Virus record (IMG/VR): IMGVR_UViG_3300028591_000094 | Span: 1 to 64,000 of that record | Length of the DNA stretch: 64,000 nucleotides | Source: a virus | Lineage: Duplodnaviria; Caudoviricetes | Reading direction: 5' to 3' (one strand) | Shown: piece after piece, positions 1-64,000 of the stretch | Numbering within the stretch: the first letter of the stretch is position 1 | Layout of the letters: each line of letters begins with the position of its first letter | Notes under the pieces: model-generated | What the model saw: the letters and a program-made list of their open reading frames with translations, nothing else | Databases searched by the model: none | Told to the model about the DNA's origin: nothing | Made by a program: the position numbers and the translations under genes

Positions 1-127
1 TTCGGGTATATACGTATTTTTATTCCTCTGAGCATCGGTCTGTGAAATGTCGGGGTTATAATAGCCCCTCCCTATATAATATAAATAGTGTATTAAGCAA
101 AAAAAAACTGACTTTTATGAAAATTCC

Positions 128-571
128 TCAAATTTTATTAAGTTTTATGCCAACTGTTAACAACCCATTCTCAACAGCTTCGTCAGAAAGTTCGATACCT
201 TCAAATTTTGCCAGGTACTCCCTATTGTTTTCGAGGTGCTTCACTCTTTCCTCTTTCTTCATTGGTTTGTATAGTCTAAGCATTGGATTAATAATCATGT
301 CCTCCTTCTCAAAAGGCCCGTCTTCTATGTTAGCATCAGAGACTGTAATCGCCACTTCTGGGAACTCATAGCACTGTATGCTGGAATACTCTACAAAATA
401 CCCATCCAGCCACTTCTCTGACTGTCCATATATACCATAGCAATTAGTACACATCATCCACATATCTTCGGTAGTCTCGAACAACTTTCCACCAAGCGAT
501 GAGGTACCTCCTATCCTGACGAATGAATTAGGCTTAAGTTTGTATATTTTGCCTTCTATAATTTCTTTCAT
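128..571 (-). CDS. hypothetical phage protein
   Basis: 147-aa ORF in a tightly packed minus-strand run. Confidence 0.7.
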   Translation of the reverse strand: MKEIIEGKIYKLKPNSFVRIGGTSSLGGKLFETTEDMWMMCTNCYGIYGQSEKWLDGYFVEYSSIQCYEFPEVAITVSDANIEDGPFEKEDMIINPMLRLYKPMKKEERVKHLENNREYLAKFEGIELSDEAVENGLLTVGIKLNKI

Positions 572-572
572 G

Positions 573-770
573 TTATTTCGATTTATAGTCTATTGTGAAC
601 AATGTTTTCCATTCGATTAGCGACTCCTCTTGTGCAACTACCTTTACAAGATGTGGATTGCTACTGAACTGTAGCATAGTTGCGTTATCCTCCATCGATT
701 CACAATCGTCGAAAGAATGAGTATGAGGTTTGGATTCGTCGTCTCTATATACAAGTAACCGATATGCCAT
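573..770 (-). CDS. hypothetical protein
   Basis: 65-aa ORF abutting both neighbours (1-nt gaps). Confidence 0.65.
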   Translation of the reverse strand: MAYRLLVYRDDESKPHTHSFDDCESMEDNATMLQFSSNPHLVKVVAQEESLIEWKTLFTIDYKSK

Positions 771-771
771 A

Positions 772-1026
772 TTAATCTTTATTGTGGGTTAGAGTTTGTC
801 TTTGAGCCATCTCATAGCGCACTGTTTTTCCATTTGAAGATATTACAGTAATTGCAAAAGAATTACTACGCTTTTTAAAAGTGACTTCGCTATTGTCGCT
901 CAATCCGAGGGTGAGATAATATATAGCGTCTTCTATGGTATCATAATAATCTTGGCGTAACACACCGAAGGAACTAATAGCAGGCTTGCCTTCCTCATCG
1001 ACTTCTGTTAAAACTATAAATTCCAT
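772..1026 (-). CDS. hypothetical protein
   Basis: 84-aa ORF directly downstream of a class-I promoter motif (1056-1086). Confidence 0.7.
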   Translation of the reverse strand: MEFIVLTEVDEEGKPAISSFGVLRQDYYDTIEDAIYYLTLGLSDNSEVTFKKRSNSFAITVISSNGKTVRYEMAQRQTLTHNKD

Positions 1027-1104
1027 ATTCTAATTTTTTTTTTCGTTGGTTTACATATATAACGCAGATAAGGTGCTTTCTTGTACGTTAATCGTAAATT
1101 TTTT

Positions 1105-1686
1105 CTATTTTTCGAGATTGTCCTTCAACTCCAATAGACGCTCGTACACACTTAACTGACCCTGTCGGTACAGTTTTTTGTTGGGATGATTGGCGTTCAC
1201 CGCCATTTCAAGCATTGACGACCGCATTTCATCCAGCACTTTCCACGGTATCGTCACGCCTTCACCTGAAACAAATATTTTGTCTTCGATTTCAGTCCTC
1301 TCATATTCTGTGTGCGCGCGCCACCCGAGAACAAATGCATTTCTGAGCTCACTGTTCGGGTCAATTACACCGAAGTTGCTTTTTCCTGCATATGGATATG
1401 TTTCGTAGGCTTTCTGAGCCTCAACGCTCAGCGGGATTTTGAACGCTTTGTTGAGATATTCCCTTTGTTCGGATGTCAACTTGTCTTTTTTAGATTCAGT
1501 TACAATGTCGTATTCAAATTTCAGATTCACCTCGCTCGGAGTTGCGTCATCATATTCAAGGCAGTCGTCGGCTGGTTGGAATTTGACATTATGGAGAACA
1601 TACTCCCTCTCAGCGCATTGGACTTTTAAATCGGCTCTACCGTCGCTGATTTCAATTCTTTCAATTGATTTGATTTTCTCTTCCAT
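1105..1686 (-). CDS. hypothetical protein
   Basis: 193-aa ORF, operon-like packing. Confidence 0.7.
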   Translation of the reverse strand: MEEKIKSIERIEISDGRADLKVQCAEREYVLHNVKFQPADDCLEYDDATPSEVNLKFEYDIVTESKKDKLTSEQREYLNKAFKIPLSVEAQKAYETYPYAGKSNFGVIDPNSELRNAFVLGWRAHTEYERTEIEDKIFVSGEGVTIPWKVLDEMRSSMLEMAVNANHPNKKLYRQGQLSVYERLLELKDNLEK

Positions 1687-1687
1687 G

Positions 1688-2557
1688 TTATTTGGATTGA
1701 TTTTCTCTTGCTTGAACCTTTTCCATGAAATTGTTATAAACTGATGTCATAGACGGCGGTATGCTGGCTAACAGTTCCGCTTTTTCTTCCTCGGTGGCGG
1801 GGTAGTAGTATAACGCTCCTGGGGCATAATCACCGTAGAAAGTGCCACCAATGGCTGATTTTCCCCACAGGCATCGTGGCGCCGACGCTCCGTATGGATG
1901 TTCTTTGTTAACTGTCAGGTCACCATTGCCGTAATCAAAAGTTTTTACCAACAGCAAACCTTTGTTTTGCGAGCCCTTCCAATTTTCCCAATAGGCGACG
2001 ATGTCACCGACTTTGACCGATTTCAACGGTTCCCTGCCGTCTGGACTGAGATGTGGGACATCATAATCGTCTTCATGTTTGTTATTTGTCTCGTGTGAAG
2101 GGGTTTCTTCTTTTGGCTCGGATATAGGTGTTTCGGTTTTAGGTTCCATTTCCCCAGTCTCCTTCACCGTCAGACTCGTATTTTCTTTTTCGTTTTCGAT
2201 GAGGTTGGTCCATTTTGATACATTTATAGGTTTAGCCTCTCTCTGTCCTTCAATATGGTTGGCATCCTCAGCCTTTATTTGCCCGTTTTCGTTTGGATTG
2301 GTAACCACCTCCGCCAATACCTCAACGGGGCTTGTTGCTTTATTCTCGGGGGTTTCCGATTGCTTGCCGTCCTGTACTATAATATAGCGGGATGAATAGT
2401 CGTTTATCCTTTCAATTTTGTCTATGTGACTGCTAAAAAAACAATATGGATAATTGTTCAATTTCTCATGCAGTATGGGTACGACATCTTCAATGTCTTC
2501 AACGATGACAAGATAAGGATAATCATTTGTGCTCAGTGTAACTTTAAATGCTTCCAT
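1688..2557 (-). CDS. hypothetical protein with acidic low-complexity linker
   Basis: 289-aa ORF with an E/T/P-rich middle. Confidence 0.7.
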   Translation of the reverse strand: MEAFKVTLSTNDYPYLVIVEDIEDVVPILHEKLNNYPYCFFSSHIDKIERINDYSSRYIIVQDGKQSETPENKATSPVEVLAEVVTNPNENGQIKAEDANHIEGQREAKPINVSKWTNLIENEKENTSLTVKETGEMEPKTETPISEPKEETPSHETNNKHEDDYDVPHLSPDGREPLKSVKVGDIVAYWENWKGSQNKGLLLVKTFDYGNGDLTVNKEHPYGASAPRCLWGKSAIGGTFYGDYAPGALYYYPATEEEKAELLASIPPSMTSVYNNFMEKVQARENQSK

Positions 2558-2569
2558 TTTAATTTATTT

Positions 2570-2953
2570 TTAATCTATGTTTAACCAACAGTTGTATTTC
2601 TTGCAGAATTCGTCTATTATCTCCCTGACGCGTTTACCGAAAACGTGATAGTGGAAGTCAGAATTCTCCTCGCTTGGTTTCGGCTTGTTGTCGAACCTTT
2701 CGAACAGGAGCCCTCTTAATTCCTGAATCTCGGTGGCGTCATTGATGAAAGTCTTGTAGTCGAAATCCTTGTTCTCGAACATATCTTTGAGTAAATACGT
2801 CATTCCGTCGACACACGGGAGACAATCTATCTCGGAATACCACAGTTTCTTGTCGGATTCGTATTGCTTTTCATAATATTCGATGTTGAACAGACAAAAG
2901 CCACGACTGTTTTGGTCGTCATCTTTAGGTACGTAATAAATTTGATATGTCAT
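2570..2953 (-). CDS. hypothetical protein
   Basis: 127-aa ORF. Confidence 0.7.
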   Translation of the reverse strand: MTYQIYYVPKDDDQNSRGFCLFNIEYYEKQYESDKKLWYSEIDCLPCVDGMTYLLKDMFENKDFDYKTFINDATEIQELRGLLFERFDNKPKPSEENSDFHYHVFGKRVREIIDEFCKKYNCWLNID

Positions 2954-2994
2954 CTTGATATTTATTTTTAATTGAGTTATATTAAGTTTTAACT

Positions 2995-3315
2995 ATGGGA
3001 TATGTCTATCTGATTTGCGACAGTTCGAACGAATGGTACAAAATCGGTGTCACAACGGGGAGGATTGAGAAAAGAATCAAGCAGCTCCAGACGGGGAATG
3101 GCACCGAACTGTTCGTGCGCTCTTATTTCAAGACCGAGCATCCGTTTAAACTGGAAAAACTGCTCCATACCAAATTCTGCTGCCAGAAGGTTCTGAACGA
3201 ATGGTTTGAACTGTCCGCTGAGGATATCACGAACTTTACCAAAACCTGCGAGGAACTTGAGAAAACGGTCAAGGTTCTCATGGGCAATCCATTCTTTAAC
3301 CGTTCCAAAACTTAA
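2995..3315 (+). CDS. GIY-YIG / T5orf172-type nuclease domain protein
   Basis: GYVYLI...YKIGVT...RIKQLQTGN...LEKLLH...EWF motifs. Confidence 0.85.
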   Translation: MGYVYLICDSSNEWYKIGVTTGRIEKRIKQLQTGNGTELFVRSYFKTEHPFKLEKLLHTKFCCQKVLNEWFELSAEDITNFTKTCEELEKTVKVLMGNPFFNRSKT

Positions 3316-3316
3316 T

Positions 3317-3763
3317 TCACTTTGGATTGGATAGTGTCGGCTCGAAATCCACTGACAGTATGTCAAGCTTCGTGATGGTGTTGTCATGCGTTGTATATCC
3401 AATAGATGTCAGGGTGGGTTTGGAGTTTGCCACGATTAGCTCTTGAGCAAGCTTGCCTTGATGGTTAGGCAACGGTTTGACTTCAACAACTACATGGTTA
3501 AGCGAATCGATTCCAAAACCTTTGACCACTATTGCAGCATTGCCTATATTCTGACTAAGCGAGACATCATCCTCATCAAAACTCCTGCCGATATAACCAT
3601 ACATCGGCTGACCTTTCTTGATTCTGTCATTGGCTTCGGCAACAGCTTTCTCCATCACATCCCTTGGGTAAACATAACCGTTCGCTGTCGGTTTGTCACA
3701 CTCGAACACTGGGAGAACCACTGTAGTTCTGTTTTCCTTTAAAGTATTGTCGGTGTCACACAT
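3317..3763 (-). CDS. T4 gp21-like prohead protease homolog, probably inactive
   Basis: TANGYVYPRDVMEKAV, QGKLAQELI, TSIG and SVDF align by eye with gp21 motifs; the GELxHP His is absent. Confidence 0.6.
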   Translation of the reverse strand: MCDTDNTLKENRTTVVLPVFECDKPTANGYVYPRDVMEKAVAEANDRIKKGQPMYGYIGRSFDEDDVSLSQNIGNAAIVVKGFGIDSLNHVVVEVKPLPNHQGKLAQELIVANSKPTLTSIGYTTHDNTITKLDILSVDFEPTLSNPK

Positions 3764-3767
3764 TGTT

Positions 3768-4349
3768 TTAATCTTGATTAGATTTGTTATCGAATCTGAA
3801 GTTCATAACCGCGTCGGCAAGGTCTTTACCATCAGGGCAGAAACGCGCTATCATGTTGGCTGTCAAATTAGCGGACAGTCCGCTGTGACCGCTGTTCATG
3901 AAAAAGTCATACGCTTTCCGCAGGCGTTCATCGTAGGTCAAAGAGTCGTCACGCATAATCCTACAGGCTTCAAGCGTCTGGTCAAGCTCCATACCGTGAT
4001 ACAGGTCGCCGAGGCGGATGGGGACGATTTTGTCCCAATATTCAAGTTCTTCCTCTTTGACAAGTCCTCTTGCCTTGTTAACATATTCATTGGTTAGCTC
4101 GGGTATCTTGGCTTTATGTTCGGCTTCTTCCCGCTCATACGCCTCATGCCACTTGCGCTGTTCTTCGTCGTTTTCATACTTTGTCTTTCCTGTGACTTTC
4201 TTGTACGCCTCGTCCAGTGTGTCGGTCGAGAGAATTGTTTTGCCATTGAAGTTACAGCTGCACACCTCATTGGTGGTGTGTTCTATCGCTTTAAGTCTTT
4301 GCCACGCCTCAGCAATGGTTGAACCTGCACATATGTCCGCTGTTAGCAT
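3768..4349 (-). CDS. hypothetical protein
   Basis: 193-aa ORF. Confidence 0.7.
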   Translation of the reverse strand: MLTADICAGSTIAEAWQRLKAIEHTTNEVCSCNFNGKTILSTDTLDEAYKKVTGKTKYENDEEQRKWHEAYEREEAEHKAKIPELTNEYVNKARGLVKEEELEYWDKIVPIRLGDLYHGMELDQTLEACRIMRDDSLTYDERLRKAYDFFMNSGHSGLSANLTANMIARFCPDGKDLADAVMNFRFDNKSNQD

Positions 4350-4352
4350 AAT

Positions 4353-4541
4353 CTAGATTGTTTTTAAATTTTTAGTGAATTTTTTCATTTTCGATAAGTT
4401 ATCATCTATCTGGGCGAGACTTTGTTCCGCCTGCTTGAGTGCCTCGTCTATTATTTTCAGGTTTGCATCGAAACCCACCTCTTCCTGGGTTGGTTGAGGT
4501 GGTTTCGACTTGGGCTGTCTATACATAAATGGTTTTTTCAT
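4353..4541 (-). CDS. hypothetical protein
   Basis: 62-aa ORF in run. Confidence 0.55.
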   Translation of the reverse strand: MKKPFMYRQPKSKPPQPTQEEVGFDANLKIIDEALKQAEQSLAQIDDNLSKMKKFTKNLKTI

Positions 4542-4550
4542 GATTTAAAG

Positions 4551-4805
4551 TTAATCGTCATCGTCGTCACTACGATTGTTTTCTTCTTCCGCCATTCTGT
4601 CGTCATTATCAAGGTCATCCCAAATGTTTGAATCTGGATAATTGGCTTTGTCGTCTGGTGTCTCGACTGTTCTATAATGGTCGCCAGTTATATCTCCCGT
4701 CTCTGGGTTCCAGTCGAATGAGCGCCAACCATCATTATCGTAATTGGATGTGTGATAGGTTTCAGTATCCTCGTGATACCTGCTTGTATGTGTGCCTTCT
4801 GACAT
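4551..4805 (-). CDS. small, very acidic protein
   Basis: 84 aa, Asp-rich. Confidence 0.6.
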   Translation of the reverse strand: MSEGTHTSRYHEDTETYHTSNYDNDGWRSFDWNPETGDITGDHYRTVETPDDKANYPDSNIWDDLDNDDRMAEEENNRSDDDDD

Positions 4806-4899
4806 AATATTGGTGTCTGATTATGGCTGTCAGACTACAGCTCTAGTTATTATTTGAGTTTATATTGTCCGTGTAACCTTTAGATGTTTCTGTCTTTGA

Positions 4900-5292
4900 T
4901 TATTTGTTCGATTTCCACTGCAGCGGTTCCAATGAACCGAGGCGCTCGGAGTAGTACATGCCAATCCAGACGTTCTTGGAATACTGCTTGTGTTTCGAGA
5001 TATCGTTGTTCATATCGAGCACTTGGTTGCGCAGGTTGGCATCGGTTAAAATATCGTCACGGTCGCACATCTCCACCTGGGCTTTGAGGTTGTTGTACCT
5101 GTCCTCGTTATAGGCGAAGTTTGACTTGAGGTCGATTGTGCATGCCAGGCAGGTTATAAATCCAAGACCGAAGATGCTTATAAGCATCCAGCCTGGGAAT
5201 GACAGCTTGTCATAATTCCACGATTTTTGGCTGATTATAGCCATAATGACGCCGATGAGTGTGAGAACTCCGAAAAGTGTGATAAGTAACAT
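4900..5292 (-). CDS. membrane protein (2 TM)
   Basis: two N-terminal hydrophobic segments. Confidence 0.7.
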   Translation of the reverse strand: MLLITLFGVLTLIGVIMAIISQKSWNYDKLSFPGWMLISIFGLGFITCLACTIDLKSNFAYNEDRYNNLKAQVEMCDRDDILTDANLRNQVLDMNNDISKHKQYSKNVWIGMYYSERLGSLEPLQWKSNK

Positions 5293-5332
5293 AATTTTTT
5301 AATTTTTTGGTGAATAATTGTATTTTGTTAAA

Positions 5333-5683
5333 CTATTTTTGTCTTAAAGGCGTTGACTGGAAACTAATCACGTTTGCGATGTCGTTGTTGGACGACCAGC
5401 AGGATTGTATGACGCAGTTTTCATCGCTTATCCAGATGTTGTTTCCACCGTTTTTACTCCATCCTACAGTATATTTAAGAGGCTGTTTTGTCGTTGCGGT
5501 GTAGACGAAATGCCTCGTAACGGTGTCACTTGTTCCGTCTGGATGCTGAACGGCGTAGACGATGTTCACGTCATGGTCCCAATAGCTTCTAGTGCATGAT
5601 GTGATAATCAGCAGGATTTCCATAACAAGCGTGACAGCCAGGATAATTTCCAAAACAATACTGATGGTTCGTTGTCTTTTCAT
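5333..5683 (-). CDS. membrane-anchored or lipoprotein-like hypothetical protein
   Basis: hydrophobic N-terminus ending ITSC; class-I promoter upstream. Confidence 0.65.
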   Translation of the reverse strand: MKRQRTISIVLEIILAVTLVMEILLIITSCTRSYWDHDVNIVYAVQHPDGTSDTVTRHFVYTATTKQPLKYTVGWSKNGGNNIWISDENCVIQSCWSSNNDIANVISFQSTPLRQK

Positions 5684-5768
5684 TTGTCGTTTAGTTTTAA
5701 TTTTTCAGTTTATTACATTTATATAACGCAGCAAACATCACTTTTTGTACGAGTAGTTGAAATTATTT

Positions 5769-6224
5769 TTACGCTTCAGGCAACTCTCCAACATCCCTAA
5801 GGCGCGTCAGTCTAGAGCAAAACTCCTGTGCTGTCAGAATGGTCTCGTTTATCTTGTTCTTGCCCATTGCGTGAGTCAGAGTGGCGCCGTTCGTAGCCTC
5901 CAGAGCTGCCTTGAATTTGGCGTTATGATAAAGCTGGTTATAAGCTCTGTTGAGAAGCAGCTGGTATTCTTTCGAATCCCTTTTCATAGGTACTCCGCGC
6001 CAATAAAGTGTCTGTTTTGTCCACCAGTTCTTTCCGTAGCCTTTCTTCTTGGCAGCATATCCTACGAGGGTGCATACATGTTCCTGCATGTCCGTTGACT
6101 CGAACTTAAGACTCTGCAGAAAACCTTCCATTGAATTGCATTTGACACCGTCGATTTCAAAGGGATGTGGTGCAAAATTGCTTAACGATGATGCAGGATA
6201 GCCCGCTTTGCTTGATATATCCAT
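5769..6224 (-). CDS. NADAR family protein (T4 gp30.3-like)
   Basis: LSNFAPHPFEIDG...SMEGFLQSLKF...QTLYWRG...FKAALEAT motifs. Confidence 0.8.
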   Translation of the reverse strand: MDISSKAGYPASSLSNFAPHPFEIDGVKCNSMEGFLQSLKFESTDMQEHVCTLVGYAAKKKGYGKNWWTKQTLYWRGVPMKRDSKEYQLLLNRAYNQLYHNAKFKAALEATNGATLTHAMGKNKINETILTAQEFCSRLTRLRDVGELPEA

Positions 6225-6245
6225 TGTTTAGTGAATTGATTTTGA

Positions 6246-6440
6246 TTATTTTTTTAATTCAGTTATATTGAACTTGCCAGCCAAATCGTTCCAGTCAAGG
6301 TCTTGCTGTATGGGCTCAGGGTCTGGAGTATCGTTCTTTTTCGAGAACCTGGCGACCATGGCTGATATTCGCTCCCTTTCACAACAAGGACAACGTGTGC
6401 CAGTAAATGTCAGCCGATGTTTTTCACAAGTACGTTTCAT
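6246..6440 (-). CDS. small Zn-ribbon-like protein
   Basis: CxxH...CPCC. Confidence 0.55.
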   Translation of the reverse strand: MKRTCEKHRLTFTGTRCPCCERERISAMVARFSKKNDTPDPEPIQQDLDWNDLAGKFNITELKK

Positions 6441-6492
6441 ATATAAGAGCGGTGAAAATTATAAAAAAAACTCACAATGCAATCATATTCGC

Positions 6493-7254
6493 TTAGATTA
6501 ACGGTTTTGCAATCTCGATGAGGTCACGGAAGTTCTCGAGGAATTGGTCACGGAGCTCCGCTGTCTTGAAAGCGAGCGGTGCGGAAACATTAATTGAAGT
6601 AAAAATCTCCACGTTCTCATCCCTATTTATTATAGAAAATTTATATTCATAATTATCTTTCCAATTCGGGGTCCACCCATCGTTGTAGCAGTCGCGGAGT
6701 TGAACGAGCTGCATCAGTGCAAGGAATGCTTCAGCAGTTTCTCTGTTAGGAAGCAGGTTTTTATCCACCCGTACTGTTCTTTTGCTATCACCCCACTTGT
6801 CGCATATGTTGGAAAAAGAATCAATAAAACGTTCATCAGACCTCCTTATCGGATGTGTCTCGCAGAACTCATCCCAGGTCTTAGGCAGTTTCATTCTGAT
6901 TCTACCGTCAGACCATTCATACCCTTTCTTGTCTATGCGGTCAAGCATATTCTGAAGTTGGCTGTAGCTGGCGGGTTTTATATCAGACACACTTTCCATT
7001 CTGACAATGGGCAAGGTTTTGGTTTGGACATCGTCTCTGCCACCGTCATACTGTATAAGATAACCGTCTATGACCGTTCCATCCATATGGTCGAATATGC
7101 AGAGATACCAATGGTTGCCTGTTGTGGTGATATAGATGAAATCACCTTTTTTGGGGGTAAAATCAATTTTCTTCTTGAACTTGATGCACTCGAAGGTCGA
7201 GTTTTCCTTATCAATCTCCATACCCTCGGGCACGTTGATTTTAATTTCGTCCAT
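6493..7254 (-). CDS. hypothetical phage protein
   Basis: 253-aa ORF. Confidence 0.75.
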   Translation of the reverse strand: MDEIKINVPEGMEIDKENSTFECIKFKKKIDFTPKKGDFIYITTTGNHWYLCIFDHMDGTVIDGYLIQYDGGRDDVQTKTLPIVRMESVSDIKPASYSQLQNMLDRIDKKGYEWSDGRIRMKLPKTWDEFCETHPIRRSDERFIDSFSNICDKWGDSKRTVRVDKNLLPNRETAEAFLALMQLVQLRDCYNDGWTPNWKDNYEYKFSIINRDENVEIFTSINVSAPLAFKTAELRDQFLENFRDLIEIAKPLI

Positions 7255-7585
7255 GGTTAACTATTTTTAATGAATATTGTCTTTCACGGCGTTTCCTCTG
7301 TTCCTCACTATAAAACTTTAATTTGGAACTGTTAATTTCAACTGGTACCAAAGCCTGTCTGCGGCGCCCCTGGGCAACCTCCTCGAGCTGTTTGTACTTG
7401 GAACGGTTGTCGATGACACACTGGGAGAGTTTGAACCTGTCGAGTATACAGTCCTCTAATTTCTCGTATGTTCCATCCTCTTTGATGCAACGGGATTGGT
7501 ATACATCATAGGTGCATGCAATAGTAACATCACCGTATTTCTCGATAAGTTCCCGCAAGAGTTTTTCGCCTTTTGACTTTGTCAT
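7241..7585 (-). CDS. hypothetical protein
   Basis: 114 aa; class-I promoter upstream. Confidence 0.7.
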   Translation of the reverse strand: MTKSKGEKLLRELIEKYGDVTIACTYDVYQSRCIKEDGTYEKLEDCILDRFKLSQCVIDNRSKYKQLEEVAQGRRRQALVPVEINSSKLKFYSEEQRKRRERQYSLKIVNHGRN

Positions 7586-7675
7586 GGTTTTGTTTTCTTT
7601 GATTTGTTACATCTATATAACGCAACGGAGCCTATTTTTTGTACAAACAAAAGTAATTTTCTCTGTTCATATTTT

Positions 7676-8050
7676 TTATTTAAATTTCAATTCACTGAAA
7701 AACATGTATGACCTAACGGTTCTGGCAGCGTTTTCGGCGTAGTCGCTGTTGAGAAAATTCTCATCGAACTCGTTGAGTTTGACTAGTTCTCTCATAATGA
7801 CCTTGAAAACATCAGTCAAAAATTGTTGGATATTCGACATTTCGCACAATTCAAAAAATGTTATTTCCTTGCAGACAGTTGATTGTGCGCCAAGCATCTG
7901 TATTCTCAAACAACTACCGTTATAGGATAATAGCATGCTGATATAATATTTCTGCCACGTGTTGCCGTAATCCACAACACCTTCAACCGTTCTGGGTTGG
8001 ATATGCACGAAACGATGCCGTTTCCGTTTAATTCTGAATGCCATTTTCAA
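7676..8050 (-). CDS. hypothetical protein
   Basis: 124-aa ORF. Confidence 0.65.
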   Translation of the reverse strand: MKMAFRIKRKRHRFVHIQPRTVEGVVDYGNTWQKYYISMLLSYNGSCLRIQMLGAQSTVCKEITFFELCEMSNIQQFLTDVFKVIMRELVKLNEFDENFLNSDYAENAARTVRSYMFFSELKFK

Positions 8051-8062
8051 TCTGGAATATAT

Positions 8063-8710
8063 CTATTTAACCAACTCGAAAGAATATACATACACCCAAG
8101 GGTTACTCTCCCACGTTCCCTTCTTCCCAACCTTGTCTATGAGTGCTGCGAATGCCTCACGGGGGTTGTAAAAGTGCCATTGGTTATAGTGCTTCCCGTT
8201 AACCTCAAACATATATATGTCATCGGACACTACCTGACGGTGTGCATCAACCACAATTCCCTCTTTCAGACAGCCCTCATCACTGATGTCCTGCAACCGT
8301 TCAACCCTGACGTCGGTTATCCGTATTTGGTGCGGCATGTCACTTGCATTCACGAACATCTTGTTGGTATATCCTTTGTGTTTCGCTATATTCTCTTTCA
8401 AGTCAAGAGGAAGACCCAATGAACGTATCTCCTTTTCTATGGCCTGATACGATTGTGCCACCGCCACGACTTCACCAATCTTATATGCGGGCTGGTTCTC
8501 CTTGGGCACTTTGGTTCCGCAGCCATTAAATACGAAATAGGCTACGCCCGCCTCGTTAACAAACACATCGTCTGGGTCAATTTTTTTTAACTCATCGTCC
8601 TCGGTCATCGTATGCAACGTCATTTTGAACAGGCGTCGTGTCATCGTCTTTCTCCCCTCCAGCACGGCGGCGGTGAGACCGTACTTGTCGTTGAACATTA
8701 TTTTCTGCAT
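8063..8710 (-). CDS. ASCH/PUA-like domain phage protein
   Basis: IMFN...AVLEGRKTMTRR, ITDVRVERLQDIS...EG, WESNPWVYVYSF. Confidence 0.8.
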   Translation of the reverse strand: MQKIMFNDKYGLTAAVLEGRKTMTRRLFKMTLHTMTEDDELKKIDPDDVFVNEAGVAYFVFNGCGTKVPKENQPAYKIGEVVAVAQSYQAIEKEIRSLGLPLDLKENIAKHKGYTNKMFVNASDMPHQIRITDVRVERLQDISDEGCLKEGIVVDAHRQVVSDDIYMFEVNGKHYNQWHFYNPREAFAALIDKVGKKGTWESNPWVYVYSFELVK

Positions 8711-8955
8711 GGTATATAATATGTTTAGTTAATATAATATGTTTAGTTAAGCGTTGCTTTCGTCATTACCGCTGCCGTCGCCGACAACTGGGGTCAGTAC
8801 TAACAACAACGTGCATATCAAAAGAAAAATTTCCATTGTCTTGTGTGTTTTCTCAATTATTAATATACAAAAAAATTCGGAACATTTCTAAAACTGTTGA
8901 AAAAAAAAGAAGCGGACATTATATTGCCCGCCTCATAGCATTATATGTCAATTGA

Positions 8956-9846
8956 TTATTCCGCTGCATTGCTCCTGAACCAATCGTTGTCGCCGTCGTT
9001 CTCCATTGCCTTATGCTCGCGGTATGCTTCCTCGTCATAGCCGTCGTCAGCCCAGTCATACCATTTCACCTGGTCGCAGAACTTGTCGACAATATCGTCT
9101 TCGTAAGCATCCAATACGCTCTTCGCAATCTTCTTGATTGTATCGTCAACGGGAATCGTCTGACCGTTGTCATAATCGGTCACCTTTATCTCGGTTGGCA
9201 TTGGGTTTGCCTCGAATTCAATAGAGTCTTGTTCGAAATCGCTTATAGCTGACTCCTTGTGATAGTCCAGGACATTGAGGTCGAATTTAATCTCGAGAGT
9301 CCAATCGCCGACGAATAACGTCAGTTCCCCTTCTTCGTTGGGGTTGACATACAGGCTGTCCAGTTCTTCCCTCTCGTTTCGGTAGGCGTTGAGGAAATCC
9401 TCGCTCGTGAACGACATGGCCTGTGGTTCCTCACCGTCAACTTCGAATCCCTCGTTGAGCATTCTGGTGGCTGGGTTGTTCCACCTGCCCAGGATTTTGG
9501 AGAACAAAGTTGTCTGCTTGTGCTCCTTGAGGGACACTTCGCCGTCCTTGCTGTACAGGTCTTCGTATATGGCGGGCTTCGGCTGTGGTTTGCTTTCAGC
9601 CTGTTTCCTCGATTCCTTCATGATGCTTCCAGCCAGTCTGCCAGCCATTTCGCTAATTATCTGGCGCCTGTCGGTCGACTTGCCAGCTTCCTCGGTCAGC
9701 TGCCTGTTTATCATTGCACGCTCGGACTCGCTGACGATGGTGTACATTTCACCGTTCTCGTCGAAATTCTCTGTTATGTAGTTGGTGTTGTCGGTATAGT
9801 ATTCACCAACGCTTTTCTTGATGCTTTCTATAAGTTCGTTTGCCAT
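8956..9846 (-). CDS. acidic putative virion-internal protein with repeated (L/I/V)xE motifs
   Basis: LIES, ITEN, VSES, LTEE, LNEG; TATTTATA upstream. Confidence 0.65.
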   Translation of the reverse strand: MANELIESIKKSVGEYYTDNTNYITENFDENGEMYTIVSESERAMINRQLTEEAGKSTDRRQIISEMAGRLAGSIMKESRKQAESKPQPKPAIYEDLYSKDGEVSLKEHKQTTLFSKILGRWNNPATRMLNEGFEVDGEEPQAMSFTSEDFLNAYRNEREELDSLYVNPNEEGELTLFVGDWTLEIKFDLNVLDYHKESAISDFEQDSIEFEANPMPTEIKVTDYDNGQTIPVDDTIKKIAKSVLDAYEDDIVDKFCDQVKWYDWADDGYDEEAYREHKAMENDGDNDWFRSNAAE

Positions 9847-9893
9847 GATTCGTTGTGTGTTTATTTTATAAATACCACTAATTGCATTTTTTT

Positions 9894-9938
9894 GTGAACT
9901 ACACCGAAACTAAAGATTTCGGGGTTTCCTTGCCAAAA
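9894..9938 (-). mobile_element. IS200/IS605 left-end/right-end hybrid footprint
   Basis: rc TTTTGGCAAGGAAACCCCGAAATCTTTAGTTTCGGTGTAGTTCAC matches the left-end hairpin starting at 26681, fused to a right-end GTAGTTCAC. Confidence 0.65.
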
Positions 9939-10112
9939 ATTATTATGAATACTTCTAGCTATAAGTACTTAATATACAAGTAGAAAAAATAAAATATATC
10001 TATATTTTATTTTTTGTTATATTATAAGTCACTTGTTTATTCCAAGGCTTGCCTTTTGGAAATGCCCGATATTTATATTATATTAATAAGGAAGAAAAAA
10101 CACAAACTGACC

Positions 10113-11330
10113 ATGTACGTAGACACCAAATGGATGGCTGAGAAATACAATTACTACAACAAACTCTGTTTCAACGGAGTGTGTCCTCCATGCAAGTTCA
10201 AGACTAACAACAGAACCGACAGTTGGGGATTGGCTATATGCCAGTTTGCCCCTGATTACTACAGCTACCTCGGCTATCACGCCGAGAATTACACAATAGC
10301 AATGTCCAACGCGTGGGACAGTCCCGAGGATTCCAGGATAAACACTTTGGTTCACGAGATGATTCACATTATGGACTACGAATATCACCTCGAACACTAT
10401 ATTGCAAAAGACAGGTACGGTAACGTGAAACAAGTGAAAGGATATGATGCCCATGGCCCAGTCTACTTTCTCAAAGAAGCCGCTCGGCTGAAAAAATATG
10501 GTCTTGACATAACCAAAAACGTCACGGATGAGGAAATGGCGGTATCGCAGCTCTCCCCGAAAATATCCAACAGGGAATATGTTCTGGTGTGCATCCACTG
10601 GAACAGAAACTCAGAGAGAGGCGCCAGACAACGCGATGAATGTTTCTGCTTGAAAACCACACTGAACACTTTCCAGAAATCAATCCAACCGATAATTTTC
10701 CGCCACTACGGGCGCCCAGAGGAATGGAAAACAGCTGGTATGAGCAAGGAAAGTACAATCAATTATATCGAAGGTTACACAACACACAGTGAAAAATACC
10801 AACTGGTACCGTCGGTAAGAGGCTTCAAGGGTCATTATTGCAGTGAAGAAAAATGGAAAAACATTCTTGACAACATTGGGGACGACAAGCACCTGTCAAT
10901 CTACCTGGTCTATAACACCTCAGAACCTACCACTCCCGCCAAGCAGATACCCGAGCCAACTCCAGAGCCTGAACTCAGTGAACCTGAAGCCAATCTCCCG
11001 AAAGACGGCGATAAACAGTCCGAAATCATACCGAGCTTCACGCTGAGACTGACCGACGGCAGAGGCAAGGTTTTCCAGAATAAAACCAGAGAGGAATTAA
11101 GACAAATAATCAAAAAACTGTTCCCCAGCATGAAAGACGAAACAATTGAAAAACTGATAGACAACCCAGGCAACAGAAAGGTTGCTGAATCCAGAAACAC
11201 TTTCGGAAACCTGTTGAACGAAGTTTTGGAGGAACAGTCGTTCTCAGATGAAGATGCAAATCCAGAGGAACTATTCCGAGGACAAATGTTCATGAGAAAG
11301 GACGGAACAATTGAAATGTGCTTGGCATAA
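10113..11330 (+). CDS. SprT-like zinc metalloprotease domain protein
   Basis: NTLVHEMIH...AHGP.F; ATG at 10113 preferred over TTG at 10014 because TATTTATA lies at 10070-10077. Confidence 0.8.
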   Translation: MYVDTKWMAEKYNYYNKLCFNGVCPPCKFKTNNRTDSWGLAICQFAPDYYSYLGYHAENYTIAMSNAWDSPEDSRINTLVHEMIHIMDYEYHLEHYIAKDRYGNVKQVKGYDAHGPVYFLKEAARLKKYGLDITKNVTDEEMAVSQLSPKISNREYVLVCIHWNRNSERGARQRDECFCLKTTLNTFQKSIQPIIFRHYGRPEEWKTAGMSKESTINYIEGYTTHSEKYQLVPSVRGFKGHYCSEEKWKNILDNIGDDKHLSIYLVYNTSEPTTPAKQIPEPTPEPELSEPEANLPKDGDKQSEIIPSFTLRLTDGRGKVFQNKTREELRQIIKKLFPSMKDETIEKLIDNPGNRKVAESRNTFGNLLNEVLEEQSFSDEDANPEELFRGQMFMRKDGTIEMCLA

Positions 11331-11365
11331 AAAAAGGAGGCTGAAAAACAGTCTCCTTATTTTTT
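11328..11365. terminator. bidirectional intrinsic terminator
   Basis: A-run, AAGGAGGCTG-loop-CAGTCTCCTT, T-run between convergent genes. Confidence 0.7.
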
Positions 11366-13267
11366 CTTTAATGCTTCCCTCATTGTTGCCGTATAGTCTG
11401 GGACGCTGATTTTCTCATACGAGCCATCTTCTTTCAGCCAGATTATCTTTCGGTCGGATATTTCATATCCGAGCTGCATTAAACACAAGGAATAACAAGC
11501 CAACTGCATGATGTAATATGAATATGACTCGTCATAGAGGTTGGTGAACGGAGCTAGCGCCATCCCAGCAACATCGCCGTATTTTTCCTGAACCGAACGG
11601 TTGTAACTGCTTGTTAATTCTTTATTTGTGTTATGTGTAACTAACAACATTTTATCGGCTAGATAAGTATTGGTCGGGCTATCAACTCCAATGCATTTTG
11701 TTGGTACACTCGTACATGGTGTGATTGATGCTATGATTCTTCCAGTGTCATATGATTTCTTATGTGAAACAACATTTATTTTTCTTGACAGAAATGGATA
11801 GATATCAGTGGAAAAACAAACATCAAATTTGTCAAACGTTTTTTTCTTTACACAATTGTTACATTTTCCTTTTGCTTTAATAACAGTTGGTTTGATACCC
11901 AAACTAGTTAATAATTTTACACTAAAATTAACTTGTGATTCTCTTGTGGTTGATAAACTATAGCGGTTGCGTGTCTTGTTGTAGTACCCATCAGTATCCA
12001 TTAATCCCCTTAATAAATCTAACCTTTGTTCATAAGTGGAATTTGTAATATATATATCTGGTATGTGTTTATTATTCAACACTCCAAGTTCTCGTAATAA
12101 TGGACTTAGCCCATATATAACTCTTGTTTTAGCTTTACCGCAATGGACGCCATCGTTAACATTTTTTCCCACTTTATACCCTCTCTTTTCAATTTCATTA
12201 AAAATTTCATCATACATGTTTGTGACATATCCACTTGCTGAATGCCCATCACCAAGCCAAACACCAAATACATAAGGGTCTATTGGCAAATTTGTTAAAT
12301 TAGTGTTGTTTAAAGCTTTGTTTGTGAAAATTCTGACGGCGTAATAAGTTTTTTTTGCTTTATCCCCAATTTCGTTTAAATAAAGCATTAACTCATGAGC
12401 TGTCATTACTTTATCACGCCCCCAACGTTGTGAATAAACAAGCCATCTATGGTCGGTGTCACAAACAATGCTATAATTATCACTAAAATTTATCTTCACA
12501 CAAGGATTGTTGTGTACTTCCGATACGTGTATTATTTTAGTTTCATTGCCTTCTTTGTCATAAACAATATCATCAGTGGTTAGTTCACCCATCGGCTTAA
12601 AACCATGTGTGGTTAAAATTGGCGTGTCTAAAGGCAATCCCTTCCAATCATAAATTAAGAGTTTCCACTTTTCATCTTTCGCTTTATATGCAAACAGCAT
12701 ATCAAAAGTTCCAGCATAAGGAGCAACATCCCCATATTCTGGGGTTAACCCCATATACACCTGAGCCTCTGGTATGACAGGGTAAATGTTGTCAACGGTG
12801 AACAAATCCTCATAGAACTTCAGTACTGCATCCTGTTTATTTCCATATGGAATTAAATAGCCTTTCTCGTATTGAGGCTTGATAACATCGGGTATCAACT
12901 CAGGGTGACCCATGAAAAAGTACATATACGATTCGCCGTAAAGATGTGTTAAACTCCCGTTGTTTGTTGCCCTGACGTTGTTCTCCTCCCACATGCGCTG
13001 AACAGCCTCTTTTGTCATGTCGTGTTTCAACGCATAGTTGGCTGCCTTCTCGTCCCAATCCACATACGGCTGGAACTGATGGGTTGTGGCTGACACGCTG
13101 GGCAACGTAACAACGCTGCCGTCGTCGTTATGCAGGTAGTATATGTGCGGTCCTTCCTGGAACTCAAGTCTGCGGAACGAGTTCTTGATATTCTCCCTTA
13201 TAGCCTTGACCTCCTCTGGTTCTGGACGCCTTGCAAGTCTTTCTTCAATATCCTTAATGTTCAGCAT
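11357..13267 (-). CDS. PD-(D/E)XK (RecB-like) exonuclease containing an intein
   Basis: GSLTH, PEAQVY, AGTFDML, IYDWK|T, YIMQLACY; intein interrupts DWK-T. Confidence 0.85.
   Translation of the reverse strand: MLNIKDIEERLARRPEPEEVKAIRENIKNSFRRLEFQEGPHIYYLHNDDGSVVTLPSVSATTHQFQPYVDWDEKAANYALKHDMTKEAVQRMWEENNVRATNNGSLTHLYGESYMYFFMGHPELIPDVIKPQYEKGYLIPYGNKQDAVLKFYEDLFTVDNIYPVIPEAQVYMGLTPEYGDVAPYAGTFDMLFAYKAKDEKWKLLIYDWKGLPLDTPILTTHGFKPMGELTTDDIVYDKEGNETKIIHVSEVHNNPCVKINFSDNYSIVCDTDHRWLVYSQRWGRDKVMTAHELMLYLNEIGDKAKKTYYAVRIFTNKALNNTNLTNLPIDPYVFGVWLGDGHSASGYVTNMYDEIFNEIEKRGYKVGKNVNDGVHCGKAKTRVIYGLSPLLRELGVLNNKHIPDIYITNSTYEQRLDLLRGLMDTDGYYNKTRNRYSLSTTRESQVNFSVKLLTSLGIKPTVIKAKGKCNNCVKKKTFDKFDVCFSTDIYPFLSRKINVVSHKKSYDTGRIIASITPCTSVPTKCIGVDSPTNTYLADKMLLVTHNTNKELTSSYNRSVQEKYGDVAGMALAPFTNLYDESYSYYIMQLACYSLCLMQLGYEISDRKIIWLKEDGSYEKISVPDYTATMREALKKK
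11630..12640 (-). mobile_element. class-3 intein (337 aa) with LAGLIDADG homing endonuclease
   Basis: block A GLPLDTPILT, block B DHRW, block F TKCIGV, block G VTHN followed by T; GVWLGDG and LLRGLMDTDG motifs. Confidence 0.88.
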
Positions 13268-13901
13268 TTTCTTCGAAATAGTTTTTGTATTTTCTGCTCA
13301 TGGTGTCGATTGCACCGCCGTAGGTGCCAGTCTGCCCGTATCTGCGGTTCAACACTGCGACATACGTCTCCCTCGACGGCTTGTTGTGACCGAACATGCT
13401 GTAGTCCCACAGCACCCTGTCTATGACACAAGCCTCCCAGTTGTTGTATACCCCGTACCCCTTGTACGACTTGTTGCGAATCTGCGTGGTCTTGCGTTTG
13501 GACGCCTTTTTCATGCCGAGGACGTTGTTGGCGTTGAGAGCCAGGTCGGACACACCGAATCCGCTCTCCATCTGAACCTGTGCCATTATTATGTCTGGGT
13601 ACCAGGCATTGATTGAACTGAGCAGCGAAGCCACACTATCCTTCGATATGGGCTCATGCGTGCAATGACTCGTTACATGGTATTCGCCGACCTTCATCAG
13701 AAGCATGTCGGTTTGGTGTACCGTCTCCAGCGAGTCTATGCAAGCTTGCATGGTTTCAACCTGTTCATCATATTTCACAATTGCTTTGTTCTGCGTCATT
13801 ATTCGGACGGCGGCTGCCAGCATGATTGCTATGCCGAGAACCACTATGACGCTCTCTATTGTCTTCCGTGTTTCTTCTGTCATCATACTACTAATATACA
13901 A
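13254..13901 (-). CDS. GH73 glucosaminidase-like cell-wall hydrolase with N-terminal membrane anchor
   Basis: AQVQMESGFG.S.LA...NNVLGMK...YGVYNNW. Confidence 0.8.
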   Translation of the reverse strand: MYISSMMTEETRKTIESVIVVLGIAIMLAAAVRIMTQNKAIVKYDEQVETMQACIDSLETVHQTDMLLMKVGEYHVTSHCTHEPISKDSVASLLSSINAWYPDIIMAQVQMESGFGVSDLALNANNVLGMKKASKRKTTQIRNKSYKGYGVYNNWEACVIDRVLWDYSMFGHNKPSRETYVAVLNRRYGQTGTYGGAIDTMSRKYKNYFEENAEH

Positions 13902-13922
13902 TTTTTTTTATTTATTGTGTCG

Positions 13923-14352
13923 GTTGTAAATACCTATAAAAGTGTATCCCAACACAATTTGCGAAAAAATGCGCATACGCTACACCCGTTGTAAATACCT
14001 ATAAAAGTGTATCCCAACACAATTTTGCCCCCGTGTTTCCGTGGGTCTATCACAGTTGTAAATACCTATAAAAGTGTATCCCAACACAATTTAACAGTTC
14101 TGAGTTTTTGTACAATATAAGTTGTAAATACCTATAAAAGTGTATCCCAACACAATCGTGTCAACCTTCAATTCCTTCAACGTGTGTTGTAAATACCTAT
14201 AAAAGTGTATCCCAACACAATAGAGTGCAGAGTGGACGTTCTGACTGGCTCGTTGTAAATACCTATAAAAGTGTATCCCAACACAATATTTTAAAAATAT
14301 CATAGGTCTATTGAATGTTGTAAATACCTATAAAAGTGTATCCCAACACAAT
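13923..14352 (-). CRISPR. CRISPR array: 7 identical 36-nt repeats, 6 spacers of 29-31 nt
   Basis: repeat (minus strand) ATTGTGTTGGGATACACTTTTATAGGTATTTACAAC; + strand starts at 13923, 13988, 14055, 14121, 14186, 14252, 14317. Confidence 0.98.
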
Positions 14353-14383
14353 ATAATTTGTGTAAACCAATATAAATCAATAA

Positions 14384-14393
14384 GTCAAAGAAC
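14384..14393 (-). promoter_or_regulatory. boxA-like antitermination site in the CRISPR leader
   Basis: GTTCTTTGAC, the same core as in both tRNA-operon leaders. Confidence 0.6.
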
Positions 14394-14425
14394 TAATCAG
14401 TGTAAAAAAATGGGGCGGGTGGGTA

Positions 14426-16741
14426 TTATTTCTCACCCCAATTGGTTGTTTTTCCCATCTTAAGCAGGATACCAGCTACCGTGGCTGGGTATTTGGTTGT
14501 AGCTTTCAGGAACGGTTGGTCGTACACCCCGTCCTTTTTTGACGGATGGAGACACATAACCTCTCTCATTTCCTGGTTTTCCACAATGTACGCGATGTTA
14601 AGGGCTGCGTTGATGTCCGCATTCAATCCGTTTTTATGATATTCCTGACCGTGGCGCACAAGCTTTTTATCAACCAGTTTCAATTTCTTTTTATTCTTGT
14701 TTTTCGGGTCAACCGTCTCCTTGACATATATTGTGTGTGTCTTGGAGTCCATCTGTGACGTATATGACGGCGGCACCAGAACGGTCTGTATCGAGCCGTT
14801 GTTTCCGAGTTGTATGAACTTGTCCTTTACATCGGCGAAGTGGATGTTCTTTAACACCTTGTTGTTGAACAGGCTCTTGGCTTTTTGAGCCTCGCCAGCT
14901 GCCGTGAGAGTTATGTCGGTGATATTACCGTCGCCATCAGTCTTGAAATCATACCAATCCTTATTGCTCTCGGTCATTACCGCGTTATATTTGTCCGAAT
15001 CGACCTGTTGTCCAAGTAATCCATAGTACGACAGCAGCGATTTCGGTGACTTTACAGTTGAATAGTTGTCGAATTGCGAGGTTGTCAGATTTTCCAGGCC
15101 CACCGTGTCGTAATTGTTGTCGCCAAACACCTTGTAGGCATATGTGATGATATTGTCCCTACAGCCTATGATTCCAGCGACAGCGTTGTCCATCTTGGCA
15201 ATCAGTTCCTGGGCTTCCCTGGTTTGGATAAACGGATTCTCCCAACGGCGTTTGTCCATCGTCTCCTTGGTCTCCGTGGACTGGTCGTTGTATCCCTGGG
15301 CATCGTCGAACGCTTTCTGGAGTTCGGCATATTTTTTGTACAGGACGAATGAAGCCTTGCACAGGGCACGGAGTTTCTTCACGTTATGGATATAGTTGAC
15401 AACGTGTACGTCGTCGCCCTCATACTGTTTGACAAGATTGTTCAAAACCTTCTCTACGCACTTTTCGGCATTGTTGTCAGCTTCGTTGAACGGAAGACCT
15501 TTTTTGCTAAGGTATCTGGTGTAAAGCAGATTAAGTTCCAGCGGGCAGAAAGACACGTATTTGGACAAATCCTTGTACAGTTTTAAGTCGGACTTGGATA
15601 TGTATTTCACAAATTCTTCATCCTCAACTAAAGCTTTATATATGTTGACATAACCCTTCACCCATCCGTTGTCCTTTATGCTGGTCTGCATCAACATGTG
15701 CTTGGTATTAACATCGACTCCGACAACATTTTTAATCTCATGTTCAGTCTTTTCAAAGTTAAGTCCGTACGGGATGTGCACATACACGTTACCGTTCTTA
15801 ATGGTGAATATTATGGTCTGCCCATGCTGGTTGATTATGTCGGCAATGTCAACAAGTTCGCCGTTGACCCAGCGGACGGTCTGTCGATTACCCCACAACC
15901 GTATATCATAACTTCTCTTGCGGCATGGAATATGCAGGTTATATGCGCAGGTTCCCGCAACCCTGGTCAGCGTATATGGGCTAGTGCTGTTGGTTGTTAT
16001 CGTCATGGAGAATTTGTCACGGTTCAATTTCAACCCTTCGAACTGTTTAAGTGCCTCCACACCAGCGTTCATAGCCATTGTGTCGATGAGGTCGGTATGG
16101 GTCTGGTAGTACTCGCACAGGGTTTTCATACGGAACATAAGCTTGTCGCTGACATTGTCCTTCATTTCCAGATACTTCAAATGCTCTGCAAAATATTCGG
16201 GCTTGCCCCATTGCCTTCCATTGGTGAACATCTCATATATCACCTGGGACTGAATGGTTTCCTCAGTTGACTCTTCATTGATTGTTACCTTTTTGATAGA
16301 AGGCTTAAGGCTTGACATTTTCGTGGCATAGTTGCTAAATACAACTTTGCAATAACCGTTTCTTCTATAATCAGACTGACTGAAACCGAAAATATTGCCA
16401 GAATAGTTATCAATGTTTTGGGCAACCACAGCACAATACAGGGCATTGTTACGACTATTGAGGTCAAACTTGCCTTTCATAAAAATTGTATACAACGGAG
16501 CTTCCTTGTATTTGTAGCACAACTCGTAGTACACACAATTCTTGTTGTCAATATACGGCAAAAGTACTTCGCCAATCTTGTTTGTCAGATTTGAACATAT
16601 CCACTTGTTCACCAAGTCTGCATAAGCTTGAGCCTGGCGTATTCCCGCCTGAAACATTGCCCGTACTTCTGGCAGCATGTTCGTTAACATTATAACGGTT
16701 TTGTTAAGGTTGATTGTTGTGTCTGTTCTCTTGTTAGCCAT
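14426..16741 (-). CDS. casLambda: phage-encoded compact type V CRISPR effector, CasLambda family (771 aa)
   Basis: RuvC-I VGVDVNTKH, RuvC-II GLENL, RuvC-III NGLNADINAALNIAY; family-like blocks YRRNGY, QVIYEM, KGYVNIYK, SFCPLE, IHFADVKD, TSQMDS; adjacent array. Confidence 0.92.
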   Translation of the reverse strand: MANKRTDTTINLNKTVIMLTNMLPEVRAMFQAGIRQAQAYADLVNKWICSNLTNKIGEVLLPYIDNKNCVYYELCYKYKEAPLYTIFMKGKFDLNSRNNALYCAVVAQNIDNYSGNIFGFSQSDYRRNGYCKVVFSNYATKMSSLKPSIKKVTINEESTEETIQSQVIYEMFTNGRQWGKPEYFAEHLKYLEMKDNVSDKLMFRMKTLCEYYQTHTDLIDTMAMNAGVEALKQFEGLKLNRDKFSMTITTNSTSPYTLTRVAGTCAYNLHIPCRKRSYDIRLWGNRQTVRWVNGELVDIADIINQHGQTIIFTIKNGNVYVHIPYGLNFEKTEHEIKNVVGVDVNTKHMLMQTSIKDNGWVKGYVNIYKALVEDEEFVKYISKSDLKLYKDLSKYVSFCPLELNLLYTRYLSKKGLPFNEADNNAEKCVEKVLNNLVKQYEGDDVHVVNYIHNVKKLRALCKASFVLYKKYAELQKAFDDAQGYNDQSTETKETMDKRRWENPFIQTREAQELIAKMDNAVAGIIGCRDNIITYAYKVFGDNNYDTVGLENLTTSQFDNYSTVKSPKSLLSYYGLLGQQVDSDKYNAVMTESNKDWYDFKTDGDGNITDITLTAAGEAQKAKSLFNNKVLKNIHFADVKDKFIQLGNNGSIQTVLVPPSYTSQMDSKTHTIYVKETVDPKNKNKKKLKLVDKKLVRHGQEYHKNGLNADINAALNIAYIVENQEMREVMCLHPSKKDGVYDQPFLKATTKYPATVAGILLKMGKTTNWGEK

Positions 16742-16784
16742 ATTTTATTCCAATTTTTGTTTGACTGAATTTTTAATTTACACC

Positions 16785-16815
16785 TATATAACGCAACGGA
16801 ACCTGTTTTTTGTAC
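16785..16815 (-). promoter_or_regulatory. class-I phage promoter motif upstream of casLambda
   Basis: minus strand GTAC-N16-TGCGTTATATA; one of 12 copies found. Confidence 0.75.
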
Positions 16816-16885
16816 AGTCGAAATAAAAAAAAAATCTGGAATCTTTTCAAATTCCAGATAAAATTATTATGAAAACATCAACTAA

Positions 16886-17767
16886 TCAATCTTCCTCATA
16901 TTGATAGAGTGTTCCGTTCTGGTAGATAAAATATGTTGGATGTTTGTCGTTTTTCCTCAGGAGCCACACTCCGTTCTCGTCGGTCATAAGGCGGCAGTAC
17001 CTTCTGTTAACCTCGGTCTTGACCAGGATGTTGTCAGATTCATCGCTTATGGTGAAATACGTCGAGTTGGATGCGTTGTCCCTGTACAGCGTGTACACAT
17101 AGGTATCGTCGGAACATATGGCAATGACCTCGACGGTCGGCTGGCTGTCTCTCATATATACAACAACCTGTTCATATGGATATGTGTGCACATACGACCA
17201 GTATCCGTACCAGTAGAGACTCGGGACGTACCAATCATGGCATATGCGATGATGCATGTGTATAAGATGATTGTGATGAACGGGATGGAACCTTGGCGGA
17301 AGCGGGTGCATGCCGTGCGGGACTGGACGATGCGCTGGCGGGTTGGGTGTGTACTGACCAGGACGGTGGTAAACCCTGTCGCCTCTGTTGACATTGGGCG
17401 ATGGCTGTGGGCGTGAATGGGTATATCCCCTGTAAACATTACCGTTGCCCCTTCTGACAGTGTTTGAGGTGGGAGCTGGACGATGTGTCGTCGGAACTGA
17501 CGAACGCGTCACAGAACGGCTGTAATTGTATGAACGCGTCGCTGGGACTGACGGTCTTGAATACGTTGTCGACGAGGAACGGCTGTAATACGAGCTCGAA
17601 CCTCTCGATACCGATGGGGATGAATGGTATGTACCCCCTCTGTGACTGACCGACGGGGCTGACGGTCTTGAACTTGAGGCACCTCCCCTGTTGGGTGAAC
17701 CAGGTCTCTGTGCCATGCACGTGATGCCGATTAACACGGCTGTCATGATAACTGCAATCTTTTTCAT
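16886..17767 (-). CDS. secreted protein with Ser/Arg/Pro/His-rich disordered region
   Basis: signal peptide MKKIAVIMTAVLIGITCMA|Q followed by a low-complexity tract. Confidence 0.75.
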   Translation of the reverse strand: MKKIAVIMTAVLIGITCMAQRPGSPNRGGASSSRPSAPSVSHRGGTYHSSPSVSRGSSSYYSRSSSTTYSRPSVPATRSYNYSRSVTRSSVPTTHRPAPTSNTVRRGNGNVYRGYTHSRPQPSPNVNRGDRVYHRPGQYTPNPPAHRPVPHGMHPLPPRFHPVHHNHLIHMHHRICHDWYVPSLYWYGYWSYVHTYPYEQVVVYMRDSQPTVEVIAICSDDTYVYTLYRDNASNSTYFTISDESDNILVKTEVNRRYCRLMTDENGVWLLRKNDKHPTYFIYQNGTLYQYEED

Positions 17768-17882
17768 AGTTGTAATTTTATTTAAGTTTTTTCAACTATA
17801 AATATACAAATCCCTATACAGGAAATCCTGAAAAACGTACATATTTTTCGGGATTTTTCCTCATAATTTCCCCAAGCGGGAA

Positions 17883-18563
17883 TTATTCGTTCTTTGGAGT
17901 GTCGTCATTCTTCTGGATAAGATTGGTGAACATCTCGCCAACGGTGTCGATATTGTGGCGAAGTGCGAGCATTTCGTCGCCAATCTCCAAGGCATATTTA
18001 CCACTGATTGTCAGGCGATGGTGCAAAGCCGTCGACAGGTTGATTATTCTGGCAGTCGCTTTCATCATTGCCTTAGAAAGGGCAACATTCTCGCCAATAC
18101 TCTGGTCATAGACGTCTTCATCGGCACATGTTGTCTGAGCTTGCACAGTGAACGAGTCGCAATAGTCGATTGTCGAGCATTCACCGATTTTGGTGTTGAC
18201 ACCTGGAACCTGGCTGGGAAGTACCATGTCGCCGTCTTTCAAGCACATCTCATCGGGATAGTTGCGGAAACGCTGGTAATAGTTGGTATCGAAGTGAAGC
18301 ACCTTGACCTTGGAGCCTGGTATGCGATAAAACTTTGCACATTCCATGTCCTCATCACTCCAGTTGTAGATTGTCTGGATTGTTGGGAGATATTCGCCGA
18401 CAGTGTGTTTGATGAACGACGGGGTGAAGGCGAAATACTTGCGTTCGAACTCCTTGATGTTTGTCTTGACTTTGATACGGCAGGTGGTCGTTTTGCCGTC
18501 ATACCAGTATTCCTCTTTGACAATTCGCAGCGTGATAGCGTTAGGTTTGTTGTCTTTTTCCAT
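17883..18563 (-). CDS. hypothetical protein
   Basis: 226-aa ORF. Confidence 0.7.
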   Translation of the reverse strand: MEKDNKPNAITLRIVKEEYWYDGKTTTCRIKVKTNIKEFERKYFAFTPSFIKHTVGEYLPTIQTIYNWSDEDMECAKFYRIPGSKVKVLHFDTNYYQRFRNYPDEMCLKDGDMVLPSQVPGVNTKIGECSTIDYCDSFTVQAQTTCADEDVYDQSIGENVALSKAMMKATARIINLSTALHHRLTISGKYALEIGDEMLALRHNIDTVGEMFTNLIQKNDDTPKNE

Positions 18564-18592
18564 GCCTAATATTTTTGATTGGTTAAATCTAA

Positions 18593-18976
18593 TTAATGTT
18601 TCGCCTCAAGTATCGGCATGGACGCCTCTGTCGGAATGTACACGATTTTGTCAATCTGGTTGTTTGACTGCTGGCGCACCCACAGATACTGGATATATGT
18701 GCTTGTCAACTGACCGTTCTCAATCTTGATGGCTTCGGCGGCGCCTTTCGCACGTTCAATCTCGGACTGGGCGTTGAGTTTCTCAGCCTCCAGGTTAGCC
18801 TGGGCTTCGGCGATTTTGATTTGTCTGTTCTGCTCAGCCTGTGCTAGCTCGGCACGACCCTTCATTTCCATTGACCACACGCGATACTTCGGAAGACCGA
18901 ACATACATCCGATGATAATACCGCCAAGAACGATGATTGTCAGAATTGACATTAGAATAACGTTTGTACTTTTCAT
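18593..18976 (-). CDS. SPFH/band-7-like membrane-anchored coiled-coil protein
   Basis: TM, then AELAQAEQNRQI...IERAKGAAEA...YIPTEA. Confidence 0.7.
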   Translation of the reverse strand: MKSTNVILMSILTIIVLGGIIIGCMFGLPKYRVWSMEMKGRAELAQAEQNRQIKIAEAQANLEAEKLNAQSEIERAKGAAEAIKIENGQLTSTYIQYLWVRQQSNNQIDKIVYIPTEASMPILEAKH

Positions 18977-19017
18977 GTTTTTGAATAAATTTTAATTTGT
19001 TTTTGAATTGTTTTTGG

Positions 19018-20460
19018 TTAAATTTCAAACTGATTTCGGATATTCTCTGGGAGCGTCTTGGCATACTCGGTCAGGAGCTTGGACAGGAATGTCTCCCCAT
19101 CGAACCCAGCGTCGAGGAACTTCAACATCGTCGGGTCATAGCCACTCATGAATATGCTGCCGTTCTCGTCGCGACGGATTGTCTCGGTCGTGGTGCGGTT
19201 GCGGGCGTTAAGGTTCCACCAGACCAACTTGGTACGAATACCCTTCTCTCGCCATGAGTTCATCAAAGCTTTGTTCTCGTCCTGTGAGTAGCAGTCGAAC
19301 TCCATGTCGGACAATACAACCAGATATTCGGGGAACTCGGTCTCCAGTCCGCCGAGGATGTCCATCACGGCACCGAAGTCTGTGTTGGAGCAGTCACCTG
19401 TATACATGGAGGCAATCTCCTTGCAATACTGTCCGTTACCGCTGATAGCCATGTCAGTCTCACGGTAGCTGTATATTACCCGTGGCTGGGTTACGCCAAG
19501 TTCGATGAGAGTCGGTTTGCTGCTGAATGTCAGAACGTGGTTGGGGCAGTATGTGCTGCACTTGCCTAGATAGTGACCGATAGCCAGGGCTTTGCCGAGG
19601 GCATCTTCCTCCAACATGCTTGACGAAGTGTCAACGATAGGAATCCAGTTGCCGCTGATTTTCTCCATCTTGCTGAACGCAAGGTCGGCGTCGATTTTCT
19701 CGCGGTTGCGATAGATATCATACACCGTCGCGGTGGAAAAGTTCATCTTCTTCTCACCCTTTCTAACCGATTCGAGGTAGGCAGCAAACCTTTCCGCCAT
19801 GTCCGTTTTGCCGCTTTTGCTTGTGCCAGCGAAACGAGCCCAGTACTTGAGAAGCGCCAGAGTCGGAATCTTGTCAAACTCAATCAAATCATTCTGATGA
19901 GCCGACAGTTTGCTCTCGACCGTGTCACACTTGACAAACTTGCCATATTCCTGCTTGTTCATACCGAGCATACGGCGGAATTTACTAGCGGAGATTGTGC
20001 TTGCCGACGGCTTGCCGTTCACCTTGGCTGTATAGTGTGGCATCCATTTCTTTGCGAGCTGGTTGTCCCTGGCACACTCCCTGATGATGAAGTCAACCCA
20101 CTCATCCTCGAACTCTTTGAATATAGGTGACTTCCACAGGTCGTCGAAACGTCCAGCAGCAACAACCATTTCAGCTGGGACGCCGCTCAAACGCATCAGG
20201 ACACGACCGAGGTCACGGTACTTCAGACCGTTACGCGGGTCGCGCATGAACATGGAGAACAGCTTTTCAACGTTGCTGTCACCAATTCTCACCTCTTTCA
20301 GGTGTTTGGTGTAGTACTCACCCTGGAATACAAGGTCAACCAGATGGTTGCCAGTGCTGATATAGGCTGTGTCGCCGTTCTCGGTGAGCTTGTTGTTGAA
20401 AAGCATTGAAAGTTCGCTGTTCTTGTGGCTGCGTACAGCCTTGTCCATGTTGTTCTCCAT
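19018..20460 (-). CDS. DUF2828-type TROVE-like / VWA domain protein
   Basis: LTENG..AY.STG, RDPRNG, GRFDDL, LAKKWMP, MIDAS-like DTSSSM, LSDMEFD, VWWNL. Confidence 0.8.
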   Translation of the reverse strand: MENNMDKAVRSHKNSELSMLFNNKLTENGDTAYISTGNHLVDLVFQGEYYTKHLKEVRIGDSNVEKLFSMFMRDPRNGLKYRDLGRVLMRLSGVPAEMVVAAGRFDDLWKSPIFKEFEDEWVDFIIRECARDNQLAKKWMPHYTAKVNGKPSASTISASKFRRMLGMNKQEYGKFVKCDTVESKLSAHQNDLIEFDKIPTLALLKYWARFAGTSKSGKTDMAERFAAYLESVRKGEKKMNFSTATVYDIYRNREKIDADLAFSKMEKISGNWIPIVDTSSSMLEEDALGKALAIGHYLGKCSTYCPNHVLTFSSKPTLIELGVTQPRVIYSYRETDMAISGNGQYCKEIASMYTGDCSNTDFGAVMDILGGLETEFPEYLVVLSDMEFDCYSQDENKALMNSWREKGIRTKLVWWNLNARNRTTTETIRRDENGSIFMSGYDPTMLKFLDAGFDGETFLSKLLTEYAKTLPENIRNQFEI

Positions 20461-20553
20461 AATTTGCGTTTTGATATTAAGTTTTGTTAATTTTCACGAA
20501 AACTGCGGGAGGGGATTGTTATTTCCCCCCGCGCAGTGCGCCCTCGGCGTTCA

Positions 20554-21000
20554 TTAGAACGGGAGGTCGTCGTCAGCTGCAGGTGCTGCATCCGAGGTTG
20601 GTGCAGGGGCCGCTGGCTGAGGGGCTGGTGTTGAAGCGGCGGGTTTCGAGGCGCTTGCCTGGTTGTTACCACCTTCGTTATCGTCGCGCTTAGCTCCGCC
20701 GCCGAAGTAGATTGACGTTGCTCTCAGGTCGTTGCCGATTTCGGCAGCGCCAGTCTTGTTGCTGGTGTAGATACGATTGGAGTAGTCGCCGTCGATAATG
20801 ACAAAGCTACCTTTCTTAAGGCTCTTGCAGAAGTTCTGCAGACCACTGTCCCACACGGTGACCGTGAACCAATACGCGCTGTTCTCGGGGTCGCCATACT
20901 CGCTGTTTGCAATACGGAAGGTTGTGTAAGTTGCGCCACTTTTTGTGGTCTTTACCTCTGGGTCATTACCAAGATGACCGTTGACAATCATTTTTCTCAT
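20554..21000 (-). CDS. ssb: single-stranded DNA-binding protein
   Basis: OB-fold GHLGNDPEV...WFTVTVW and C-terminal DDDLPF. Confidence 0.92.
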   Translation of the reverse strand: MRKMIVNGHLGNDPEVKTTKSGATYTTFRIANSEYGDPENSAYWFTVTVWDSGLQNFCKSLKKGSFVIIDGDYSNRIYTSNKTGAAEIGNDLRATSIYFGGGAKRDDNEGGNNQASASKPAASTPAPQPAAPAPTSDAAPAADDDLPF

Positions 21001-21134
21001 GTTAATGAATTTTTTGAATTTGACTTTTATTAAATTTGACTTTGTATGATACTTTTAATATACGACTTTTTTCTGACTATATAACGCAAATCAACCAGTT
21101 TTTTGTACAAATATTGTGAATTTTTTTCTTGATA

Positions 21135-21584
21135 TTACAAATTGTCTCTGTACCAGCTGATTAGATAAACATTATCGTTGCTCAGTTCTTCAACTTTTTC
21201 GGAAATATTGATAATAGTGTACCCTTTTTCCTTGAACGGTTTGAGAATTGGCTCGATGTAAGGTACAACATCCTTCGAGAATGAATAGACACACCTGTAG
21301 TCGGTGAAGATGTCGCCGTTCGTGCGGAAACTGGTCTTGTCGTTAATCAGTTTGTTGATTCGGTGCTGGTGCAGTTTGATAAGGGTGCTCACATCGGTCG
21401 TTATGCCGTATGTCGACTTGCTATAGGCGACATTGGCTGGGGTGATGTCCTCCTCCTTGCTGGCGTGGGCTGAAAACCACGATATGATTTTCCTCCATAT
21501 CGGTTTGGCTGCGTTTATGCCAGTGTTCTGCTTATTTTCGTTGATGTCTTCCATTTCTTGTTTGAATTTTAGGTTAGTTTGCAT
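21135..21584 (-). CDS. hypothetical protein
   Basis: 149-aa ORF. Confidence 0.65.
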   Translation of the reverse strand: MQTNLKFKQEMEDINENKQNTGINAAKPIWRKIISWFSAHASKEEDITPANVAYSKSTYGITTDVSTLIKLHQHRINKLINDKTSFRTNGDIFTDYRCVYSFSKDVVPYIEPILKPFKEKGYTIINISEKVEELSNDNVYLISWYRDNL

Positions 21585-21834
21585 TTTCGAAAAGACTCAG
21601 TTGGCAACCAGGCACTTTCTGCTCGGTCTTGAAGTCCTCGGTCGCGAGCTCAACGTTGGTGCAACGCTTGTCAATCTCCTCGGCAGCGGCAAGGAGTTTC
21701 GGGGCTACGGTTGTCTGCGAGTTGTCTTCGGCGATTTTGTCTGCAATGTCGGTCAGCATCGTTCTGGCGATGCGCGCGAACTTAAGCGCTGTTTTTAAAT
21801 CTTTCATAATTTGCTTGTAATCATTAATTTCCAT
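21574..21834 (-). CDS. hypothetical protein with C-terminal QLSLF sliding-clamp-binding-like motif
   Basis: ends CQLSLFENAN. Confidence 0.6.
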   Translation of the reverse strand: MEINDYKQIMKDLKTALKFARIARTMLTDIADKIAEDNSQTTVAPKLLAAAEEIDKRCTNVELATEDFKTEQKVPGCQLSLFENAN

Positions 21835-21880
21835 TTTTGTGTGTATTTTTGGTTAATAACAATATGGTTTAATTTTGTTG

Positions 21881-22063
21881 CTATTGCTCACGGCATTCAC
21901 TAAGGTATGAGTCGTTCAAGTCTGCACAACTGTTGTATTCTGGACAGTGTGTGATATCAACCTGTACCTGGCGCTGGATATGTTCGTTTGTGCATACACA
22001 TATCCTATGCTTTGCACATCCTGCCAAAGTCAGCAGTAGCATTGGAATGATAATTTTTTTCAT
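21881..22063 (-). CDS. small Cys-rich lipoprotein
   Basis: lipobox LAGC. Confidence 0.65.
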   Translation of the reverse strand: MKKIIIPMLLLTLAGCAKHRICVCTNEHIQRQVQVDITHCPEYNSCADLNDSYLSECREQ

Positions 22064-22070
22064 GACTTTA

Positions 22071-22310
22071 CTAGTTTGCTGTTATTTGATTGAATACGGT
22101 TTCGAGTTTCTCGTATTTATCACGTTTCTGCTGTGTAAGAGGTATGTTCCTGTTCTTTAACAAGTACTGCTCGAAATCAGTCAACTCGTTGTACAGGTTC
22201 AGTAGCGCTATGTTTGAGTTGCGTGTCAACCTCTTGCCGATTTCCTGTTTCTGTGAACTAATCAATTCAACTGTAATTTCATCCTTTGCCATATTTCTAT
22301 TCTTTTGCAA
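22071..22310 (-). CDS. hypothetical protein
   Basis: 79-aa ORF. Confidence 0.55.
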   Translation of the reverse strand: MQKNRNMAKDEITVELISSQKQEIGKRLTRNSNIALLNLYNELTDFEQYLLKNRNIPLTQQKRDKYEKLETVFNQITAN

Positions 22311-23130
22311 GTTTGTTGTCGGTGAGATATCTTACGTCGCCCTCTTCGTCAATATAGAAGCACTTATGGCAATCCAGACAGAATATGTTACTGACTAGGT
22401 CGTAGACTGGCTTGTCGCCAACCCACTTGAATCCACCGTTTTCGGTTCCAATCTTCGTCAGCTGTTGGGTGTGCCCAACAATCTGGGTGTATTCTGTATT
22501 TCTACCACTGGGGCACAGCATGAATTCGTCGAAGTCAGCCCATATGCACGAACCGATAGGTGACCACCCGCCTCGCAGATGCGACACCCGACCAAGCAGT
22601 GACAGTGCGGTTGTATCCTCGTTGTGGGCTGCGTTGTCAAGTATGTCCAGTGCCTCAACCACCGTCTTATCATCGCTGAGACCGTATTCTTTCCTGACAC
22701 TCTTCAGCCATATGTCGTGCACACCAGCGTGGGTAAACAGGAACTGCATGTCACCCTGGGTGTAGAGTCTGTGAAGCATGAATCGGTTCAGGTTTTCGTT
22801 GAAGAGCATTGAAATCTCAAGCTTGTTGTTGTAGTCGGTGCGACACTCACAGAGATGCGCATCGGGCCATATATACGTCGTGTCGTGGTTCCCTATCAAC
22901 AGGGTGACATTCCATTTCTCCTTGGTCGCCTCCAGGATTTCCTTGAAGTTTTCCAGGGCGTCCTCTGGTGTTATCCCCTCATGGGCATATGGGTCGAGAT
23001 AGTCCCCAAGGAAGACGACGGGTGTGCCGTCCTCAATGTAGGGGAGCGCATCTCTCCAGAATTTCCGCCCGTGTATGTCGGGTATTATTACCACTTTTTT
23101 CTCCATATTAACAAGTTTGCTTCGTTCCAA
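22297..23130 (-). CDS. calcineurin-like metallophosphoesterase
   Basis: DIHG, GDYLD, GNHD, HAG, GHT motifs. Confidence 0.9.
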   Translation of the reverse strand: MERSKLVNMEKKVVIIPDIHGRKFWRDALPYIEDGTPVVFLGDYLDPYAHEGITPEDALENFKEILEATKEKWNVTLLIGNHDTTYIWPDAHLCECRTDYNNKLEISMLFNENLNRFMLHRLYTQGDMQFLFTHAGVHDIWLKSVRKEYGLSDDKTVVEALDILDNAAHNEDTTALSLLGRVSHLRGGWSPIGSCIWADFDEFMLCPSGRNTEYTQIVGHTQQLTKIGTENGGFKWVGDKPVYDLVSNIFCLDCHKCFYIDEEGDVRYLTDNKLAKE

Positions 23131-23182
23131 TTACATCTATATAACGCAAATGAATGTATTTTTTGTACAAGTTTGTTGAAAA

Positions 23183-23419
23183 TTATTTTTCCAAATATTG
23201 TTTCATTTTCTTACAATCCGTATTCTCACACATCCAACAACTTGATTTACCGTGTGATGTACAATCCTTGCACACTTCGTCAATCTCTTTGCAGCATCTC
23301 CAGTCGCCAATGCAGCCGACACCTTGGTTCCCAGAACAACCGTTCTCACCTTCCGTTGGCTTGGTACATGTCTTGCATCTTTCAAGCCGTTTCAACATTA
23401 TGTCTTTTCTATTACACAT
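23183..23419 (-). CDS. small Cys-rich protein
   Basis: multiple CxxC. Confidence 0.55.
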   Translation of the reverse strand: MCNRKDIMLKRLERCKTCTKPTEGENGCSGNQGVGCIGDWRCCKEIDEVCKDCTSHGKSSCWMCENTDCKKMKQYLEK

Positions 23420-23855
23420 GTTCTAATTTTGATTGCCTGTCGATATCGCGTTCCTTCAGCGTTTGTTTCTTGTCGTAGAGTTTCTTTCCCTTGCATATAC
23501 CAATCTTGACCTTGCAGAGACCTCTCTCATTGATGAACATCGAAAGCGGCACTATTGTGTAGCCTTTTCCCTTCTCCTTGAGGAACCTTCTGATTTTGTT
23601 TATTTCGTTTTTATTCAAGAGGAGTTTGCGTTCGCGGTGCTCGTCATATGTTGAAAAACCTGCGTTCTCATACAGTTTAATGTATGATGATTTCAACCAT
23701 AGTTCACCTCTAGCGTCTATGTAGCAGAAAGCATCCGCAATAGATGCGTTGGCGTTGCGGATACTCTTGATTTCCCCGCCGTTCAGAACGATGCCAGCAA
23801 CGTATTCGTCCTCGACAATATAATTGAAATAGGCTTTCTTGTTGTTAATCGTCAT
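23412..23855 (-). CDS. smpB: SsrA-binding protein SmpB
   Basis: NKKAYFNY...AGIVL.G.EIKSIR...RKLLL.K.EI...GKKLYDK. Confidence 0.95.
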   Translation of the reverse strand: MTINNKKAYFNYIVEDEYVAGIVLNGGEIKSIRNANASIADAFCYIDARGELWLKSSYIKLYENAGFSTYDEHRERKLLLNKNEINKIRRFLKEKGKGYTIVPLSMFINERGLCKVKIGICKGKKLYDKKQTLKERDIDRQSKLEHV

Positions 23856-24147
23856 TGGTTGGATAGATTATTTTTTCGTAGATGTATTTCAAAACGTCTT
23901 CGAAATCGGATTTGTCTTCATCGTTTAATTCCCAGGGTCTTATGCCAATACACTTGACATCAGGTTCCTCTTTGTTGAGGATGTGGGCAATGACGTAACA
24001 GGTTTGGGGATTTTGATAACAGAGTATCTCGTACAAATAGTTACCATTGTACGTCGGGCGCGCCTCGATGTTGCCTATACGCACAGTTCTAGTTGTCTTC
24101 ATTGCATATTTCGGTTTTAAAACTTGTATCGTCGTGAATGTTCCCAA
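23845..24147 (-). CDS. hypothetical protein (start uncertain)
   Basis: ORF overlapping both neighbours. Confidence 0.55.
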   Translation of the reverse strand: MGTFTTIQVLKPKYAMKTTRTVRIGNIEARPTYNGNYLYEILCYQNPQTCYVIAHILNKEEPDVKCIGIRPWELNDEDKSDFEDVLKYIYEKIIYPTNDD

Positions 24148-24532
24148 TGACTGTTATGTCCAACGTCTTGTTTACGTTCTCGCTTAGTGATTTGAAAAAG
24201 TTGAGATATCTGCCTAGAGGCATGCCTGGACGATGCTTTGGTGTGACGACATAGAAATAACCGTCTGGGTGCCAGGCTACATATCCGAAACCACCTTCGC
24301 CAGCATACATCTGTATTATGTCGCCCTCGAATATCGGCTGACCATGGTCGTCGTTGACGCCCGTGCACTCGCCCACAGTTTCCGCCTGCACCTGGCTTTG
24401 TCTGCCAGGCGCAAGTGATAACTGATTGTATTCCGTTATGTAGCAATGGTTGCCGCTGCGCGACCGTTCCAGGTCGCCGTAAATCCATTTTCCATCGCTG
24501 ACAGTCTTGCCTCTGTACTCTATAAGTCTCAT
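24089..24532 (-). CDS. YopX family protein
   Basis: YRGK...WIYGDL...TVGECTG...IFEGDI...VIGNIHD. Confidence 0.88.
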   Translation of the reverse strand: MRLIEYRGKTVSDGKWIYGDLERSRSGNHCYITEYNQLSLAPGRQSQVQAETVGECTGVNDDHGQPIFEGDIIQMYAGEGGFGYVAWHPDGYFYVVTPKHRPGMPLGRYLNFFKSLSENVNKTLDITVIGNIHDDTSFKTEICNEDN

Positions 24533-25185
24533 TTCTGAACCTCAATGAATACGTTCTGCTGATTCTCAATGTACGGGTTCTCCTCGTTCACGATAACCTT
24601 GACGTAGGTGTGTTTCTTCCTGAAGAAGTTGACGAACTTGCACTTGGACGGCTTGATTGGCTCTCGTTTGGTGTATATGATAACCTCTTTCTCGGAAACA
24701 ACGTTCGGTGCCACACAGATAATGTTCGGGTAATGTAAGTGCACCTCGGTGTTCATCCATCTGTCGCCTATGATTGTGTCTACACATAAGTCTGGGTCGC
24801 GGAATATCGTGTCATGCAGTTCCAGGGTATCGTGACGCTGGAAATGTGTGTAAAGATACTGCAGTTCCTTAAGGTGTTTGTCCTTAATCTTCAAGGAATC
24901 CTGCACTCGCAATAGTTTGGCTGTCACTGAATCGTTGAAATAGTGTAAGTCATCCACTGTTAGAGATAGTTGGTACACCTCGTTGTCAGCCTCCTGCAGA
25001 CGGTCGATAAGCGACTTATTGTTCTGTGAATAAACCCCAATCTCGTTCTCAGCGTCATGATACTTCTTGATGTATATGAGTGCAAGAACCAGAGGAACGA
25101 CGATAGCCAATCCAATAAGAATCTGCTTCCAGTATTTTTTGAAAAATGCGCCGATGGCGGTGATAATCATCATGAATGTTGACAT
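24529..25185 (-). CDS. membrane-anchored coiled-coil protein (spanin-like candidate)
   Basis: N-terminal TM, coiled coil, DT-rich beta region; TATTTATA upstream. Confidence 0.55.
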   Translation of the reverse strand: MSTFMMIITAIGAFFKKYWKQILIGLAIVVPLVLALIYIKKYHDAENEIGVYSQNNKSLIDRLQEADNEVYQLSLTVDDLHYFNDSVTAKLLRVQDSLKIKDKHLKELQYLYTHFQRHDTLELHDTIFRDPDLCVDTIIGDRWMNTEVHLHYPNIICVAPNVVSEKEVIIYTKREPIKPSKCKFVNFFRKKHTYVKVIVNEENPYIENQQNVFIEVQK

Positions 25186-25230
25186 TGTATCTGAAATTTA
25201 ATTTGATTTATAATATATTATAAATATTCG

Positions 25231-26454
25231 CTAGCCAATATTGAACCATTCTTTCAGGCTGACAACCATGTCAGTATTCTCCCAGGGGAACATGAGACAA
25301 CCGACAGATTCGTCGAAATAAGATGTATGACCGAAGTGACCGTATTTCGCCGTGGATAGATATATCGGGTTCTTCAACGCGAGTTTGTTGATGATGCTGT
25401 ATGGAGTAAAGTCCACATTGAGTTTAAGCATCTTGGCAATCTCACTGTCTCGGAACGCTACATGTGACGTATTGTGCGTGTCGATAAACACACTGATAGG
25501 CTTGGCTCTGCCTATTGCGTAGGCTATCTGTATGGTACACTCGTCACATACGCCAGCAGCTACCAGGTTCTTTGCAATGTAGCGGGCGAAATACGCAGCG
25601 CTTCTGTCGACCTTGGAGGGGTCTTTTCCACTGAAGGCCCCGCCGCCGTGAGGACAGTGTCCGCCATAGGTGTCCACAACTATCTTGCGACCCGTCAGCC
25701 CAGTGTCACCAGCAGGACCACCTATAACAAACCGTCCTGTCGGGTTGACGAGCAGTTTGAAACGTTCAAACCCTTCCTCGTCATAGAACAGGTTTATAAT
25801 CTTGGTATCCAGCTGGCTGGTTATCGTGGCAATCGAGGTTTCAACCAGGTCGACTATAGTCTCGTTGGCAACGTCGGGGTCGTGCTGTGTCGACACAAGT
25901 ACGGTGTCAACCCTCAACGGCTTGTGTGTATCTTCGTCGTATTCGATTGTCACCTGAGCCTTGGCGTCTGGGCGCAGCCACTTGTCAAGCCCGAGGATGC
26001 GCCTTGAAGTAAGGTCGTCCAATATCATGCGTGACAGCATGACTTCGAGAGGCATGTACTCGATACCGTCTTTGACCGCATACCCGAATACCATACCCTG
26101 GTCGCCAGCCCCCTGCTCCTGAGGGGTTTTGCGGTCTACACCCTGGCTGATGTCGGGCGACTGCTCGTGAATCGCCGAGAATATCCCGCACGAGTTGCCA
26201 TCAAACAGATACTCTCCCTTGTTGTATCCGATATCAACGATGGTCTTTCTGACCACGTCTGGTATGTCAACATATGCATGGGTTGTGATTTCACCAGCGA
26301 CCACCACCTGTCCTGTGGTAACGAGCGTTTCACATGCCACTCGCGATTCTTTGTCCTGTCGCAAAGCCTCGTCCAGTATTGCGTCTGAAATCTGGTCGGC
26401 TACCTTGTCTGGGTGTCCCATAGACACCGACTCTGATGTAAAATAGTAGTTCAT
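25231..26454 (-). CDS. metK: S-adenosylmethionine synthetase
   Basis: FTSESVS.GHPDK, GAGDQG, GGGAFSGKDPSKVDRS. Confidence 0.97.
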   Translation of the reverse strand: MNYYFTSESVSMGHPDKVADQISDAILDEALRQDKESRVACETLVTTGQVVVAGEITTHAYVDIPDVVRKTIVDIGYNKGEYLFDGNSCGIFSAIHEQSPDISQGVDRKTPQEQGAGDQGMVFGYAVKDGIEYMPLEVMLSRMILDDLTSRRILGLDKWLRPDAKAQVTIEYDEDTHKPLRVDTVLVSTQHDPDVANETIVDLVETSIATITSQLDTKIINLFYDEEGFERFKLLVNPTGRFVIGGPAGDTGLTGRKIVVDTYGGHCPHGGGAFSGKDPSKVDRSAAYFARYIAKNLVAAGVCDECTIQIAYAIGRAKPISVFIDTHNTSHVAFRDSEIAKMLKLNVDFTPYSIINKLALKNPIYLSTAKYGHFGHTSYFDESVGCLMFPWENTDMVVSLKEWFNIG

Positions 26455-26670
26455 TTTTTTTTACATTTAGTTTCTAAAAAAATCCCTTGTCACATCCACA
26501 GCGTGGATAACATATTGTCTTTTTTTGAATTCGCCTTCATTGTTTTTTTCAAGCTCCTTGCATTTTTTGGATGCACTCGCGAACGACACTGCTAGATACA
26601 AACCGCCGTCGTCGTTTAGATACGGTTTGATAACACCAGTTGCCAAATCCTTGTATAGGATAGTGAAAAA

Positions 26671-26984
26671 TTCATAACAATTTTGGCAAGGAAACCCCGA
26701 AATCTTCAGTTTCGGGGAGGAATTGCCATCTTCCCTCTTTTTAATTATTATAGTTATTTTTTTAATTTCTTAATATTTATTATAAACTCAGTTCTTTGAA
26801 ATGGTGTCTCGAGGTTGCCGCCCGAAACCCGTGGGTGGCGTAAAACCATAGGCGTTTTTTGTATTTTTTTTTCAAGCAAGCGGAAGGCTTGTAAGACAAC
26901 CGTGTAAGAGCACTTGTAAACGTGCCGTGCCTAAGGCTCTCGCCTTTCAAAAGCCGCTGAATCTTTAGTTCAGCGGTAGTTTAC
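26671..26984 (+). mobile_element. non-autonomous IS200/IS605 remnant (PATE-like): left-end and right-end hairpins, no ORF
   Basis: LE GGCAAGGAAACCCCGAAA-loop-TTTCGGGGAGGAATTGCC; RE CCGCTGAA-TCTTTAG-TTCAGCGG-TAGTTTAC. Confidence 0.7.
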
Positions 26985-27029
26985 TGAAATCTCCCATAAT
27001 TATATTTAAATTTGTTTTTATTTTTCTTA

Positions 27030-27494
27030 TTAATATCCAGCCTGTTTTGGTTCAACCACCAGACTGATTGATGTATTGTTCGTAAGGTCAACCTCCGTAA
27101 CGTACATTTGGTTGGCGCTAAACTCCGTATCGCCGCCCTCGTACATTATAGGATAGGAATCCAGGATTTTATCGTCTGGGTAGAAACCGAAAACCCCGTT
27201 GATTTCCTTGGCTCCCATGTAAGCGAGTATTTCCCTCAGTTTCAGTTTGTATATCGACCACCCGTCACTGTCAACCCCTATTATAGCGTCTTTGTCCAAG
27301 TATTTATAGTCGACAGCGAAACGTTCTGCCAGTTCATCATAAGTGAATGTTTTCTGTTCGTTAACGTCGAGTTTATTGGCAATAACACTACGTCTGTCCG
27401 AAAAGTTTCTGACAATAACCCAGGTTTCATTGGAATCGTCAACAGCTTTCACAATGTCATATTTTACCAGCCCTTCGCAATCTTTCTCGGTCAT
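27030..27494 (-). CDS. hypothetical protein
   Basis: 154-aa ORF. Confidence 0.7.
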   Translation of the reverse strand: MTEKDCEGLVKYDIVKAVDDSNETWVIVRNFSDRRSVIANKLDVNEQKTFTYDELAERFAVDYKYLDKDAIIGVDSDGWSIYKLKLREILAYMGAKEINGVFGFYPDDKILDSYPIMYEGGDTEFSANQMYVTEVDLTNNTSISLVVEPKQAGY

Positions 27495-27496
27495 GT

Positions 27497-27790
27497 TTAT
27501 CTTGTTTTGTTAATGTATAGAATCTCTGTGTCAGTATCAGCGTCTGTAACCAATATGAAACGTGAATATGCACTAGTGTGCACAGTTGCGTCTTCCTCCA
27601 ACTCCCGAAATACTGTCTTCCATTTGTTCAAGGGAACTTGTGGTTTCACACCTTCAACTTGAAACCGACTGTTCACAAGACGCAGGTTTACCGCCTTGAC
27701 CCGTCTCAGCCTGGCCTGTTCCAACGGGATTGCTGGTTCGTCCTGCATGCACAGCCTGAGTATTTCACTTGCTATTTTCTGTCTGTCCAT
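27497..27790 (-). CDS. hypothetical protein
   Basis: 97-aa ORF. Confidence 0.65.
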   Translation of the reverse strand: MDRQKIASEILRLCMQDEPAIPLEQARLRRVKAVNLRLVNSRFQVEGVKPQVPLNKWKTVFRELEEDATVHTSAYSRFILVTDADTDTEILYINKTR

Positions 27791-28034
27791 TAATTACTTC
27801 CTCCATAATCAGAGTGCCCGTCGCAACGGTCGATTCGTCGCCGCCGACACCGTAGAGTTTAAGAGTATAAGTTTCTTTTTCTCCAGCGTGTGCCTCGACT
27901 ACCTGTTGGTATAGTTTGCGCCAGCCGACAACAGGTTTCTCATATATGCCAGCAAGTTGTCTCTTACCATCATACACCATCAACATAATGTGATAGAACT
28001 TCTTTGGAATCTTTACTTTGGTAATGTCTTTCAT
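27765..28034 (-). CDS. hypothetical protein
   Basis: 89-aa ORF. Confidence 0.65.
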   Translation of the reverse strand: MKDITKVKIPKKFYHIMLMVYDGKRQLAGIYEKPVVGWRKLYQQVVEAHAGEKETYTLKLYGVGGDESTVATGTLIMEEVINGQTENSK

Positions 28035-28075
28035 TTTTTATTCTCTTTTATTCTGTTTTATTATTTCAAACTATA

Positions 28076-28507
28076 CTACTCACCGTCATCACTATCGTTC
28101 TCTTCAGTGAAATCAGTGAAATAGTGGCTATCCTCAACACCGTTCATCGTCACGACATAGACCTTGAACTGTTTGGAGGGGTCGTCAACCAGCTCGACAC
28201 ACATGTCCTCGGCTTTCAGAATGTCAGCCATTTTAACTACAACTGTCGGGGTTGCAAAGAAAACGTTGTTGAAACGCTCGTCTGGACCATACTGGTAATA
28301 ACCCACCTTGTTAAACGACTGATGCTGCTCCTTGTTGAAATATTTGTCCAAGTTTACTGGGTGCAGTATCACATAGTGCTTCGACGACAGCGCGTCCGTA
28401 AACGACTTCAACACCGCATTGGTAAATTTATCATTGTCCAGTTCGTTTGCATATTTGTGGTACTCAGCCAGTTCATCAGCTATAATCTCTTTCATCTTCG
28501 TTTCCAT
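28076..28507 (-). CDS. hypothetical protein
   Basis: 143 aa; class-I promoter upstream. Confidence 0.7.
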   Translation of the reverse strand: METKMKEIIADELAEYHKYANELDNDKFTNAVLKSFTDALSSKHYVILHPVNLDKYFNKEQHQSFNKVGYYQYGPDERFNNVFFATPTVVVKMADILKAEDMCVELVDDPSKQFKVYVVTMNGVEDSHYFTDFTEENDSDDGE

Positions 28508-28658
28508 TTCTTCCTTGCTTTTTAGTTTGACTTTCCGTTAATTTACATCTATATAACGCAGGACAACCTGTTTTTTGTACAACTGGGCTGAAAAATATTT
28601 CCGTCCATTCATTAATATACAAAAAATTTGGAAACTATTTATAGTATCATAGAATTTT

Positions 28659-29129
28659 TTGCTAATGAGAGATAACGTTAGTACACAAATACCGAAAGTA
28701 TATACACACGGCGCCATAGGACGCAGTGCCGACATAGCGGAACTATTCAAGCCATACTCCCCGTCAAACCCATACAACTACCAATTCGGCGACCCGTCGT
28801 CAATCTATTACATAGACAAACACAACGTCATAAAACACGTCACGCCAGAGTCCGACCTCTACGACATTATAACCAACAGCGACTGGACTGAACTTAAGAT
28901 TAAGCAGTCAAAGAGAACCCGAAAATACATCATTACCGTTAAAGAGGGCTCGCCGTCATGCGACGGATGTGAGTTCGGATTGAAATGCTCCAACGAACAG
29001 CGTCTGAAATGTGAAGCAGGCAAAAAAATAGCCGAGCTGTTCAACCTGCCAGACTTGGCATGGAAAACAGCTCAGTTGGAAGATGTTACGGATTTTAAAC
29101 CTCTGCCGACGGATTCGCTCCTTGACTAG
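28659..29129 (+). CDS. hypothetical protein with CxxC cluster
   Basis: 156 aa; TATTTATA at 28636-28643. Confidence 0.65.
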   Translation: MLMRDNVSTQIPKVYTHGAIGRSADIAELFKPYSPSNPYNYQFGDPSSIYYIDKHNVIKHVTPESDLYDIITNSDWTELKIKQSKRTRKYIITVKEGSPSCDGCEFGLKCSNEQRLKCEAGKKIAELFNLPDLAWKTAQLEDVTDFKPLPTDSLLD

Positions 29130-29997
29130 GCGTAAGATAGATGTGTTTAATCTTCTCGGCAACCAGCTGGCACTCTGGGTCTGCGTGACCGTCGCATCTG
29201 CGCCAGAACAGGTTCTGCCAGGCGTCATCATATCCGCACAACCTCAGCTCGGCTTTGACACCGAGAGGCAGTATGCGCTTTAGCTGCTGGGCTTCTGGAC
29301 AATATGTCGACAACGCCGTATATTTTGTCTCGTCAATCTCAAACTCCTTTATTATCGAGTTATAGGTCTCAGTCTTATCCTTCCACCACACTGGGTCTAT
29401 GAAAGTCAGCTCGCTGCCGAACTTACCCTTGGAGTAGTTACAGAAACGAGTGCTCTCGCATACACTGGAGAGCGTGATGTGCGTCCTGAAATCGTCGGTA
29501 GCACCCCTTGACGCCAGCATTGTAAATGTACGGCGTTTCTCGTGCAGCTCGGTTGGCTCACATCCGAACTCGAACACATCGGCAAGCCAGTTTCTCGCAT
29601 AGCCGTTCCTCCAGGCTTCCAGGTCGGTGCCATATGAACCCTGCATTATGACACGCATGTTGGTTGTGATGCACCAGCAGCCTGTCTCGCTGTCAAAGAT
29701 ACGGTGAGTCCAGATACTGTCGGTATACTTCTCCCAACGATAAAACTGGCGGGAATGATACCACTCCATCGGCACCGCTGCTGTCGACGGGATTTTCATA
29801 TAGACCGTGCCGAACTCCAGCGGGCGGCTGTGCCCGTTCTTCAGAAGAACTTGTTCAACAAATTCCCTGGGGGAAAGTTTCATCTTTTCGGTATCGGTCT
29901 GGTAACAGACGACGGCGGCATCCCTGATAGCTTCATATATTCCGTCGATTCCAGGCTTCTGGAAATATTCTTCAACTTTGTTTGGAATTAATCTCAT
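29095..29997 (-). CDS. thyX: FAD-dependent thymidylate synthase (ThyX-like)
   Basis: AVVCY, GHSRPLEFG, RTH..LS...ESTRFCNYSK, LPLG.K, R...HADPE. Confidence 0.85.
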   Translation of the reverse strand: MRLIPNKVEEYFQKPGIDGIYEAIRDAAVVCYQTDTEKMKLSPREFVEQVLLKNGHSRPLEFGTVYMKIPSTAAVPMEWYHSRQFYRWEKYTDSIWTHRIFDSETGCWCITTNMRVIMQGSYGTDLEAWRNGYARNWLADVFEFGCEPTELHEKRRTFTMLASRGATDDFRTHITLSSVCESTRFCNYSKGKFGSELTFIDPVWWKDKTETYNSIIKEFEIDETKYTALSTYCPEAQQLKRILPLGVKAELRLCGYDDAWQNLFWRRCDGHADPECQLVAEKIKHIYLTPSQGANPSAEV

Positions 29998-30006
29998 GTT
30001 TCTCTG

Positions 30007-30192
30007 TTAAGAATCTAATTTGAATTTGTTCGCATAGATAGCTCTCTGTCTCTGTCGGCGCTTTATCACCGACGGCTTGGTGTATTCCTGACGGTCACAC
30101 AATTGTTTGGCAATTCGAAGATTGGTGAACTTGCGTTTCAACTCTTTGAGGGCACGTTCAATGTTGCCGTCCAAAACTTTAATTATTATCAT
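30007..30192 (-). CDS. rpsU: ribosomal protein bS21
   Basis: MIIIKVLDGNIERALKELKRK...RQEYTKPSVIKRR. Confidence 0.9.
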   Translation of the reverse strand: MIIIKVLDGNIERALKELKRKFTNLRIAKQLCDRQEYTKPSVIKRRQRQRAIYANKFKLDS

Positions 30193-30445
30193 TTGTGTCG
30201 GATATTGTTGTTGGTATAGTTTCCTCTGCCACAATCTCGACCGCTGGCTGTCTCTCGTACCACTTCACGACCGTATCGCAGATTGTGTCTGTCTTGGTTA
30301 TTATTATAGTGTCGTGCACTGGAACAGGGTTGTCGAACCCACGTCGCCGTGTCGGTAACACGAACAGAAGTATGACAACTGTTAACAACAGTATACAAAC
30401 AGTTAGCTTGAGACCTAAAGCCTCGAAATCACTCATTATTTTCAT
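30179..30445 (-). CDS. small membrane-anchored protein
   Basis: N-terminal TM, DTI repeats. Confidence 0.6.
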   Translation of the reverse strand: MKIMSDFEALGLKLTVCILLLTVVILLFVLPTRRRGFDNPVPVHDTIIITKTDTICDTVVKWYERQPAVEIVAEETIPTTISDTNDNN

Positions 30446-30512
30446 GTTGATTTAAAAATAACAGATTTTACACTCTTTGTTCTTTTCCTTACACAGCTCA
30501 ATGTCGTGTTTG

Positions 30513-30572
30513 GTGCCTAAGGCTCTCGCCTTTCAAAAGCCGCTGAATCTTTAGTTCAGCGGTAGTTTACTG
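30513..30572 (+). repeat. 60-bp exact copy of the IS605-type right end at 26927-26986
   Basis: GTGCCTAAGGCTCTCGCCTTTCAAAAGCCGCTGAATCTTTAGTTCAGCGGTAGTTTACTG occurs twice. Confidence 0.9.
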
Positions 30573-30591
30573 TATGTGTAAATTTAAATGA

Positions 30592-30882
30592 TTATAGGTA
30601 CCATATGGGAATGCCAGCTTCGTGGGCGATTTTCTTTTCCACCTTGGCGCCTTTAGAATCAACCCAGTCGGGCATCATGACCACAAGGTCGCATTTCATC
30701 ATGACAGGGATGCATGTTTCCATACACTTGCCCCAATCCCAGTCGTCGTCGCATAGGTCGGTCGGGGTGATGATGTCACCATATTCCACGTGTTTGGCAA
30801 CCTCGTCCCTGCATTCGTTGAATTTCTTGTGGAACTCTTCGGGCGTGAGTCCGCTAACTTTTCCAGCAATGTAAACTTTCAT
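30592..30882 (-). CDS. DUF4406 / nucleoside deoxyribosyltransferase-like protein
   Basis: KVYIAG.VSG...CD......W..SKGAKVE. Confidence 0.85.
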   Translation of the reverse strand: MKVYIAGKVSGLTPEEFHKKFNECRDEVAKHVEYGDIITPTDLCDDDWDWGKCMETCIPVMMKCDLVVMMPDWVDSKGAKVEKKIAHEAGIPIWYL

Positions 30883-30892
30883 AATTTTTTTT

Positions 30893-31135
30893 TTAACTTT
30901 TTAATGATTTTGCATATCCTTTTTTACCGTCAATTTCGTGCTTTTTGTTGCGTTGCTCCAGCATGTTTGTCACCTTCTGAAACTCGCTGAGCTTGGTCAT
31001 CGAGTACTCTCTGCCGTCTATTGTACGGATGAGCATTTCACCAAGTTTTGAACAACCAGCTGCAATTATCACACTATCGTCCACAATCCAAGTGAACTCT
31101 CCAGGTCTGTGTTGTATTTTGCTAGAACATTCCAT
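30893..31135 (-). CDS. hypothetical protein
   Basis: 80-aa ORF. Confidence 0.6.
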   Translation of the reverse strand: MECSSKIQHRPGEFTWIVDDSVIIAAGCSKLGEMLIRTIDGREYSMTKLSEFQKVTNMLEQRNKKHEIDGKKGYAKSLKS

Positions 31136-31154
31136 AGTTTCTCGGTTTTGAACA

Positions 31155-31460
31155 TTACTCCGCAGTGAAATCAGCTTCCGTCAACTGGTATTTCCCAATA
31201 ACTTCCCTGCCAATCTCGACAGAGTTGAGTGCCTCCACGATGGTCTTGGCATCCTCCTTGGAAAACAGCTTTAAGCTCCCTTGGGGTTGCTCTAGCTTCC
31301 GTCCGCATACCTTGACCTCGTCCTTCCTGAAAGTGAACCACACCATATCCTCGCCACATTGCGGGTGGTTGAAACTGACCATCACCGCCGTTATGTTAGT
31401 GTGCGGGTCAAGCATGTCTCCCCCGATGCTCTGTATTTCAAGATTACTGGCAACTTCCAT
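31155..31460 (-). CDS. hypothetical protein
   Basis: 101-aa ORF. Confidence 0.65.
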   Translation of the reverse strand: MEVASNLEIQSIGGDMLDPHTNITAVMVSFNHPQCGEDMVWFTFRKDEVKVCGRKLEQPQGSLKLFSKEDAKTIVEALNSVEIGREVIGKYQLTEADFTAE

Positions 31461-31463
31461 CGG

Positions 31464-31769
31464 TCAGTCGATTAATCTGTTAATATAGTCAGCAACGGCG
31501 CTCTTGGACTGGGCACCGACCATTTTATCTTTCAGTTCACCATCTTTGAAGTACAGCATCATAGGGATGTTGCGCACACGATAGCTTGTGACAATCTCAT
31601 CATTGTCCGCAATATCCAGGGTCAAAACCTTGGCTTTACCTTCGAACTCACTGGTAATCTCTTTCATTATAGGTTCCATCGTTCTGCAAGGACCGCACCA
31701 CTCAGCCCCGAACTCAACAACAACCACACTGTTGCTTTTCAAAATTTCGTCTAGTTCGTTTTTTGTCAT
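31464..31769 (-). CDS. trxA: thioredoxin
   Basis: WCGPC active site, 101 aa. Confidence 0.95.
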   Translation of the reverse strand: MTKNELDEILKSNSVVVVEFGAEWCGPCRTMEPIMKEITSEFEGKAKVLTLDIADNDEIVTSYRVRNIPMMLYFKDGELKDKMVGAQSKSAVADYINRLID

Positions 31770-31943
31770 GATAATTTAGATTTTTGAGTTATTAATCACT
31801 ATTAATATACGACTTTTTCAACAAGTGTTTACACTTTTTTTGAAGAAAAAATGAAAAAAACCCCGCAAAACAGCAGGGTTTTCATGAGTGAACTCTAACA
31901 ATTCTATGAAAATCCACTGGACACCGACGCGGAGCGCATCCGC

Positions 31944-32471
31944 CTATTCGTCCTTTGCCAAGTGCCCCTTGAATGTAAGTGTATATTTTTCTTTTTCTTC
32001 TTTCGGTTCGTCGGCTGGCTTCTCCTCCTCTTCCTTTTTGTCAAAATTGAATAAATCGACTTCCTTAATCCACTGGTCAACCTTGAACGACGGGCAAGCT
32101 TTATTGGCAAATTCATAGTGACCGTGCACGCTGCCCTCTTTAAGATTATATTTCTTTATCAGCTCTCTGCACAGCTCATACAAAGCCTTCTTCTGCTCGT
32201 CGGTTCTGGTGTCCTTCGCGGTCTTGCCGTCCTTAGCACATCCGCCGATATAACAGATTCCAATTGAATTTGAATTGTGACCTGTGGTGTGGGCACCAAC
32301 CTTTTCAATAGGTCTGCCGTCATTTACGCTTCCGTCGCGGTATATGACGTAGTGATAGCCTATATCGTTGAAGTTTCTCTTAAGATGCCACTGTCTTATC
32401 GTCTCGACCGTGTAATCCTTACCCTCTGGGGTTGCCGAGCAATGCAGGATGATTTCGTTAATCTTTCTCAT
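31944..32471 (-). CDS. N-acetylmuramoyl-L-alanine amidase (T7 lysozyme-like endolysin)
   Basis: IILHCSAT, DIGYHY, GAH..GHN.NSIGICYIGG, GH...KACPSF. Confidence 0.93.
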   Translation of the reverse strand: MRKINEIILHCSATPEGKDYTVETIRQWHLKRNFNDIGYHYVIYRDGSVNDGRPIEKVGAHTTGHNSNSIGICYIGGCAKDGKTAKDTRTDEQKKALYELCRELIKKYNLKEGSVHGHYEFANKACPSFKVDQWIKEVDLFNFDKKEEEEKPADEPKEEKEKYTLTFKGHLAKDE

Positions 32472-32479
32472 TTTAATTG

Positions 32480-32495
32480 TATTTATATATAAATA
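32480..32495. promoter_or_regulatory. back-to-back TATTTATA motifs (putative late promoters) between divergent genes
   Basis: perfect palindrome TATTTATATATAAATA. Confidence 0.6.
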
Positions 32496-32528
32496 TAAGG
32501 AAATTTCCGTTTATAACCAAATTTAGGT

Positions 32529-33200
32529 ATGAAAAAAACTGTCAAATTGACTGAAAGTGAGTTGAAAGGATTAATCAAAGAGGCTGCAACTCGCGTCCTC
32601 AACGAATACGGCGGCATGAAGTACCGCTACCACAAGGAACCTCTTCACATATATAATGGAATGGTTGTGCTAAGGCACGACTCGAGCACCAGAATAACCA
32701 ACGGCAAGATTGACCGCACTGGGCGCGGATACAACGGATATTCCAAAAATTCCGACAGGGGAAACTACTTCTGGGCGTCGGAATCGATAGGTCACGACCC
32801 CTCGAACGGGAAAATGTACAGTTACTACTGTTTTGTCGACCCGTCGCTGATATATGACTACGAGAAAAATCCGAAAGGATACGAGTCTCTCGACGATGCA
32901 ATGGACAACGAGCCGTATGTGTCTGGTCGTTGGGGTGACGGTGCAATCGCTGTCATGACCGACCACCCAACACCGATTTCCTACATCTGGAGTGACGACC
33001 ACAGTGGTGACGACCTCGACAGTGGTCTGTTCGACGCCAAATGGCACATGCTCCGAAGTGGAACCGTCACATACAGGAAAAGAATCAACGCCGCCCTAGC
33101 GAGAAAACTAAGACCTAACATTGACAAACCAGTTCCAGATTTTCTCGCAGACTATGGTTTCAGCTATGAAGACGTTGTCAACCACGAAGTCTATTATTAA
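32529..33200 (+). CDS. putative virion-packaged protein with LTESEL leader, possible ADP-ribosyltransferase-like domain
   Basis: MKKTVKLTESELKGLIKEA...VLNE; LRHDS...GNYF. Confidence 0.65.
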   Translation: MKKTVKLTESELKGLIKEAATRVLNEYGGMKYRYHKEPLHIYNGMVVLRHDSSTRITNGKIDRTGRGYNGYSKNSDRGNYFWASESIGHDPSNGKMYSYYCFVDPSLIYDYEKNPKGYESLDDAMDNEPYVSGRWGDGAIAVMTDHPTPISYIWSDDHSGDDLDSGLFDAKWHMLRSGTVTYRKRINAALARKLRPNIDKPVPDFLADYGFSYEDVVNHEVYY

Positions 33201-34186
33201 TATCGCAACTGCTTGAAATACTGAATTGTTCTGTTGATTCCGTCAGCAAACGAAACCTTAGGTTCCCAACCGAGAACTTTTTTTGCCTTTGAGATGTCTG
33301 GCTTTCTGACAAGCGGGTCATCCGATGGCAACTCCTTAAAAACTATTTTGGATTTATCATCCTCGCCATTCACAACTTTGTTGATATGTTTGGCTATATC
33401 CAGTATTGTCATTTCGTTGGGGTTTCCGAGATTGACGGGACCGATTTCATCCGAATCCATCATCAATAACAGTCCTTCAACCAAGTCGTCCACATAACAC
33501 AGACTCCTGGTTTGTGACCCGTCGCCATAGACGGTGATGTCCTTCCCGTCTAACGCCTGGTTGATAAAATTGGAAACACAACGCCCGTCGTCTGGTCGCA
33601 TATAAGGACCGTAGGTGTTGAATATTCTTACAACACGCACATCAACGCCTTGTTTTCTATGGTAATCGAAACACAGCGACTCACCACATCTCTTCCCCTC
33701 ATCATAACACGACCTGATACCACTACAATTCACATTTCCCCTGTAGCTTTCTTTCTGCGGATGTTCCAACGGGTCACCGTAGACTTCGCTCGTTGATGTG
33801 TACAGGTACCTGCAGCCGTACTCCCTTGCGATTTCCAGCAGATTTATACTTCCGTCGACACAAGTCCTGGTTGTATGTATCGGGTCGGCTTGGTAGAACG
33901 GAGGCGACGCTGGGCATGCCAGGTTCCAAATTCGGCACTCATTGCCTTTCACATAAGGCATGATGTTACGTTCCATTATCGCGTTCAATATCGGCTTGTC
34001 AACAATGTCACAAACCCATGCAACAACCATCGGATTATCCAGTGATTGAATGTTTTCAACCACTCCGCTCGATAGGTTGTCTAATATGAATATGAAGTTA
34101 TTATCATCCTTCAACAAACGTTTGACCAGGTTCATACCGATGAACCCAGCCCCACCTGCAATGATATGGTATTTGATTTCATCCAT
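33197..34186 (-). CDS. NAD-dependent epimerase/dehydratase, UDP-glucuronate decarboxylase-like
   Basis: GGAGFIG, LACPASP, TSTSEVYGDP, YDEGKR, RIFNTYGP, DDP..RKPDI. Confidence 0.92.
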   Translation of the reverse strand: MDEIKYHIIAGGAGFIGMNLVKRLLKDDNNFIFILDNLSSGVVENIQSLDNPMVVAWVCDIVDKPILNAIMERNIMPYVKGNECRIWNLACPASPPFYQADPIHTTRTCVDGSINLLEIAREYGCRYLYTSTSEVYGDPLEHPQKESYRGNVNCSGIRSCYDEGKRCGESLCFDYHRKQGVDVRVVRIFNTYGPYMRPDDGRCVSNFINQALDGKDITVYGDGSQTRSLCYVDDLVEGLLLMMDSDEIGPVNLGNPNEMTILDIAKHINKVVNGEDDKSKIVFKELPSDDPLVRKPDISKAKKVLGWEPKVSFADGINRTIQYFKQLRY

Positions 34187-35028
34187 TATTCTTGAGTTGT
34201 TTCCTCTTTATGTTCTTCAATGTACCACTCGTCGAGTTTTTTCTCAGTCTGGCGCCACTCGGTGTCGTTGAAATAGTGTCCAGCGTTACGCTTTGCGTCC
34301 AGACAGTGTTTGCATAAATCAAACTTGGCTGTGTACATGAACTCAACAACATCCGTCTTGAACGGCTTGGCTGTAAGGTCTATGTATTCGTCACCCTCCA
34401 CTTTCAACTTATGCTGCCCCTTGAAATACTCGTCAAAATACTTGAATTGGGCGGCATACTGGCAGGGATACAGCTTTCCGTCGACCAACTGACAACAAGC
34501 ACCCCTCGATGCACATGTATAAATTTCCTCATCATCAGTGCATTCGTTTCCCGAGAAAAACACCTTATGGAAGTGTTCGGCGTTCAAACGGTAGTTCAAA
34601 GTGCCGTCAATTTTGGACGGGATATCCCAAAACTTGTCACCCACAAGCGGATAATACGTTCCCAGTACGTTGATATTGTTCTCATGTATCACAGCCTTGT
34701 ATTTGTCCATTGAGTCCGCCCTGGTTCCGTTGGTGTACATTGTTATCTCGTTGTATGGAAAGTATTGTCGGGCAATTTGCATGATTTCATCTAGCTGAGG
34801 ATGAAGCGTACACTCGCCGCCTGTTAGTGTCAGTCCCACGAAACAGTCAGCATAACAGCTCAGAATCTCCAAGTCCTTTTTTATTGTGTCAATCGTCTTG
34901 TGTCCCACCGTCGGCGGTACGAGACACGAAAAGTGACCGCAGCTCACGCAGTTGAGGTTACAGCGGTCGGTTACATGGTAGTCTATGTTATCTATTTTCC
35001 TAGGCATCGTATCTGCAAATAAACACAT
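34186..35028 (-). CDS. radical SAM protein
   Basis: CNLNCVSC, TGGE, TNG; C-terminal Cys cluster. Confidence 0.9.
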   Translation of the reverse strand: MCLFADTMPRKIDNIDYHVTDRCNLNCVSCGHFSCLVPPTVGHKTIDTIKKDLEILSCYADCFVGLTLTGGECTLHPQLDEIMQIARQYFPYNEITMYTNGTRADSMDKYKAVIHENNINVLGTYYPLVGDKFWDIPSKIDGTLNYRLNAEHFHKVFFSGNECTDDEEIYTCASRGACCQLVDGKLYPCQYAAQFKYFDEYFKGQHKLKVEGDEYIDLTAKPFKTDVVEFMYTAKFDLCKHCLDAKRNAGHYFNDTEWRQTEKKLDEWYIEEHKEETTQE

Positions 35029-35779
35029 CTTCCTCGCTGGGCAAAATCGACGTGTAGCCCAGTTTGGTTATAAATCCGAATAAATCGTATCTCATTTTTT
35101 TCTTGGCTTCGGACAGTTCTGGGGAATCTGTTTTCTCAACATTCCACGACTCTACAACCAACGTTGGATATTTCGATTCCTTTATCGTCTCGACGGCGCC
35201 CTTCAGTACGTTCAGCTCAAAACCCTCCACGTCGATTTTCATCAATCCGACATTCTTTATACCGAAGGAATCCAAAGTCTTGACTGGCAGTTCCGTACTA
35301 TGCACATAGTCGTTTTTGTACCAGTCGTACATATGCTCGATAGCATGTGAGGTTGGGTCGTCCGTCGCCTTGGTGAACTTGTTTCCGCCGCCCAATTCAT
35401 CTAAAAAGGTGTATTTCAACGTTTCGTCTTTATCTGACAGCCCCATGTTCACTAGTGTGGTTTTTTCGGACAGATTATATAGAGCAATATTACCACACAG
35501 GATATTATATACATGTCTGTTCGGTTCAAAGGCATATGAATGTTTGAAAATTGGCGCCAGCACCATGGTGTAGGTTCCAACATTAGCCCCGACATCGATG
35601 AACACCTTGTCGCCCATTTTACCCTGCAGTTCGTTAAGCAGGGTGTTTATAGTGTTTACCTCGGTTGAATACATCCCACTCAACAGAAGGTTGGTGGCAA
35701 ACCCCATGTCGTCGGGCATGAAGTAGGCTCCAGATGGGTCTAGATGCTCAACCCGTTCCTGATACTTGTAATAAATCAT
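35000..35779 (-). CDS. FkbM family methyltransferase
   Basis: IDVGANVG, AFEPN, MKIDVEGFE..VLKGA. Confidence 0.92.
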   Translation of the reverse strand: MIYYKYQERVEHLDPSGAYFMPDDMGFATNLLLSGMYSTEVNTINTLLNELQGKMGDKVFIDVGANVGTYTMVLAPIFKHSYAFEPNRHVYNILCGNIALYNLSEKTTLVNMGLSDKDETLKYTFLDELGGGNKFTKATDDPTSHAIEHMYDWYKNDYVHSTELPVKTLDSFGIKNVGLMKIDVEGFELNVLKGAVETIKESKYPTLVVESWNVEKTDSPELSEAKKKMRYDLFGFITKLGYTSILPSEEDVFICRYDA

Positions 35780-35938
35780 TGTCTAAATTTGTTTACGGTT
35801 AACGTGCAAGAAAGTCCACTGCTTTAGCTGTGGGATGAATTGCATTCTATTATTAATATACGAAAATTTTCCAACATAGTCAAACAAAAAAAAAGCCGCT
35901 ACAACAGCAGCGGCTCTTTGATAATGAAAAGGTAACGA

Positions 35939-36325
35939 TTATTTCTTGGTAATCTGTTTTGGTAGGAGTTTAATCCATTCAAGGATTTTCTGCATAAACT
36001 CATAGCTCCATGCGCCGTTTGCCATACCAGTCATACCGACAATCACACCAACCACGAATGCCCAGCTTGTCCAACAAGTCACGCAGAAAGCAGCAAAGAT
36101 GCCAATGTTGAAACCGAGACCGATAGCCAGCACAATGCCAGTGCAGACGAACGAAGTGATGAACGAAAGCATGTGGTCAGGCCATTTCTTGCCAGCCTCT
36201 TTCGCCTTTTTGTACCAGTCGAATTTTGCCGACCAGTTCTTCAGAATCTGAGTCAACGCCACAACCAGGGCTGACAGACCGAGCAGACTATAGACCGCAG
36301 CGGTAATCATTTCAAATGTAATCAT
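35939..36325 (-). CDS. multi-TM membrane protein (holin candidate)
   Basis: three or more hydrophobic segments in 128 aa. Confidence 0.55.
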   Translation of the reverse strand: MITFEMITAAVYSLLGLSALVVALTQILKNWSAKFDWYKKAKEAGKKWPDHMLSFITSFVCTGIVLAIGLGFNIGIFAAFCVTCWTSWAFVVGVIVGMTGMANGAWSYEFMQKILEWIKLLPKQITKK

Positions 36326-36370
36326 AATTTAGAAATTTTTGTGATTGAAATTATTAATTGTATTTTCTTT

Positions 36371-36982
36371 TTAGAGAATTTGTTGTGTGTCGAGTGCTTC
36401 CGACGCATCGATAATCAGACCAGTGTGGGAGTTCATTACCACAAAGTCGTTCGGGGTGCCGAATAGGTAGTATGCCTCGATGGGGAACGGGGGGTAGATG
36501 GGAACTCGCAATACGCATACATTGCTGTTGGGTACAATGCCGTCCCAAGCCTGCAGGTGGCGAACAGCCTCATCCAATGTCATCATAAGGGTGTCGTTCA
36601 CATCGATTGGAGCACATTCAAGCCATTGTCCTTTGATAAACTCAATATCAACACTGTCGGTACCGTAGCATCCCTCATGGTGGGTGAACTTTACACATGT
36701 ATCCTTGTCCAACAGCTGGAACAGTACGATAACTTCCTTCACCTTCATACTGTCGGGATTGACGTGAGCAACTGTGGTGTCGAAATGCGCCTCGGCGAAA
36801 TACATCGCGAAAGCACTGTCGCCATAGGTGTCGACCATGTAGGCGTAATCAGCCATGTAGCAGTCCTCGAAATCATAGGTGTCGGGTTTCACCTCTGGGT
36901 TGTGAGTGCAAGATTTGCAGCTCGTGCATGCCATCGCCAGAACACAGGTGATAAGCGTGAAAATAATCTGAATTTTTTTCAT
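36371..36982 (-). CDS. lipoprotein-like protein, paralog of 37025-37636
   Basis: signal ...LAMAC; shared DYAY, DTC..F.H, R.P.YPP.P motifs. Confidence 0.75.
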   Translation of the reverse strand: MKKIQIIFTLITCVLAMACTSCKSCTHNPEVKPDTYDFEDCYMADYAYMVDTYGDSAFAMYFAEAHFDTTVAHVNPDSMKVKEVIVLFQLLDKDTCVKFTHHEGCYGTDSVDIEFIKGQWLECAPIDVNDTLMMTLDEAVRHLQAWDGIVPNSNVCVLRVPIYPPFPIEAYYLFGTPNDFVVMNSHTGLIIDASEALDTQQIL

Positions 36983-37024
36983 GTTTTAAATTGAATTTAG
37001 TTATTGAATAATATTAATTGGATT

Positions 37025-37636
37025 TCAGACGCCAAGCATAAGCATCTTTAACAAATCTCCGTAAGTCGTCCCTTCCTCCTCTCGAATGTCTTGGATAGGG
37101 TTCCCAGTCTCCGAATCAATTGCGTACATGCCTTTACCGAAAATCCACCAACCGTATTCAGGGTAGGGAGGATACAAAGGACGGCGGAATGTAACACTCT
37201 GGGTGGGCAATCCCTCACGTAGGTCTTTCACAATGGTCATACAACCCTCGAACGAAATGTTGTTGCGTGGCTCGATGTCGAGACATCCGCCCCAGTTGTA
37301 GCCTGGACTGTACACGGTGTCGTCACCCTCTGGACTGTGGATAAATGTGATACAAGTATCCCCATGTTGAAAGACTGTGTTTACACCGTCGACAGCAGCG
37401 TCCATATTGTCGATGGTCTTGTTGAAGTGGATATCCACCTCGTAAAAATGGAATGTGTCGTACTGACTTGCTAAATAGGCATAATCGTCGTCCATATATT
37501 TCTGGACATTGAGCGACACGGTGAAGGGCGACTCCACAACGTCGACTTTCTTAACGGAACGTGCATTGCATGACACAACGACGCCGAATACGGCGACCGC
37601 GCACATCATCAAAAATAATCTTAGATACTTTTTCAT
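37025..37636 (-). CDS. lipoprotein-like protein, paralog of 36371-36982
   Basis: signal ...VVSC; same motifs. Confidence 0.75.
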   Translation of the reverse strand: MKKYLRLFLMMCAVAVFGVVVSCNARSVKKVDVVESPFTVSLNVQKYMDDDYAYLASQYDTFHFYEVDIHFNKTIDNMDAAVDGVNTVFQHGDTCITFIHSPEGDDTVYSPGYNWGGCLDIEPRNNISFEGCMTIVKDLREGLPTQSVTFRRPLYPPYPEYGWWIFGKGMYAIDSETGNPIQDIREEEGTTYGDLLKMLMLGV

Positions 37637-37878
37637 TGTTTATTGTCGTTTTTGTCAATACCATTGTCCTCGCAAAACGTGCGGTGCTCGACTGGTATGA
37701 AATCGACACGGATTGACTTGTACTGGTCGTCGTCAGTCATGTCTACCTCAAAACCTTTGACCGCGCAAAGATTGATACCGAAATTGTTCGGAAACGTACT
37801 GAGAAATCCCGAAGGGATAATACAATCTTTTTCGTTGCACTGTGCAATCGCCTCTTCTGTGGTAATGTACTTTTTCAT
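37633..37878 (-). CDS. hypothetical protein
   Basis: MKKYIT start preferred because the longer ORF overlaps a tRNA. Confidence 0.6.
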   Translation of the reverse strand: MKKYITTEEAIAQCNEKDCIIPSGFLSTFPNNFGINLCAVKGFEVDMTDDDQYKSIRVDFIPVEHRTFCEDNGIDKNDNKQ

Positions 37879-37914
37879 CTTGTTTCTTTTTAATTTAGTT
37901 ATTGAATTATTTCG

Positions 37915-37996
37915 TGGCTCGGGAGGGACTCGAACCCTCACCCCCGTAGGGACCTATTCTTGAGACAGGCGCGGCTACCAATTACGCCACCGAGCC
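37915..37996 (-). tRNA. tRNA-Leu(CAA)
   Basis: cloverleaf, CCTGT-CT CAA GA-ATAGG. Confidence 0.92.
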
Positions 37997-38048
37997 GATT
38001 GTACGGGGTTTTTATTGTTTTATAAAGTCAGGCGCTACCTGACACTCG

Positions 38049-38653
38049 TACCGCGAGTGGGACTTGAACCCACACACCCTTTCGGGCAACAGATTTTCCT
38101 GCCACTCTATGTTACCATAGCCAAACAAATAGTGATGCTGGGACTTAAGTAATTCTGAATTATTTCATCAGGCACCATTTTTTAATGTCCCTATAGTCTT
38201 TTGTTTGTTGTGGTCTGGAATACATCATTACCATATTGAAATTCTTGCAAGTAAGATATTTCTGAATTAAACAGAACCTTCAGAATAGACTTCTGTATGC
38301 TATCGCCACATCCAATATCTAATTTCAACTTAGGTATCTCCTATATACTCTCTACACATTTATGATACTCTCAATGTTGGCATCACAGAGGCAAACTTAA
38401 TGCTTGTGAAGTTTCCTCGGACATTAATTTCTCAATTTAGCACGGTATTATCCTTACACATTATTGGTTAGTGTCTTGTTTGGTCACAATTAAGTGCCAA
38501 TTTACGAAGTCACGCTAGCTGTGCTTTTTGGTTATAAGACTTCTTCAAGTTATAAAGGACTTCCACCGTTTTAGGGAGATTCTACATAGGGATTTCTCGC
38601 CTATGCACTCAATTTTCTAAGTCTGTCGTGTCTACCAATTCCACCACCGCGGC
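38049..38653 (-). tRNA. tRNA-Leu(UAA) interrupted by a group I intron
   Basis: 5' exon 38619-38653 and 3' exon 38049-38097 join to ACAGA-CT T|AA AA-TCTGT. Confidence 0.88.
38098..38618 (-). mobile_element. group I intron (521 nt, no ORF)
   Basis: follows exon U, ends in G; ATCTCC/GGAGAT (P3-like), ACGGT/ACCGT (P4-like), GAGTATA/TGTATTC (P7-like). Confidence 0.82.
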
Positions 38654-38824
38654 ATATTTTGGATTTATTACAAAAACTATCAGCTAAATCCTAAACTGTC
38701 ACCGACACATACGATTCGGTGCCGAGGCTGGCGCTCTGCGTTTCACAACGGAGAGTCCTCGTGAAGTACGATTCCATAGGCTGCGCACACCTCATGGACT
38801 TTGTATAATGTTAAACGGATTGTC

Positions 38825-39170
38825 AAAAGAAAACCCAGCGCGGACGCTGGGGCGGCGCGATTTAGTTCGCGCCAGACTCGCTTTGGGTGCCCATACTAGG
38901 CAGCCATTGCATAAGAAGTTTTGTTGCCATTTAAACAACATCAGCGACCGTCTCCTTCCCTTGTACTTCTCCGCTGTCAAAACCTGTCACCCCCAAAATT
39001 ATCCTTATCTTACAAAGTATTGTCTTCCAACACGAGCCTTTTTCGATTGCGCTTCAGGATTAGCATCATTACCTGCAATGCTTTCGTGCCCTGGACACTT
39101 TGTAATTTTGTGGAGGTGGAGCGAATCGAACGCTCGTCCAAACGGTCTTTCCTCGGATTATCATCAACCG
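38825..39170 (-). ncRNA. ssrA: tmRNA, circularly permuted (two-piece) gene
   Basis: acceptor piece ...GGACGAGCGTTCGATTCGCTCCACCTCCA (3' end 39111) precedes coding piece GGGGGTGACAGGTTTTGAC (5' end 38994); G3:U70; tag GNKTSYAMAA* at 38896-38928. Confidence 0.9.
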
Positions 39171-39178
39171 TCACTTTG

Positions 39179-39259
39179 TTGCCCGACGCGGACTCGCACC
39201 GCAGCCTACCTTTCCTCGCGCAGGAAGGTCGTTCTCGCTCGCTATTAAACTATCGGGCT
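39179..39259 (-). ncRNA. atypical tRNA-like RNA with extended anticodon arm
   Basis: GCCCGA/TCGGGC stem, D arm, ACCTTCCT-GCGCG-AGGAAAGGT arm, T loop TGCGAGT. Confidence 0.6.
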
Positions 39260-39287
39260 ACGCCAGCCATTTCAGCGGCTGGTCGTG

Positions 39288-39359
39288 TTGGGAATACCTG
39301 AATCGAACAGGTATTTCATCGTCCAAAGCGATGCGGGCTAACCGTTACCCCAATTCCCA
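39288..39359 (-). tRNA. tRNA-Gln(UUG)
   Basis: CATCG-CT TTG GA-CGATG. Confidence 0.9.
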
Positions 39360-39368
39360 ATTTTTTTG

Positions 39369-39439
39369 TTGTCCCACCCCGAATTGAACAGGGATTAACA
39401 GAGCCAGAATCTGTCGTGCTACCATTACACCATAGGACA
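39369..39439 (-). tRNA. tRNA-Gln(CUG)
   Basis: ACAGA-TT CTG GC-TCTGT. Confidence 0.9.
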
Positions 39440-39467
39440 ATTCAATTTGTATGCCTATTTAACCAAT

Positions 39468-39520
39468 ATGTCAAAGAACTAAACTCACGTTTCAATCACC
39501 CTCACATTATCTAATATACA
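39468..39520 (-). promoter_or_regulatory. tRNA operon leader: GTATATTA motif, TGTGAGGGTGA, boxA GTTCTTTGACAT
   Basis: same three elements in the same order at 62002-62053. Confidence 0.7.
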
Positions 39521-39657
39521 AAATTTTTCCTAATTAGCCAAAAAATCTTTCAAAAATCTCCAATTTTTTCTATCCACACAAGATTATAAATATTTCCCAT
39601 TTTCTCATTTTGATGATTTTTGAATTTTATGTGAAATTAATTAACTGTTAAATTGCT

Positions 39658-39877
39658 TTATTCTGAGTAACTTGGTTTGAACCACGTATAATCATCTAAC
39701 CATTTGTTTTTTAACACAACAGCATATGCCCTGTTGGATTTGGCTCGAAACTCTTTACATGTCTCATATTTTTTTAGCTTCAGTATAGCATGATTCTTGG
39801 TTCCATTTTTTACCTGTTTTTGAAGGCAAAATCCACTTATAATCTTCAATCCACCCATTTTTTGCACAAAAATGTTA
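39658..39877 (-). pseudogene. decayed C-terminal repeats of the upstream repeat protein
   Basis: after TGA TAA the frame continues KNGWIEDYKW...ESCYTEAKK, then shifts at an A-run to KYETCKEF...WLDDYTWF. Confidence 0.65.
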
Positions 39878-40513
39878 TCATGTTCTTGATGCAACAAACC
39901 ATGTATAATCATTGAGCCATCCGTTTCGCAAAGCATTTCTATAGCCAGCGGAGCATCTCTTTATAAACTCAGTGATAGACTTGTATTTCAGCGCCTCATT
40001 GAGTGTATTCTTACGATTCCAATAGCCTCTTGGTTTTCGTCTAACTTCGAACCAAGTATATTCATCTAGCCAGCCGTTCTTCCAAGCAACCCCGTATGCA
40101 ACGGCTGCATTCTTCCGAAACTCACCTTTTGACTTGTACTTCTGAGCCTCTTTATGGCAAATCTCCTCAGTCCAATAACCATTTGGCTTCTTTTTGATTT
40201 CAAACCACGTATATTCGTCCATCCATCCGTTTTTACGCGCAACATCGTATGCACTGACAGCATTGATTTCAAATTCATGCCGTGATTTGTATTTCTTAGC
40301 CTCTTCTCGACAAGTTCCCTCATTCCAATAACAGCTTGGCTTCTTTTGGGGTTCAAACCAAGTATATTCATCTAGCCAATTTTTACTCCATGCAAACTGA
40401 TATGCAGCACCTGATTTTTTTGCAAACTCACCTCTTGACTTATATTTCTTAGCCTCTTCATAGCAACGTTCGTAATTGTCCCAATATCCGTTTGGTTTTC
40501 TTTCTTTTTGCAT
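39878..40513 (-). CDS. tandem ~50-aa repeat protein (W..E.C..EAKKYKS..EF...AY..A.KNGWLDEYTWF)
   Basis: four clear repeats. Confidence 0.8.
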   Translation of the reverse strand: MQKERKPNGYWDNYERCYEEAKKYKSRGEFAKKSGAAYQFAWSKNWLDEYTWFEPQKKPSCYWNEGTCREEAKKYKSRHEFEINAVSAYDVARKNGWMDEYTWFEIKKKPNGYWTEEICHKEAQKYKSKGEFRKNAAVAYGVAWKNGWLDEYTWFEVRRKPRGYWNRKNTLNEALKYKSITEFIKRCSAGYRNALRNGWLNDYTWFVASRT

Positions 40514-40678
40514 AATTTTCCAAAATTAAAATTCAGGTTCACTTACGCATATATAACGCAAGCGAACCTGTTTTTTGTACAACCGCACTGAAAAAAATTG
40601 TCTAATTACCGAGGATTGTTGCAATATCCCTGTTCAAATCCTCCCTGTCTCTCGGAAGTTCTCTATCTTCCATGTGCT

Positions 40679-41902
40679 TCACTTGTTAATCTGATATTTG
40701 TACCTCACGTCGATAAGGAGTTGATTAACCCTGTCGCGGTCGATAGCCTCTGGGAGCGTTGATACTTTCATAGCCTTTTCCATTTCGTCTTTCTTACCTT
40801 CAATATAAGAGATGATTTCCTCATACTCGGTATTTCCCTGACGAATATTCAAGATGAAATCAGCATCGATACCTTTACGGTTTACATGTACCTCACCAGT
40901 CGTGGCGATTTCAAGACCCATATGAAGCAGGCGTACCGCATGGGCCACATTTTTTCTGTCAAACGTCTTTTCCTTGTTTTCAAGATAACGTTGTGGGTTG
41001 CGTTTCTTCACCCAATCCTGGTACTGCTTGTACTTGTTGCAGTGCTGTGTGAAGCCGTCCTTATTGTACGACATGGTGCAGATTGGCATAGCATCTTTCG
41101 GAATCGATGAACAACGCACGTCGTCGGCGGTTCCGTCACCCTTTACAATGCCACGATATCCGATTGGGGTCTGTGTATTCTCAAACCATTCTGGCATTAT
41201 ACTCGTAACAAAGGCACACAGGGTGTTGTTCTTAACATAGTTGAAATATAGTTCATCGTTGACAAACTTCACATAATCCCCATCATACTCATTATGGTTA
41301 TGTGCACCAAAGTCGTAGTATACACCATAGCAATCGGGCATGTTGTTGAGGGATACGAGACCGCAGTATTGCTGTTTCAGACCGCGTGCAGTAAGCCAAT
41401 CGGTCATATTCGACGTACCCTGCTTGTAGGTTGTGTAGCAGAAGTCGATGGGCATCTTACGAACCTCAATCGGCTGTACACAAAGGCGGTTTAATCCGTG
41501 ACACCTTACAATTTGTTGATACGCATAACCCAAAAACGGCTTGAAACACGCTTTCGTTACAAACTCCTGACGATGTTTCTTCAGTTCGGTGATGATTGGG
41601 TGTTCGTAGATGACAAACTCGTCGTCAACAAAAAGAGACTCAAGAATGTTTGGGTTTGAGGTGCAGAGCAGATTCATATACTTTTTCAGTCCATACCACA
41701 CCTTGTCGTGTTTCTCATCACTAATTTCATCCTGGAAATCATAGCCAAGACCAAGCACTTGTTCGATGGGCTCGATGTAGACACCACCTTCGTCCCAGTC
41801 GCTTAGTCCGTTTGGAAGATTTGTAGAGTACACGTGTGAACCTCGGAAGTACCTATAAATCAGAAGATTATTCTTCTCAATGTCTTCAAATGTGTAATTC
41901 AT
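40679..41902 (-). CDS. DNA pol beta-superfamily nucleotidyltransferase
   Basis: RGSH.Y......SD.D, NPNILE.L, K...HA.RLL. Confidence 0.85.
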   Translation of the reverse strand: MNYTFEDIEKNNLLIYRYFRGSHVYSTNLPNGLSDWDEGGVYIEPIEQVLGLGYDFQDEISDEKHDKVWYGLKKYMNLLCTSNPNILESLFVDDEFVIYEHPIITELKKHRQEFVTKACFKPFLGYAYQQIVRCHGLNRLCVQPIEVRKMPIDFCYTTYKQGTSNMTDWLTARGLKQQYCGLVSLNNMPDCYGVYYDFGAHNHNEYDGDYVKFVNDELYFNYVKNNTLCAFVTSIMPEWFENTQTPIGYRGIVKGDGTADDVRCSSIPKDAMPICTMSYNKDGFTQHCNKYKQYQDWVKKRNPQRYLENKEKTFDRKNVAHAVRLLHMGLEIATTGEVHVNRKGIDADFILNIRQGNTEYEEIISYIEGKKDEMEKAMKVSTLPEAIDRDRVNQLLIDVRYKYQINK

Positions 41903-42142
41903 ATTTATTTTTAATTTTGTTTAACAAAACGTTTAAATCCGAAAATAGATTGTTTTTATATATATTTAATACATTGTGTTTAACCTATTTTAGATGATTG
42001 TCAATAAACAGGCAAACAGGTTCAGGAAAAAATCGTTCCATTCCGCTGGAAACATGCTGTAGTAATAAAAAAGTCTTTCCATAATAAGTTTAGTTTGTTA
42101 TTCCGTTTATATAACGCAAAGAAATGCCGTTTTTGTACAAAC

Positions 42143-43564
42143 CTACTCTTTAAACTTCAAGTTTTTGATATTTTTGATGCATTCCTCCTTGGTGATGTTG
42201 GGGTTGTTGAACGCCAGCTTGAGACAATGGTCGAGATATTTCTTGACCTCAGGACCAGCCTCAATACTCTTCACCTCCATTACATCGTTCCCGTTAATCG
42301 GCAGTTTGTAACCGAACATGCGCTTGACACTCTCATCGGATACCATAAGGTCTGCGAGCCTGTCAGCCTGGTTCGGGATGCAATGCTGTGGCGCATGGGC
42401 GTTGTTATCTGCGTCAATTACCTGCAGCAGACGGTACATTCGAGCTGCAGTCTTGCAATCGTATGCCAGTTTTCTGATGGATTTCATCTTTCTGGCTTTA
42501 GCTTTAAGGTCGTTTCCCCAGTTCTTGGTTCTCATGTGGTTCTTGATGTAGAAACACACCTCTTCTATTATGTCGTTGGAGTAACGCATTCTGGACATGA
42601 TTTCAGCAGCCAACTTAGCTCCCACAAACTCATGCTCGTAGAAATGCACACGTCCGTCCTCCCCGACGGTTCTGGTCATTATCTTGCCGATGTCGTGAAG
42701 TACGCAAGCAAGGCGGACGGGTAGATATGCAACACTACCGTCATTTGCCGCATTCTCCACCACTTTCAGCGTATGCTCCCACACAGTACCGAAGTGGTAT
42801 GCGTTCTGCCCCATGTCGTAGGTTTCCTCGAGCTCTGGGATTACATATTCCATCGCATCGGTATCTCTCAGGAGGTTAAGAGCCCTGACGGGGTTGTCCG
42901 TGGTCAGCATCTTGTTGAACTCGTCGGTAATGCGTTCCTGGGATATAATTTCCAGACGGGACGAGTTACGTACCATGGCGTCGAAGGTGAACCTCTCAAT
43001 CTGAAAGTTATAACGGCAGGCGAAACGAATTACACGAAGTATTCTAAGGGGGTCGTCGATAAACACAACGTCTGGGTCGTTGTTGGTGACACGGCAGACG
43101 CCGTCCTTAATGTCCTGCATGCCTTTGCCAGTAAGGTCGAGAACCTCCCCCGTTGAAACATTCCTGTAGAGTGCGTTTATGGTCAGGTCTCTCCGTATGC
43201 AGTCCTCCTCTATCGGAGCGAAAGTGGTAACTGGGTTGCGGCTGTCCTTGTCGTGATACTGCTCGCCACGGGTCTGGACAACCTCAATCTCCTTGTTGGG
43301 AAACTTAGCCAGACGGAACATTGCGGTACCGTATGTGGGATAAATTACAACCGAACCGTCGGTATAACCGTTGTCACGCATATACTCAGCAAGGGCAATG
43401 CCACCGTTTTCAATGTCAACACACATGTCGATATCCTTGATTGGGTTGTGCATAAGCAGGTCTCGAACACATCCACCCACACAGAAAACGTGGTTTTCAA
43501 ACTGAGTCCCCTTGATTACCCCAGCCATAAAATCGACTATGTCCATGAAATCTTTTTCCGTCAT
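42143..43564 (-). CDS. cca: CCA-adding tRNA nucleotidyltransferase with HD domain
   Basis: VGGCVRD, KDID, RRDLTINA, DDPLRILR..RF, ERI..EF.K, LHDIGK. Confidence 0.92.
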   Translation of the reverse strand: MTEKDFMDIVDFMAGVIKGTQFENHVFCVGGCVRDLLMHNPIKDIDMCVDIENGGIALAEYMRDNGYTDGSVVIYPTYGTAMFRLAKFPNKEIEVVQTRGEQYHDKDSRNPVTTFAPIEEDCIRRDLTINALYRNVSTGEVLDLTGKGMQDIKDGVCRVTNNDPDVVFIDDPLRILRVIRFACRYNFQIERFTFDAMVRNSSRLEIISQERITDEFNKMLTTDNPVRALNLLRDTDAMEYVIPELEETYDMGQNAYHFGTVWEHTLKVVENAANDGSVAYLPVRLACVLHDIGKIMTRTVGEDGRVHFYEHEFVGAKLAAEIMSRMRYSNDIIEEVCFYIKNHMRTKNWGNDLKAKARKMKSIRKLAYDCKTAARMYRLLQVIDADNNAHAPQHCIPNQADRLADLMVSDESVKRMFGYKLPINGNDVMEVKSIEAGPEVKKYLDHCLKLAFNNPNITKEECIKNIKNLKFKE

Positions 43565-43633
43565 AATGAATCCTTTCTTTTATATATAACGCAGACGAAC
43601 TCGTTTTTTGTACACCGACCGCGAAAAATAATC

Positions 43634-44077
43634 TCAGATTGCGGTTCTCAATTCAGAAACCAGTTCCTTGACCTTCTCGGCGCCGTATCCACCGATTATC
43701 TTGAGCCAGGTGTAATAGTCGGCGGTATGACCGACCCCTTTAGTGTAGTCATCATACGACCTGCCGAAGGTGTCATAGTCGAAGATTCTCTCATCAGCCA
43801 AGAAAGCAACCGCGGTTGTAATGTTACCCAAGTCCATCTCGGTGAACGCAGCATACGGGAATTCTGCTTCGTATAACGTGGCGCACGCCTTCCCTACCAG
43901 GTCGTCGACGCTGTGCATGTCGAGCATCACGATGGTCTTATCGTTTTCAGACCACGCCTTGTACTCTTTGGTATCGCCATGGTATCGGGAGTATTCAACA
44001 ATCGCGTGTGCCCCTTGAATTCCTTTTTGAATCGGTGACAGGTGTCTCGTCACCAAAACATACATTCTGTATTTCAT
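43634..44077 (-). CDS. peptidyl-tRNA hydrolase type 2-like protein
   Basis: MYVLV...LS....IQGAHA..EY, KTIVML, F.E.DL...TAVAF. Confidence 0.75.
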   Translation of the reverse strand: MKYRMYVLVTRHLSPIQKGIQGAHAIVEYSRYHGDTKEYKAWSENDKTIVMLDMHSVDDLVGKACATLYEAEFPYAAFTEMDLGNITTAVAFLADERIFDYDTFGRSYDDYTKGVGHTADYYTWLKIIGGYGAEKVKELVSELRTAI

Positions 44078-44264
44078 GTTTATGTAGATTGGTTATATGC
44101 TGTTTAATATCTTTCAAAGCCTGTTCATAGCCTTCAACATAGGCTTTCAACACTGCGATGTTCATCGCTGCCTGGAAGTCACTAGCCGAACTGGGCGAGT
44201 GGTGCTTCTTCAGGTATGATACAGCGTGTTTGTGTGCCGTCGGGTTTATCGTTTCCTTTGCCAT
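43995..44264 (-). CDS. hypothetical protein
   Basis: 89-aa ORF. Confidence 0.55.
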   Translation of the reverse strand: MAKETINPTAHKHAVSYLKKHHSPSSASDFQAAMNIAVLKAYVEGYEQALKDIKQHITNLHKHEIQNVCFGDETPVTDSKRNSRGTRDC

Positions 44265-44278
44265 GCTCCGTTGAATTC

Positions 44279-44662
44279 TTATGCTTTATTATCTGGGTCA
44301 GACTTCGTTTCCTCGTTCTCGTCAAGATAGAGTTTCTTCAACTCCCAGCGGACATTGATGTCGGTGCGTTTGGCTATCTCATTGAAGATGTCGACGAGTT
44401 CCTCAGGCCCCTCGACAGCCCAGAACGGTTCTATGTCTGGTTCATCAACTCCTCCGCCTGTGCTAACTCTGAAAAAGAAATCCCTGTTCTCTCTCTCGTC
44501 GTAGCCGACGCCAACAGTCTCGATGTTAAGCTGTTGGTACTTGTCATTGTCGCCGAAGGTGTCGTTCTCCTGAATCAGGGTGAATGTCTGTTTGGCAACA
44601 CAAATCTGACCGCATTCCGTGGGGGTGATGTTGTTGATAAACTTTCTTTTATTGTCTTCCAT
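44279..44662 (-). CDS. hypothetical protein
   Basis: 127-aa ORF. Confidence 0.65.
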   Translation of the reverse strand: MEDNKRKFINNITPTECGQICVAKQTFTLIQENDTFGDNDKYQQLNIETVGVGYDERENRDFFFRVSTGGGVDEPDIEPFWAVEGPEELVDIFNEIAKRTDINVRWELKKLYLDENEETKSDPDNKA

Positions 44663-44710
44663 CTTGTTATTTTATTTTTTTTTTTATTGTTGTTCCATCA
44701 ACCGAGGCAA

Positions 44711-45094
44711 TCACTCACCGACCACGTATCCTCGGTCAGTCAATATTTCGATGAGGTCATCGTCGTCCATGTGGTCATCGACATAGTCCTTGATTGAATA
44801 GTACGATACCACATCCAGCAATTCTTCGTCGCTATATTGGTCGGTCACGTCGTTGATACTGAATCCACCGCTATACTCGATATTGGACACACACTCGTCG
44901 GTCACGTCGCCGTCGGCGTATCTCATGAGTCTTTCAAGGTTGTTGTTTGCAAAGTCCTTCTTGTCTGTGTATGATAGGTTATCTACAATGTCCTCAAGAC
45001 AGATAACTGTTGACAGGTCACCTTTCTTGATACCGTTGGCGGTTTGGAGTGGTAGTATGTCCAGTAGTTGTTTCAAAGTTATTGTTGTGTACAT
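44711..45094 (-). CDS. acidic hypothetical protein
   Basis: 127 aa, D/E rich. Confidence 0.65.
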   Translation of the reverse strand: MYTTITLKQLLDILPLQTANGIKKGDLSTVICLEDIVDNLSYTDKKDFANNNLERLMRYADGDVTDECVSNIEYSGGFSINDVTDQYSDEELLDVVSYYSIKDYVDDHMDDDDLIEILTDRGYVVGE

Positions 45095-45192
45095 TTTTCG
45101 AAAAACTTTAAGTTATACTACTAATATACAAAAAAAATTTCAAACAAAAAAGGCAAACTTGAAAAATTTGCCTTTATCATGAACAGTCTGTC

Positions 45193-46587
45193 TTAGAACA
45201 ACCCGCCGTACATCAGTGTCCTATGCAGGAAGTAGTGGTTGCCAGTCATACCATCCTTGATTGATTCGTTCAGACTCCTGGGGTAGTTGTCCCTGTAGCT
45301 CTCGGACTTCTCCTTGGCTTCGTTGATTATGCTGTTGAACTTCTCGCAAGCCTCTTTGAAATATTCGAACGGCACATTGAACTTATAGTTCTTGCCGATT
45401 GCCGTGTAGAAGTCGTTCTGTTCGTCACCGACACGCTCGGATTTCTCCTGCGTCTCCACGAAGTTGTAGCCGTCGTGTGTGTCGTTTATCATGTACAGGT
45501 CGAAAAGCGTCTTGCCACCCTCCTTGCGACCGAATATGAAACTCTCCTGTTGGAACATGACACCGAGGCGCTTGGCTTCATCGAGCGAGATATTGAATAT
45601 AATCTTGGAGTTCTCCGTGTTTCCGTACTTACCCCTCACAGGCTCCCAGGCGTAGTTGCCCTGCTCGAGATAAGAGTTTATCGACTTGTTGGCTCTGCGG
45701 TTATCGGCTCTTCCGCTAGACTGCCCCATCGGGTTCTCGCCAGTTATTATGCAGAACGTTTTAACGTTGTCCACGGACTCTCCCCCTACCGCGTCAAGCG
45801 CAGCCTTTCGGTTCTGACGTTTCTTGTTTCTGGATATTTCCTCAAGACCTTCGGTCAGCTCGTCAAGGTTGAAAAGCATTCCTGTGCCACTGGTTCCGTA
45901 ACCGTGTGGTTCAGCCATCGTGTCACGTCTATTCTGCATGTACTCCCTCCCCTTCTCGCGGTATTCTGGGTCGTTGTACCTGTCGTTGTATTCTTCCTCA
46001 GCCTCGGCGTCGGTCTCATGTTGGAATTTTCTGTCTTTGGCTTTGGCTATGGCTCTCTGTATCGCGTTGTCGACAGCCTCGCGGCTCACGCCGTCCTTGG
46101 CATGCCACTTTGTTACGCTGTCCCCAACACTGTCACCCTCGGGCTCGACCTTTGTGAACAGGTTGTTCTTGTTCTCGTTCACATCCCCGTGCTCGGTGTG
46201 TGCTTCCAGAAACGACAGCATGTCCAGGAGGGTTCTCTTTTTGGCGCCGTCAATATCAACAGGACGCTTCTCGCCGTCCTGGTTTTCAAGGAAACTCGCC
46301 CCTTTCGCGGAAAGTCGCAACGTCATGTCGTCCACCGTGGGTATGAGATAATCGCCGTCCTCCGTTCTCTGGTACACCTTGCGGCGAACCATATCGACCA
46401 AGTCGTCGAACATGGTGGAATCCAGCTTGATGGTATCTCCGAGACCGTCTATCGACTCACCCAAATAGTTCTTGCCGTCGTTGTAGTAAGTGCCGACATT
46501 CTTCAGTATGTTTTCAACAAATCTATTCTTTTTGTCCATGCCTAATAATGTTTTGTTTAATGTTAATTTATAATAAATATCTAACAT
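45193..46587 (-). CDS. putative virion-internal protein with DUF3293-like C-terminal domain
   Basis: IITGENP...GKYG..E.S......L...FQQESFI; LGES, VNEN, LTEG, INEA, LNES motifs; start may be MDKK. Confidence 0.7.
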   Translation of the reverse strand: MLDIYYKLTLNKTLLGMDKKNRFVENILKNVGTYYNDGKNYLGESIDGLGDTIKLDSTMFDDLVDMVRRKVYQRTEDGDYLIPTVDDMTLRLSAKGASFLENQDGEKRPVDIDGAKKRTLLDMLSFLEAHTEHGDVNENKNNLFTKVEPEGDSVGDSVTKWHAKDGVSREAVDNAIQRAIAKAKDRKFQHETDAEAEEEYNDRYNDPEYREKGREYMQNRRDTMAEPHGYGTSGTGMLFNLDELTEGLEEISRNKKRQNRKAALDAVGGESVDNVKTFCIITGENPMGQSSGRADNRRANKSINSYLEQGNYAWEPVRGKYGNTENSKIIFNISLDEAKRLGVMFQQESFIFGRKEGGKTLFDLYMINDTHDGYNFVETQEKSERVGDEQNDFYTAIGKNYKFNVPFEYFKEACEKFNSIINEAKEKSESYRDNYPRSLNESIKDGMTGNHYFLHRTLMYGGLF

Positions 46588-46595
46588 CCGAAGAA

Positions 46596-48242
46596 TTAAA
46601 CATAATCAAAAGTGTTCATTACACCTTTATTACATTCACCACTTGCTTTCTTCTGCAAGTCTCTTCGGAACGATAGCAATACCTCTTTTACTTTCTCACG
46701 CTTGATACGCTTCGGTTCAAAAGATTTGTTATCACGTTGTTTTAAGAGTTTCTGCTGCAACACGGTTACAGCCACTCTGTTCCTTATATTAATCGCCGCA
46801 TTAACGTCGGCGTTGTCTTCATGCCCACATTCGATACATTCAAACGTTTCCTGATTCGGTCTATTCTCATCTTCTATACACCCACACACGGGGCACATCT
46901 TCGACGTATAACTCGCTTGGACTGTGGATACGGCGATATTGTACTTCCTCGCAATGTGTTCCACTTCATCTTTCAATGAACTGATGCTCAAGGCTCGGAC
47001 AATGCGATTGTAGTTAAGGTCATCGTTTACCTTGTCCTTGATGTACGAGCGACCGAACTGACCGTTTAGGTCTTCCATCACTATATGGTTCACTCCCTGT
47101 TCGGACAACTCCTTGCACATCGTCGCAATGGTTTGTTTCTCAATCTCGAGTATCTTGTGTGATATGATGTCTATCTTCTTCTGTCTACGTTTCGACGGCT
47201 TCCAATCACGACCGTATTGTTTCTTCAAAGTGTCCATACACTTGGATACCTCTGCATAAGCCTTGAGCAAGTCGCGGTCGTAATCATATGTGAGAGCACT
47301 AGAGAGCGTGAACATGTTGTGCTTGACATTCACATCGATACCCACGATATTGCTACCTGCCTCAGGAATGTATCTGTCCTGTTTCTTCGTGAGGATTACG
47401 ACCACCTGTTTCTTCCTCTCGTTGAATACTACGGTATATTCATAATCAGGATTCGATTTCTCATAGTCATGGATGCTTCCGTGATAGTCCTTGTTGAACT
47501 TGACTGGTATGTCAAAGGATTTTCTGCCGAGGCTGCTCAACGATACGAATGCGTTGATTACAGACCCGAAACGAGAGTTATAATCTATTATCAGTTTCTT
47601 ACGACTCCTGCCACGGAATGTGAGGGACTTGAATTCAATCGGATGTTCGGTGTACTTTTTGTAGGTGCGTTCCCTCCTTGACAGTGCAAGCGAATAAAGT
47701 CTATCGAATCCGAACTTCTCTATCTCACCGAGGATTGTCTTGTAGAACATCTGTTTCTTCTTGTCCGCCTTCGGCATTTGTTCGTTGATGTAGTCAATGA
47801 TTCCTTCATTACCGTATCTCGCGAGATATGAAAGTGTGATTGTGAGCGATGAGGACGTTTTGGTGTTTCTCACCTTCTTGAAGTCGCCTTTCTTATTCTT
47901 TTTGGTGTCGCGTTTGTACAGTTCACAACAGACGTAGTGGATGTTTTCGAATGTCAGTTTATGTTTAACGTTCTCGAATTTATTTTGGTAGGTGACGATA
48001 ACATCTTCGTAACACTGTTTGTCGAATGACGACGGCAGTTCTGAATATTTAGCCCGCATTTCCTTGAGGAAATCGAAGGTTGAAACGTCGAGGTAGTCAA
48101 ACAAGTGCTCACAGACGAATTGGGATATAACGTTCTTGTGTTCGCGGATTTTGACAGCAATATCAAGCAGTTCACCGTACTTCTGTGCAGTGAGGTTGTT
48201 CGAGACGAACCTTTTGCTGTATATGCTGTCGTGCTTAATCAT
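46596..48242 (-). CDS. tnpB: large TnpB/Cas12f-like RuvC nuclease (about 548 aa)
   Basis: GIDVNVKH, VMEDL, YTSKMCPVCG, CIECG, NADVNAAINI; ATG 48242 follows a structured leader. Confidence 0.85.
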   Translation of the reverse strand: MIKHDSIYSKRFVSNNLTAQKYGELLDIAVKIREHKNVISQFVCEHLFDYLDVSTFDFLKEMRAKYSELPSSFDKQCYEDVIVTYQNKFENVKHKLTFENIHYVCCELYKRDTKKNKKGDFKKVRNTKTSSSLTITLSYLARYGNEGIIDYINEQMPKADKKKQMFYKTILGEIEKFGFDRLYSLALSRRERTYKKYTEHPIEFKSLTFRGRSRKKLIIDYNSRFGSVINAFVSLSSLGRKSFDIPVKFNKDYHGSIHDYEKSNPDYEYTVVFNERKKQVVVILTKKQDRYIPEAGSNIVGIDVNVKHNMFTLSSALTYDYDRDLLKAYAEVSKCMDTLKKQYGRDWKPSKRRQKKIDIISHKILEIEKQTIATMCKELSEQGVNHIVMEDLNGQFGRSYIKDKVNDDLNYNRIVRALSISSLKDEVEHIARKYNIAVSTVQASYTSKMCPVCGCIEDENRPNQETFECIECGHEDNADVNAAINIRNRVAVTVLQQKLLKQRDNKSFEPKRIKREKVKEVLLSFRRDLQKKASGECNKGVMNTFDYV

Positions 48243-48432
48243 TCGATAAAAAAAAGAGGTTTGATTCGGAGTTGCAAAATGTGGAAGCTGGCAACAGGGA
48301 ATTAACCTCAATATGTCTACTTTGATAGGCTTCCACCTCTATCATAATATAAATATCACGAAGTTTTGAAAATGTTTGTTTTTTATTGATTATTTTTGTT
48401 ATTTATTTTGTTTGCTGTTGTATATCCCGCTT

Positions 48433-49260
48433 TTACATTACAGGAATGATGTTGAGTGCATCGAATCTTGCCCTGCCGTCCTCGTTCGTCAGGCAAAACG
48501 CAGGATGTATAATCCAAGGATGGCGCATGTACTCCATGGTGCCGTTCTCGCAAGGGGAAGTCATCATAATGTCCTCTTTGTAGATGAACCTGCCGAACTT
48601 CAAACTGTCGTCGAAACTGTGCCAGTCAACCCCCTTCTCAGCTTTCAGTTTCTCAATCTGCTGGTCGGCGTTGAGCTTTTCCAACTGTTTGTGGGGAAGA
48701 TAAGCCTGGGCGGTCTGAGCCTTGGAGTTACGGATGCAGTCTATTTGTCTGTGCAGGAGCCATCCGAACACATCGTTATAGCATGGTACGTTCCAACATT
48801 TGCAGTCAAATTGGGCTAACTTAAGGCTGGATATAGCGTTTTTGCATACCCCAATGTTAACCGAATTGGGACTTTCGGCTATCGAGCCCAACAGACGAAG
48901 TGTCATCAACTGGTTGAACTTTCCCGTTGCTAAAGACGCTATGATTGAGAGCATCTTGGTAAGGCGGTACCCGAAGAACGACTCGGTTGAATCGTTGTCA
49001 AAGTCGGTCAACACCAGTGAAATCTCATCGGATTGGACATATGCGAACTTGCACCCCGAAACGTTTTCGCAAACATATCTGGCGGTCTCATTCATCATCT
49101 CGATAAAATCGCCGTCAAACGGTTTCCTGAACTTGTTTTTGATAAGGTGCGAAAACGAACGCCCGTCCAGCATCACCATCACATAAGACCTGGGCATCAA
49201 CTTATAGTCGGTGAGTCCGCGATAGTAGTTCATTCTGTCTTTCAAAGTTTCGAATCTCAT
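48433..49260 (-). CDS. Thg1-like tRNA guanylyltransferase / 3'-5' polymerase
   Basis: LDGRSF, YVQSDEIS, FDCK, RQIDCIRNS, K.G.F motifs. Confidence 0.92.
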   Translation of the reverse strand: MRFETLKDRMNYYRGLTDYKLMPRSYVMVMLDGRSFSHLIKNKFRKPFDGDFIEMMNETARYVCENVSGCKFAYVQSDEISLVLTDFDNDSTESFFGYRLTKMLSIIASLATGKFNQLMTLRLLGSIAESPNSVNIGVCKNAISSLKLAQFDCKCWNVPCYNDVFGWLLHRQIDCIRNSKAQTAQAYLPHKQLEKLNADQQIEKLKAEKGVDWHSFDDSLKFGRFIYKEDIMMTSPCENGTMEYMRHPWIIHPAFCLTNEDGRARFDALNIIPVM

Positions 49261-49274
49261 ATTTCAATTAATAT

Positions 49275-50264
49275 TTAATTAATTTCCTTTATATAGAATT
49301 TGTCGTTGAATATGCAGTCGATATTCTCATACACGAAATGGTAATCCTTTTTCTTCGGTCTGATACCATGGTAGAGTTTGAAGATAATCGAATGGTATGG
49401 CATGGGCACGCACATCAGCTCGACACTCTTTGCATTCTTGAAACTGGCGTACCGACGCTCCTTTGCGTAAAACGTGCACCGTTTGTGGTTCTCCTTCTTT
49501 GAATAGAAGTCATATCCCCTCAGCGTGAACTCCTCGATATGGACGTTGGCACCAACTCTCAATGCAATGCCAACCTCATTGACGGGGAACTCTGTAGCCG
49601 CATCGGTTATCTCAAAAATCAGCTCGTCCGAATTCGCCACAACCAGCGTGCTGGGGTCGACACCACGCTCAATTATGTAATTATACACCTTGCCAATCAA
49701 ATGTTCCTCCACGGTGATATGGCGCTTGGGGTTCATCTTGCCGAAAATAACCTGACGGAAATATTTGGACTCCTTTATATAGTACAGGTCGGTGAACTTG
49801 GATATGAACTCCTCGTAGGTGCCGCTGTTCAACAGGATGTTTCGGTCGACATAGTTCAAAGCCTGGAAGTTACCCTTTGTCAAATCGATTGACACAAACT
49901 TTTTCCCGATATTCATCTCGTTATACAAACTCGAACACCTGGGTGCAAGTTTCACTTTCGGATACACACCCATGTCACAGTTGTTGAACGCAATGAACGG
50001 CTCGCTCGTGGAAACCGTCTGGATTACTTGCTCCCTAATTCGGTAGAACTCCTCCAGGAACTTCTCGGGATTGCCACCGAAGCGCTGGTCAATCAAGTCC
50101 CACAGTTGAAGCCATTTGGACTTGCACCCGAACTTGTTTTCATAAAGATTCAGGTGATACTTGAACATCCTCTCCCCCATTATGGGTATCGGGAGGCGGT
50201 AGTCGTTTACAAACCTCTGTGCAAGGTTCCAGTTGAATCTAAACTTTTTCTTCTTTTCAAACAT
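49275..50264 (-). CDS. hypothetical phage protein
   Basis: 329 aa; class-I promoter upstream. Confidence 0.75.
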   Translation of the reverse strand: MFEKKKKFRFNWNLAQRFVNDYRLPIPIMGERMFKYHLNLYENKFGCKSKWLQLWDLIDQRFGGNPEKFLEEFYRIREQVIQTVSTSEPFIAFNNCDMGVYPKVKLAPRCSSLYNEMNIGKKFVSIDLTKGNFQALNYVDRNILLNSGTYEEFISKFTDLYYIKESKYFRQVIFGKMNPKRHITVEEHLIGKVYNYIIERGVDPSTLVVANSDELIFEITDAATEFPVNEVGIALRVGANVHIEEFTLRGYDFYSKKENHKRCTFYAKERRYASFKNAKSVELMCVPMPYHSIIFKLYHGIRPKKKDYHFVYENIDCIFNDKFYIKEIN

Positions 50265-50384
50265 ATCTATTCAATATTTAATCTCCTTTGCTTATATAAC
50301 GCAACGAAACCCCTTTTTTGTACGGACAACTGGAAAAAAATTCAAATAGGTGAAAACAAAAAAAGCCACATTCAACGATGTGGC

Positions 50385-50822
50385 TTATGCCGTTTTTTCT
50401 TTCAGTATCTGTGAAACAACCTTGCCGTTGACGGTGGGATACTGTTTGTGAACCTCGTCCATGATGAACTTCATGTCCTTCATCGACGGAGTGTGGTCGA
50501 GCTTTCCGATTGCACTTTCAACACAATCCCTTATCTCATCCTCAGACGCCTCCTTGGGTAAAAATCCTTTGACAACTTCCAAACCGAAACGCTCGTTGTC
50601 TGCAAGGTCTGAACGACCGCCAGCAACAAACTGCGCAATTGAATCCTCAATGGAACTCTTCATCTTGGTCAGCATCTTCAGCTCGGCATCCTCGGTGTAC
50701 TCGGCACCAGACTTCTCAAGCACCAGCATGTTGGACTTTACCATCCTCAGCACCGCCAGCGTCTGCCCGTCCTTCTCTTTCATGGCGCCCTCGATGAGAG
50801 CGTCGATTCTGTCTTTTAACAT
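50385..50822 (-). CDS. GatB/YqeY domain protein
   Basis: AMKEKD...LAVLRMVKS...SIAQF..GGRSDLA..E...FLP...KDM..IM. Confidence 0.88.
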   Translation of the reverse strand: MLKDRIDALIEGAMKEKDGQTLAVLRMVKSNMLVLEKSGAEYTEDAELKMLTKMKSSIEDSIAQFVAGGRSDLADNERFGLEVVKGFLPKEASEDEIRDCVESAIGKLDHTPSMKDMKFIMDEVHKQYPTVNGKVVSQILKEKTA

Positions 50823-50867
50823 GATAGTATTGTTTTTGATTGAAAATAATAATTGAATTCAGATTTG

Positions 50868-50939
50868 CAGAGGCGGCAAGACTTGAACTCACAACTTTAG
50901 TTTTGGAGACTAACATGTTACCAATTACACCACACCTCT
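50868..50939 (-). tRNA. tRNA-Trp(CCA)
   Basis: TTAGT-CT CCA AA-ACTAA. Confidence 0.88.
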
Positions 50940-51031
50940 ATATCCACCATTCATCATATTCGAACGGTGGCAATGTCACCTAAACTCTATTGTTTCACCT
51001 TTATGTCGGAAGCAAAGGGAGCCGACACGCG

Positions 51032-51120
51032 AGGAGAGAGCGGGACTCGAACCCGCGCCCCAGGTTACCCCGAAGAATTGATTAGCAATCAACCGCAGTA
51101 CCAACTATGCTTACCTCTCC
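51032..51120 (-). tRNA. tRNA-Ser(GCU)
   Basis: long variable arm, TT GCT AA loop. Confidence 0.88.
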
Positions 51121-51171
51121 GTAGCAAAAGACCTATAAGTTCTTGCCTATAAGACTTTCGATTTCTTGGTA

Positions 51172-52640
51172 CCGTATAGAAAAATCTAATAAAAACTGGA
51201 ATTATTAGTTTTTCCTTCTTGCTTCAACGAATCACTGCTTTTTAGGTTTGTTACCAAACGGTCATCCACAGTTGGGTTCTCCGCAAGCGTAAATTCGGTG
51301 TTACGGACACCTATTGTTCTTATTCCTTCATTCAAGATGTTGATTGCAGCATTCACATCCCTGTCGTGATGCTCGCCGCAAATCGGACAAACCCATTCAC
51401 GGTCGCTCAAAACCAAGTCCTTCTTGATGTAACCGCACTTGTGGCAGGTCTTGCTGCTCGGATAGAAACGGTCAACCAAGACAACCTTCTTGCCGTTTAG
51501 TTCCGCTTTGTCGGTCAGAACTTGTCTGAACCGATACAATCCGATTTCTTGTATCGCCTTTGAAAGTTTATGGTTCTTCAACATTCCTCTGACATTCAAA
51601 TCCTCCATACAAACCAAGTCGTAATCTTTAAGCAGGCAATTCACGACATAGTAGATGTATGCTTCCTTTTGGTTAGTCAATCGTTCAAACGCCTTCGCAA
51701 TTCTGACACGTTGTTTCTCTCGGTTGTGTGAACCTTTGACTTTCCTTGACAGTTGCTTCTGCAACCTCTTGACTTTTTGCTCTTGCTTTTTGAAGAAGTG
51801 CCTGTTATCAAAGACCTCACCGTCACTTGTAATCACAAAGTCCTTCACTCCGAGGTCTATACCAACGCATTGTTTAGTGTGTTTGAATTTGATAAGTTCA
51901 TCCTGCGGTATGTCAACAAGGATTGAAAGGAAGTAGTTGCCGCTCTTGGTTCTCGAAACGGTAGCACTCCTTATGCAATCTTTGTAGTCTTGAAGTCTCT
52001 CGTAATACAAGTCCGAACATCTAAACTTGATGTCCTTGAGGTCTTGAGTTAAAGTTATTTTTCTTTCATTGAATGTGTTGCGCTTTGAAATCGCTTCTGA
52101 CGGAAACAGTGCCGACTGCTTGTCCTTCTTTGACTTGAACTTCGGGAATCCGTTGTGCTGCTTGAAGAACTTTGAATAAGCGTCAAGCATTTGACGGATT
52201 GACTGTTTCATCACCTTTGTGTTCTGTTCTTGCAACCAAGCATAGTTCTCGTCTTTCAATAATGTTCCGTGAAACCACTTGGAAATGTCAGTTAGTTTAA
52301 GATTGGTCTTATCCTCGTCATAGGCATTGCGCTTGAATTCAAGGGTCTTGTTATACACAAAGCGGTAGCATCCAAGTACCTTGTCAAGTCTTGTCTGCTG
52401 TTCCTTGTTCGGATATAACCTTACCTTGATTCCTCGCAACATATCAATAAAAAAGAGGCATTAAACTTGCGGTTAAAAATGTGGACAGAACCGACAAGGA
52501 TAAAACCTCTATATATCTTATGTTATTTAGAAACGACTGTCCACTTTCGTTTCTTTATTTATAAATAGTCTGAAACTACAATATATTTATACGAGTTAGT
52601 TTTTATCAGTTTTTCATAGATTTTATTAGATTTTCAAGGA
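51172..52640 (-). mobile_element. non-autonomous tnpB element (IS607-like ends), boundaries approximate
   Basis: AAAATCTAATAAAA in inverted orientation near both ends; right end TACGG shared with the remnant at 53482. Confidence 0.55.
51186..52442 (-). CDS. tnpB: RNA-guided endonuclease TnpB
   Basis: HTH RLYPNKEQ...GCYRFVYN, GIDLG, MEDL, SSKTCHKCG, CPICG, DRDVNAAINI. Confidence 0.95.
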   Translation of the reverse strand: MLRGIKVRLYPNKEQQTRLDKVLGCYRFVYNKTLEFKRNAYDEDKTNLKLTDISKWFHGTLLKDENYAWLQEQNTKVMKQSIRQMLDAYSKFFKQHNGFPKFKSKKDKQSALFPSEAISKRNTFNERKITLTQDLKDIKFRCSDLYYERLQDYKDCIRSATVSRTKSGNYFLSILVDIPQDELIKFKHTKQCVGIDLGVKDFVITSDGEVFDNRHFFKKQEQKVKRLQKQLSRKVKGSHNREKQRVRIAKAFERLTNQKEAYIYYVVNCLLKDYDLVCMEDLNVRGMLKNHKLSKAIQEIGLYRFRQVLTDKAELNGKKVVLVDRFYPSSKTCHKCGYIKKDLVLSDREWVCPICGEHHDRDVNAAINILNEGIRTIGVRNTEFTLAENPTVDDRLVTNLKSSDSLKQEGKTNNSSFY

Positions 52641-52649
52641 ACTGTTATG

Positions 52650-52720
52650 TACCCCCATAGGGACTCGAACCCCAATTCTGGGTTTAGAAGACCCATGTCC
52701 TTCCGTTGAACGATAGGGGC
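52650..52720 (-). tRNA. tRNA-Arg(UCU)
   Basis: TGGGT-CT TCT AA-ACCCA. Confidence 0.92.
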
Positions 52721-52739
52721 GTTAACCGCACTATTGATG

Positions 52740-52810
52740 AGCTTGGTCTTGGAGTCGAACCAAGTCAGACAGTTTTGCAGACTGTTGCCACGCCGCATGG
52801 CTTACCAAGC
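52740..52810 (-). tRNA. tRNA-Cys(GCA)
   Basis: ACAGT-CT GCA AA-ACTGT, U73. Confidence 0.85.
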
Positions 52811-52824
52811 AGAATTTTTTTTTG

Positions 52825-52879
52825 AACCCCAAGTCGGAGTCGAACCGACACACTTCGCGAAGTCACCTCCCGTTGGGGC
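52825..52879 (-). ncRNA. minimal tRNA-like RNA (acceptor and T arm, no D arm or anticodon loop)
   Basis: GCCCCAA/TTGGGGT, GTCGG-TTCGACT-CCGAC. Confidence 0.55.
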
Positions 52880-53146
52880 TGTTGATTGGGGTTTCATAGT
52901 AAAAAAAAACCGAGTAATTTGACGAGCTACGGACTGAGGAAACGACGGCTGGATACGTCGATTGCATTACCGTTTACGGTTTTACCCTCTGTTGCGTTGC
53001 ATTCATATAGCACCTCACGGTAACCAACACCTTTCACAGAACTGACGAAACATTGTAGAATCGGTCTCACCAATGCAAATACCGCGAATCTCGCAAAGGC
53101 TTACTTCTGTTCTACTCGGTGGTCTGTACTCGGTCTTTATGCGTCG

Positions 53147-53226
53147 TGCCCCTGGCAGGACTTGAACCTGCACGCCTTTCGGCACTTGCTCCTAAGGCAA
53201 GCGTGTCTGCATTCCACCACAGGGGC
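53147..53226 (-). tRNA. tRNA-Leu(UAG)
   Basis: CTTGC-CT TAG GA-GCAAG. Confidence 0.92.
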
Positions 53227-53232
53227 ATATAG

Positions 53233-53306
53233 AGCCCCGTGCTGGACTTGAACCAGCGACCTGCTGTTTACGAGACAGCCGCTCTAGCCAGCTGAGCTAA
53301 CGGGGC
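53233..53306 (-). tRNA. tRNA-Thr(CGU)
   Basis: GCTGT-CT CGT AA-ACAGC. Confidence 0.93.
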
Positions 53307-53481
53307 GTTTGCCAGCGGCTTGTTTCCAGACAGATTTTGACGCGGCGCAGACTTAACGTCTTTTCTTGATTGTGGTCTCAACCATAGCCAGTTGTTTCAC
53401 ACGGGCTCTTACCGTATCGGATAGCGTTTAACCACTCCGTCGCTCCTCGGTACTTAGCGTCTGACGGTTCTATCTGTTGTG

Positions 53482-53845
53482 CCGTACACAGAAACTTATG
53501 AAAACTTGTGATTTTCATCAGTTTCCGCTTCCTGCTTCGACGAGCCGCCGCTTCTTAGGCACGTCTCCGTGCGTTCGTCCACGGTTGGGTTCTCCACAGG
53601 CGTGAATTCGGGTCTACGGAACCCTATTATTCTTTCACCTTCCATAAGGATATTAATCGCAGCATTCAAATCCCTATCGTGATGTTCACCACACACGGGG
53701 CAAGTCCACTCACGTTCGCCAAGGGTCAATCCCTTGTAGACATAGCCGCACTTATGGCAGGTCTTGGAACTGGCGTACCACCTGTCCACCTCCACGATTT
53801 CCTTTCCATTCAGGGAAGCCTTGTCCATGAGCACGGACTTGAACC
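53482..53845 (-). pseudogene. tnpB: 3' fragment of tnpB with right end / omega-RNA region
   Basis: RFKSVLMDKASLNGK...SSKTCHKCG...DRDLNAAINI; right-end sequence homologous to 51172-51300. Confidence 0.85.
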
Positions 53846-53903
53846 TGCACGCCTTTCGGCACTTGCTCCTAAGGCAAGCGTGTCTGCATTCCACCACAAG
53901 GGC
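53835..53903 (-). pseudogene. truncated duplicate of tRNA-Leu(UAG) fused to the tnpB fragment
   Basis: near-identical to 53158-53226; 3' T-stem end and acceptor strand lost. Confidence 0.85.
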
Positions 53904-53931
53904 AATTCGGTTTTTGTTTGTTTATGTATTG

Positions 53932-54005
53932 GGTGGCAGGTCAGGCTCGAACTGACGACCTACGGAACCACAATCCGCCGCTCTGCCATCTGAGCTACAA
54001 CCACC
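53932..54005 (-). tRNA. tRNA-His(GUG), encoded G-1:C73
   Basis: GCGGA-TT GTG GT-TCCGT. Confidence 0.9.
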
Positions 54006-54047
54006 ATGTAAAAAAATGCCCCTGTTTTCCGACTCAAGCAGCATTCG

Positions 54048-54118
54048 TAGCCCATCGGGGACTCGAACCCCGCTCCAATGGCTGAGAACCATTCGTTCTA
54101 CCTCTAAACTAAAGGGCT
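54048..54118 (-). tRNA. tRNA-Glu(CUC)
   Basis: AATGG-TT CTC AG-CCATT. Confidence 0.88.
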
Positions 54119-54333
54119 ATGGTCAGGAGACGGTTTCACAGGCTCTTTCCCGTACCTCCCTACACCTACGTAGGGCGCTCGATTGTGTTACTTGGAGTAG
54201 TCAGTCGGTATTGTACGCGTCCATCACCAACCTCTATGACCTTTCGCTTCGGGTTTCCACAATTACTTTCATTTGAGCGTCCTCTCATTACTGGCACTTG
54301 TTTCAGCCGCATCCTGTTTGTGAGCTATCTCGC

Positions 54334-54420
54334 TGGTGGTCCCTCTGGGATTCGAACCCAGGACCCCCTCCTTAAAAGGGAGGTGCTCTCGCTTACGCTA
54401 ACCAACTGAGCTAAGGGACC
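54334..54420 (-). tRNA. tRNA-Lys(UUU) with expanded D loop; CCA encoded
   Basis: CCTCC-CT TTT AA-GGAGG; extra GCGTAAGC in the D loop. Confidence 0.85.
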
Positions 54421-54582
54421 AATTCAGTGGATTTTGTTTAACGTATGCAAGGCTCCACTCAAGCACCCACGGGCGGGTTCCTATCTTTTGCGGCTTGTCC
54501 GCCAGCCGTCGTACTGGGCATCCTGACTTTCAGCACGCTTTGCCTCCGTTTTTACCCTTTGCGGACGGTATCAGTACGGCAG

Positions 54583-54666
54583 TGTCTCCGAGAGGATTTG
54601 AACCTCCATGGGGTTTCCCCCACCAGCCCCTCAAGCTGGCGCGCCTACCAGTTTCGCCACGAAGAC
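54583..54666 (-). tRNA. tRNA-Leu(GAG)
   Basis: CCAGC-TT GAG GG-GCTGG. Confidence 0.9.
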
Positions 54667-54829
54667 ATATTAAAAATGAAAAATAAACCGCACCCAAGAT
54701 GTTGCTCGACCAACCTTCTTGAAATTTCCCTTATCCGCATTCAAATCTCACGTGCGACTGAACTTGTTACGGTTGCTGAACGCGCCCTTTTTCGAGAGGG
54801 CTCATGGCCGTTGTGGCTTATTTTCATTG

Positions 54830-54902
54830 TGTTCCCGCCTGGGCTCGAACCAGGGACTTTCTGGATGTAAGCCAGATACTCTACCGACTGAGTTACAGGA
54901 AC
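54830..54902 (-). tRNA. tRNA-Val(UAC)
   Basis: TCTGG-CT TAC AT-CCAGA. Confidence 0.92.
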
Positions 54903-54952
54903 AACGGGGTGACTATAGCCTATCCAGCGTCACCAATACTGGGTAGGTTTTG

Positions 54953-55025
54953 AGCACCGTGTGAGAGTCGAACTCACCATAACCTGCTTGGAAGGCAGGA
55001 ACCTTAGCCGCTCGGCCTACGATGC
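54953..55025 (-). tRNA. tRNA-Gly(UCC)
   Basis: CCTGC-CT TCC AA-GCAGG. Confidence 0.85.
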
Positions 55026-55038
55026 GTTGGTTGTTTGT

Positions 55039-55290
55039 GTGCCTGGGAGGACTCGAACCTCCATTGACTGCATGCACCAAGTCTTGCTTTCTGAAATGCA
55101 TCGTCCTACTTTCGTCTCATAAGTCTTCATAAGACTCCGTAGCCGTCTTTCACGGCGTCTCCCACTATAGGGCGCAGGTATCCCAAATTCCCCGTCACAA
55201 ACACAACTTGGCGGATTGTCAGGCGTCTCGATTACCGCCATTATCTCAGTACGTCCCTGACTGACGTTCACGCCTACACGCCACATGGCA
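55039..55290 (-). ncRNA. giant tRNA-scaffold RNA (~250 nt)
   Basis: TGCCATG/CAGGCA acceptor-like stem, GCGT/ACGT D-like arm, GGAGG-TTCGAGT-CCTCC T arm, ~200-nt structured insert. Confidence 0.55.
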
Positions 55291-55366
55291 TGACATTCTG
55301 GTGTACATATACTTGTCTCACAAATCGTGAGACAGGGTGTTCAGAAAAACCATAGGAATATTCACT

Positions 55367-55972
55367 TTAGTAATATTTTTTTCTGCCCCTACGACCTGAT
55401 TTGTTATGAGATTTATAATTATCTGTAAGTGAATGGCAGTTAGGGCACAGTACTTGAAGGTTATCTAAATTATTATTTGTATAATTACCATCAATATGAT
55501 GTATTTCAAGCGGAATTGTTTGTGTATATTCGTTCCGTTCACCCCATCCACATTTTTCACATTTATAATGGCTTTTTTTCAACAGATATTTTCTAATAAA
55601 ATGTGACAAATTATATTCGCCACTTAAACCGTTGCATTCTCCATTCAGCCACAGTTCCACGTGTTTTTGCTGTCTATACTCACCAGAACATTTCGTTGAA
55701 CAAAATTTATTGGTTGAACTATAGGAATGTTCAAATTCACACCCACAATTCAAGCAAACATGTTTCACCTTTTCTTTTATCGTTTTACCTTTATTAAAAT
55801 GTTCGTTGGGATTTATTTGGCGTTTATTTTTTAACTCAATACCCAACTTTTTACATGCTTTTTTTATTGTGTTAGAGCTTACACCATAATTGCGCCCGAT
55901 TTCACAATATGATACGTTTTCTTGAATCATCTTTTCAAGATTTTCCTTTTCGTTAGACCAATTAATCTTCAT
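55367..55972 (-). CDS. free-standing HNH homing endonuclease
   Basis: CEKCG...LEIHHIDGN..NN...NLQVLCPNCH; N-terminal HTH; MKINW start follows TATTTATA. Confidence 0.9.
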   Translation of the reverse strand: MKINWSNEKENLEKMIQENVSYCEIGRNYGVSSNTIKKACKKLGIELKNKRQINPNEHFNKGKTIKEKVKHVCLNCGCEFEHSYSSTNKFCSTKCSGEYRQQKHVELWLNGECNGLSGEYNLSHFIRKYLLKKSHYKCEKCGWGERNEYTQTIPLEIHHIDGNYTNNNLDNLQVLCPNCHSLTDNYKSHNKSGRRGRKKYY

Positions 55973-56029
55973 TTGAATTATAGTTTTATTATAAATATTT
56001 AATAAAACAATAATTCGTTTTTTTTTTCG

Positions 56030-56112
56030 AGCCAAGGACAAGATTCGAACTTGCGCGGACTTTCGTCACTGGGTTACAAAACCAGTACATTCAACCACTC
56101 TGTCACCTTGGC
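56030..56112 (-). tRNA. tRNA-Thr(UGU) with long variable arm
   Basis: TT TGT AA loop; V arm GAC-GAAA-GTC. Confidence 0.75.
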
Positions 56113-56117
56113 AAAAT

Positions 56118-63957: not shown

Positions 63958-64000
63958 CGTATCCTGTGTCGCCAGCGGAATCCAAGTGCGCCCGTCGTCC

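What the first reader, a model, noticed from the sequence alone, without database searches (positions are those of the whole stretch)
13923..16815. Minimal phage CRISPR system: CasLambda-family type V effector plus array, no adaptation genes
Seen: a 771-aa protein with all three RuvC acidic residues (GVD, LEN, NAD) and no Zn finger. Its stop codon is 73 bp from an array of 7 identical 36-nt repeats. The repeat folds as GUUG-GGAUAC/GUAUUU-A-CAAC and ends ACAAC. No cas1, cas2 or anti-repeat was noticed. Known: CasLambda effectors of Bacteroidetes phages are compact single-RuvC nucleases that process their own crRNA and need no tracrRNA. Inference: a divergent, probably active ortholog with its own repeat sequence, borrowing host Cas1-Cas2 for spacers and targeting competing mobile elements or the host. 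It is a candidate compact genome-editing nuclease.
Basis: partly seen in the sequence, partly recalled or inferred. Interest (0 to 1): 0.9.

Follow-up and report, generated by a model that had tools for sequence, protein, structure and literature searches.

The report
Phage Cas-lambda CRISPR nuclease with array
A giant sheep-gut phage carries an intact copy of the already known compact CRISPR nuclease Cas-lambda with a six-spacer guide array and no spacer-capture genes; it is a new, rather divergent member of a known family, not a new kind of system.

Summary

- **Effector:** The ORF at 14426-16741 (-) encodes a 771-aa protein. It matches the solved CasLambda structures over its full length (8DC2 E=3e-123, CasLambda2 9IZP E=2e-122).
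- **Active site:** D343, E550 and D709 are invariant across 17 family clusters. So are the magnesium-binding N345 and the substrate-kinking F557.
- **Array:** It starts 73 nt after the stop codon, on the same strand. It has 7 identical 36-nt repeats and 6 spacers of 29-31 nt.
- **Repeat fold:** The repeat folds into the pseudoknot-free scaffold described for CasLambda2. This is a GUUG/CAAC closing stem, an A junction and a hairpin with a U-rich loop.
- **Context:** The record is a 168-kb phage contig, about 45% complete. It has no cas1, cas2, cas4, anti-repeat or second array. Three 93-100% complete relatives of 339-388 kb also lack cas1 and cas2.
- **Divergence:** The protein is at most 51% identical to anything else found. 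It is about 35-36% identical to a close CasLambda1 relative and lies in a subclade where I identified no characterised member.
- **Subclade trait:** The window and its relative P0003 share a 2-nt register shift in the repeat.

No spacer target was found, so targets, PAM and spacer acquisition through host Cas1-Cas2 remain untested. Verdict: a new member of a known kind, of modest interest.

The parts
14426..16741 (-). casLambda gene, 771 aa (P0001). It is a single-RuvC type V effector with catalytic D343, E550 and D709. It also keeps N345 (Mg), F557 and Y190 (substrate DNA), and R286, N647/N648 and Y740 (first base pair of the crRNA stem).
   Evidence: ORF and translation. PDB 8DC2 E=3e-123 and 9IZP E=2e-122 over residues 32-762. 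Invariant columns. Residue roles come from PMC12141684.
14353..14425 (-). 73-nt AT-rich spacer region between the cas stop codon and the first repeat. It is the presumed leader of the array; the function is inferred.
   Evidence: Sequence. All relatives whose array lies downstream have a gap of similar size, about 80-240 nt. No promoter was demonstrated.
13923..14352 (-). CRISPR array of 7 identical 36-nt repeats and 6 spacers. The spacers lie at + coordinates 13959-13987, 14024-14054, 14091-14120, 14157-14185, 14222-14251 and 14288-14316. The array is transcribed in the same direction as the cas gene, so each crRNA is repeat (5') then spacer (3').
   Evidence: Orientation rests on the match to the CasLambda2 scaffold (36 nt, closing G:C pair ending at position -1). 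It also rests on the same-strand downstream arrays in relatives.
14317..14352 (-). One repeat unit, the crRNA scaffold. From 5' to 3' it has a 5-nt tail, a 4-bp GUUG/CAAC closing stem, a single-A junction, and a 6-bp hairpin stem with a loop containing UUUU.
   Evidence: Fold with MFE -6.1 kcal/mol, z -2.06. The same architecture, built from different hairpin sequences, appears in 9 related loci. The published CasLambda2 scaffold is described.
16834..16859 (-). Terminator-like hairpin with a T run. It closes the upstream gene (16886-17767) and marks the 5' boundary of the cas unit.
   Evidence: sequence.
16742..16833 (-). 92-nt untranslated region upstream of the cas gene. It is the presumed promoter region; this is inferred and not shown.
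   Evidence: The sigma-70 consensus scan found nothing above chance.

Best explanation
This is a genuine and probably functional CRISPR-CasLambda locus of a huge phage from the sheep gut or rumen. CasLambda is a phage-restricted type V system that some reviews confusingly call Cas12n.

**Shown here**
- The gene encodes a full-length CasLambda homolog with an intact RuvC site.
- An array of family-type repeats follows it on the same strand.
- The record has no adaptation genes, no tracrRNA-like anti-repeat and no second array.

**Inferred from the characterised CasLambda1 and CasLambda2**
- The array is transcribed with or just after the cas gene.
- The protein binds each 36-nt repeat hairpin by its GUUG/CAAC closing stem and U-rich loop.
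- The RuvC site trims the pre-crRNA about 16-18 nt into the downstream spacer (the 'ruler' mechanism).
- The crRNA-protein complex recognises a short T-rich 5' PAM, most likely TTR, and unwinds the DNA.
- The same RuvC site then cuts both strands.

**Biological role.** The inferred role is interference with competing mobile elements or phages, or with host DNA, during infection. New spacers must come from machinery supplied in trans or from recombination, because the family carries no cas1 or cas2.
For: **Protein homology**
- phmmer against the PDB gives CasLambda 8DC2 at E=3.3e-123 (query 32-758) and CasLambda2 9IZP at E=1.7e-122 (query 35-762).
- In the same call, the D324A mutant chain 9IZM differs from 9IZP exactly at the residue aligned to D343.
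- D343, N345, E550, F557, D709, R286, N647 and Y740 are invariant in 17 clusters.
- These correspond to Asp324, Asn326, Glu526, Phe533, Asp680, Arg271, the Asn adjacent to Asn625 (Asn625 itself aligns to N648) and Tyr709 of CasLambda2. Their roles are described in PMC12141684.

**Array and repeat**
- 7 identical repeats and 6 unique spacers of 29-31 nt.
- the repeat fold matches the published scaffold plan.
- every relative with flanking DNA has an array of 36-nt repeats that end in CAAC (almost all ACAAC) and carry GUUG near the 5' end. The hairpin is kept although its sequence differs.

**Context**
- phage genes surround the locus (large terminase, endolysin, CCA-adding enzyme).
- no cas1, cas2 or cas4 here, and no cas1 or cas2 in three 93-100% complete relatives.
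- no family member was found in 185,579 prokaryote genomes.
- identical fragments of the gene lie in contigs of two further studies' runs, and an identical piece spanning spacer 5 lies in one of them.
Against: **Targets and PAM**
- No protospacer was found for any spacer, so neither target nor PAM is known.
- Of five PAM-contact residues of CasLambda2, only the Asn that reads the purine is kept (N99). One more is conservative (Thr to S123). The other three differ: Phe118 to N128, Ile237 to T249, and Gln239 to N251. A TTR PAM is therefore an assumption.

**Activity and expression**
- Only 2 of 6 purified CasLambda homologs cut dsDNA in vitro, although 5 of 6 processed pre-crRNA (PMC11576732). 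Intact residues do not guarantee robust cleavage.
- No RNA evidence of expression could be obtained.

**Completeness**
- The record is about 45% complete, so adaptation genes elsewhere in this particular genome are not strictly excluded.
Confidence: 0.85

Rival explanations
1. The locus is a true CasLambda system, but it is a frozen or weakly active relic. The protein still binds and perhaps trims crRNA. It no longer cuts dsDNA efficiently, and the spacers no longer match anything in circulation.
For: No target was found for any spacer in GenBank phages, PLSDB plasmids, IMG/VR or JGI metagenome contigs. There are no adaptation genes. In the published test, 4 of 6 homologs showed no dsDNA cleavage in vitro. 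Three PAM-contact positions are changed.
Against: The ORF is intact. All catalytic and substrate-contact residues are invariant. All seven repeats are identical, which argues against decay. The exact-match searches used only 22-24-nt words and covered five spacers, so a blank is weak evidence. Rumen mobile elements are poorly sampled.
Confidence: 0.1
2. The protein is an ordinary TnpB/IS605-family transposon nuclease, and the neighbouring repeats are unrelated to it. This is the outcome the reader named as refuting.
For: There are weak C-terminal matches to TnpB-type models. NCBIfam guided_TnpB scores 44 bits against a cut-off of 100, and Pfam Cas12f1-like_TNB scores 17.9 bits against a cut-off of 26.3. 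A real TnpB-family gene lies elsewhere in the window.
Against: Both TnpB matches are below cut-off and cover only the last 110 residues or so. Full-length homology is to CasLambda. At 771 aa the protein is about twice the size of TnpB. The repeat array with family-type repeats accompanies the gene in every relative examined.
Confidence: 0.01
3. The system is active, but it is aimed at the host chromosome or at the phage's own regulation rather than at competing mobile elements. An example would be host shut-off or gene silencing.
For: No phage or plasmid target was found. Phage-borne arrays with host-directed spacers are known in the literature; this rests on my own knowledge and was not checked here.
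Against: None of the spacers matches the phage's own 168 kb, allowing up to 6 mismatches. Host genomes could not be searched with the spacers because both genome-collection scans went to the repeat and the protein. This reading is therefore simply untested.
Confidence: 0.04

Closest known systems
CasLambda1 (Mahaphage-encoded; PDB 8DC2; Al-Shayeb et al. 2022, Cell 185:4574, cited through PMC12141684)
   Same: Homology is full length (E=3e-123). Both have a single RuvC DED site, are about 750-770 aa and are phage-encoded. Both have a 36-nt repeat with a closing stem and hairpin, with the array beside the gene. The published enzyme needs no tracrRNA, and no anti-repeat exists here.
   Different: Identity is only about 35-36%, measured through P0014, a close CasLambda1 relative. 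The window protein lies in a different, well-supported clade. Its repeat has the GUUG stem shifted 2 nt inward and a hairpin 2 nt shorter. The PAM-contact Phe is Asn here.
CasLambda2 (cattle microbiome sample; PDB 9IZP-9IZS and 9IZM; PMC12141684)
   Same: Homology is full length (E=2e-122). Asp324, Asn326, Glu526, Phe533, Asp680, Tyr178, Arg271, Asn625 and Tyr709 all have identical counterparts. The scaffold plan is the same: a closing stem ending at position -1, an A junction and a U-rich loop at about -19 to -15.
   Different: The closing stem is 4 bp starting at -31, not 5 bp starting at -33. The junction is one A, not two. PAM contacts Phe118, Ile237 and Gln239 are replaced by Asn, Thr and Asn. 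The protein is 30 residues longer.
EphcCasLambda and the other 10 IMG/VR CasLambda homologs found by CHOOSER (PMC11576732)
   Same: They come from the same data source (IMG/VR) and the same size range (735-798 aa). They also come from a rumen habitat, and their repeats are reported to be like the published CasLambda repeats.
   Different: I could not see their sequences because no supplement is held. The window protein may be one of them, or may be new. This limits any claim of first sighting.
CasPhi / Cas12j of Biggiephages
   Same: It is also a compact, phage-encoded, tracrRNA-free type V effector. It also trims its own pre-crRNA with the RuvC site and lacks cas1 and cas2 (PMC12141684).
   Different: No sequence match to any CasPhi chain appears at E up to 10. 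CasPhi trims on the other side of the repeat. It is a different family.

Membership tests
CRISPR-CasLambda (phage type V effector family) | Full-length sequence homology to CasLambda1 and CasLambda2 | tested here: met
   E=3.3e-123 (8DC2) and 1.7e-122 (9IZP), covering query residues 32-762 of 771. In the tree the protein falls within the family, between the other members.
CRISPR-CasLambda (phage type V effector family) | Split RuvC domain with the D-E-D triad, plus the Mg-coordinating Asn two residues after the first Asp | tested here: met
   D343, N345, E550 and D709 are invariant in 17 clusters. The D324A chain 9IZM marks the aligned Asp.
CRISPR-CasLambda (phage type V effector family) | 36-nt repeat forming a pseudoknot-free scaffold: a closing stem whose 3' strand ends at position -1, an A junction and a hairpin with a U-rich loop | tested here: met
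   against the description. The variant here has a 4-bp stem starting at -31 and a single-A junction. The relative P0003 shares this variant.
CRISPR-CasLambda (phage type V effector family) | CRISPR array next to the effector on the same strand | tested here: met
   The array is 73 nt downstream. The same layout occurs in L001, L004, L007, L008, L010-L015 and L018. In L016 and L017 the array is upstream.
CRISPR-CasLambda (phage type V effector family) | No tracrRNA requirement | tested here: inconclusive
   No anti-repeat occurs in the 168 kb and there is no Rfam match. This fits the family, but dispensability can be shown only by experiment, as was done for CasLambda2.
CRISPR-CasLambda (phage type V effector family) | Encoded by phages, without cas1, cas2 or cas4 | tested here: met
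   The record is a virus record with terminase and endolysin genes. Cas1, Cas2 and Cas4 are absent. Cas1 and Cas2 are absent from five relatives, three of them 93-100% complete. No family member was found in prokaryote genomes.
CRISPR-CasLambda (phage type V effector family) | 5'-TTR PAM | not testable with these tools
   No protospacer was found. Of the five PAM-contact residues, N99 is conserved, S123 is a conservative change, and N128, T249 and N251 are changed.
CRISPR-CasLambda (phage type V effector family) | RuvC-dependent trimming of pre-crRNA inside the downstream spacer, and crRNA-guided dsDNA cleavage | not testable with these tools
   These are biochemical properties. Here only the catalytic and RNA-contact residues can be shown to be present.
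TnpB (IS200/IS605/IS607 RNA-guided nuclease) | A score above the curated family cut-off, a size of about 400 aa, and a zinc-finger TNB domain | tested here: not met
   NF040570 scores 44.4 bits against a cut-off of 100, on residues 605-717 only. PF07282 scores 17.9 bits against a cut-off of 26.3. The protein is 771 aa and has no Cys in the TNB region.
Cas12n proper (type V-N, formerly V-U4) and CasPhi/Cas12j | Sequence homology to solved members (for example 9J09 or 7LYS) | tested here: not met
   Neither appears among PDB matches of P0001 at E up to 10. 'Cas12n' as a synonym for CasLambda is a naming clash noted in PMC12141684.

The most novel reading that the evidence does not exclude
The window protein, its sister P0005 and the P0002-P0004 and P0006 group may form a third functional lineage of CasLambda. 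Two features distinguish the window enzyme. First, its crRNA scaffold is re-registered, with the closing stem moved 2 nt inward and a shorter hairpin; only the window and the relative encoding P0003 are known to share this. Second, its PAM-reading pocket is altered, with Phe to Asn and Gln to Asn at two contact positions. Such an enzyme could recognise a PAM other than TTR, which would widen the target range of this compact editor family.
Probability: 0.25. Interest if true: 0.5.

Novelty: new member of a known kind. Interest (0 to 1): 0.35.

Why it matters
CasLambda enzymes are about half the size of Cas9. They need only a short crRNA and process their own guide, which makes them attractive for size-limited delivery.

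The family is small. I found 17 clusters among 5.8 billion proteins. A member that is as far from CasLambda1 and CasLambda2 as those two are from each other adds real sequence diversity. It also has a slightly different scaffold and changed PAM contacts.

Biologically it is one more case of a huge gut phage that keeps a working-looking CRISPR array without any spacer-capture genes. Arrays in relatives reach 27 repeats. How such phages obtain spacers remains an open question. This locus does not settle it.

Tried and rejected
**Spacer targets: nothing convincing**
- BLAST of the whole array against 50,697 GenBank phages and 72,556 plasmids gave only chance-level hits with E of 0.4 or higher. 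These include AT-rich partial matches of spacer 6 to huge-phage records LR756500, LR756501 and LR756503.
- Exact 22-24-nt words from the repeat-proximal end of spacers 5, 4, 2, 1 and 3 found nothing in IMG/VR.
- The same approach for spacers 6 and 5 found nothing in JGI metagenome contigs.
- BLAST of the array against five related huge-phage genomes gave only weak AT-rich hits. None has 3 or fewer mismatches in the first 20 nt of a spacer.
- There is no self-match in the 168-kb record.

**Host array with the same repeat**
- The repeat, with two positions left free, is absent from 185,579 representative genomes.
- The exact core of the repeat is absent from other IMG/VR contigs.

**Other searches that came back empty**
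- CasLambda relatives in prokaryote genomes: none.
- CasLambda relatives in GenBank phage records: none by tblastn.
- Rfam families in 13500-17000: none at E up to 1.
- Expression: no RNA holder is listed among public runs.

**Contig lay-out**
- The laid contigs show only that identical pieces occur in other sheep-gut or gut runs. They show no spacer turnover.

**Methods that failed or were unavailable**
- A column-wise consensus fold of 44 family repeats failed because hairpin registers differ between loci. I therefore relied on per-locus folds.
- The original CasLambda paper is not held. The CHOOSER supplements are not held either. I could not check whether this exact protein is already catalogued.

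**Steps skipped**
- I did not run structure prediction, because the sequence match to solved structures is already decisive.
Full report
**What is in the sequence**

On the minus strand, 14426-16741 is an uninterrupted 771-codon ORF, kept as P0001. The stop codon is followed by 73 nt and then an array that runs from 14352 down to 13923. The array has seven exact copies of a 36-nt repeat, separated by six different spacers of 29-31 nt. It is the only such array in the window and in the whole 168,082-bp record.
- the 771-aa length;
- the GVD, LEN and NAD motifs, giving D343, E550 and D709;
- no cysteine in the TNB stretch, so no CxxC zinc finger;
- the 73-nt gap;
- the repeat count and length;
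- the ACAAC end;
- the drawn fold.

**What the protein is**

Pfam and NCBIfam give only sub-threshold C-terminal TnpB-type matches. A search of all PDB chain sequences gives full-length matches to the solved CasLambda enzymes and to nothing else meaningful. 8DC2 (CasLambda) scores E=3.3e-123 and 9IZP (CasLambda2) scores E=1.7e-122.

The chain 9IZM is the catalytically dead D324A form of CasLambda2. It differs from 9IZP at exactly the residue aligned to D343, which pins the first catalytic Asp without reliance on motif reading.

A search of 5.8 billion non-redundant proteins finds only 16 other clusters, at 34-50% identity by BLASTP (34-51% in the MAFFT alignment). In their alignment several residues are invariant: D343, N345, E550, F557, D709, R286, N647 and Y740. 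According to the CasLambda2 structural paper (PMC12141684), the matching residues have these roles:
- the DED triad;
- the extra Mg-binding Asn;
- the Phe that kinks the substrate strand;
- the Arg and Tyr that hold the first G:C pair of the crRNA stem. The Asn of that trio (Asn625) aligns to N648, next to the invariant N647, and is kept in 14 of 17 clusters.

Y190 matches Tyr178.

**Place in the family**

P0014 is a close relative of CasLambda1 (1382 bits to 8DC2) and is 35-36% identical to P0001. CasLambda1 and CasLambda2 are themselves 37% identical. The window protein is therefore about as far from each characterised enzyme as they are from each other.

In a maximum-likelihood tree, P0001 is sister to P0005. 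Both sit within a well-supported clade with P0002-P0004 and P0006. That clade is separate from the CasLambda1-like clade of P0012, P0014 and P0015.

**The repeat is a CasLambda scaffold**

The CasLambda2 crRNA scaffold is the 36-nt repeat. It has a 5-bp closing stem from G(-33):C(-1), a two-A junction, and a distorted hairpin with a U-rich loop at -19 to -15. It has no pseudoknot.

The window repeat, read on the minus strand, differs in small ways:
- a 5-nt 5' tail;
- a 4-bp GUUG/CAAC stem from -31 to -28 pairing with -4 to -1;
- a single unpaired A;
- a 6-bp stem;
- a loop holding UUUU at -19 to -16 (MFE -6.1 kcal/mol, z -2.06).

I fetched DNA around the relatives. Every locus with flanking sequence has an array of 36-nt repeats that almost all end ACAAC (a few degenerate copies end GCAAC or UCAAC). 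These repeats carry GUUG at positions 4-7. The hairpin between the two conserved ends is built from different sequences in different loci, yet it still folds. That is what a conserved RNA structure looks like.

The window and the relative that encodes P0003 (loci L001-L003 and L009) share a subclade trait. GUUG sits 2 nt further in, and the hairpin is 2 nt shorter. Their repeats differ at only three positions. The repeat is therefore a family variant, not a sequence of its own kind. The exact repeat nevertheless occurs nowhere else in IMG/VR or in 185,579 representative genomes.

**Context**

- The record is an IMG/VR virus contig, linear and about 45% complete.
- Neighbouring genes include a large terminase, a glucosaminidase-type endolysin, SAM synthetase, a CCA-adding enzyme and RNA-repair genes. 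Nearly all lie on the same strand.
- The best public holders of this DNA are sheep gut metagenomes. Identical fragments of the cas gene lie in runs of two further studies, and one of these also holds an identical piece spanning spacer 5.
- Relatives sit on contigs of 235-388 kb, one with terminal repeats and 100% completeness. This is a huge phage of roughly 350 kb.

**Adaptation genes and tracrRNA**

Cas1, Cas2 and Cas4 profiles find nothing in the record. Cas1 and Cas2 find nothing in five relatives, three of them 93-100% complete. The controls behaved as expected. No anti-repeat exists in the 168 kb. The family profile finds no member in prokaryote genomes, and tblastn finds none in GenBank phage records. 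The family is known only from metagenomic phage contigs.

**Mechanism**

Shown:
- an intact effector with complete catalytic and RNA-contact residues;
- a cognate array on the same strand;
- no helper RNA and no adaptation genes.

Inferred from CasLambda1, CasLambda2 and EphcCasLambda:
- the protein binds the repeat hairpin;
- its RuvC site trims the transcript about 16-18 nt into the following spacer;
- the complex finds a 5' T-rich PAM and cuts both DNA strands with the same site.

**What stays open**

- **Targets.** No spacer target was found in any collection I could search.
- **PAM.** It is not certain. The Asn that reads the purine of TTR is kept (N99) and Thr113 becomes Ser. Phe118, Ile237 and Gln239 become Asn, Thr and Asn. 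CasLambda1-like proteins also differ from CasLambda2 at two of these positions and still use TTR, so the change is suggestive only.
- **Spacer acquisition.** Borrowing of host Cas1-Cas2 has no support here, because no genome in the representative set has this repeat. Arrays of up to 27 repeats in relatives show that spacers do accumulate somehow.
- **Activity.** It is likely but not assured. In the only survey, 5 of 6 homologs trimmed pre-crRNA but only 2 of 6 cut dsDNA.

**Novelty**

CasLambda was described in 2022 and two enzymes have solved structures in the PDB. A 2024 study mined 11 more homologs of 735-798 aa from IMG/VR, the very collection this record comes from. I could not check whether this protein is among them. 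The scan's earlier notes hold nothing similar to this protein.

The locus is a new, or newly noticed, member of a known kind. It lies in a subclade where I identified no characterised member and has a slightly re-registered scaffold. That makes it a reasonable candidate for bench characterisation, not a surprise.

Noticed in passing
window 46596-48311 (-): A 571-aa TnpB-family protein lies in the same phage. NCBIfam guided_TnpB scores 111 bits, above its cut-off of 100, and Pfam Cas12f1-like_TNB gives 2.7e-17. It has no CRISPR-like array nearby. In the relative encoding P0003 (L002, L003), a Cas12f1-like_TNB protein of about 546-565 aa lies only 3 kb upstream of the CasLambda gene.
   Followed up: partly
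window 11357-13267 (-): The large terminase subunit (PHROG terminase hits) carries a LAGLIDADG_3 domain at residues 414-465. This suggests an intein or an inserted homing endonuclease.
   Followed up: no
L001 5386-5696 (= L009 7397-7695); G001:C1:201120-201224: The array of the relative that encodes P0003 holds two repeat types that differ in the hairpin loop and stem. Two copies of one type are cas-proximal and three of the other are distal. The same 235-kb phage has a second short array about 125 kb away on the other strand.
   Followed up: no
L016 and L017 (repeats at L017 19-54, 342-377, 3530-3565; cas match 5001-7079): In the most distant CasLambda relatives (30% identity) the family-type repeats lie upstream of the gene, and some copies are widely scattered. 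Elsewhere the array forms a tight block downstream.
   Followed up: no
L004 6436-8178; L012 and L015 7439-9171: Related phages without cas1 or cas2 carry arrays of about 27 repeats with many slightly degenerate copies. Spacers therefore accumulate in this family despite the lack of adaptation genes.
   Followed up: partly
window 19018-20460, 40679-41902 and 42143-43564 (all -): These genes form a group of RNA-related functions. They are a DUF2828/DUF7788 protein that PHROGs annotates as RNA-binding, an RlaP RNA-repair nucleotidyltransferase, and a CCA-adding enzyme with an HD domain. SAM synthetase lies at 25231-26454.
   Followed up: no
window 14288-14316 (spacer 6, nearest the cas gene): This AT-rich spacer gives several partial, chance-level matches to huge-phage genomes. 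It hits LR756500, LR756501 and LR756503 at E of 2-5, and relatives G003 and G005 at 84-88% identity. All have more than 3 mismatches in the first 20 nt, and some run into the repeat.
   Followed up: yes

Follow-up and report, generated by a model that had tools for sequence, protein, structure and literature searches.

A 548-aa IS607-family TnpB of a huge phage that may mark the origin of CasLambda

Each Cas12 subtype is thought to stem from a different TnpB. In the literature searched, no transposon relative of the phage-borne CasLambda had been named, and no paper was found on the family considered here, whose TnpBs are enlarged to about 550 aa. Described IS607-family insertion sequences with a TnpB include ISFba1, which carries a RAGATH-18-derived reRNA (PMC11061315), and the Clostridium botulinum IStron (doi 10.1101/2023.11.20.567912). 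Here, we analyzed a stretch of 64,000 nucleotides of phage DNA (the window) in which positions 46587-48430 are best read, with a probability of roughly 80%, as a non-autonomous IS607-family insertion sequence of a huge phage, comprising a left end, a leader replacing tnpA, a 548-aa TnpB, a right end and a 3′ omegaRNA. The 548-aa gene may mark the origin of CasLambda.

An IS607-family element and its nuclease gene

The whole element spans 1844 bp (46587..48430, minus strand), as delimited by an empty-site contig and by comparison with 12 related loci. The latter placed the left border at GGGATA, whose first G is 48428, and the right border at TTCTTCGG, whose last G is 46588, so that the element ends 8 nt past the tnpB stop codon. 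Both junctions carry a GG core and inverted repeats are absent. All loci with conserved ends start with GGGATA and finish with TTCTTCGG; homology among the loci ends at these two motifs, the flanking genes being unrelated, and a pyrimidine closes the 5′ flank in 9/9 junctions. The element is located between two genes of the phage, and a contig from an independent metagenome (run X2) connects 46586 to 48431 through 7 other letters and leaves out exactly 1844 nt. This empty-site allele reads GCGAAC where a precise joint was predicted to give GCGGA, the longer prediction being ...AAAAGC-GG-ATGTTAGAT... and the natural allele ...AAAAAGCGAACTGTTAGAT.... Occupied and empty alleles of the insertion site both exist in nature. 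Searches for the empty site in IMG/VR by way of flanking proteins returned nothing for the DUF3293 neighbor and, for the Thg1-like neighbor, two loci in which the genes are ordered differently; a search of GenBank phages yielded only a 267-nt Lak-phage match.

The left end (48338..48428, minus strand) begins with GGGATATACAACAG and is 91% identical to positions 3794-3883 of related locus L013, which lie upstream of the tnpA of a full-length element. L013 has the same left end and encodes a TnpB homolog 89% identical to the 548-aa protein, with a serine-recombinase TnpA 4 nt upstream that matches the IS607 profile NF033518 (2e-56, 190 bits; cut-off 110). In L004, L011 and L018, too, TnpA or a remnant of it is found upstream, L004 and L011 carrying TnpA. 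No tnpA, defined by a MerR HTH and a resolvase domain, was found in the window or in the entire 168-kb record (45% complete). The initial annotation had noted this absence, which holds for both; however, the gene is not an orphan, as its IS607 relatives carry TnpA. Because TnpA is missing here and present in close relatives, we class the copy in the window as a non-autonomous derivative.

The tnpB gene (46596..48242, minus strand) had been singled out as an enlarged TnpB-like reading frame, 548 aa vs 418 aa for a neighboring TnpB. It is indeed intact and encodes 548 aa counted from ATG, or 571 aa if an upstream TTG is used. Analysis of the reading frame, Pfam and NCBIfam profiles and an AF2 model (pLDDT 90.5) assigned to it a WED domain, an enlarged REC lobe, a RuvC domain and a zinc-finger TNB domain. 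The protein scored 109.8 bits with the guided_TnpB profile NF040570 (cut-off 100) and 63.2 bits with PF07282 (cut-off 26.3; 2.6e-17). The D/E/D triad and the zinc finger of a TnpB-type nuclease, both claimed at the outset, were found. The RuvC-I catalytic Asp303 (47334..47336, minus strand), in GIDVNVKHN within the stretch NIVGIDVNVKHNMF, is invariant in 72 family members and aligns with its catalytic counterpart in every comparison group. The family alignment and the comparison groups likewise identified the RuvC-II Glu390 (47073..47075, minus strand) within HIVMEDLNG and the RuvC-III Asp479 (46806..46808, minus strand) in NADVNAAINI. The zinc finger (46827..46895, minus strand) is formed by C450, C453, C469 and C472, its CxxC...CxxC motif reading SYTSKMCPVCGC...CIECGH. 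All seven residues are invariant or nearly so across the 72 members; the four cysteines are invariant within the family and missing from CasLambda. The AF2 model adopts a WED-REC-RuvC-TNB fold, with Z scores of 14.5-15.5 to ISDra2 and ISFba1 TnpB and 16 to Cas12f. The 548-aa protein is thus predicted from its sequence to be an RNA-guided DNA endonuclease of the TnpB type.

Two further early observations, that no array adjoins the gene and that almost no intergenic space follows it, proved accurate. The ATG of the downstream gene begins 9 nt past the tnpB stop codon, and the element neither contains nor adjoins a CRISPR array or repeats; the window's one array lies 30 kb off, beside CasLambda.

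Leader, predicted omegaRNA and predicted guide

In the place of tnpA, the element carries a structured 5′ leader (48243..48346, minus strand) with a long-range stem and a pairing of the type GAGG...CCTC; a T-run precedes the ATG. In the stem, GTGGAAGC (48336-48329) pairs with GCTTCCAC (48288-48281); 6 of its 8 bp show compensatory changes and 0 are broken (alignments A3 and A9). Metatranscriptome contigs X4 and X5 are 100% identical to parts of the reading frame and the leader, although neither transcription nor strand nor RNA ends can be read from contigs of this kind.

The guide RNA, described in the initial annotation as unidentified, has a strong candidate. RNAalifold and pair counts over 11 loci predicted an omegaRNA (reRNA) scaffold in the last ~190 nt of the reading frame and up to the right end (46587..46778, minus strand), with 55 pairs and 97% of cells paired; slid controls reached only 41-48%. 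Compensatory changes affect 18 scaffold pairs, vs 10.8±1.8 in shuffles (0/500). Synonymous-site conservation is raised only across codons 466-510, with synonymous codon identity peaking at 0.74 in codons 481-510, and is not raised at the very end of tnpB. The scaffold finishes at TTCTTCGG(A), the point where homology among the loci ends. Rfam contains no family matching the 3′ scaffold or the leader. A hairpin seen by eye (ACACUUUU) had suggested that the CasLambda repeat resembles the 3′ end of the omegaRNA; local alignment attributed this likeness to chance (p 0.05-0.98 vs shuffles, both strands). Most likely, the guide RNA of the 548-aa TnpB is this covarying, predicted omegaRNA overlapping the 3′ end of its gene, as in ordinary TnpB. 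In TnpB systems the guide is the sequence past the right end. From this rule, and since homology among the loci stops there, we infer that the guide segment is the flank directly 3′ of the right end, where the following phage gene begins (46567..46586, minus strand).

These features suggest how the element might persist. The omegaRNA would be cut from the 3′ part of tnpB's own mRNA, and its guide would be the ~16-20 nt of phage DNA directly past TTCTTCGG. During co-infection, the TnpB-omegaRNA complex may cut phage genomes with an empty site (a pyrimidine-GG followed by the right flank), after which recombinational repair would copy the element into the cut genome. The element could so persist and spread in the manner of a homing endonuclease, and for moves to new sites it would depend on full-length copies to provide a serine-recombinase TnpA in trans. 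The family may thereby exemplify TnpB elements that act like homing endonucleases in phage populations.

The same locus could alternatively hold a domesticated, immobile phage nuclease directed against competing phages or host DNA, its transposon features being relics. The record has no tnpA and a single copy of the element (one per record here), with an intact, conserved gene and a structured leader that suggests regulated expression, all of which would suit such a role. We nevertheless regard it as very improbable. The ~1.9-kb unit occurs in 10 loci with unrelated flanks and twice inside one phage, occupied and empty alleles coexist, close relatives keep TnpA, and the predicted guide position is tied to the flank, as in a selfish TnpB. 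These data are the opposite of what domestication predicts, namely that related phages all carry the gene at a shared syntenic position and that its guide matches a foreign genome instead of its own flank.

Relationship to CasLambda

CasLambda, the 548-aa TnpB and a 418-aa TnpB occur together in one phage genome, in agreement with the initial annotation. The CasLambda (Cas12l) gene (14426..16741, minus strand) encodes 771 aa (E 3e-123 to PDB 8DC2) and lies beside a CRISPR array of 7 repeats of 36 nt (13923..14352, no strand assigned); the second, ordinary-sized TnpB (51186..52442, minus strand) scores 309 bits with the NCBIfam guided_TnpB profile. The ~550-aa family, comprising 135 clusters at 50% identity (E<1e-30), occurs almost exclusively in huge phages whose hosts are gut and rumen Bacteroidota. 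GenBank phages contained no locus of the family, and a genome collection with one entry per species (185,579 species) contained five. The phage analyzed here, a huge one of about 370 kb, comes from sheep gut. CasLambda is also encoded by 4/5 other phages with the ~550-aa family. Searching 5.8 billion proteins with the CasLambda sequence returned 17 proteins (17 clusters at 90% identity), none of them of the ~550-aa family, while the only match of the CasLambda profile in 301 Bacteroidota genomes was a fragment of that family. In 299 genomes of a second phylum, a set with no positive control, the profile had no match.

Structural comparison ranked CasLambda first. A Foldseek search with the AF2 model returned CasLambda as its top four matches (E 2.9e-17, TMq 0.62). 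In the VIA comparison of the whole protein, CasLambda reached Z 20.8 over 472 aligned residues, ahead of Cas12f (16.1 over 356) and TnpB (14.5-15.5). When the N-terminal half (residues 1-295) was compared with 48,161 chains, CasLambda was again the top match (Z 14.0, 248 residues aligned to 8DC2 residues 8-327), whereas Cas12f and TnpB chains gave Z 10.0 with 157-173 residues aligned, ~75 fewer. This result answers the comparison of REC insertions proposed at the outset: the WED/REC half is closest to CasLambda, and the model suggests that the WED/REC1 architecture of CasLambda's N-terminal third is present in the 548-aa TnpB. In the reverse direction, an Atlas search from CasLambda put the ~550-aa family first, all listed descriptors of the cluster structurally nearest CasLambda fitting a cluster among the top three feature matches of the 548-aa protein. 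As modeled, the fold of the 548-aa TnpB is the nearest transposon match to CasLambda among those found.

At the sequence level, the reported likeness to CasLambda in RuvC-I, YTSKM/YTSQM and NADVNAAINI/NADINAALNI was borne out. The phage's own CasLambda carries VVGVDVNTKHMLM, YTSQM and NADINAALNI, and profile-profile comparison of the family with CasLambda gave E 1.9e-18, beyond chance, over 88 columns limited to RuvC/TNB. G-x-D-x-N-x-K is invariant or almost so in both groups, and DxN together with RxxQE is found in 35/35 rows of the family plus CasLambda and rarely in other rows; N-terminal profile similarity is weak (P 0.004). A CasLambda HMM ranked the ~550-aa family over every comparator sampled, with up to 33.6 bits (360-950 for CasLambda members) vs maxima of 7.2 for Bacteroidota TnpBs, 4.1 for archaeal TnpBs, 5.5 for DPANN Cas12f2-like proteins and 15.1 for Cas12f in the PDB. 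Conversely, the family profile scored 100 bits on OsCas12f, 84 on AsCas12f, 37.5 on CasLambda2 and 28 on ISDra2 TnpB. By sequence, the family is thus much nearer Cas12f than CasLambda.

Among the TnpB/Cas12 clades sampled, the maximum-likelihood tree joined CasLambda to the family, (CasLambda,(family)), with SH-aLRT 100, and the 548-aa protein did not nest in an ordinary TnpB clade unrelated to CasLambda. In a clean AU test, the tree with Cas12f-like DPANN TnpBs nearer the family than CasLambda was not rejected (dlnL 19, p 0.22), so that sisterhood with CasLambda against Cas12f-like TnpBs is supported but not proven, lacking statistical security at this p value. A first AU test (p 1.7e-5) was discarded, as its constraint also pushed four unrelated DPANN rows into the group; trees with ordinary TnpBs alone as comparators were set aside, as they effectively contained three groups and said nothing on sisterhood.

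The bit scores, the AU result, the restriction of the sequence match to 88 RuvC/TNB columns and the unrelatedness of CRISPR repeat and omegaRNA would also suit a second reading, in which an ordinary mobile IS607 TnpB resembles CasLambda through a broad derived TnpB clade that includes Cas12f and through an independently enlarged REC lobe, CasLambda having come from another, unsampled lineage. We judge this reading unlikely, though deserving of weight, in view of the preference of the N-terminal half for CasLambda, the first rank of the family in the reverse Atlas search and with the CasLambda HMM, and the presence of CasLambda and the family in the same phages. The enlarged REC lobe with the architecture of CasLambda's N-terminal third and the shared phage lineage lead us to lean slightly towards the ~550-aa family as kin to CasLambda and the best candidate so far for its transposon stock. 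The proposal of a distinct family near the CasLambda ancestor therefore stands as to the family and its nearest structure; its placement is left less firm by the AU p of 0.22, and the term "intermediate" applies to architecture only.

More tentatively, at a little under even odds, the REC-enlarged IS607 TnpB lineage of Bacteroidota huge phages would be the direct transposon ancestor of CasLambda. CasLambda would then have arisen inside these phages from one TnpB copy, through gain of RuvC insertions, loss of the zinc finger and exchange of the omegaRNA for a repeat array, and donor and product would still coexist in the same genomes. Descent could in principle have run the other way: a CasLambda would have shed its RuvC insertions and its array, and IS607 would then have recaptured it, giving rise to the family. 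In other clades, a Cas12f has been proposed to have reverted to a TnpB-like system (PMC10691335). We give such a course hardly any credence: the family retains the four zinc-finger cysteines missing in CasLambda, its diversity is far greater (135 clusters at 50% vs 17 at 90% identity), and CasLambda forms a single long branch beside the family in the maximum-likelihood tree, with the family not nested in it.

Under the preferred reading, of the family as kin to CasLambda, a still-mobile TnpB family with the CasLambda REC architecture shares phages with CasLambda, so that the step from transposon to CRISPR could be tested on endpoints that are both still living. Questions that can be asked include which insertions lengthen the heteroduplex, whether each protein accepts the RNA of the other and how an omegaRNA turned into a repeat. 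At about 550 aa, the family's proteins are also compact candidate nucleases, probably monomeric and with a short predicted TAM.

Comparison with known systems

Like other IS607 elements, of which tnpA-less derivatives are known, the element has relatives with a serine-recombinase TnpA bearing a MerR-type HTH upstream of tnpB, GG at both junctions without inverted repeats, and a predicted scaffold that overlaps the tnpB 3′ end and finishes at the right end. It differs in the size of its TnpB (about 550 aa vs about 390, with a REC lobe ~80 aa bigger), its near-confinement to huge gut and rumen Bacteroidota phages, its scaffold without an Rfam match and its structured leader instead of tnpA. With ISDra2 TnpB (PDB 8EXA, 8H1J), the protein shares the domain order, the catalytic triad and a predicted omegaRNA from the gene 3′ end; ISDra2 TnpB, however, has 408 aa and an IS200/IS605 Y1 transposase partner, and reaches only Z 14.5 and 28 bits with the family profile.

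Cas12f (Cas14) and Cas12f-like TnpBs are the nearest solved relatives by sequence, similar in size and sharing the motif NRxxQxxFxCxxCGxxxNAD. Unlike the 548-aa TnpB, Cas12f is CRISPR-associated and dimeric, with a smaller REC lobe (Z 16 vs 20.8 for CasLambda), and the DPANN Cas12f2 and Cas12f-like TnpBs sampled have DxG instead of DxN. Compared with CasLambda/Cas12l (PDB 8DC2, 9IZM-9IZS), the 548-aa TnpB is transposon-borne, shorter by 223 aa and without a CRISPR array; the REC2/REC3 insertions within RuvC are missing from it, its D303-E390 and E390-D479 spacings being 87 and 89 aa vs 207 and 159 in CasLambda, it keeps the zinc-finger cysteines, and a single-sequence CasLambda search misses it. 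The two nevertheless share the phage lineage and the signatures G-x-D-V-N-x-K-H, YTSxM, RxxQE and NADxNAAxNI, and CasLambda is the best structural match both to the whole protein and to its WED/REC half.

The 548-residue nuclease and its IS607-type element

The tnpB open frame (46596–48242, minus strand) encodes 548 residues counted from the ATG. The translation of this protein, P0001, contains NIVGIDVNVKHNMF with D303, HIVMEDLNG with E390, SYTSKMCPVCGC…CIECGH and NADVNAAINI with D479, and its catalytic and zinc-finger residues are intact. Pfam identified a sole domain, the Cas12f1-like TNB (2.6e-17). The NCBIfam model guided_TnpB (cut-off 100 bits) matched residues 195–489 with 109.8 bits, indicating that P0001 carries about 110 extra residues ahead of the usual core. 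The factual statements of the initial annotation on this gene were all borne out, namely the frame, the motifs, a true CasLambda and an ordinary 418-aa TnpB in the same window.

The window copy represents a mobile IS607-family element from which tnpA has been lost. At locus L013, which holds a full-length element, the homologous TnpB (P0008, 89% identical) is preceded 4 nt upstream by a protein of 298 aa with a 190-bit match to the IS607 transposase model NF033518 (cut-off 110 bits). The 91-nt stretch upstream of that tnpA is 91% identical to window positions 48338–48428; the window copy therefore keeps the left end, with a leader of ~104 nt in the place of tnpA. TnpA, or an HTH-only remnant, also lies upstream of tnpB at loci L004, L011 and L018 (only the HTH remnant at L018), and none is present across the whole 168-kb record. 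The left end starts with GGGATA, and the base before it is a pyrimidine at all 9 junctions; 13 loci share the right end TATGTTTARTTCTTCGG, with immediate divergence beyond it; the last G of the window copy is 46588.

Direct proof of insertion is provided by a DNA contig from run X2, generated in another study, in which 46586 is joined to 48431, skipping 1844 nt and placing seven other letters between. Further contigs match the window at the right end only, or only at a piece of the left end, in differing contexts. On the gene strand the empty allele reads …TAAAA-AGCGAAC-TGTTAGAT…; the sequence expected of a precise joint is …TAAAAGC-GG-ATGTTAGAT…, so the core is not identical; strain divergence, imprecise excision or an escape allele could account for the mismatch. 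A 35-nt left-end piece (48379–48413) was found on contigs diverging on both sides in runs X3–X5, with summed depths of up to ~40, and the left end seems common to other elements of the rumen community.

On its upstream side the element adjoins a gene for a Thg1-like tRNA-His guanylyltransferase (48433–49260, Pfam 7e-27), and downstream lies a DUF3293-domain gene (45193–46587) with an assigned ATG at 46585–46587 (minus strand). This ATG stands directly 3' of the last G of the element (…TTCTTCGG-ATG); in the natural allele with the empty site, the triplet at this place is CTG. This gene may owe its start codon to the insertion, newly made or as a replacement; alternatively, translation may begin at the Met of codon 17.

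Predicted guide RNA scaffold and structured leader

Alignment of the last 250 nt of the gene from eleven loci gave 81% identity per column, well above the remainder of the gene, and synonymous codon identity peaks at 0.74 at codons 481–510 versus 0.45–0.58 elsewhere. RNAalifold predicted a multi-helix structure in which the terminal UUCUUCGGA pairs with UCCGAAGAG ~85 nt upstream, enclosing two hairpins, with two more helices upstream of this pairing. Across the alignment, 97% of cells are paired, and of the 55 pairs 18 carry compensatory changes; shuffles yielded 10.8 ± 1.8 compensatory pairs, 0 of 500 reaching the observed value, and pairing in slid controls was 41–48%. The predicted omegaRNA has the canonical TnpB layout, with the scaffold within the 3' end of the gene and the guide formed by the flank past the right end (46586 downward). 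This arrangement would explain why 3' intergenic space is nearly absent, and it offers a candidate for the guide missing from the initial annotation.

Structured leaders lie ahead of both tnpB genes of the window (48243–48346 and 52443–52570, minus strand), and a similar one occurs upstream of tnpB in the tnpA-less family copies at loci L003–L010 and L015. In this structure a long-range stem of 8 bp, 6 of them compensatory, is combined with a GAGG...CCTC pairing, and a T-run stands right before the ATG. The second gene encodes the ordinary 418-aa TnpB (51186–52442, minus strand), distinct from P0001, and its leader is ~80% identical to those of 548-aa family members from other phages, which suggests that a module of left end plus leader is exchanged between elements. 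The leader could act as a terminator, an insulator or a translational control. Upstream of the 418-aa tnpB, beside a tRNA-Arg, a sequence starting GGGGTACATAACAG resembles the left end GGGATAACAACAG. Within the 3' end of the same gene we observed a weak RAGATH-18 match (51216–51287, minus strand; 24.6 bits, E 0.41), below the gathering score of 44.9, at the position expected for an IS607-type reRNA like that of ISFba1 (PMC11061315).

Possible relationship to CasLambda

An AF2 model of P0001 built from 72 family sequences (pLDDT 90.5) was compared with the PDB. Foldseek placed CasLambda and CasLambda2 at ranks 1–4 (E 2.9e-17, TMq 0.62), followed by Cas12f and TnpB at TMq 0.37–0.45. VIA-align gave Z 20.8 over 472 residues for the CasLambda structure 8DC2, Z 16.1 over 356 residues for AsCas12f, and Z 15.5 and 14.5 for the ISFba1 and ISDra2 TnpBs, respectively. 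A separate model of residues 1–295 (pLDDT 95.4), aligned to the full set of 48,161 PDB representatives without use of Foldseek, was likewise closest to CasLambda (Z 14.0, 248 residues aligned, chain residues 8–327) and CasLambda2 (Z 13.7), versus Z 10.0 with 157–173 residues aligned for the best Cas12f and TnpB chains. This comparison of the REC region, proposed in the initial annotation, identifies the enlarged REC lobe as the part common to the family and CasLambda. In the ESM Atlas, CasLambda has as its nearest structural neighbour a viral PF07282 cluster of 536 aa (475 residues aligned versus 388 for ordinary TnpBs), and the third feature match of P0001 has descriptors identical to those of this cluster.

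Profile-profile comparison of CasLambda with the family reached E 1.9e-18, limited to 88 columns of RuvC-II, TNB and RuvC-III; the N-terminal parts alone were collinear but weakly matched (P 0.004; P 0.29 for CasLambda against ordinary TnpB). Scores with the CasLambda HMM reached 33.6 bits (median 9.5) in family members and 24 bits in their short relatives, with 21 Bacteroidota TnpBs at ≤7.2, 28 archaeal TnpBs at ≤4.1, 12 DPANN Cas12f2 or Cas12f-like proteins at ≤5.5, and PDB chains outside CasLambda all at ≤15.1. Across 301 Bacteroidota genomes, 16 of them with ordinary TnpBs, the sole match of the CasLambda profile was a fragment of the family. All rows of the family and of CasLambda have N at position 305 (DxN) and QE at 464–465, compared with G at 305 in nearly all other rows and mostly R or S at 465; the RuvC-I motif first noticed by eye is thus a real discriminating signature, shared by ordinary-sized relatives within the clade. 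In the opposite direction, the family profile gave 100 bits for Cas12f and 52 bits for CasPhi, with only 37.5 bits for CasLambda2, a ranking that counts against the CasLambda link.

In the ML tree of six groups, CasLambda is sister to the family together with its short relatives (SH-aLRT 100, stem 0.97), the next outgroups being DPANN Cas12f-like TnpBs. The tree joins the two, but leaves the DPANN alternative in place: in a clean AU test, a grouping of the family with these eight DPANN rows without CasLambda was 19 lnL units worse and could not be rejected (p 0.22). An earlier AU result (p 1.7e-5) was confounded and set aside.

The window also encodes a true CasLambda of 771 aa (14426–16741, minus strand; E 3e-123 versus 8DC2), accompanied by a seven-repeat array. 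A full CasLambda is encoded in 4 of 5 other huge-phage records with the family (loci L003, L010, L008 and L004, records G756–G759), and in G756 and G757 about 3–5 kb separates the element from the CasLambda gene, as calculated from coordinates. Adjoining the CasLambda locus of the window, a 636-aa ORF with a LAGLIDADG homing-endonuclease domain (11357–13267, minus strand; 1.1e-07) represents a second kind of selfish nuclease.

Fold, profiles, signature residues, ML topology and ecology agree on a kinship between the family and CasLambda among the Cas12 and TnpB clades sampled; to this kinship we assign a probability of roughly 0.55. That the family is the direct ancestor of CasLambda is a more tentative proposal. 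Derivation of the family from CasLambda is unlikely, given that the family has retained the zinc-finger cysteines, which are absent from CasLambda, and that its diversity is far greater. CasLambda has been described as evolved from TnpB independently of bacterial Cas12s, and the literature searched names no transposon relative of it.

Distribution, proposed mode of action and placement

The family of ~547 aa yielded 2021 matches in a 90%-clustered protein collection, many on 200–400 kb contigs, and 135 clusters with E<1e-30 and full-length coverage at 50% clustering. At ten IMG/VR loci no flanking gene matches those of the window, and DNA homology among loci is confined to the stretch from ~220 nt upstream of the ATG through 8–10 nt after the stop. 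The genome-contig collection (one genome per species, 185,579 species) held only five family loci, and none was found in GenBank phages. One of the five, L018 (JBGVNW010000068.1), is a family copy broken into 270-aa and 177-aa frames; it lies on a 360-kb contig, probably a huge phage, that had been placed in a Bacilli MAG. The record containing the window measures 168 kb (estimated 45% complete), carries 28 tRNA genes between 37914 and 61917, all on the minus strand, and occurs in public runs from sheep gut. In the six-group tree and in one with only ordinary TnpBs for comparison, ordinary-sized relatives (390–445 aa) branch within the 550-aa family, not outside it; the clade may have started from the long form, and the short forms may have arisen by later loss or reflect truncated gene calls.

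The data show that the catalytic and zinc-finger residues are intact, that the scaffold is conserved and the ends are defined, and that alleles with and without the element both exist. A putative mechanism can be drawn from established TnpB biology (Karvelis 2021, PMC8612924) and a study of IS607 IStrons (doi 10.1101/2023.11.20.567912). TnpB-omegaRNA would recognise the empty site, made up of a TAM that closes the left flank (in this case pyrimidine-GG) and the right-flank sequence after it. TnpB would cut this site, and recombination with an occupied genome would restore the element, a cycle that would amount to homing within co-infecting phages; new insertions would require TnpA supplied in trans. 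The element is of the IS607 TnpB kind, and it differs as a variant in its REC-enlarged, CasLambda-like architecture, in being confined to huge phages and in carrying a leader in place of tnpA.
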